Assembly: GCA_046260035.1 (NCBI GenBank)
Contig: JBJYXQ010000500.1
Coordinates: forward strand, 1-27,427
Length of the DNA: 27,427 bases
Source of the DNA: Anaerolineae bacterium
GTDB lineage: Bacteria; Chloroflexota; Anaerolineae; B4-G1; SLSP01
Reading direction: 5' to 3'
A model generated the notes under the pieces. The model had not been told where the DNA came from and ran no database searches. It saw nothing but the letters and a program-made list of their open reading frames with translations. This document shows, piece by piece, positions 1-27,427 of the stretch (position 1 is its first letter; every line of letters begins with the position of its first letter). A program made the position numbers and the translations under genes.

Positions 1-180
1 ACGGTGGCTATGGGCTTCGATCCAACCGCAGCTGCGGGGAGCACGCCCTTCATCCGCGGTCTCAATCACATCCAACTGGCGAGCGAGGTAGGATTAGGCA
101 CGAACCGCCTTGAGGAGATTGAAGTGCTTGGTCCGTCCATTAAAGACGTCACGACCAAGTTCCGGGCCGCGCTTGGGTAG
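1..180 (+). CDS. 3' end of a gene truncated by the window edge, probably a DUF362-family protein
   Basis: Frame +1 is open from base 1 to TAG at 178-180: TVAMGFDPTAAAGSTPFIRGLNHIQLASEVGLGTNRLEEIEVLGPSIKDVTTKFRAALG*. The MGFDP...LA.E.GLGT..L.EIEV.G pattern resembles DUF362 C-termini as I recall them. Confidence 0.55.
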   Translation, partial: TVAMGFDPTAAAGSTPFIRGLNHIQLASEVGLGTNRLEEIEVLGPSIKDVTTKFRAALG

Positions 181-291
181 GGGCTATTGCCAGCTGGTAT
201 GGGGCGGGAAAACGTCAAAATGCCCGGTTACAGGGCAACCTAGTGCGTTCCACCTCAAAATCGGAACGCGATCAGACTAGGCGAATTCTTC

Positions 292-321
292 TTGACAAAT
301 CCTTTCTACCTGTGCTATACT
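292..321 (+). promoter_or_regulatory. sigma70-type promoter with extended -10
   Basis: TTGACA (292-297), 18-bp spacer, TG at 313-314, TATACT (316-321), upstream of the 514 gene. Confidence 0.8.
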
Positions 322-327
322 AGGCTC

Positions 328-341
328 TGGAAGCGCTTCCA
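328..341. promoter_or_regulatory. LacI/GalR-family operator
   Basis: Perfect 14-bp palindrome TGGAAGCGCTTCCA with central CG, 6 bp downstream of the -10 box. It fits the LacI-family/cre-like TGNAANCGNTTNCA pattern. Confidence 0.75.
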
Positions 342-513
342 AACCATGTGGGCGGAGAGATATCCGATCACCTGAGCAGTGACAAAGTTCACTTTGCGTA
401 TCCATTTAACAGTGTTACAATTACCGCTCTTTCCATTGGCGGCGCTCACATTCTGATAATAGATTAACGGGCTAATCCGTCGAGAGTATTTTCAGAGGAG
501 GCTTTGCACTTAG

Positions 514-3063
514 ATGACATTTTCTTACCTTGAGTATGAACTGCACGACGGCTACATCCACAACTGGCTGGTTGCCGGTTCGCAGGAGATCGCCATTCCC
601 GATCCTGATCACTACACAGGCGGGGAACCGGAGCGTAAGCTCCAAATCGCACAACATTATTACACCCCGGAAAACTTCGTTCAGCAGACCCCGGTTGACC
701 GGGAATCTTTCGCAGTTGATGACACCACATTGACCTGGCACTATGTCCGTTGCCTTGACGACCACTTTGTTGATAAATCCACCTTCCACCATACCTGGCA
801 CTATTTGCGTACCTGGGCGTACACTCAGCTTCACGTGTGGGAAGAGCAGGAAGCCACCTTCATCATTACGACGAACGGGCCGGCAGATGTATGGGTCAAT
901 GGGGAGCACGTTCACCGTCACGAGCACTTTCACCATCAACAGCCTGCGAGCGCATCTTTCATCGCGAGGCTGCGCGAGACGGACGATGAGGGCGTAGGCA
1001 ATGAGATCCTGGTCCGCTTCGAGGAAGTCGCCGCGCGCGAATGCCCTTACGTGATGGCGTTGCGTGTGGCTGACATCGATCTTGAAGATGTCGAGGTAAA
1101 AGTGCCTTCAGCGACAACGCGTACCATTCGTCATATCATGTTGGAGCAGGTCTTTGAGCAGGCGTGCATTGAAGAAGTTGCGAACTACCGTGGTAAGGTG
1201 GTGAACCTCCACTGGCCAGACGATCTTGAGACAAACTTCAACTACGATTACAGCATTCAAGACCCGAGAAACCGTATGTATGTCGGTGGCGAGACTGAGG
1301 CCAAGCCCGGTGAGGTGAACGATATCGGTCACGGTTTCCGTATTTGGCAAGGCCCTTTCCGGGCGGTGCTCCGCGCGGTTTCGCAGGAACATGCTTTCTG
1401 GAATGTCCGCTATCAATGGGAGATGCCTTTCTATATCCTGGACACTGCGTACTCAGAGACCCCTTATGGTACCGTAGAGGAACGCAGCCTTGAGGCGCTG
1501 AACTATGCGGTAACCCAGAAAGACAATCTCTATGCCGAGATTGCCAAGTTCGAGCTTGGAAAATGGGAAGACGTTGACCAGGACGTTATCCTGAAAGCCA
1601 TTGCCTCTATCAACGCGCGCGGTGATTGCAGCGACTTCGATCTCGTGGGCTTGCTTGGCGTGATGTACCGCTATATGGACCAGGATGAATTCCCCGCCGA
1701 TCTGAAGGCGCTGCTCAAGGAGTGCGTCCTCAACTTCAAGTACTGGCACGATGAACCTGGTGCCGACGCGATGTGCTACACGACAGAGAACCACAGTATC
1801 CTCTTCCACACCTGTGAAGTCCTGGCCGGGCAACTCTATCCCGATGAGGTTTTTACCAATACTGGGCAGACCGGTCAGTGGCATCGTGAGAAGGGCGAGC
1901 GCCTAGCGTTGGCGTGGCTCAAGACACGCGGCGCGACCGGTTTTTGGGAGTGGGATTCCAACTGCTATTTCGACGAAGACCTTCTGGCGCTATCACACCT
2001 TGTCAGTCTATCCGAGACCGAGCAGATCATAGAACTTGCGGCTGTCGTCATCGATAAGATGCTCTTCACGATGGCGGTCAACAGCTATAAGGGTGTCTTT
2101 GGTTCGACGCACGGGCGGACCTATAGCCCGATGATCAAAAGTGGGCAACTCGAACCCACGTCGGGCATCTGCCGCTTGATGTGGGGACAGGGCGTTTACA
2201 ATCAGCATTTGCGCGGTCTGGTGGCGATGGCGTGCTCGGGATACGATTTCCCGTTGATGATTGCTGGCATCGCGACAGACCAACGAGAAGAGATGTGGAA
2301 TCGCGAGCGCCACGTGATCAGTGATGCCGGAGATGAGATCAACAAGGTCACGTATAAAACCCCCGATTATATGCTGGCTTCAGTCCAGGATTATCGCCCT
2401 GGCGAGAAAGGTTACCAGCAGCATATCTGGCAGGCGACTTTTGGTCCTGATGCCGTCGTCTTCGTTAATCATCCACCAGTCATCAGTGAGGATGGCGCCC
2501 ACCGCCCCAATTTCTGGGCAGGAAACTACGTGCTGCCGCGCGTGGCACAGTGGAAGGACGCGTTGATCGCGTTATACAACCTGCCCGAGGACGATTGGCT
2601 GGGTTTCACCCACGCACATTTCCCGATCTATATGTTTGACGCCTACGAGGTCCACGATAACTGGGCCTTTGCGCGCAAAGCGGATGGCTATCTCGCGCTT
2701 TATGCATCGACTGGCCTGTCTTTGGTTAAGCGCGGCCCGGCGGCCTATCGTGAGTTACGCGCTTATGGCCGCGAGACGGTGTGGGTCTGCCAGATGGGAC
2801 GCGCGGCGGTGGACGGCAGTTTTGAGGAATTTCAGCAGAAAGTGCTGGAATCTGCTATGGATGTGCAAGGGCTTACGGTCAATTACACCACGTTGCGCGG
2901 CGAGACATTGGCTTTTGAGTGGGAGGACGCATTCCTCCGTGATGGTGTGGAACAACCCCTGACCGGTTTCAAGCACTATGAGAACCCTTATTGCACGGTC
3001 GAGCTGCCCGCTTCCCAGATGGATATTCGTTTTGGCGATTATGTGATGCGGCTTGTATTTTAA
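514..3063 (+). CDS. 849-aa uncharacterised cytoplasmic protein, possibly carbohydrate-active
   Basis: Long ORF with SD GAGGAGG upstream and no signal peptide. Distinctive motifs include TENHSILFHTCEVLAGQLYPD, GFWEWDSNCYF, GVFGSTHGRTY, YQQHIWQATF and RPNFWAGN. It lies between a LacI operator and an ABC importer. I cannot name the family. Confidence 0.6.
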   Translation: MTFSYLEYELHDGYIHNWLVAGSQEIAIPDPDHYTGGEPERKLQIAQHYYTPENFVQQTPVDRESFAVDDTTLTWHYVRCLDDHFVDKSTFHHTWHYLRTWAYTQLHVWEEQEATFIITTNGPADVWVNGEHVHRHEHFHHQQPASASFIARLRETDDEGVGNEILVRFEEVAARECPYVMALRVADIDLEDVEVKVPSATTRTIRHIMLEQVFEQACIEEVANYRGKVVNLHWPDDLETNFNYDYSIQDPRNRMYVGGETEAKPGEVNDIGHGFRIWQGPFRAVLRAVSQEHAFWNVRYQWEMPFYILDTAYSETPYGTVEERSLEALNYAVTQKDNLYAEIAKFELGKWEDVDQDVILKAIASINARGDCSDFDLVGLLGVMYRYMDQDEFPADLKALLKECVLNFKYWHDEPGADAMCYTTENHSILFHTCEVLAGQLYPDEVFTNTGQTGQWHREKGERLALAWLKTRGATGFWEWDSNCYFDEDLLALSHLVSLSETEQIIELAAVVIDKMLFTMAVNSYKGVFGSTHGRTYSPMIKSGQLEPTSGICRLMWGQGVYNQHLRGLVAMACSGYDFPLMIAGIATDQREEMWNRERHVISDAGDEINKVTYKTPDYMLASVQDYRPGEKGYQQHIWQATFGPDAVVFVNHPPVISEDGAHRPNFWAGNYVLPRVAQWKDALIALYNLPEDDWLGFTHAHFPIYMFDAYEVHDNWAFARKADGYLALYASTGLSLVKRGPAAYRELRAYGRETVWVCQMGRAAVDGSFEEFQQKVLESAMDVQGLTVNYTTLRGETLAFEWEDAFLRDGVEQPLTGFKHYENPYCTVELPASQMDIRFGDYVMRLVF

Positions 3064-3493
3064 CAGAATGTTAATAGAATGATTAAGGAGTTGCTCTGGC
3101 GTCCGAGTCCTATCTGCTGTGTGGTTCCGGGCGTTATATAATTCCGGTAACTTTCAGTCATCTTGGCGTCGGTTGCAGTTGTGAGAGAACGCTTATAATA
3201 AAATTGTGGGCTTAGAATCTGTCCGAAAATTCGCCGTTGCCGCACTAGAAACCTTCGCATGTACAGTTTTCGGTCGAATAGAGTCTTACTAGCACTCGTG
3301 TGATCCTTGTCTTTATTGGAATGTGAGCTTTCAGGAGGGCCTTCCTACTGTGTCGTTGGGATGCAGTAGTGGCTATATCACAGGAAGGAGGACAAACCGT
3401 AAATAAGAAAACAAAAAATCCCGGTACCCATTTACCCCCGTATCGTACCAAATATGTCTTCAGTCTATTACTATTCTTTAAGGAGGAAGAACG

Positions 3494-5335
3494 ATGAAGA
3501 AGATTACACGTCGGCAGTTCTTGCAGGTTTCGGCTATAGCCGGAGCAAGCGCTGTCCTGGCTGCCTGCGGCACGCCTACCCCGGAACCTACAGCGGCGCC
3601 AACCGTTGAAAAGACCGAGGAACCCGTAGTTGAACAACCAACCGCAGTACCTGTAGAGGCACAAACGTGGCCTCGCGAGGATGTGGCGCGTGAGCGCACG
3701 TTGATTTACGCATTCGGTGCGGTAGAGCTGGCAGGTGTCGGTATCGGCAATATGTATGCCAATAACTGGCACCAGATGGCCGGTTCGGCGATGCTCGAGT
3801 TCCCCTTCTACTACTGCGCGCTCAACAACAAGACCTACCCCTGGATTGCCGAGAGCTGGGAGTACAACGATGACTACACCGAGATGACGTTGTATCTGCG
3901 CAAGGGTGTCAAGTGGGCAGATGGTGAAGACCTCAACGCCTCTGACATTGTCTTCACGTACAGCAGCTTGAAGGCCGCCGCTCCCGATTACGAGAACTCC
4001 AGCTTTGTGGCTCAGTACGTGGACTCGGTCGAGGCCGTCGACGACTACACCGTCAAGTTCACGTTGATGGAACCGAACCCCCGCTGGCACTTCACCGGCT
4101 GCACCGGCCGCTTTGACCGCGGCATCATCCTTGTGCCGGAGCATATCTTCTCGACGGTCGAGGGTGACTGGCGCGAGTTCGCCTTCTTCGATCTGGACAA
4201 GAAGTGGCCCGTTTACTCAGGGCCCTATGCGGTCAGCCGTTTCGACGTCCAGGTCAAGCACATGGATCTGCGCTACGAGTGGTGGGCTGCTGACTTAGGC
4301 CTGGCCGATATGCCGAGTGTTGAGCGCATCGTGCAGTTTGGTTGGACCAATGACGAGGTCGGTGGTCAGATGTTGATCAACGACGAGGTGGATGTGACGC
4401 TCGACTTGCGCCCCGCCACCATCGAGGCGATCCTGGCCCAGGCTTCAGATCATATCACGACCCATACCTTCGGCGAGAAGCCCTACGGTTACATGGACTG
4501 GTGGCCCACCTCGCTGTTCTTCAACACCCTCGAAGAGCCGTACGACAACAAGGACGTCCGCTGGGCGTTCGCTTACGCCATCGATCACCAGCAGGTGATG
4601 GATGTGGGCTATGGCGGCGCGGGTGTCAAGACCAATCTCCCGTTCCCGGGGTACCCCGGACTGACAAAGTATCGGGACAACTCCACAGCGGAAGTGAGGG
4701 AGATGGCCGACGCTGTCTTTACCCGCGATGTCGCCAAGGTCGAGGAGCGGATGAAGGCCGCTGGCTTTGAGAAGAATGACGATGGCTTCTTCGCCAAGGA
4801 CGGCGAGGTCTTCCAGCCCGAAATCCTGACCGTCGATATCTATGCCGATATCGGCCCCGTGATCGTGGAGCAGTTGCGACAGGCCGGTTTCGACGCGCAG
4901 CAGATCAACCCACCCGACGCCTGGACGATCATGGGAGACGGGAATTCGAAGACGTTCTTCCGTGGCCATGGTGGCAGTGTGAAGGATCCCTGGATCACGC
5001 TGGACATGTACACTGAGAAGAACTCCGTGCCCACCGGAACGAATGTCGTCAATGAAAGCTGGACGCGATGGTGGGACCCGGATTACGAGGTCGCCGTCAA
5101 TGAGATGGCCCGCACGTCGCCCGACGACGAAGCCAAGATGCAGGAGCTGTTCGACAAGTGTATGCAGATCTGGTACACGAACCTGCCGGAGGTTCCGATC
5201 TCCGAGTGGTTCCACCGGTTGGCGATGAACACGACCTATTGGACCGGCTGGCCCAATAAGGACGACGCCTATAACACGGCGCCGTGGCACTATTGCTTCG
5301 TGATTACCCTCAGCCGCTTGAACCCGGCGCAGTAG
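3494..5335 (+). CDS. ABC transporter solute-binding protein, family 5 (OppA/DppA-like), Tat lipoprotein, probably oligosaccharide-binding
   Basis: SD AAGGAGG; twin-arginine TRRQFL; lipobox LAAC followed by a P/T/E-rich linker; family-5 motifs ([37 protein letters not shown]). Confidence 0.9.
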
Positions 5336-5348
5336 CCTTTTGTAAGCG

Positions 5349-5388
5349 CGCGAGGGGGCCAGGGCACCGGCCCCCTCGCGTCTTCCCT
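5349..5388 (+). terminator. GC-rich stem-loop after the SBP gene (partial terminator or mRNA stabiliser)
   Basis: CGCGAGGGGGCC (5349-5360) pairs perfectly with GGCCCCCTCGCG (5369-5380) around an 8-nt loop. Only a weak pyrimidine tail (TCTTCCCT) follows. Confidence 0.65.
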
Positions 5389-5514
5389 AGGACTGCGGAG
5401 ATCTGGAGAGGCCAGGGAACTATCTACTGATCAGTAGATGAGAGTAGGTGCAAGGTCGCTGTCTTCTCCAGGTCTCCGAGGTTGGCCGATCCTGCTGACC
5501 ATTTCTTAAGGAAC

Positions 5515-5612
5515 CCTTGCGAAGGTTGGCGCATACATTTCACTGCAAGGTGACCTGCTTTAGCGGGAGATCGTCTCTCCAGCAGCGCCATCTGTAACCT
5601 TCGCAAGGTTAC
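5515..5612. repeat. Inverted pair of short palindromic REP-like elements
   Basis: CCTTGCGAAGGTT (5515-5527) is the exact reverse complement of AACCTTCGCAAGG (5596-5608). The second copy is itself a hairpin, GTAACCTT-CGC-AAGGTTAC (5594-5612). Confidence 0.5.
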
Positions 5613-5645
5613 TCATAGATCTTGTTATCGTATTGGAGGTACCTG

Positions 5646-6659
5646 ATGCGCATACCACTCAGTTACGTGCTCAAAAGAATCGGTTTTCTTATAGCGGTGC
5701 TCTTTACGGCGGCTACAATCAATTTTATCATTCCGAAGCTGGCGCCGCGTGATCCTGTTCAAGAACTGATCAACCAGAAGATTGCGAGCGGTGGGCTTAC
5801 GTCCGAGGGAGCCGCGGAGTTTCGGGATTCTCTCAGGACGCTTTACGGTCTTGACAAGCCGTTATGGCAGCAGTATGTGACCTACATCTGGAATACCATG
5901 CGATTCGATCTGGGCTACTCCATCACTAACTATCCCGTAAGGGTCGATTTCATCATCGGACAGACGGTATTCTGGACCTTGGGCTTTGTAGGCACCTCGA
6001 CGATTCTCGCGTTTATAATCGGCACGGTCGTTGGCGCTATGGTGGGCTGGTCGAAGACGTCGAAGTGGTTTTCGTGGCTCATGCCACCACTGGCATCGTT
6101 TTCGGCTGTCCCGGCTTTCATCATCGCGCTGGTGCTCATTTATTTCCTGGCTTTCAAGCTCAAGGCGTTCCCGCTGCGCGGCGGCTACTCCCCGACGATA
6201 GAAAAGGACTGGGCGAGTACAGATTTCTTGCTCGACGTGGCCCATCACGCGCTTTTACCGGGCTTGTCCATGCTGCTGGTCTCCGTCGGCGGCTGGTCAC
6301 TGGGGATGCGCGCGATGATGGTGACCGTGGAGGGCCAGGACTTCATCACCTTTGCCGAGGCGAAAGGGTTGAAGGGCAGTCGTATCTTCTTCCGCTACGC
6401 GCTGCGCAACACGTTGCTGCCCCAGGTCACGGCGCTGGCGATGCAACTGGGCCTTATCGTGTCCGGCGCCACGCTGGTGGAGACTATGTTCGCCTATCCT
6501 GGCATTGGCAACCGCCTGGGGGCCGCCATCGCCGCCCTCGATTATCCGGTGATCTACGGCATCGTGTTCTTTATGGTGGTCGGGATTGCCGTGGCTACCC
6601 TTCTCGTGGATCTGCTTTATCCATTCCTTGATCCGCGCATCTCGTACTCAGGAGGCTAA
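5646..6659 (+). CDS. ABC transporter permease, OppB/DppB type (337 aa)
   Basis: ATG at 5646 follows SD GGAGGT (the track's 5622 start lacks an SD). Motifs: YGLDKPLWQQY, FDLGYS, EAA-like FAEAKGL, RYALRN, ETMFAYPGIG; multiple TM helices. Confidence 0.9.
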   Translation: MRIPLSYVLKRIGFLIAVLFTAATINFIIPKLAPRDPVQELINQKIASGGLTSEGAAEFRDSLRTLYGLDKPLWQQYVTYIWNTMRFDLGYSITNYPVRVDFIIGQTVFWTLGFVGTSTILAFIIGTVVGAMVGWSKTSKWFSWLMPPLASFSAVPAFIIALVLIYFLAFKLKAFPLRGGYSPTIEKDWASTDFLLDVAHHALLPGLSMLLVSVGGWSLGMRAMMVTVEGQDFITFAEAKGLKGSRIFFRYALRNTLLPQVTALAMQLGLIVSGATLVETMFAYPGIGNRLGAAIAALDYPVIYGIVFFMVVGIAVATLLVDLLYPFLDPRISYSGG

Positions 6660-6662
6660 ACG

Positions 6663-7535
6663 ATGCAGAGAGGTCAAGGTTTAAGGGGTTTTCTCAGTTA
6701 CATTCGCCGTAACCCGGCCTTCGGCGGCGGGCTGGCGTTGCTCCTGGTGCTGTTGCTCTTTTCGACGGTGGCCGGATTCTTCGTCCCCAAAGAGGGGGCC
6801 TACCCGTTGGCCGTGATGCCCAAGCAAGCGCCCTCTGCGGAGTATCCCTTTGGCACGGATTCCGTGGGGCGCGACCTGCTTCCCGCACTGATCTACGGCA
6901 CGCGGATGACGCTCTCGATCGGTATGATCGCCGGTTGCATCGGTCTGGGCATCGGAACTGTGTTGGGTTTTATGACGGGCTACTTCGGTGGTCTCTTCGA
7001 CACGATCATCAAATTCTTCGTGGACGTGCTGATGACGATCCCGTCCTTCCTCCTGTTGATTACCATTGCTGCATCGCTGCCCCATCCTGAGGATATGGGT
7101 GTCATCCAAATGTCCTTGGTCCTCTCGATCGTTGCCTGGGTGCAACCAACGCGGGCGATCCGGGCGCAGGTGCTGAGCATGCGCGAGCGCGCCTTTGTGA
7201 TGATGGCCAAGCTGTCAGGCATGAGCGGGATGGAGATCATTATCAAAGAACTGATGCCCAACTTGATGCCGTATCTCGCCATCAGCCTGGCGGGTGCGGT
7301 CAATGGCGGCGTCCTCGGCTCGTTGGGCCTGCAGACATTGGGCATTGGCAACCTGCGGGAACCGTCGTTGGGGATGACGATCTACTGGTTGCGGTACTAT
7401 AATGCCTTCTTGCAGGGCTACTGGTGGTGGATCATCGAACCAGTGATCGTGATCGCTGCGATCTTTATCGCGTTTTTGCTTCTCTCCATCGGGTTGGATG
7501 AGTTTGCGAACCCCAGAACTCGGAGGACCGTATGA
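6663..7535 (+). CDS. ABC transporter permease, OppC/DppC type
   Basis: PSAEYPFGTDSVGRDL, GTRMTLSIG, RAQVLSMRERAFVMMAKLSG, ELMPNL, GYWWWIIEP. Confidence 0.92.
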   Translation: MQRGQGLRGFLSYIRRNPAFGGGLALLLVLLLFSTVAGFFVPKEGAYPLAVMPKQAPSAEYPFGTDSVGRDLLPALIYGTRMTLSIGMIAGCIGLGIGTVLGFMTGYFGGLFDTIIKFFVDVLMTIPSFLLLITIAASLPHPEDMGVIQMSLVLSIVAWVQPTRAIRAQVLSMRERAFVMMAKLSGMSGMEIIIKELMPNLMPYLAISLAGAVNGGVLGSLGLQTLGIGNLREPSLGMTIYWLRYYNAFLQGYWWWIIEPVIVIAAIFIAFLLLSIGLDEFANPRTRRTV

Positions 7536-8494
7536 GCGAGCCAGTGTTGCACGTTAAAAATCTGAAAGTCTACTACTACGTTGAGGCTGGGGCTGTTAAG
7601 GCGGTCGATGATGTTAGTTTCGACTTGGACTTTGGCGTGAAGATGGGACTCGTAGGAGAGTCCGGTTCCGGTAAGTCGACGATGGCGCTGGCCTTGATGC
7701 GTATGATCAAACCCCCCGGCAAGATTGAGGAAGGGCAGATGATTCTGGATGGCACCGACCTTGTCGGGCTCTCTGAAGAGAGGATGCGCCAAACCCGACT
7801 GCGCAAGTTAGCGATGATCCCGCAGGGCGCGATGAATGCGCTTAATCCGGTGATGCGCATCGACAAGCAGTTGGTGGATGGCATGCTCGATCACGGTATT
7901 GTCTTGTCCAAAGAGGAACGCGAGGAACGCGTGGCCCAACTGCTGGAGATGGTGGACCTGGCCCCCAAGGTTGGCAAGATGTACCCGCACGAGTTAAGCG
8001 GGGGGATGCAACAGCGCGTGACGGTGGCGCAGTCTATCTCGATGGAGCCCGATGTCATTATCGCCGACGAACCAACCAGCGCGTTGGATGTGGTGATTCA
8101 ACGGCAGGTGATGGAGACGATTAACCGTCTTCAGCAGAAACTCGGACTCTCCATCATTCTCATTGGCCATGATATGGGGCTGATGGCGCAAAGTGTGGAC
8201 CGGCTTGCCGTGATGTACGCCGGCAGAATGATGGAGATTGGAGAGATACGCGCGATGTTCCGTAATCCTCTCCACCCCTACACGCAACTCTTGATCGAGA
8301 GCTTACCCGTCTTGGATAACAAAGGGGTATTCAGTGGGATACCTGGAATCACACCCTCGTTGGTGAATCCACCTGCAGGTTGTGTCTTCCATACCCGCTG
8401 CCCTAAGGCTTGGGACCTCTGTCGGGAAAAGACTCCGGAGTTTGTTGAAGTTCAGTCAGGACGGTGGGTTGCCTGCCACCTTCACACAGCATAG
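7532..8494 (+). CDS. ABC transporter ATP-binding protein, OppD/DppD type
   Basis: ATGA overlap with the previous stop; Walker A GESGSGKS; LSGGMQQR; Walker B IIADEPT; C-terminal GCVFHTRCP...VACH. Confidence 0.95.
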   Translation: MSEPVLHVKNLKVYYYVEAGAVKAVDDVSFDLDFGVKMGLVGESGSGKSTMALALMRMIKPPGKIEEGQMILDGTDLVGLSEERMRQTRLRKLAMIPQGAMNALNPVMRIDKQLVDGMLDHGIVLSKEEREERVAQLLEMVDLAPKVGKMYPHELSGGMQQRVTVAQSISMEPDVIIADEPTSALDVVIQRQVMETINRLQQKLGLSIILIGHDMGLMAQSVDRLAVMYAGRMMEIGEIRAMFRNPLHPYTQLLIESLPVLDNKGVFSGIPGITPSLVNPPAGCVFHTRCPKAWDLCREKTPEFVEVQSGRWVACHLHTA

Positions 8495-8511
8495 GTTTGG
8501 GGAATAAGAAG

Positions 8512-9525
8512 ATGAGCACACCATTACTTGAGTTAAGAAACGTAACCAAGATCTTTGGAAGCAAGACCGAATATACGGTGGCTTTGGATGATATGACACT
8601 CGCTTTTGATGAGAACCTCCCCAAAATCATCGCCGTCGTTGGTGAGAGTGGTAGCGGTAAAACAACCACGGGTATGCTATTGCTAGGTTTCTATGGACCC
8701 ACAATGGGGCAGGCTCTATTCCGTGGCAAGCCATTGAGCGAGCTTAAGGGCCCGGATCTTTTCCAGTTCCGGCGGGAGGTTCAGGCCGTTTTCCAGGATC
8801 CGTTCGCTGTGTACAATCCGTTCTACAAAGTCGATAACCTCTTGAGTATCCCTATCAAAAACTTCAAGCTGGCTGATTCGAAAGCTGGAGCCCGCGATTT
8901 GATGGAGGATGCCCTCGAGCGGGTTGGTCTGCGTCCGGAGGAGACGCTGGGCCGCTATCCCCACCAACTGAGTGGTGGGCAGCGACAACGGATCGCGGTG
9001 GCTCGCGCTTTGCTCCTGAAGCCCAAGTTCTTGGTCACCGACGAACCTGTTTCGATGGTCGATGCTTCGTTGCGCTCGACGATTCTCAAGAGTCTGCGAG
9101 CTATGAACCAGGAATTCGGTATTCCGATCTTGTACATCACCCACGACCTGACGACGGCATACCATATCAGCGACTACATCATCATTCTATATCGCGGTTC
9201 GGTGATGGAGGCTGGTGATGTGGATTCCATCATTCGCGATCCCCATCATCCCTATACGAAACTTCTGGTTTCGTCAATTCCCTGGCCTAATCCCGAACTC
9301 TCGTGGGGCGGTACCGAGGAGATGATCCAGAAGAGCCAGGTGGCCTTTAAGGCAATCACGGGCTGCAAGTTCGCGCCACGCTGTCCCTATAGGATGGATA
9401 TATGTGACACGAAGGCGCCGGAACTCTTCAGGCCGCAGAATAACCGGGTGGTCGCATGTTATCTGAACCGCGACAACGAAGTTTTGTCTCGCGCGGATCT
9501 AAGTAAAGTTTTCGCTGAGGCCTAG
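8512..9525 (+). CDS. ABC transporter ATP-binding protein, OppF/DppF type (337 aa)
   Basis: Likely start ATG 8512 (MSTPLLELRNVTKIF); Walker A GESGSGKT; LSGGQRQR; TDEPVSMVD; GCKFAPRCP...VACY. Confidence 0.93.
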   Translation: MSTPLLELRNVTKIFGSKTEYTVALDDMTLAFDENLPKIIAVVGESGSGKTTTGMLLLGFYGPTMGQALFRGKPLSELKGPDLFQFRREVQAVFQDPFAVYNPFYKVDNLLSIPIKNFKLADSKAGARDLMEDALERVGLRPEETLGRYPHQLSGGQRQRIAVARALLLKPKFLVTDEPVSMVDASLRSTILKSLRAMNQEFGIPILYITHDLTTAYHISDYIIILYRGSVMEAGDVDSIIRDPHHPYTKLLVSSIPWPNPELSWGGTEEMIQKSQVAFKAITGCKFAPRCPYRMDICDTKAPELFRPQNNRVVACYLNRDNEVLSRADLSKVFAEA

Positions 9526-9669
9526 ACGGCAAACTGACAACGGGCAATTTACCGTCGGCAAGCTGCTGTGCGGCAGCTTGGCTTGCGGTCGGAGTTGAAC
9601 GCGGATTTGAGGACACTGCAGGGTGCACTGCGCCTTGCAGTGTCTTGTCTGTAAGGAAGGAGTTTCGAG

Positions 9670-11283
9670 CTGATCACCAAAAGTGTTGGGCGCAATGATC
9701 CGTGCCCCTGTGGGAGCGGCAAGAAGTACAAACAGTGTTGTGGACGGCCCAAGCCGCCAGCCGACGTGCTTTACGTCCATCCGCTCAAACAGGATGTCGA
9801 TTTCTACGTCCAGCAGCAGGATGCGCGTGATGTGCAGATGGGCCGTCCTTACGGGCTGATTCCGTTGGGCGTGCCTGCGTTGGTGAACGTTCTGCGCGGT
9901 GCTGGCATTGAGGTGCGAGGTATCAATTATCCGCTGGAACGCGAGCTAAGCCGTAGTTTTGACCTTCGTCGCTGGTTGCGGGCGCAGACACGGGCGCGTG
10001 TGATCCTCATCGACTTGCACTGGTACGAGCACAGCTACGGCGCAATTCGCATGGCCGGCGTCTGCAAGGAGGTTCTGCCAGATGCGTGGATTGTTTTAGG
10101 GGGACTGACGGCTTCCGCATTTGCTCGCGAGATTATGGAACGCTTCGATGCGGTTGATTTTGTGATCCGCGGCGATGCCGAGCAACCGTTGCTTGCATTG
10201 GTGCAGCAGTGTCTCGGCAAGACTGAAGCGGCGTCCCCGGAGTTTGCCAACATCCCCAACCTGACCTACCGCCGTGATGGCGAGGTGATCGAGAATGCCA
10301 TCGGCTATTGTGCTGCTACAGAGGATTTGGATCGCCTTGACTACGTCGACTTGAGTTTCCTGGAGCATTACACCGAGTATTTCGTCCATGAATACCTGGT
10401 CACCGATTTGGCTAAGGCGCGTGCCGCGCTCAAGACCGACCCTTTCCTGGGCCGTTGGATTGCTACGGCGCGCGGATGCAAGTACGAGTGTTCCTACTGT
10501 GGGGGATGCAAGAGCGCGCACAAGACCCTGGCAACGCGGGACGGCATTGTGCCCCGCTCGCCTGAAACGGTGGTCGACGAACTGGAACGTTTGGCGGCAG
10601 TTGGTGTGAAGCAGGCGTCTCTTTCCTACGATATCGCCGAGTTGGGGGACGAATATTGGCGTACTTTCTTCTCGCTTATGCGTCGACGGAAGATCAAGAT
10701 TGGATTGTACAACGAATGTTTCCAGCTCCCGACGCCGGCTTTCGTCAAACGCTTCGCCCAGGTGGCGGAGCGGGAACACTCGTGTCTGGCGTTCAGTCCA
10801 CTCTCAGGCAATGAGCGGGTGCGCCGGCTCAACGGGAAGCGCTTCACCAACGGTGAACTGTTCAACATCCTGGACGCCCTCAATCTCCACGATATCTTCG
10901 CCCTCGTTTACTTTTCCCTGAACTTGCCCGGTGAGAATGATGAGACCCTCAAGGATTCCATCGCTCTCGCCGAAGAGATGTGTCAACTTTACCCGCCCTC
11001 GCGAATACGGATTTTGAACTCTTGTCATACCCTGGATCCTCTATCGCCAATGGCGGTTTATCCTGAAAAGTATGCGATTGATGTGACAATGCGGAATTTC
11101 GATGACTGGTATACTTATTGTCGTGACACCCAGTTAGGCGGACCGGAGGCGCGCACCGAGGCGCATCGTGGTTTCGTGCTAAGCGATCAAGCGAGTCGCT
11201 CTCTGGAAGCGATGGCGGATGCCTGGGACGCAGCCCGGACGGCTCACGAGAGTTGTTGGTGGCCCATCCCGCCGAGTTGGTGA
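9670..11283 (+). CDS. Cobalamin-binding radical SAM protein 1 with N-terminal SEC-C motif (about 537 aa if started at CTG 9670)
   Basis: B12-domain motifs ([31 protein letters not shown]) and [11 protein letters not shown] (CxxxCxxC). Upstream of the track's GTG 9766 the same frame reads ...[24 protein letters not shown]... SD AAGGAG (9657-9662) lies 7 nt before CTG 9670. The LHW..H..G motif recalls the TIGR04190 (Ta0216-like) family, from memory. Confidence 0.85.
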
Positions 11284-11385
11284 AACAGACTTTAGGGCCT
11301 AACCACGCAAATTCTTGCACAATGAGCAAGAAAACGGGCGTCGAAGGCCTGCTTAGTTCCAGTTTATCCGGATTAGGAGGATAGT

Positions 11386-12921
11386 GTGGACGTAGCCCCT
11401 GCTGCTTTGTATATTCACCCGGCCAAACAGGCCGTGGACCTTTTTGACACGCCTGCTCGCTCGAAACTTGGACGACCGTACGGTTTGATTCCGATGGGCG
11501 TACCGGCACTGATGAACTTGCTCTGCGATAATGGGATTCCGGTCAAAGGTGTCAACTTCCCGTTGGAGAAGAAGCTGGACAGTAGTTTCAACCTGCGCCA
11601 GTGGCTGTATGATCATCGCGAAGCCCGGATGGTCCTCATCGACCTGCACTGGTACGAGCACAGTTACGGCGCGATCAATGTTGCGCAAATTGTGAAGCAA
11701 GTTTTGCCGGATGCCTGGGTTATCCTCGGGGGCTTGACGTCGTCTGCCTTCGCCGATGAGATCATCCGAGATATCCCCGTGGTCGATTTTGTAATCCGAG
11801 GTGATGCCGAGCGCCCGCTGTTGGCTTTGGCCCAGGCGCTGATGAGCGTGGAGCGGGGTGTTCTGCCCGATCTCTCTGACATCCCTAACTTGACGTACCG
11901 TCTCCAGGGGGAGGTAGTAGAGAATCCGCGAACATATTGCGCGCGGCCTGAGGATTTCGCCGACTTCAATTTTATCGACCTGGACTGGATGGAACATCAA
12001 GACGAATACTTTGTCCACGAGTATCTGGTCATCGATATGGAGCTGGCGCACCAGGCCCGTCAAGGGGCGGACATTAGTAAGTACCGGGGCCGCTGGATCA
12101 CGACGGCGCGTGGCTGCGACTTCGAGTGTTCCTATTGTGGGGGCGCGCGGAGTGCGCACAAGGCGATTGCCGGGCGGGAAGGCATCGTGCCTGTCCCGAT
12201 AGAAACGATCGTGAACGAGATCAAGCAACTGATCGAGCACCAGGCGATCCAGGTGTGTTTTTCCTATGACCTTGCTGCGATGGGTGACCGCTATTGGCGC
12301 TCGCTCTTCCGCGCGATACGCAAGGAAGGCATCAAGATCGGCCTCTACAACGAGTTCTTCCAACTTCCCCCTTCGGGTTTTATGAAGGACTTCGTCCGCA
12401 CGGCGGATATGGAACACTCCAGCGTGGCTCTGAATCCCTACTCCGGTTCGGAGCGGGTGCGCCGTCTGAATGGGAAACGCTACAACGATGCGCAGTTGCT
12501 CAACGCGCTCGATGAAGTCAACCTCTATAACGTCCCCATCATCGTCTACTTCTCGCTGAACCTGCCGGGCGAGGATGAGGACGTCATACAACAGACCGTC
12601 AAGCTGGCACAGACTGTCTACGATATGTATCCACATTCCAAGCTGAAGATCCTGAACTCATGCCATACGGTCGAACCGTTGTCGCCGATGACACAGCGGC
12701 CTGAGCCCTACGGCGTTGAAATAAAGTGGCACACGTTCAGAGACTGGTACGAGTATTGCCGGAACACACAGTTGCAGTTGCCGGGTGCTCGTACGGGCGA
12801 GTGGCGGGGGTTCGACCTTCTGCCGCCAGCGAATCGCTCTGTCGAAGCGATGGCCGACGCATGGGATGCAGCGGCTAGCGGGCGCGAGGATGTTTGGTGG
12901 CCGATTCCGCCTAGTTGGTAA
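11386..12921 (+). CDS. Cobalamin-binding radical SAM protein 2, paralog of protein 1
   Basis: GTG start after SD AGGAGG; [41 protein letters not shown]; ends WWPIPPSW like protein 1. Confidence 0.88.
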   Translation: MDVAPAALYIHPAKQAVDLFDTPARSKLGRPYGLIPMGVPALMNLLCDNGIPVKGVNFPLEKKLDSSFNLRQWLYDHREARMVLIDLHWYEHSYGAINVAQIVKQVLPDAWVILGGLTSSAFADEIIRDIPVVDFVIRGDAERPLLALAQALMSVERGVLPDLSDIPNLTYRLQGEVVENPRTYCARPEDFADFNFIDLDWMEHQDEYFVHEYLVIDMELAHQARQGADISKYRGRWITTARGCDFECSYCGGARSAHKAIAGREGIVPVPIETIVNEIKQLIEHQAIQVCFSYDLAAMGDRYWRSLFRAIRKEGIKIGLYNEFFQLPPSGFMKDFVRTADMEHSSVALNPYSGSERVRRLNGKRYNDAQLLNALDEVNLYNVPIIVYFSLNLPGEDEDVIQQTVKLAQTVYDMYPHSKLKILNSCHTVEPLSPMTQRPEPYGVEIKWHTFRDWYEYCRNTQLQLPGARTGEWRGFDLLPPANRSVEAMADAWDAAASGREDVWWPIPPSW

Positions 12922-12931
12922 AGGGGCGCTG

Positions 12932-13942
12932 ATGAGAATACCGTCTCGGTATCTCGCCAGACGATTGTTCAACCTGGTTGCCGTGGTGTGGTTCGCCGCT
13001 ACGGTCAATTTTCTGCTTCCGCGCATCACGGCCCACGATCCTGTGCTTGAGTATCTGCTGGAGGTCTCGACGCTGACTGGTGAGCGCGGGGACCAGGCGC
13101 AAAGCCTGCTGACGTTCTATAGGAATTGGGCAGGGCTGAACCAACCGCTGTGGCGGCAGTATTTTACCTATCTGGGTAACATGGTGCGCCTTGATTTTGG
13201 ACGTTCGTTCCGCTATTACTGGCCAGTGACGGACATCGTGATGCGCTCGTTGCCCTATACGGTTGTTTTACTGAGCGTCGCCACGATTCTGGCGTTCGTC
13301 ATTGGAACGGGGTTGGGCGCCTGGGCCGGGTGGAAGCGTGATGCCAGGTTCTTCAAAGCCCTCGTCCCAGCTTTTATGGTGCTTTCATCCATTCCTCCGT
13401 TCATTGTCGCGTTGATCATTCTCTACATTTTCTCGTTCCGCCTCGACCTCTTCCCTTTCCGCGGCTCTTATAGCGTGACGATCAATGTTGACTGGACGAA
13501 TACCGACTTCCTGCTGGATGTGGCTAATCATGCGGTGCTGCCGGTTTTGACGATGATCCTGGTAACAGGCGGAACGTGGGCGATGTGGATGCGTGGTATG
13601 ATCGTCACAGTACTCGGTGAAGATTTCATGATGTATGCTGAAGCCAGGGGGCTCAAATCTTTCCGGCGATTTTATCATTATGCTATGCGTAACGTCATGC
13701 TTCCTCAGGTGACCCAATTGGCCATATCATTGGGAACGTTGGTGTCCGGCTACGCGCTGGTGGAGACGATGTTTGCCTATCCGGGGGTGGGGCATCTCCT
13801 CTCTGAAGCTATCCTTGCCAGCGATTACGCGATGATTCAAGCCATTATCTTCTTCCTCATCCTGGCTATTGCCCTGGCGACGTTTATCCTGGACATGACT
13901 TACCCCTTGCTCGATCCGCGGATCCGTTACGAGACAGTGTGA
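12932..13942 (+). CDS. Second OppB/DppB-type ABC permease (336 aa)
   Basis: ATG 12932 gives MRIPSRYLARR, which mirrors MRIPLSYVLKR of the first permease. GLNQPLWRQY, FMMYAEARGL, YAMRN, ETMFAYPGVG, YPLLDPRI. The track's 12785 start overlaps the rSAM gene and is unlikely. Confidence 0.88.
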   Translation: MRIPSRYLARRLFNLVAVVWFAATVNFLLPRITAHDPVLEYLLEVSTLTGERGDQAQSLLTFYRNWAGLNQPLWRQYFTYLGNMVRLDFGRSFRYYWPVTDIVMRSLPYTVVLLSVATILAFVIGTGLGAWAGWKRDARFFKALVPAFMVLSSIPPFIVALIILYIFSFRLDLFPFRGSYSVTINVDWTNTDFLLDVANHAVLPVLTMILVTGGTWAMWMRGMIVTVLGEDFMMYAEARGLKSFRRFYHYAMRNVMLPQVTQLAISLGTLVSGYALVETMFAYPGVGHLLSEAILASDYAMIQAIIFFLILAIALATFILDMTYPLLDPRIRYETV

Positions 13943-13953
13943 TTGACGCGTCG

Positions 13954-13982
13954 TTGGGCAACTTGACAATATTGCCTATAAT
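13954..13982 (+). promoter_or_regulatory. Candidate sigma70-type promoter for the 14076 gene
   Basis: TTGGGC (13954-13959), 17-bp spacer, perfect TATAAT (13977-13982). Confidence 0.5.
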
Positions 13983-14075
13983 CTGTTTCATCCATTGATT
14001 GAATGTAGCGCGGGCATTCCGCCAGTGCTACCATTCGTAATTCGCTATTCGCGATTTTCATGAGGAGGGTGACAG

Positions 14076-17000
14076 ATGGAAAACCCACTACTCCATAATG
14101 CAATCGAAAGCGCCAAGCTGGGATTCTACGATGATGCGCGCGGGCTGTTGCTCCAGGTCATTCGCGAGGATCCGAATAACGTGCTGGCTTGGTTGTGGCT
14201 GGCGCAGACACTCGACGACCCAAAGCGGCAGGCAGATTGCCTGAGTCGGGCGCTGCACATTGAGCCGGACAATCCAGACGCGCTAGCAGGTGTGGAAGCA
14301 TTGCGCACCGGGATGCCCTTGCCTGAGCCGCGAGGGGGTGTCGTTGAAGAACCTGAGCCCGAGTTCGTTGAGCCGGACGAAATGTTCAACTGGGGAGTGT
14401 TGTCCGCCGAGGAGCCGGAGGTTGAACCTGAAGTGGAGGCTGCGCCTGAGGCGGAACCTGACCTTTTTGCACCCGCCGATATTTCTGATTGGGGCGAATT
14501 GTACACTGAGGAGCCGGAGTCGGCACCTGAAACCGAGCCTGAGTCTTATGCCGACGATGATCTGTTTGGTTGGGGCGAGTTGTTCGCCGAAGAACCAGAA
14601 CCGGAAGCGCCGGTTGTTGAGGAGCCTGCACCGGTCGAAACCCCGTCACCGTCAGTATCGTTCATCGGCTTAGAGGAGGAAGAACCCCCATCTGAACCAG
14701 AACCGGCCGTGCCGGAGAGCCCGCCTGAGCCGGAAGAAAGCTTCCTCCAAAGAGCACGCCGGCTGCGCACACAGGGTTTTACGCTGCCGGCTGAACCGGT
14801 GGAGCCTGCTGCCCCACCTGCGTCCGTGCCGCCTTTCATCGAAACTCCAGAAGAGATCGGCCCAGCACCCCAAGAACCTGAACCTGAGGCCAAGGCCGTG
14901 GAAGAAGTGTCCGCTGAACCCGTGTCTGCACCGTTACCGCCGCGCAAGTTCCGTATCTTCGACCGGCGGGTGCTGTTCAGCATTCTGGGGTTGATCCAAC
15001 TCCCAATCCTAGCCGGGTTGCTCGTCTGGTATTTCTTCCTGCGCGGTCCCGCAGTATCCGAATCCATCGACGAGTACTTACCCCTGGCGGCATCGTTGCC
15101 ACGGCCTGCATTGGGAAGATGCCGCGCTTTGGATCTGGAAGATTTCGTGTCGGTGGAGACACTGGGCGGTGAATTGACCACGGACACGGTTTTCACCGGT
15201 ACGCAGGTGGCGATCACCGAAACGCTGGTGGTACCCGTGGGCGTGCGGCTGCTTCTCTATCCTGGCGCGACGTTGGCTTTTACTTCCGAGGCATCGCTCG
15301 AGGTTTATGGGACGTTGTACGCTTGTGGCAACGCGGATGCCCCGGTCATATTCTCGGCGTTTGAAAAAACACCAGGCGCTTGGGAAGGCATACGGCTCTA
15401 CAATCGCGAAAAAGCGACAGTATTGAGTCACGCGGTTGTCGAGTATGCCGGCGAACGCGCGCTCTACATTGCCGATAGTGTCCCCGAGCTGGCTGATCTC
15501 ACCATCGCGCACAGCGCACTCTTCCCCATCAGTCTTGATGGTAGCGTGGTTCCCGATCTATCCGACAACATCAACATCGCAGACAATCCTGTCAATGGAA
15601 TTGAGATGCGCCCCGGCACGTTGCAGGTTCCGAATGCTGTGTGGCCGTATATTAAGAGTAAGGATTCGCCCACGGTATACGTTCTTTCTGGACTGCTGAG
15701 GGTAGATGAGGGTGCGACGTTGGATATCCAATCCGGCGTCATCGTGAAATTCTGGCATGCGCCAAAGGGGCAGTTGCCGGGGATCTGGGTGCATGGGTTG
15801 TTGCAGGCCGAGGGTGCACTGTTTACCTCGATGTACGATAGCGTCGAGGATGCCGGCGGGGCGACCTATATGGAAGCCATCGATCCTCAACCCGGCGATT
15901 GGGGCAGCTTAACGTTCTTCGAAAGCAGCGAGAAATCGTATCTGCGAGATGTGGTGATCCGCTACGCAGGACGGGCGCGCGGGGCCGTGACGATGCAGGC
16001 TAGCTCGCCGGAGCTGACGCGGGTGACGATCACTGACTCTGCTGGATATCCGCTGAGTGCCGATGCCCGGTCTTTCCCCACGCTCGAGGAGATGACGCTG
16101 GAGGATAATGCCGCCGGCAATGCTCTGGAAGTCTTCGGTGGCTTGAGCATTACCGGGCAAGATACGTATGTATGGGAGCTTCTGGGTGGAAGTACACAGG
16201 TCGTGCGCGTCGTCCGTGATGCGGTGACCGTGGGACCGGACGCGGTGTTGAAAGTTCAACCGGGTGTGGTGGTCAAATTTACCGAGCAGGGCCGGATGGT
16301 GGTCCAGGGCGCTCTGTCCGCTATCGCTACCAGCGATACCGCCGAACAGATTGTCTTCACCTCGCTACATGACGACGAATATGGCGGGGACACCGATGGC
16401 CCCACCGTTCCTCAGGATGACCGCGTTTGGGAAGGCATCATCCTGGAGGGCGCGGATGAGACCACCGAACTGCAAAATGTCCTTGTGCGCTATGCTCCTA
16501 TCACGCTGTTGGATGCCTCGCCCAAGTTGTTCAGCAACAAGATCGCGCTCGCGCCGGGCGCCGGGCTGCGGATGACGCCTGGATCATCGCCGGATATGCG
16601 GGGCGCGAGCTTCGAGGACAACGGGTTGCATGGCATCGCTATCCTCACCGGTACGCTAATCGCTGACCAGAAGTGGACGCGACTCGGTGGGACAGGGGAC
16701 GATCAGATTGTGCGCGTCCTGGAGGGTGAGGTCACAGTCGGGCCGGGTGCCGTCCTGGAGATCGAACCTGACGTGGTCATCAAAGCCAATCCCGCGGGTA
16801 AGCTGATGGTGCTTGGGCATCTGAGCGCGAAGGGGCGTGCCGATCAACTGGTTGTATTCACTTCCTTGAATGACGACGTGCGCGGCGGGGATACCAATCG
16901 CCGGCCTCTCAACGCAGGCGCTGGCGACTGGCCCGGCATCGAGATTGGGCCTGAGGGGAATGCACACCTGGCCTACGTCGGCATTTACTATGCGGAGATC

Positions 17001-17162
17001 GGCCTGAACGTGCAAGGCACAACGCTGCCGACCATCGATGAAGGGCGCGTTCACATCGCGTATGGGAAGCAGCCATTGGCGTGTACCGAGCGCATTCAGA
17101 TCCCGCCCGCATTCTTCTTCGAGTACAACGAAATCGATGTCACACGCTGTCCATCACCGTGA
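14076..17162 (+). CDS. 1028-aa single-pass membrane protein: TPR-like N-terminus, acidic Pro/Glu linker, TM helix, repeated right-handed beta-helix region
   Basis: SD GAGGAGG; TPR-like ARGLLLQVIREDPNNVLAWLWLAQ...ALHIEPDN; long E/P-rich tract; hydrophobic VLFSILGLIQLPILAGLLVWYFFL after KFRIFDRR; recurring FTS..DD..GGDT...W.GI units with (V/L)x(V/I)xPGV(V/I)(V/I)K strands. Confidence 0.7.
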   Translation: MENPLLHNAIESAKLGFYDDARGLLLQVIREDPNNVLAWLWLAQTLDDPKRQADCLSRALHIEPDNPDALAGVEALRTGMPLPEPRGGVVEEPEPEFVEPDEMFNWGVLSAEEPEVEPEVEAAPEAEPDLFAPADISDWGELYTEEPESAPETEPESYADDDLFGWGELFAEEPEPEAPVVEEPAPVETPSPSVSFIGLEEEEPPSEPEPAVPESPPEPEESFLQRARRLRTQGFTLPAEPVEPAAPPASVPPFIETPEEIGPAPQEPEPEAKAVEEVSAEPVSAPLPPRKFRIFDRRVLFSILGLIQLPILAGLLVWYFFLRGPAVSESIDEYLPLAASLPRPALGRCRALDLEDFVSVETLGGELTTDTVFTGTQVAITETLVVPVGVRLLLYPGATLAFTSEASLEVYGTLYACGNADAPVIFSAFEKTPGAWEGIRLYNREKATVLSHAVVEYAGERALYIADSVPELADLTIAHSALFPISLDGSVVPDLSDNINIADNPVNGIEMRPGTLQVPNAVWPYIKSKDSPTVYVLSGLLRVDEGATLDIQSGVIVKFWHAPKGQLPGIWVHGLLQAEGALFTSMYDSVEDAGGATYMEAIDPQPGDWGSLTFFESSEKSYLRDVVIRYAGRARGAVTMQASSPELTRVTITDSAGYPLSADARSFPTLEEMTLEDNAAGNALEVFGGLSITGQDTYVWELLGGSTQVVRVVRDAVTVGPDAVLKVQPGVVVKFTEQGRMVVQGALSAIATSDTAEQIVFTSLHDDEYGGDTDGPTVPQDDRVWEGIILEGADETTELQNVLVRYAPITLLDASPKLFSNKIALAPGAGLRMTPGSSPDMRGASFEDNGLHGIAILTGTLIADQKWTRLGGTGDDQIVRVLEGEVTVGPGAVLEIEPDVVIKANPAGKLMVLGHLSAKGRADQLVVFTSLNDDVRGGDTNRRPLNAGAGDWPGIEIGPEGNAHLAYVGIYYAEIGLNVQGTTLPTIDEGRVHIAYGKQPLACTERIQIPPAFFFEYNEIDVTRCPSP

Positions 17163-17174
17163 AAGGGAGAATCG

Positions 17175-18329
17175 ATGACGATAACACAACTACGCATTGG
17201 CATGATTGGTGTGACCGGACGAGGTGGGCTTTGGCGACACTGGCACCAGCCGGACGGGCGTTCGGTTGTTGTAGCCGGGGCGGACGTTAACCCGGCGTAT
17301 TTGGAGACCTTCAAGGCTGCGCACGGTGGTGATCCTTTTGTAACAGAGGATTACCGTGAATTGCTCGAACGCCCCGATGTCGATGCCGTGGCCGTCACGT
17401 CGCCGGATTTTTGCCACGAGACGCACGCGGTCGCTGCGTTGGAAGCCGGGAAACACGTCTTCTGCGAGAAGCCGCTGGCGATTACTATCGAAGGTTGCGA
17501 CCGCATCCTGCAGGCGTGGCAACGTTCCGGAACACGGCTTATGGTCGGCTTCAACATGCGTTATATGGCGATGTTCCGGGTGATGAAGGAGATTGTGGAT
17601 GCGGGCACCATCGGCGAGATCAAGGCCGTGTGGGTGCGGCACTTCGTTGGCTTTGGCAGCGACTTCTACTTCCACGATTGGCATGCCACACGCCAGAATG
17701 CGAACTCACTGCTACTGCAAAAAGGTTCACATGACCTCGACATGATTCACTGGATCACGGGACGTTATACCACGCGTACAGCGGCGTTCGGTAGTCTGGA
17801 TTTCTTCGGCGGCGACAAGCCCAACGATCTGACGTGCCCGACGTGCGCCGAGCGCGAAACCTGCACCGAAGCGCTGAACGGGCGACGCGTGCAGTGCGCG
17901 TTCCGCCAGGAAGTCGACGTAGAGGACAACCAGGTGATGATCATGGAGCTGGAAGGCGGCATCAAGGCATCTTACTTGCAATGCCACTTCACGCCGGATT
18001 ATCATCGCAACTACACCTTCATCGGCACGGAAGGACGCCTGGAGAACTCTGAGCCGGAGATGAAGGTGTGGGTGAAGACACGACGCTCGAACTCCTGGCG
18101 CGATTTAGCGGATCGTACCTATGACGTTAAACCAGCAGCGGGTGGGCACGGCGGTGCCGATCCGGTCATCTGCAAGGATTTTGTGGATATGTGCCTGGAC
18201 GGCAAAGAACCCGTGGCGTCGCCACTGGCGGGCCGGATGAGCGTTGCGGCGGGCGTTTGCGCGGCGCATTCGTTGCGCCATGGCGGCATCCCTGTGGATG
18301 TACCGCCAGCACCGGAAGGGTTTCGGTAG
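17175..18329 (+). CDS. Gfo/Idh/MocA-family NAD(P)-dependent oxidoreductase
   Basis: RIGMIGVTGRG, DVDAVAVTSPD, GKHVFCEKPLA, VGFNMRY, LLLQKGSHDLD, GGHGGAD. Confidence 0.92.
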   Translation: MTITQLRIGMIGVTGRGGLWRHWHQPDGRSVVVAGADVNPAYLETFKAAHGGDPFVTEDYRELLERPDVDAVAVTSPDFCHETHAVAALEAGKHVFCEKPLAITIEGCDRILQAWQRSGTRLMVGFNMRYMAMFRVMKEIVDAGTIGEIKAVWVRHFVGFGSDFYFHDWHATRQNANSLLLQKGSHDLDMIHWITGRYTTRTAAFGSLDFFGGDKPNDLTCPTCAERETCTEALNGRRVQCAFRQEVDVEDNQVMIMELEGGIKASYLQCHFTPDYHRNYTFIGTEGRLENSEPEMKVWVKTRRSNSWRDLADRTYDVKPAAGGHGGADPVICKDFVDMCLDGKEPVASPLAGRMSVAAGVCAAHSLRHGGIPVDVPPAPEGFR

Positions 18330-18344
18330 TCGTAGATTCCATTC

Positions 18345-18360
18345 TGTGAAAATGATCAAT
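18345..18360. promoter_or_regulatory. Possible Crp/Fnr-family site upstream of the cytochrome c gene
   Basis: TGTGA-AAATGA-TCAAT matches TGTGA-N6-TCACA at 8/10 positions and contains the FNR half-site ATCAA. Confidence 0.3.
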
Positions 18361-18456
18361 CGCAAATCAACAAATTTGCACTAACGCCAAAAGCTCTATG
18401 GTGATTGGCGAAATTAGCAACAAGAATATTGATATTTTAGTGTAGAGGAGGATATG

Positions 18457-18786
18457 ATGCGAATGCGAACGATGCGGGGTTGGCTTGTGGTACTGCTGGT
18501 TGTGAGTGGCGCGTTGCTTTGGGCGTGCGGTGGTTCGACACCAAGTACAGATCCGCCGGCAGCCACAACTGAGTCAACTTCCGGGGAGACAGCCGCGATC
18601 GATGGGGCGGCACTGCTGGAAGAGCGCTGCGTCGCCTGTCACGGCTTGGGTAGAGTGACGGGAGCACGCTATACGCAGGAGGAATGGCAGCAGATTGTTA
18701 CCATTATGGTCCAGAAAGGAGCTGTGCTGAATACCCAGGAGAAAACGGTACTCGTAGCTCATCTGGCAGAGACGTATAAGCCGTAG
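18457..18786 (+). CDS. Small monoheme c-type cytochrome lipoprotein (109 aa)
   Basis: SD GGAGG 5 nt before ATG 18457 (18454 is an alternative start); signal peptide with lipobox-like LWAC; S/T/P linker; CVACH heme-binding motif. Confidence 0.85.
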   Translation: MRMRTMRGWLVVLLVVSGALLWACGGSTPSTDPPAATTESTSGETAAIDGAALLEERCVACHGLGRVTGARYTQEEWQQIVTIMVQKGAVLNTQEKTVLVAHLAETYKP

Positions 18787-18872
18787 GTGCGAATGCAGGT
18801 GTGCGTCGTGCACTGGATGGACTAATCAGCACTACTGCCCCGAACGTATTTAGAATCTATGTATGTCAATCC

Positions 18873-18912
18873 AGACCTGATAGGCTATCTTTTTAGCCTG
18901 TCAGGTCTTTTT
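18873..18912 (+). terminator. Intrinsic terminator after the cytochrome c gene
   Basis: AGACCTGATAGGCTA (18873-18887) pairs with TAGCCTGTCAGGTCT (18894-18908), one G-U, followed by a T run. Confidence 0.8.
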
Positions 18913-19031
18913 AATGCGGTTTTTGTTCTCAAATTGCAACATATTTGCAAGGATTATGGTTTTATCTCTGGCCCTTTTTGCTGTAGAATAGAAAATGCAG
19001 GCAGGTACGCGAGATTTGAAAGGAGAGGAAA

Positions 19032-20210
19032 ATGCACTTTATCATCGTTGGCGGGGGAGTAGCGGGAATCACTGCGGCGTTGGAATTGGCAAACCGTAGA
19101 GTGGGCAAAGTTTCGGTTTACTCGGATGAGACGTATCCGTACTATTACCGCCCGCAACTGACGGAGTTCCTGGCTGGAGGGATTACGCTGGAGCGGCTGT
19201 TGCGCCGCGACCTGGCGTGGTATAAGGGACGTGGCATCGATATTTACCTGGGCCGCAGCGTCACGCGCGTGGAACCGGATGCTAAGGCAATCGTCTTGGT
19301 AGATGGGGCGCGTGTGGAGTACGACAAACTCCTGTTGGCAACGGGTAGTGTACCTTTCGTGCCACCGATCAAAGGTATCGACAAGAGCGGCGTCTTTACC
19401 TGGCGCACGTTGGCCGATACGTTGGAGCTTGAGCAGGTGGCGTCGTCTTGTGGGAAGACGATCGTCCTGGGGGGCGGCTTGTTGGGACTGGAAGCCGCGC
19501 GAGGGTTGATGGGATTCTGCGGGAATGTCACCGTGCTGGAGTATTTTCCCCGCTTGTTGCCGCGCCAGTTGGATGTCGAAGGTGCAGCCGTGTTGCAGCG
19601 GTTTGTCGAGTCCTTGGGGATTCGCGTGGTCGTGGATGCGCAGACCGAAGAAGTTCTGGGCGACCAGGCTGTGACCGGCCTCCGGCTGAAAGACGGGCAA
19701 GAATTCACTGCCGGGATGGTGCTCGTGGCGTCGGGTGTGCGTTGCCAGGCGCGCCTGGCGCAGGAGGCCGGGCTGGCGGTGGATCGCGGCATCGTGGTGG
19801 ATGAGTATATGGCGACGAGCGAGCCAGACATCTACGCTGCTGGAGACGTGGCTGTTTTTAAGGGGCATTCCTGGGCAATTGCCCCGATCGCACAGGCGCA
19901 GGGACGGATAGCAGCGAAGAACATGGCGGGCGACACCACCGTCTACGATGTTGTAGTGCCGTCTACGACGTTGAAAGTTGTTGGCATCGATGTCAGCTCA
20001 GTCGGTCTGGTCAATCCTGAAACCGATGATTACATTGAGGTTCGCGTTAAGGATGCTGAGGCCAATTTGTACAAAAAGATTGTGTTGCATGACGGAAAGA
20101 TTGTTGGCTCGATTGTCATCAATAACAAGGTGCTGGCGAAGAACCTGGAGAACCGCATCGCGCAACATGAGGCGATGACGCCCGATCAAGCGCGCGCGCT
20201 GCTGGCTTAA
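19032..20210 (+). CDS. NAD(P)/FAD-dependent oxidoreductase (NADH:rubredoxin oxidoreductase / NirB-N-terminal-like)
   Basis: IIVGGGVAG, YDKLLLATGS, VLGGGLLGLEAA, DIYAAGDVA, C-terminal YKKIVLHDGKIVG. It lacks the C-terminal Cys cluster motifs of full NirB. Confidence 0.88.
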   Translation: MHFIIVGGGVAGITAALELANRRVGKVSVYSDETYPYYYRPQLTEFLAGGITLERLLRRDLAWYKGRGIDIYLGRSVTRVEPDAKAIVLVDGARVEYDKLLLATGSVPFVPPIKGIDKSGVFTWRTLADTLELEQVASSCGKTIVLGGGLLGLEAARGLMGFCGNVTVLEYFPRLLPRQLDVEGAAVLQRFVESLGIRVVVDAQTEEVLGDQAVTGLRLKDGQEFTAGMVLVASGVRCQARLAQEAGLAVDRGIVVDEYMATSEPDIYAAGDVAVFKGHSWAIAPIAQAQGRIAAKNMAGDTTVYDVVVPSTTLKVVGIDVSSVGLVNPETDDYIEVRVKDAEANLYKKIVLHDGKIVGSIVINNKVLAKNLENRIAQHEAMTPDQARALLA

Positions 20211-20234
20211 TATCTAGAGCAGGATTATTGTTAC

Positions 20235-23200
20235 TTGTTGAAGAAACCTTTGGATCCTGATATGAATCTGTCGCATCTTCCCGATCAATTTCCGGGAATC
20301 GACACGCTTTATCGGTTGGCCCGTTCGCTGATCAAGTTCGACAACCTGCCGGATTTGTTGCGAGCTGTGGTGGATGAAGTCGGTGCAGCGCTCAATGCCT
20401 CATGGGTGCTGTTGGTCACGTTTGATGCGCCTCATCAGCGGATTCTCGACTGCGTACAGGGTGGGCCGGATGCCAATCCTGACCTAAACCTGTCGTTCGA
20501 GACCTTGACTAAACTATCACGCGTGCATCTTTGGCCTCCTGAAAAGGCAGCGTTGTCGAGCAGCGAGTGTCTTCTCCTGAATGCTGATGCGGTCGCGTTT
20601 GGGGAGCAGTTTGACCATGACTTTGGTTCGGTCATCGCAGTGCCGTTGTTATACCGGGATAAGATGATCGGCCTGCTGATCTCGGCGCGTCCCACTGCTG
20701 AACCGGCGTTTACTGACCAGGATGTCGTGCTCATCTCGGTCGTTGCCAACCAGACCGTAGCCGCCATTGAGAATTCCCGCTTACTGACATCGCTGAGCCA
20801 AGAAAAGGCGCAGTTGGAGCTATTGTATCGCTTGGGGCAGCATCTTTCTAGCAGCCTGGATATTCACACGGTGTGCCAGTTGGCGCTTGATGAAATCTGT
20901 GCGGTTTTCGAAGAATCGTTCGGTTTGCTCTTTATCGTCGATGCCGAGACGGGAGCCGTACAGTTGATGGCCCAAGTTGGGTTTGGCGACGAAGTACTAC
21001 AATTTATGCTGGAGCGTTTTCAGAAGGGTAAAGGGCTGACCGGTTGGGTGGTTCAAAACCGGCAGATGGCGGTGTTGGACGATGTGACCGCCGATTCGCG
21101 TTGGATTTCGGTGCATGAAGAAATCCCCCCATCTTCTGGGGTAAGCGTGCCTTTATTCAGTGGCGAAGACCTCCTTGGCGTGATGACGCTCTCCAAGCCT
21201 GGACGGGCCTCCTTTACGCCAGAATACTGCCGATTGCTAGAATCCGCGGCCGCAACGATCGCTATTGCGATCTTCAATGCGCAGTTGTTTGGCAAGGTCC
21301 AGCAGCGTGCGCATGAACAAGAGCATATCAGTGAAGTCGCGCGTGCGCTGAATACACTCGATGTGCAGCAGGCGTTTCCGGTATTGGTGCAGGGCTTGTT
21401 CGCGCTGGCCGAATGTGAATCGGTCGTACTGGCGTTGAGTGACGAACCACGGCATGCCTTAACGGTCGTCGAATCTACCTTCTTGCCGTTGCCTGTCGGG
21501 AGTGCATTGCTTCTGCCACCAGCCATCCAGACACATCTGCAAAGCGGGAAACCGCACGTGACTGTCGATTTGGACAGTGCGAGTGATGATGCGCTGCTCC
21601 AGGAACTCCGTGCACAGGGCGCGCGCTCGCGCGTGTTGTTCCCGTTGATCGCTAGCGGGCGGATGCTGGGTGTGCTCTATTTGGGAAGCCGGCTGGCGCT
21701 AACCCCGGCGCAGATTCCCATACTGCAACAGATCGTTGATATGGTGACCATCGCCGTGGAGAACGATCGTCTGTTTCGTGCTGAACAACGTCAGCGCGAG
21801 GTTGCCGAGCGGCTCCAGGAGACAGCGCTGGTGGTGAATACCCTGGACCTGCAAAATGTCCTCACGTTGATTATGGACCAATTGGAAAGTATCTTCCCAT
21901 ACGAAAGCGGCAGCGTCCAGATCCTTGAACAAGACACAATGTGCGTTATCGCCACGCGCAATGCTCCCCACGCGCCGGTAGGGATGTGTTATTCGCTGAA
22001 AGATCATCCGTATCATCGCCGTTTGGCCGAGGGTGAAGTGGTTGTTATTGAAGATGTTCAGCAGAATGATATGGGCTGGGTTCCTTTCAATGAGGCACTC
22101 TATCTGCGGTCAAACATTGGGGTACCGCTGTGGGTGCGCGATAAAGTCATTGGCGCATTGACTATTGATAACAGAGGGGCGCGGAAGTATACGGAAGAAG
22201 ATGTCCGCGTGATCCAGGTATTTGCACAGCAGGCGGCCATCGCTATCGAGAATGCTCGATTGTTCGAGGAACAGCGCGTTCAGCGGGAGTTGGCTGAAGC
22301 ACTGGAAGCAGCGGCAGCGGTGGTGAGCAGTGTGCTGGACTTTGACCAGGTCTTGGATTACATCTTGGATCAAGTGGCGCGTTTTGTGCGCGGTGACACC
22401 TACAACATTATTCTGATCGAGGATGGAGTAGGGCGTATGATCCGTTGGCGTGGTTACGAAGAGCACCAGATCCCTATGCCGTCTCAAGGCCGTGACAATA
22501 TCCCCGTTATGACGTATCCTAGCTTGGTGCAGATGATCGAGGATGGCCTGCCGACGTTTGTGAGTGACACTTGGGAAGATCCACGCTGGCGCATGGTTCG
22601 TGGGCAAGAAAAGCTCCGTGCTTACGTCGCTGCCCCCATTCGCATCGCCGGCAAAACTGAGGGATTTATCAATGTCTCTGGCCTGACGCCTCACCAATTC
22701 GGTCCGCAGGAGGCGCAGCGGCTTAAAGCCTTTGCCGATCATGCTTCAATCGCGCTTCAGAATGCGCGCCTGTTCCAGGAAACTTTGCACCATACTGAGG
22801 TTCTTGAGCGACGCGTGCGCGAGCGCACTGCTGAACTTGAGGCGCAAAACGCCTGGCTGGAAGCCGTCCTCGGTAGCACATCTGATGGAATGATCATTAC
22901 GGATAGTGACGGGCAAATCGCGGATGCCAACCGTGTCGCCAAGATGTGGCTCTACCATTCGCTCCCGGAATCTGATGTCGAGCGGCTGCGTGAGACGATC
23001 CGTGATCTGGCGCGGCACGCAGGTGTCCGACCGGATGCGGTTCTCGAATTGACTGGTCTGGACCTGGAATTGAGCGCATCGCCTATCTTTGGTGAAGAGG
23101 GCACCATAGGGCCTGCTGTTCTCATTGTCGTTCATGACGTGAGCTATCTCAAAGCATTGGATCGGGTGAAATCCCAGTTTGTTTCCAACGTTTCACATGA

Positions 23201-23849
23201 ATTGCGCACGCCATTGACCTCGATTCGTCTGTATTCTTCGTTGATCCAGCGCAGCCCGGAAAATTCAGAGCGTTACTTCGAGCCATTGGAGCGCGAGGTG
23301 GATCGTCTTTCAAAACTGGTGGAGGATATTCTCCAAATCTCAAGGATCGAAGCGGGCCAATTGGAATTGGATCGGCGAATTGTCGATCTAAATCTGCTGA
23401 CCGAGATGGCTGTGATGAGCCATCACATCCTGGCTGAATCGCGTGGGCTGACTATGACGTATCAGGCTACCAACGGGAAAACAATGGTCTCGGTTGATTA
23501 TGACAAATTTATGCAGGTGATCAACAATCTTATTGAGAATGCGATCAACTATACGCCTGATGGGGGAGAGATCCAAGTTGCCACAGAGTGTTGTGTGAAA
23601 GATAAACGTCCATGGGCTGCCGTAACAGTGCGTGATACCGGCATCGGCATTCCTGAACATGAGATTCAACATCTCTTCGAGCGGTTTTTTCGCGGTGGCG
23701 AACCACAAGAAATGCGCGTTCAAGGCAGTGGCCTTGGATTGGCAATTGTCAAAGAAATAGTAGAATTGCATGGCGGTACGGTAACGGTTGAAAGCCAGGT
23801 CGGTGACGGCTCGACGTTTACGGTGTGGTTGCCCTTGATGGAAGCCTAA
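20235..23849 (+). CDS. Cytoplasmic sensor histidine kinase: five GAF domains, PAS-like domain, HisKA, HATPase_c
   Basis: Five units ending AAIENSRL, AIAIFNAQL, TIAVENDRL, AIAIENARL and SIALQNARL; VLGSTSDGMIITDSDG; SHELRTPL; NLIENAINY, DTGIGI, FERFFR, GSGLGL. No TM segment seen. Start is uncertain (TTG 20235 or ATG of MNLSH). Confidence 0.92.
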   Translation: MLKKPLDPDMNLSHLPDQFPGIDTLYRLARSLIKFDNLPDLLRAVVDEVGAALNASWVLLVTFDAPHQRILDCVQGGPDANPDLNLSFETLTKLSRVHLWPPEKAALSSSECLLLNADAVAFGEQFDHDFGSVIAVPLLYRDKMIGLLISARPTAEPAFTDQDVVLISVVANQTVAAIENSRLLTSLSQEKAQLELLYRLGQHLSSSLDIHTVCQLALDEICAVFEESFGLLFIVDAETGAVQLMAQVGFGDEVLQFMLERFQKGKGLTGWVVQNRQMAVLDDVTADSRWISVHEEIPPSSGVSVPLFSGEDLLGVMTLSKPGRASFTPEYCRLLESAAATIAIAIFNAQLFGKVQQRAHEQEHISEVARALNTLDVQQAFPVLVQGLFALAECESVVLALSDEPRHALTVVESTFLPLPVGSALLLPPAIQTHLQSGKPHVTVDLDSASDDALLQELRAQGARSRVLFPLIASGRMLGVLYLGSRLALTPAQIPILQQIVDMVTIAVENDRLFRAEQRQREVAERLQETALVVNTLDLQNVLTLIMDQLESIFPYESGSVQILEQDTMCVIATRNAPHAPVGMCYSLKDHPYHRRLAEGEVVVIEDVQQNDMGWVPFNEALYLRSNIGVPLWVRDKVIGALTIDNRGARKYTEEDVRVIQVFAQQAAIAIENARLFEEQRVQRELAEALEAAAAVVSSVLDFDQVLDYILDQVARFVRGDTYNIILIEDGVGRMIRWRGYEEHQIPMPSQGRDNIPVMTYPSLVQMIEDGLPTFVSDTWEDPRWRMVRGQEKLRAYVAAPIRIAGKTEGFINVSGLTPHQFGPQEAQRLKAFADHASIALQNARLFQETLHHTEVLERRVRERTAELEAQNAWLEAVLGSTSDGMIITDSDGQIADANRVAKMWLYHSLPESDVERLRETIRDLARHAGVRPDAVLELTGLDLELSASPIFGEEGTIGPAVLIVVHDVSYLKALDRVKSQFVSNVSHELRTPLTSIRLYSSLIQRSPENSERYFEPLEREVDRLSKLVEDILQISRIEAGQLELDRRIVDLNLLTEMAVMSHHILAESRGLTMTYQATNGKTMVSVDYDKFMQVINNLIENAINYTPDGGEIQVATECCVKDKRPWAAVTVRDTGIGIPEHEIQHLFERFFRGGEPQEMRVQGSGLGLAIVKEIVELHGGTVTVESQVGDGSTFTVWLPLMEA

Positions 23850-23969
23850 GAACCTATCCGAAGATTCGTCGTTGAAGCAACAGAAACTCTCGCAAGTACG
23901 ATTTTTGGATAGAATCTGAATCGGTCGTGATGTGTGCGCTAAAAATGGTTTGTCACAGAGGAGGAATTG

Positions 23970-25076
23970 ATGGCAAAGAAGCAAATTCTCGTTGTTGAGG
24001 ATCAAGATCTTTTGCTGATGGCTATCCGCGATGTGTTGGAAATGGAAGGTTATCGGGTGACTACGGCCGGCGATGGCATCGAAGGGTTGGAGGTGATGCA
24101 GGCCCTTGCCCCGGATCTTATCATTGCCGATATTTCAATGCCCAGGATGGATGGTTACAAATTCTTCGAAGCGGTTCATGCCCGGCCTGAATGGATCCCA
24201 ATCCCCTTCATTTTTCTGACAGCGCGAGCCGAAAAAGAGGATCGCCTGAAGGGCAAAGCGATGGGGGCGGAGGACTACCTCGTCAAACCCTTCGATCCTC
24301 AAGAACTTCTCGTGGTCGTGCGCTCGCGTATTGGGCGAGCGGAGGCTATACGCGAAGCGACAGAGGGTGAATTTGAGGAGCTCAAACAACAAATCATCAC
24401 ACTGTTGAGTCACGAGTTGCGCACACCGTTGACCAGCGTTTACGGGTACACTGAGTTAGCCTTGGAGGATGCTGCTACCCTGCCATCCGGTGAATTCCAG
24501 CAGTATCTTGTAGGTATCCGGCGTGGCGCTGACCGGCTCAGGACTCTGGTTGAGGATCTGCTGATGATCGTGCGCCTGGATACCGGGCAGTTGGAACGAG
24601 AATTCCGGCTTCTGGCTACGCTGCGAGACAATCTCGGCGAGATCATCACGCGTACTGTTGGTTTGTTCAGCGCGCAGGCGGAGCGGGAGAATATCATCTT
24701 AGAGACCAACATCGCACCGAATTTGCCTCCGGTGCTGATCTACGATAACTTCTTTACCGATGCGCTTGGCCGGTTGATTGATAACGCGATCAAATTCTCC
24801 CGCAGAAAGGGCGAGCGCGTGATAGTGTCGGCTCAAGCTGTGGACGGCTGGGTGGAAATCGCCGTCACTGATGAGGGGGTCGGGATCTCGCCTCAAGGTG
24901 TAGCCCGTCTTTTCGAACGTTTCCGCCAGATCGATCGGGAAAAGATGGAACAACAAGGAATTGGTCTGGGTTTATCGATTGTCAAAGCTCTGATTAGTTG
25001 TATGGAAGGTGAGGTCGGCGTCGCCAGTGAGCTTGGGGAAGGGAGCACTTTTACGATTCGCCTTCCGGAAGCATAA
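23970..25076 (+). CDS. Hybrid response regulator-histidine kinase (REC-HisKA-HATPase_c), 368 aa
   Basis: SD GGAGG before ATG 23970; ILVVED, DLIIADISMPRMDG, YLVKPF; SHELRTPL; DNAIKFS, DEGVGI, GIGLGL. Confidence 0.93.
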   Translation: MAKKQILVVEDQDLLLMAIRDVLEMEGYRVTTAGDGIEGLEVMQALAPDLIIADISMPRMDGYKFFEAVHARPEWIPIPFIFLTARAEKEDRLKGKAMGAEDYLVKPFDPQELLVVVRSRIGRAEAIREATEGEFEELKQQIITLLSHELRTPLTSVYGYTELALEDAATLPSGEFQQYLVGIRRGADRLRTLVEDLLMIVRLDTGQLEREFRLLATLRDNLGEIITRTVGLFSAQAERENIILETNIAPNLPPVLIYDNFFTDALGRLIDNAIKFSRRKGERVIVSAQAVDGWVEIAVTDEGVGISPQGVARLFERFRQIDREKMEQQGIGLGLSIVKALISCMEGEVGVASELGEGSTFTIRLPEA

Positions 25077-25154
25077 GGACAGTAGATCACACCTAATACG
25101 GGCGTTTCGCACTGCCCGGTGTGTGCGAAGGCCCTATTGATCAGTGCCGTGATG

Positions 25155-25243
25155 TTGACTGCGCCGCGCCAGCAGACGTGGCGCAGTCAATATTTTGTGT
25201 GGTTTTTGGGCGCGGCGTAGCCCGCCCAAAAGCCACACATTTT
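25155..25243 (+). terminator. Two adjacent long hairpins after the kinase pair; the second resembles an intrinsic terminator
   Basis: TTGACTGCGCC (25155-25165) pairs with GGCGCAGTCAA (25180-25190). TGTGTGGTTTTTGGGCG (25196-25212) pairs with CGCCCAAAAGCCACACA (25223-25239) and is followed by TTTT. Confidence 0.6.
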
Positions 25244-25346
25244 AGTTACCCTCTCTTCCCGCGCGTGGGTTAGGGAGGATGGGTTACATCCTGCCATGTA
25301 TAGGTCGAGAGAATCGAGGTTAAATGCGATAGTCCTGTTCCCTTTC

Positions 25347-25376
25347 TTGACAAATATCGTATACAGTGTATAAAAT
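25347..25376 (+). promoter_or_regulatory. sigma70-type promoter of the tetR-exporter unit
   Basis: TTGACA (25347-25352) with TATAAA (25369-25374, 16-bp spacer) or TAAAAT (25371-25376, 18-bp spacer). Confidence 0.75.
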
Positions 25377-25393
25377 ATACGCTGTATACGATA
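25355..25393. promoter_or_regulatory. Double TetR-type operator overlapping the promoter
   Basis: 39-bp inverted repeat TATCGTATACAGTGTATA-AAA-TATACGCTGTATACGATA with one mismatch. Each arm holds a 13-bp TATAC-N3-GTATA palindrome. Confidence 0.75.
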
Positions 25394-25405
25394 AGAGGGA
25401 ATCCC

Positions 25406-26020
25406 ATGCCACGACCAAAACAGACTGAAGAAGAACGCGAAGCGATGCGCGGTCGCATTCTGGATGCTGCGCACGAGTTATTGATGGAACAAGGGCCAGA
25501 AGCCCTCAGCACGCGCGTCATCGCTGACCGGCTTGGCGTATCGCACATGGTTTTGTACACCTACTTCGAAAACTACGACGCGTTGGCCGAGGCGCTTCGC
25601 GCGCGCCTGCGCGAGGAACGGGAAGCTTCGCGCGCCGAGGCGTTGCGCCAGGCTGAGAGTGGGGATGTGGTTGCGGTGATGCGCGAGTCGCTCATGCGTT
25701 ATGTCACGGCGGCAAAAGAGCATCCCAGGATGTATACATTTCTGTGGGTACAATCGATCTCTCGCGATTTGGCTTGTCGGGAACCTCACCGTCCCTATCA
25801 GGGCAACGTGCGCCATCTGGCGCAGTTAGCGCAGCTTGGTATGGAGCGTGGCGTATTCGTACGCCGCGATCCAACCCTGGCTGCGGCAACAGTTTTCGCC
25901 ATCATCCATGCCCCTTCGCTGTTTTATCACAATGGACGGCTGACAGATGAAAATTTGCGTGATCAGATGTCCGCCGAAGCATTGGAAGCGGCGATAGCCT
26001 ACTTGATGCGTGAAATGTGA
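25406..26020 (+). CDS. TetR/AcrR-family transcriptional regulator
   Basis: N-terminal HTH RILDAAHELLMEQGPEALSTRVIADRLGVSHMVLYTYFENYDAL. Confidence 0.92.
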   Translation: MPRPKQTEEEREAMRGRILDAAHELLMEQGPEALSTRVIADRLGVSHMVLYTYFENYDALAEALRARLREEREASRAEALRQAESGDVVAVMRESLMRYVTAAKEHPRMYTFLWVQSISRDLACREPHRPYQGNVRHLAQLAQLGMERGVFVRRDPTLAAATVFAIIHAPSLFYHNGRLTDENLRDQMSAEALEAAIAYLMREM

Positions 26021-26072
26021 AATGTGCCACGCAGTCCGTTATTCGTAGTTCATCATTCGCAAGGAGCCTTGT

Positions 26073-27427
26073 ATGAAGTCATTGATCCGTATGCTCAAAT
26101 ACATGAAACCCTATCGTCGGGAGGCAATCATTGCGCTGTTGTTGTTGGTGGCCGTGGTTGGTGCCGATTTGTCAATCCCCCGGTTAACACAACGGGTGAT
26201 TGATGATGGGGTAAAGGCCCAGAATATGACCGTCATCATCAATACGGCGTTGCTTATGTTAGGCGTCGCACTGTTGGAGGCGGTGATCTCGGTTGGCAAT
26301 ATCATTCTTTCGGTGCGCGTGGGATTGAGGACAGGCACTGATATCCGCAGTGCGTTTGTGCGCAAAGTGCAGGCACTCTCCTTCGGCAACCTGGACCGCT
26401 TGCAGACCGGGCAGCTCATCGTCCGCGCCACCAGCGATATCAACCAGGTGCAGATGATTATGATGATGAGCCTGCGTATCCTGACCCGAGCGCCGTTATG
26501 GACCGCTGGCGCTCTGACGATGTTGATCATCACAGCACCCAAATTAGCATGGCTCTGGGTGGCGATGCTGCCCTTGCTTTTCGTCATCTTGATCCTCTTT
26601 ACCGTCAAAGCACGGCCGCTTTTCTTGATCGTCCAGCAAAAGTTGGACAAACTTAACACCGTGATGCAGGAAAACCTGGCGGGGGTGCGCGTGGTTAAAG
26701 CCTTCGTGCGCGCCGAACACGAAAAGCAGCGCTTTTCGCGGGCAAACGATGATCTGATGGCACAGACCATCAAGGTATTGAATTTCGTCGTTGTCTTGTC
26801 GCCACTGATGATGTCCGTTGCCAACCTGGGTTCGGTTGGGGTGATTTGGTTTGGGGGGAACTTTGCCATTGACGGTGAGATGTCGGTAGGGCAAATTATG
26901 GCCGCGGTCAACTATATGATTTTCTCCCTATTCCCGCTGACGATGTTGATCGGTATGATCGCCCCGCTCTCCGCTGCCGAAGCCTCCGCTGGTCGTATCC
27001 TTGAAGTACTAGATAATGAGCCAGAAGTCCAACCGCGTGCTGAAACGTATCTACCGGCGACGAAAGCCGGGCGTGTGGCTTTTGAAGATGTCTGCTTCAG
27101 CTACAACCACGGTTGCGCGGACGCTGTGCTCAACAAAGTGAACCTGATCGCTGAACCAGGAGAGACCGTCGCCATCCTCGGCGCGACTGGGTCTGGCAAA
27201 TCCAGCCTCATTCACCTGATCCCGCGTTTCTATGATGCGGACGCGGGCCGTGTGACCATTGATGGGGTGGATGTCCGCGACTGGCCTTTGCACGACCTGC
27301 GTTCGCAGGTTGGCATTGCTCTACAGGAAGCGGTGCTCTTTAGCGGCACTGTGCGCGACAACATCCGCTACGGGCGCCCAGAGGCCACCGAGGACGAGGT
27401 GATTGCAGCGGCCAAAGCTGCCCAGGC
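26073..27427 (+). CDS. ABC exporter (fused TM + ATPase, multidrug/heterodimeric-exporter type), truncated by the window end
   Basis: Absent from the ORF track. SD AAGGAG, ATG 26073: MKSLIRMLKYMKPYRREAIIALLLL..., GQLIVRATSDINQVQ, ENLAGVRVVKAF, Walker A GATGSGKS, RFYD, ALQEAVLFSGTVRDNIRYG. The frame is open to the end of the window. Confidence 0.93.
   Translation, partial: MKSLIRMLKYMKPYRREAIIALLLLVAVVGADLSIPRLTQRVIDDGVKAQNMTVIINTALLMLGVALLEAVISVGNIILSVRVGLRTGTDIRSAFVRKVQALSFGNLDRLQTGQLIVRATSDINQVQMIMMMSLRILTRAPLWTAGALTMLIITAPKLAWLWVAMLPLLFVILILFTVKARPLFLIVQQKLDKLNTVMQENLAGVRVVKAFVRAEHEKQRFSRANDDLMAQTIKVLNFVVVLSPLMMSVANLGSVGVIWFGGNFAIDGEMSVGQIMAAVNYMIFSLFPLTMLIGMIAPLSAAEASAGRILEVLDNEPEVQPRAETYLPATKAGRVAFEDVCFSYNHGCADAVLNKVNLIAEPGETVAILGATGSGKSSLIHLIPRFYDADAGRVTIDGVDVRDWPLHDLRSQVGIALQEAVLFSGTVRDNIRYGRPEATEDEVIAAAKAAQ

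Follow-up and report, generated by a model that had tools for sequence, protein, structure and literature searches.

A conserved gene set of Anaerolineae, consisting of cobalamin-type radical SAM (rSAM) genes, an Opp-type importer and an 849-aa lyase-like protein (U849), suggests that these bacteria import an acidic oligosaccharide and degrade it with the help of an undescribed O2-free radical step. The set was analysed in a 27,427-nt stretch of DNA (hereafter the window; Anaerolineae bacterium, assembly GCA_046260035.1, contig JBJYXQ010000500.1, forward strand) and in related loci. Genes of the window were called from the list of its open reading frames and from Pfam and NCBIfam scans, and the following features were retained:

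292..321, + strand: promoter-like site TTGACA-18-TATACT upstream of U849 (consensus match only, 11/12)
328..341, no strand: perfect 14-bp palindrome TGGAAGCGCTTCCA, putative LacI-family-type operator, just 3' of the -10 hexamer
514..3063, + strand: U849, 849 aa, without Pfam or NCBIfam family
3494..5335, + strand: SBP_bac_5 lipoprotein, i.e. a family-5 SBP (Pfam/NCBIfam)
5622..6659, + strand: permease B, BPD_transp_1, OppB/NikB-like (Pfam/NCBIfam)
6663..7535, + strand: permease C, BPD_transp_1 (Pfam)
7532..8494, + strand: ATPase D, ABC_tran and oligo_HPY (Pfam)
8464..9525, + strand: ATPase F, ABC_tran and oligo_HPY (Pfam)
9610..9647, + strand: 17-bp hairpin GACACTGCARGGYGC-N4-GCRCCYTGCAGTGTC, followed by CTTGTCT (alignment of 15 species)
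9670..11283 (called as 9766-11283), + strand: rSAM1, B12-binding and Radical_SAM, 537 aa (domain scans, corrected start)
11386..12921, + strand: rSAM2, B12-binding and Radical_SAM, 511 aa (Pfam/NCBIfam)
12932..13942, + strand: B', extra OppB-like permease, 48% identical to B (Pfam/NCBIfam)
14076..17162, + strand: protein of 1028 aa, TPR and beta-helix matches weak; accessory and variable, present in only a subset of related loci
17175..18329, + strand: Gfo/Idh/MocA oxidoreductase, recurring downstream of the rSAM genes
18454..18786, + strand: small lipoprotein with a single CxxCH haem motif, recurring downstream of the cassette
18873..18908, + strand: terminator-like hairpin, 15-bp stem and T run, the region's strongest and possibly the end of the transcription unit

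The gene order SBP5-B-C-D-F-rSAM1-rSAM2-B', all on the + strand, had been proposed in an earlier, sequence-only reading and was borne out by these scans, as was the start of B' (ATG at 12932) 10 nt past the rSAM2 stop (12919-12921). That reading also described the rSAM pair as enclosed by importer genes. This is true of the window, where B' lies 3' of rSAM2, but enclosure is not the conserved state: B' is optional, an orthologue being found 3' of the rSAM genes in 14 of the 36 related loci whose downstream flank is long enough.

The two rSAMs are 55% identical. The true start of rSAM1 is the CTG at 9670, preceded 7 nt upstream by the SD sequence AAGGAG; the in-frame stretch upstream of the called start encodes a SEC-C motif (CxC…CC), and rSAM1 homologues are 537-538 aa long. 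The protein thus extended comprises the N-terminal SEC-C zinc motif, a B12-binding-type Rossmann domain, the cluster motif CKYECSYC and a C-terminal WWPIPPSW. The SEC-C motif is absent from rSAM2, which has an intact CDFECSYC and the same WWPIPPSW end. The CX3CX2C motif is kept in both, with its three Cys invariant in 48 family members, and the Radical_SAM Pfam model scores 45.7 (rSAM1) and 50.8 bits (rSAM2) for a cut-off of 29.5. For the B12-binding model PF02310 (cut-off 32.1), rSAM1 lies above with 37.2 bits and rSAM2 under with 26.9; taken together, Pfam, the rSAM1 model and the identity between the two proteins place an N-terminal Rossmann-type B12-binding domain in the pair. The AF2 model of rSAM1 (pLDDT 92) superposes over the whole chain on TsrM, TokK and CysS, and its nearest solved folds in Foldseek are TsrM, CysS, MgmA, TokK and AprD4. 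Among characterised enzymes the pair is nearest to biosynthetic methylases rather than to catabolic enzymes, which counts against a catabolic reading. Cobalamin is possibly used by the pair. The window's own genome carries a cobalamin riboswitch, and a search of this MAG, 86% complete, yielded no CobS. Two findings weigh against cobalamin use: the PF02310 score of rSAM2 is under the cut-off, and the structural neighbour AprD4 does without B12.

The best curated model for both proteins is TIGR04190 (about 420 residues, E 1e-59 to 1e-62), but membership was rejected because their scores (201.9 bits for rSAM1, 211.4 for rSAM2) are far under its cut-off of 500. Neither rSAM falls into a subfamily whose function is known.

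The association of the rSAM genes with the importer and U849 is far beyond chance. Among homologous loci (at least 53% identity), U849, SBP and F were all present in 26 of the 26 with at least 9.3 kb upstream, the flank that this count needs, the rSAM genes lying after U849-SBP-B-C-D-F, and F was present in all 36 related loci whose upstream flank is 1.2 kb or longer. The linkage persists in two loci where the transporter is inverted (L031 and L033), and co-occurrence with OppBCDF and the 849-aa family was found in every informative locus. The linked rSAMs form one clade (support 99/98), whose earliest branches are single-copy lineages; after these, the rS1 and rS2 clades mirror each other in at least 24 species. 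The sister clade (42-48% identity) is unlinked to U849; most of its members adjoin housekeeping or isoprenoid genes, with sugar genes absent nearby.

A second B12-domain rSAM family (rS656, 656 aa), unrelated to the window pair, occurs in the same kind of operon. Its best models are PhpK/RiPP-methylase ones (about 110 bits), TIGR04190 reaching only 41 bits. It sits 3' of a same-strand Opp-type gene in 44 of 51 metagenome loci and is an independent recurrence of rSAM placement in an importer operon. When both flanks were available, a U849-like gene lay within 6 kb in half of the loci (10/20); an importer was found at nearly all. A subgroup of these loci carries GH4, oligogalacturonate-lyase-like (PL22-like) and cupin genes.

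U849, which is cytoplasmic, has no sequence match in Pfam, NCBIfam or PDB. It has a PA14/GH2-like jelly roll at its N-terminus and also an Ig-like domain, and in the AF2 model (pLDDT 85) residues ~320-849 are predicted to fold into an (alpha/alpha)-toroid and a beta-sandwich, the arrangement of PL8/12/15/17 polysaccharide lyases. VIA-align matched the model to several PL families (Z 9-10.4 over 385-420 residues), i.e. to chondroitin AC lyase, heparinase III and hyaluronate, xanthan and alginate lyases, and AFDB clusters of heparinases and alginate lyases were matched with E 1e-17 to 1e-27. Many His, Tyr, Asn and Arg are invariant, together with several Cys and His. The modelled fold suggests that U849 may work like a lyase. 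Two loci (L054 and L055) hold U849 homologues and Opp-type genes with no rSAM within the stretch examined, so the radical step would be dispensable for some U849 pathways.

The strict co-occurrence of the rSAMs with U849 could also mean that they are maturases modifying a protein of the locus, i.e. U849, the Tat-exported SBP or a permease. Anaerobic sulfatase-maturing enzymes act on sulfatases in this way, and the B12-rSAM methylases Mmp10 and MgmA act on methyl-coenzyme M reductase. The protein methylase MgmA is among the closest solved folds to rSAM1, the Tat route of the SBP exports folded proteins, U849 offers its invariant Cys and His, and rSAM1 bears a SEC-C motif, which in SecA mediates protein and ribosome contacts. 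We nevertheless consider this reading unlikely: some U849 homologues have no rSAM within the stretch examined, no target motif was identified, and the importer is nearly always kept at rS656 loci with both flanks while half of these are without a U849-like gene within 6 kb. The presence of two unrelated rSAM families at U849-type loci is better explained by recruitment to a pathway than by an enzyme and its maturase evolving together.

The junction between F and rSAM1 bears on whether the rSAM genes belong to the importer unit at all. The two genes are separated by 145 nt (80-350 nt before the rSAM genes in related loci), a gap that holds the conserved hairpin. In the alignment of 15 species its stem is invariant or compensated and its flanks are unalignable; the window's own genome contains a single copy of the element, 22 further fetched loci carry it at this junction, and no Rfam family matches it. 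It is probably an attenuator, a stability element or a protein-binding site. The locus is present in four rhizosphere metatranscriptomes, in which contig depth is highest for the SBP gene, lower for U849 and BCDF, and lower again for rSAM1, with an approximately five-fold fall after F. Contig depth is a poor gauge of expression, and some DNA may have been carried over into the RNA libraries. A single RNA-library contig covers 9129-9720, i.e. the F stop, the hairpin and the CTG at 9670, and thus runs across the F-rSAM1 junction as the sequence-only reading would have it.

The gap and the hairpin, found ahead of the rSAM genes in every case, and the drop in depth allow for partly separate rSAM expression. 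They also lend something to the idea that the rSAMs are a separate unit merely adjoining the importer, with a role unrelated to its cargo such as TIGR04190-like lipid or cofactor modification, as does the sister clade, mostly found by housekeeping or isoprenoid genes. This idea appears improbable, however, as the linkage holds in all informative loci, among proteins diverged to 54% identity and across the transporter inversion, a contig reads past the hairpin into rSAM1, the 10-nt gap couples B' to rSAM2, and a second rSAM family is placed alike.

The nature of the cargo was assessed from the importer, U849 and the control region. The Opp/Dpp-type importer is complete (family-5 SBP, two BPD_transp_1 permeases, two ABC_tran/oligo_HPY ATPases), and all Opp, Dpp, Nik and Gsi equivalog models score far under their cut-offs. 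The SBP carries a twin-arginine signal and a lipobox (…RRQFL…LAAC). Its best solved relatives are Thermotoga mannoside-binding and Vibrio chitooligosaccharide-binding proteins (E ~1e-24 to 1e-22, vs 1e-12 for DppA), and solved binders of mannosides, chitooligosaccharides and cellobiose are closer to it than DppA, OppA and NikA are. A LacI-type operator had been suspected ahead of the enzyme now called U849; the palindrome at 328..341 supports this, its 12-mer core being kept upstream of U849 in four other species (L009, L011, L035 and L057), and L001 and L054, two homologous loci, each include a LacI gene. Given the lyase-like fold of U849, the oligosaccharide-binder-like SBP and the LacI-type operator, the cargo is most likely an acidic oligosaccharide rather than a peptide. 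Of the two cargoes first envisaged, sugar or peptide, the sugar is hence favoured, in line also with the GH4, PL22-like and cupin genes at sister loci.

That the importer would instead carry peptides or a metal/opine complex, the rSAMs modifying an imported or locus-encoded peptide in a RiPP-like manner, is very doubtful: nickel and oligopeptide Opp models give the permeases their highest scores (under cut-offs) and both rSAMs weakly match NCBIfam models of RiPP C-methyltransferases, but the SBP is closer to oligosaccharide binders, the control element and neighbour genes are those of sugar metabolism, neither SPASM nor RRE was detected by Pfam and NCBIfam scans, no small ORF stood out as a credible precursor in a scan of the two long intergenic gaps (3064-3493 and 5336-5621), and the small gene following single-copy rSAMs encodes a poorly conserved protein of 130 aa with hydrophobic, probably membrane-spanning segments.

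We thus favour, with slightly more confidence than doubt for the explanation as a whole, a LacI-controlled catabolic cassette for the uptake of an acidic oligosaccharide, with a radical step performed by the rSAMs. The cargo, an oligosaccharide containing uronate and probably derived from glycans of plants or microbes, would be taken in by the Tat-exported lipoprotein SBP and the OppBCDF-type importer, then cleaved or trimmed by cytoplasmic U849. The paralogous class-B rSAMs would act on the sugar or its product without O2, through a SAM-derived 5'-deoxyadenosyl radical and possibly cobalamin; the reaction may be a dehydration or C-O cleavage, a demethylation or methyl transfer, or a rearrangement. 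One duplication would have given rise to the pair, and since both copies are kept in parallel, non-redundant roles are suggested, either as successive steps or as a heteromer. B' may be an optional alternative permease subunit, translationally coupled to rSAM2, and the F-rSAM1 hairpin probably lowers the rSAM message relative to that of the transporter. The proposal of an undescribed pathway tied to the importer is thereby supported by the co-occurrence, by the lack of a known-function subfamily and by the junction-spanning RNA-library contig; our literature search found no paper.

Compared with known systems, the window clade shares with TIGR04190 (B12_SAM_Ta0216), a family with no assigned function in NCBIfam, a Rossmann-type domain followed by the radical SAM core, but differs by its SEC-C motif, its WWPIPPSW tail and its own operon context. 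With TsrM, TokK, CysS and MgmA it shares the CX3CX2C motif and the N-terminal cobalamin-type domain (rSAM1 model: TM 0.53-0.61, Foldseek E 1e-14 to 1e-18), for only 13-17% sequence identity; these enzymes are biosynthetic (thiostrepton, carbapenem, cystobactamid) or protein-modifying (MCR), whereas the window context is a catabolic import operon. RiPP maturation systems are set apart by an adjacent precursor gene and an RRE or SPASM domain; the domain scans and the scan of the two gaps found none of these here. The fold of U849 residues ~320-849, its cytoplasmic location and its position next to an importer recall cytoplasmic oligo-uronide lyases (PL15 Atu3025, PL17, PL8 and PL12), from which it differs by the lack of detectable sequence similarity and by an extra PA14-like N-terminal domain. 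The transporter resembles the LacI-controlled oligosaccharide Opp importers of Thermotoga (mannoside/cellobiose) and Vibrio (chitooligosaccharide), with a family-5 SBP, two permeases and two oligo_HPY ATPases; there, glycoside hydrolases or phosphorylases come next, and to our knowledge none has been described with radical SAM genes or an extra B-type permease. Radical chemistry at the hydroxyl of a sugar is already known from AprD4, the radical SAM 1,2-diol dehydratase of an aminoglycoside sugar, which has a B12-like N-terminal domain (TM ~0.55 to the rSAM1 model) and works without cobalamin; unlike the window pair, AprD4 is biosynthetic (apramycin), and identity is 12-13%. If our reading is true, the radical SAM genes in the sugar-type importer operon of the window belong to an undescribed pathway.

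The gene order of the sequence-only reading, with a pair of B12-binding-type radical SAM proteins (rSAM1 and rSAM2) inside an Opp-type importer operon (solute-binding protein SBP, permeases B, C and B', ATPases D and F), was borne out by ORFs and family matches, all on the + strand. The window is an entire contig of a metagenome-assembled genome (MAG) of Anaerolineae that is 86 % complete. The features are as follows:

1-180, tail of an upstream gene, matching the DUF362 genes of related loci
292-321, strong promoter-like site between this tail and U849
328-341, perfect palindrome TGGAAGCGCTTCCA, 5' of U849
514-3063, + strand, U849 (849-aa protein)
3494-5335, + strand, SBP, family 5
to 9525 (end of D/F), + strand, permeases B and C, then ATPases D and F
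9610-9647, hairpin of 17 bp, GACACTGCARGGYGC-N4-GCRCCYTGCAGTGTC, between F and rSAM1
from CTG 9670, + strand, rSAM1
11386-12921, + strand, rSAM2
12932-13942, + strand, permease B'
after B', + strand, 1028-aa protein with weak TPR and beta-helix matches
after the 1028-aa protein, + strand, Gfo/Idh/MocA oxidoreductase
18454-18786, + strand, small lipoprotein with a single CxxCH haem motif (CVACH)
18873-18908, the region's strongest terminator-like hairpin, 3' of the CVACH lipoprotein

B' had been read as enclosing the rSAM pair from its 3' side: it does start 10 nt past the rSAM2 stop, but a B' orthologue was present in just 14 of 36 related loci with enough downstream flank. Several related loci, the earliest-branching one (L002) among them, likewise have DUF362 genes 5' of U849, and the CVACH lipoprotein recurs 3' of the cassette in many related loci. 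Among PDB sequences, the 1028-aa protein had one marginal match only, a designed TPR protein at E 0.017. Further downstream (20235-25076) lie genes for a 1204-aa histidine kinase carrying five GAF domains and, after it, a hybrid response-regulator/kinase; elsewhere among the loci examined, neither showed linkage to the cassette. A language-model atlas search returned unnamed clusters only, and an Rfam scan at gathering thresholds, covering the entire window, detected no riboswitch or other RNA family.

The start of rSAM1 was assigned to CTG 9670 rather than GTG 9766, as its reading frame is already open at 9655, with a Shine-Dalgarno sequence 7 nt upstream of the CTG. The 32 residues thereby added at the N-terminus form a SEC-C zinc motif matching SecA and YchJ peptides, and most close homologues are 537-538 aa long with PF02810. 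Both proteins contain CX3CX2C, whose three cysteines are the sole invariant ones of the family. TIGR04190 was the best curated model for both (202 and 211 bits), far under its cut-off of 500, so that they are not members. The nearest solved folds to the rSAM1 model (pLDDT 92) were the cobalamin rSAMs TsrM, CysS, MgmA and TokK, and also AprD4, a radical sugar diol dehydratase. rSAM2 fell under the Pfam B12-binding cut-off; one cobalamin riboswitch was detected in the genome, and CobS was not found in this 86 % complete MAG. The two proteins may use cobalamin. That they mature a protein of the locus, an option already raised from the sequence, we consider unlikely. A third, distant B12-type rSAM, with 29 % identity to rSAM1, is encoded elsewhere in the genome (contig C403:7185-8225, L006).

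The window proteins were mapped onto loci with rSAM1 homologues, 42 from genomes (at species level) and several from metagenomes. U849, SBP and F were all present in 26/26 loci offering at least 9.3 kb upstream (at least 53 % identity), and F in 36/36 loci offering at least 1.2 kb, an association that goes well beyond chance. In two loci (L031 and L033) U849, transporter and rSAM remain together despite an inversion of the transporter. That the rSAM genes form an unrelated unit lying beside an importer is, given this linkage, very improbable. U849 loci devoid of any rSAM in the stretch examined do exist (L054 and L055).

In a maximum-likelihood tree the linked rSAMs formed one clade (support 99/98), from which single-copy lineages split off first, and the rS1 and rS2 clades (those of rSAM1 and rSAM2) mirrored one another in at least 24 species; on this topology, rS1 and rS2 derive from one duplication after the single-copy lineages. 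In L058 (10001-13368) the SEC-C motif is present in each copy of the tandem rSAM pair, and both fall on the rS2 side of the tree, which suggests a separate duplication. Members of the sister clade (42-48 % identity) are unlinked to U849 and mostly adjoin housekeeping or isoprenoid genes, and Bacillota relatives (~32 % identity) are surrounded by very large genes, of a size suggestive of NRPS/PKS clusters. Clustering at 50 % collapsed the whole linked clade into one representative, with the next relatives at 41-47 % identity.

Regarding the cargo, SBP carries a twin-arginine signal together with a lipobox; solved oligosaccharide binders are much nearer to it than DppA, OppA or NikA. The palindrome 5' of U849 agrees with the LacI-family consensus and is presumably an operator; its 12-mer occurs once in the window, its core recurs 5' of U849 in four other species, and homologous loci contain LacI genes. 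A second match, inside rSAM1, has three mismatches and was discarded as being at chance level. A 130-aa gene 3' of the single-copy rSAMs was considered as a substrate peptide and rejected, since its sequence contains hydrophobic stretches that probably span the membrane, and is poorly conserved. Peptide cargo or RiPP-like chemistry, against which the relationships of SBP speak, is likewise very improbable.

F and rSAM1 are separated by 145 nt in the window, and by 80-350 nt in every related locus except one. Among 15 aligned species the hairpin, at window 9612-9644, was the sole conserved part of this spacer, with unalignable flanks and compensatory changes at two pairs. It occurs once in the genome, is present in 22 other loci at this junction (more than 20 species in all), and matches no Rfam family. 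It may act as an attenuator or stability element, or as a sequence-specific binding site; under either reading it would set the rSAM message below that of the transporter.

Parts of the window were found in seven public metatranscriptomes (rhizosphere, wetland and salt marsh), and contigs of four of these were placed on 1-19500. Contig depth, a crude measure, peaked over the SBP gene (117-167 in the set X1), was alike over U849 (~30-42) and B to F (~45), and dropped to ~8 over rSAM1, 1-3 over rSAM2 and <1 over B'; such an uneven profile argues for RNA rather than DNA carry-over. One contig (9129-9720) runs from within F past its stop and through the hairpin to beyond CTG 9670, although a two-gene contig is no proof of a single transcript.

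U849 matched no family and no PDB sequence. In its model (pLDDT 85), a PA14/GH2-like jelly roll and an Ig-like domain precede an (alpha/alpha)-toroid plus beta-sandwich. The toroid/sandwich part aligned over ~400 residues with PL8, PL12, PL15 and PL17-type lyases (VIA-align, Z 9-10.4) and also matched AFDB heparinase and alginate-lyase clusters. This lyase fold surfaced with VIA-align and the AFDB libraries only; in a Foldseek search with the entire model, the N-terminal GH2/PA14-like jelly roll dominated (TM ~0.12). Homologues are rare (7/401 Chloroflexota genomes sampled), and Opp-type genes adjoin them in every case. U849 is a candidate new carbohydrate-active enzyme family. Further paralogues (62 % and 34 % identity) lie on contig C585 of the same genome (L053:1-6050), with a Gfo/Idh/MocA gene between them.

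A second rSAM family was encountered in similar operons. In the genome G207, one operon comprises B-C-D, a 656-aa B12-domain rSAM, GH4, an oligogalacturonate-lyase-like gene, a cupin gene and U849. BLASTP matched this rSAM to the window clade only locally and briefly, around the cluster-binding motif, and its best NCBIfam models were PhpK and RiPP-methylase families (~110 bits; TIGR04190, 41 bits); by sequence comparison, the two are unrelated beyond the superfamily level. The second family again adjoins U849 in G338, and lies 20 kb from it in G094. Its members of ~630-656 aa directly follow Opp-type ATPase genes, often with U849-like, GH4, oligogalacturonate-lyase-like and cupin genes close by, in:

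L051:7503-9473, - strand
L060:3325-5229
L061:7716-9599
L064-L143

Within a survey of 80 metagenome loci, an Opp-type gene lay immediately upstream on the same strand in 44 of 51, a U849-like gene was found within 6 kb in half of those with both flanks (10/20), and a subgroup carried GH4, a PL22-like gene and a cupin gene. As two rSAM families occupy the same operon position, a role in the pathway of an imported, probably uronate-containing, sugar is indicated. Two sugar loci have a URO-D-family gene close to an rSAM relative (L056:14044-16302 and L060:9384-10643); this family includes corrinoid methyltransferases, and these neighbours may hint at methyl-transfer chemistry. The rSAM of L056 has a xylose-isomerase-like TIM-barrel gene after it.

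Taken together, we somewhat favour the reading that the cassette serves inducible uptake and catabolism of an acidic oligosaccharide, in which one or two class-B rSAMs would act on the cargo or its product in an O2-free radical step. Only tentatively do we extend this to both families, as independently recruited to Opp-type operons with U849, each performing on an imported acidic sugar an O2-free step that would depend on cobalamin or a radical. Candidate steps would be cleavage of a methyl ether or methyl ester, or the rearrangement of a uronate that is methylated or branched. On this extended reading, it would be the first catabolic, carbohydrate-directed role of class-B radical SAM enzymes. 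The idea that an rSAM stands in for an O2-dependent step in strict anaerobes has only weak support: no haem-copper oxidase was found in the window's own 86 % complete MAG, but carriers of the second family do have one.

Anaerolineae abound in digesters, sediments and rhizospheres, but their carbohydrate metabolism is poorly understood. A literature search found no paper on this rSAM/importer/U849 system; archaeal GDGT ring synthases are B12-rSAMs according to the literature. The favoured reading, if true, would join radical chemistry to anaerobic glycan degradation. The B12-type radical SAM enzymes known so far are almost all biosynthetic, serving antibiotics, cofactors, lipids and protein methylation. 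The conserved module sets such enzymes beside an unclassified lyase-like enzyme, in a sugar-uptake operon that is presumably inducible by its substrate.
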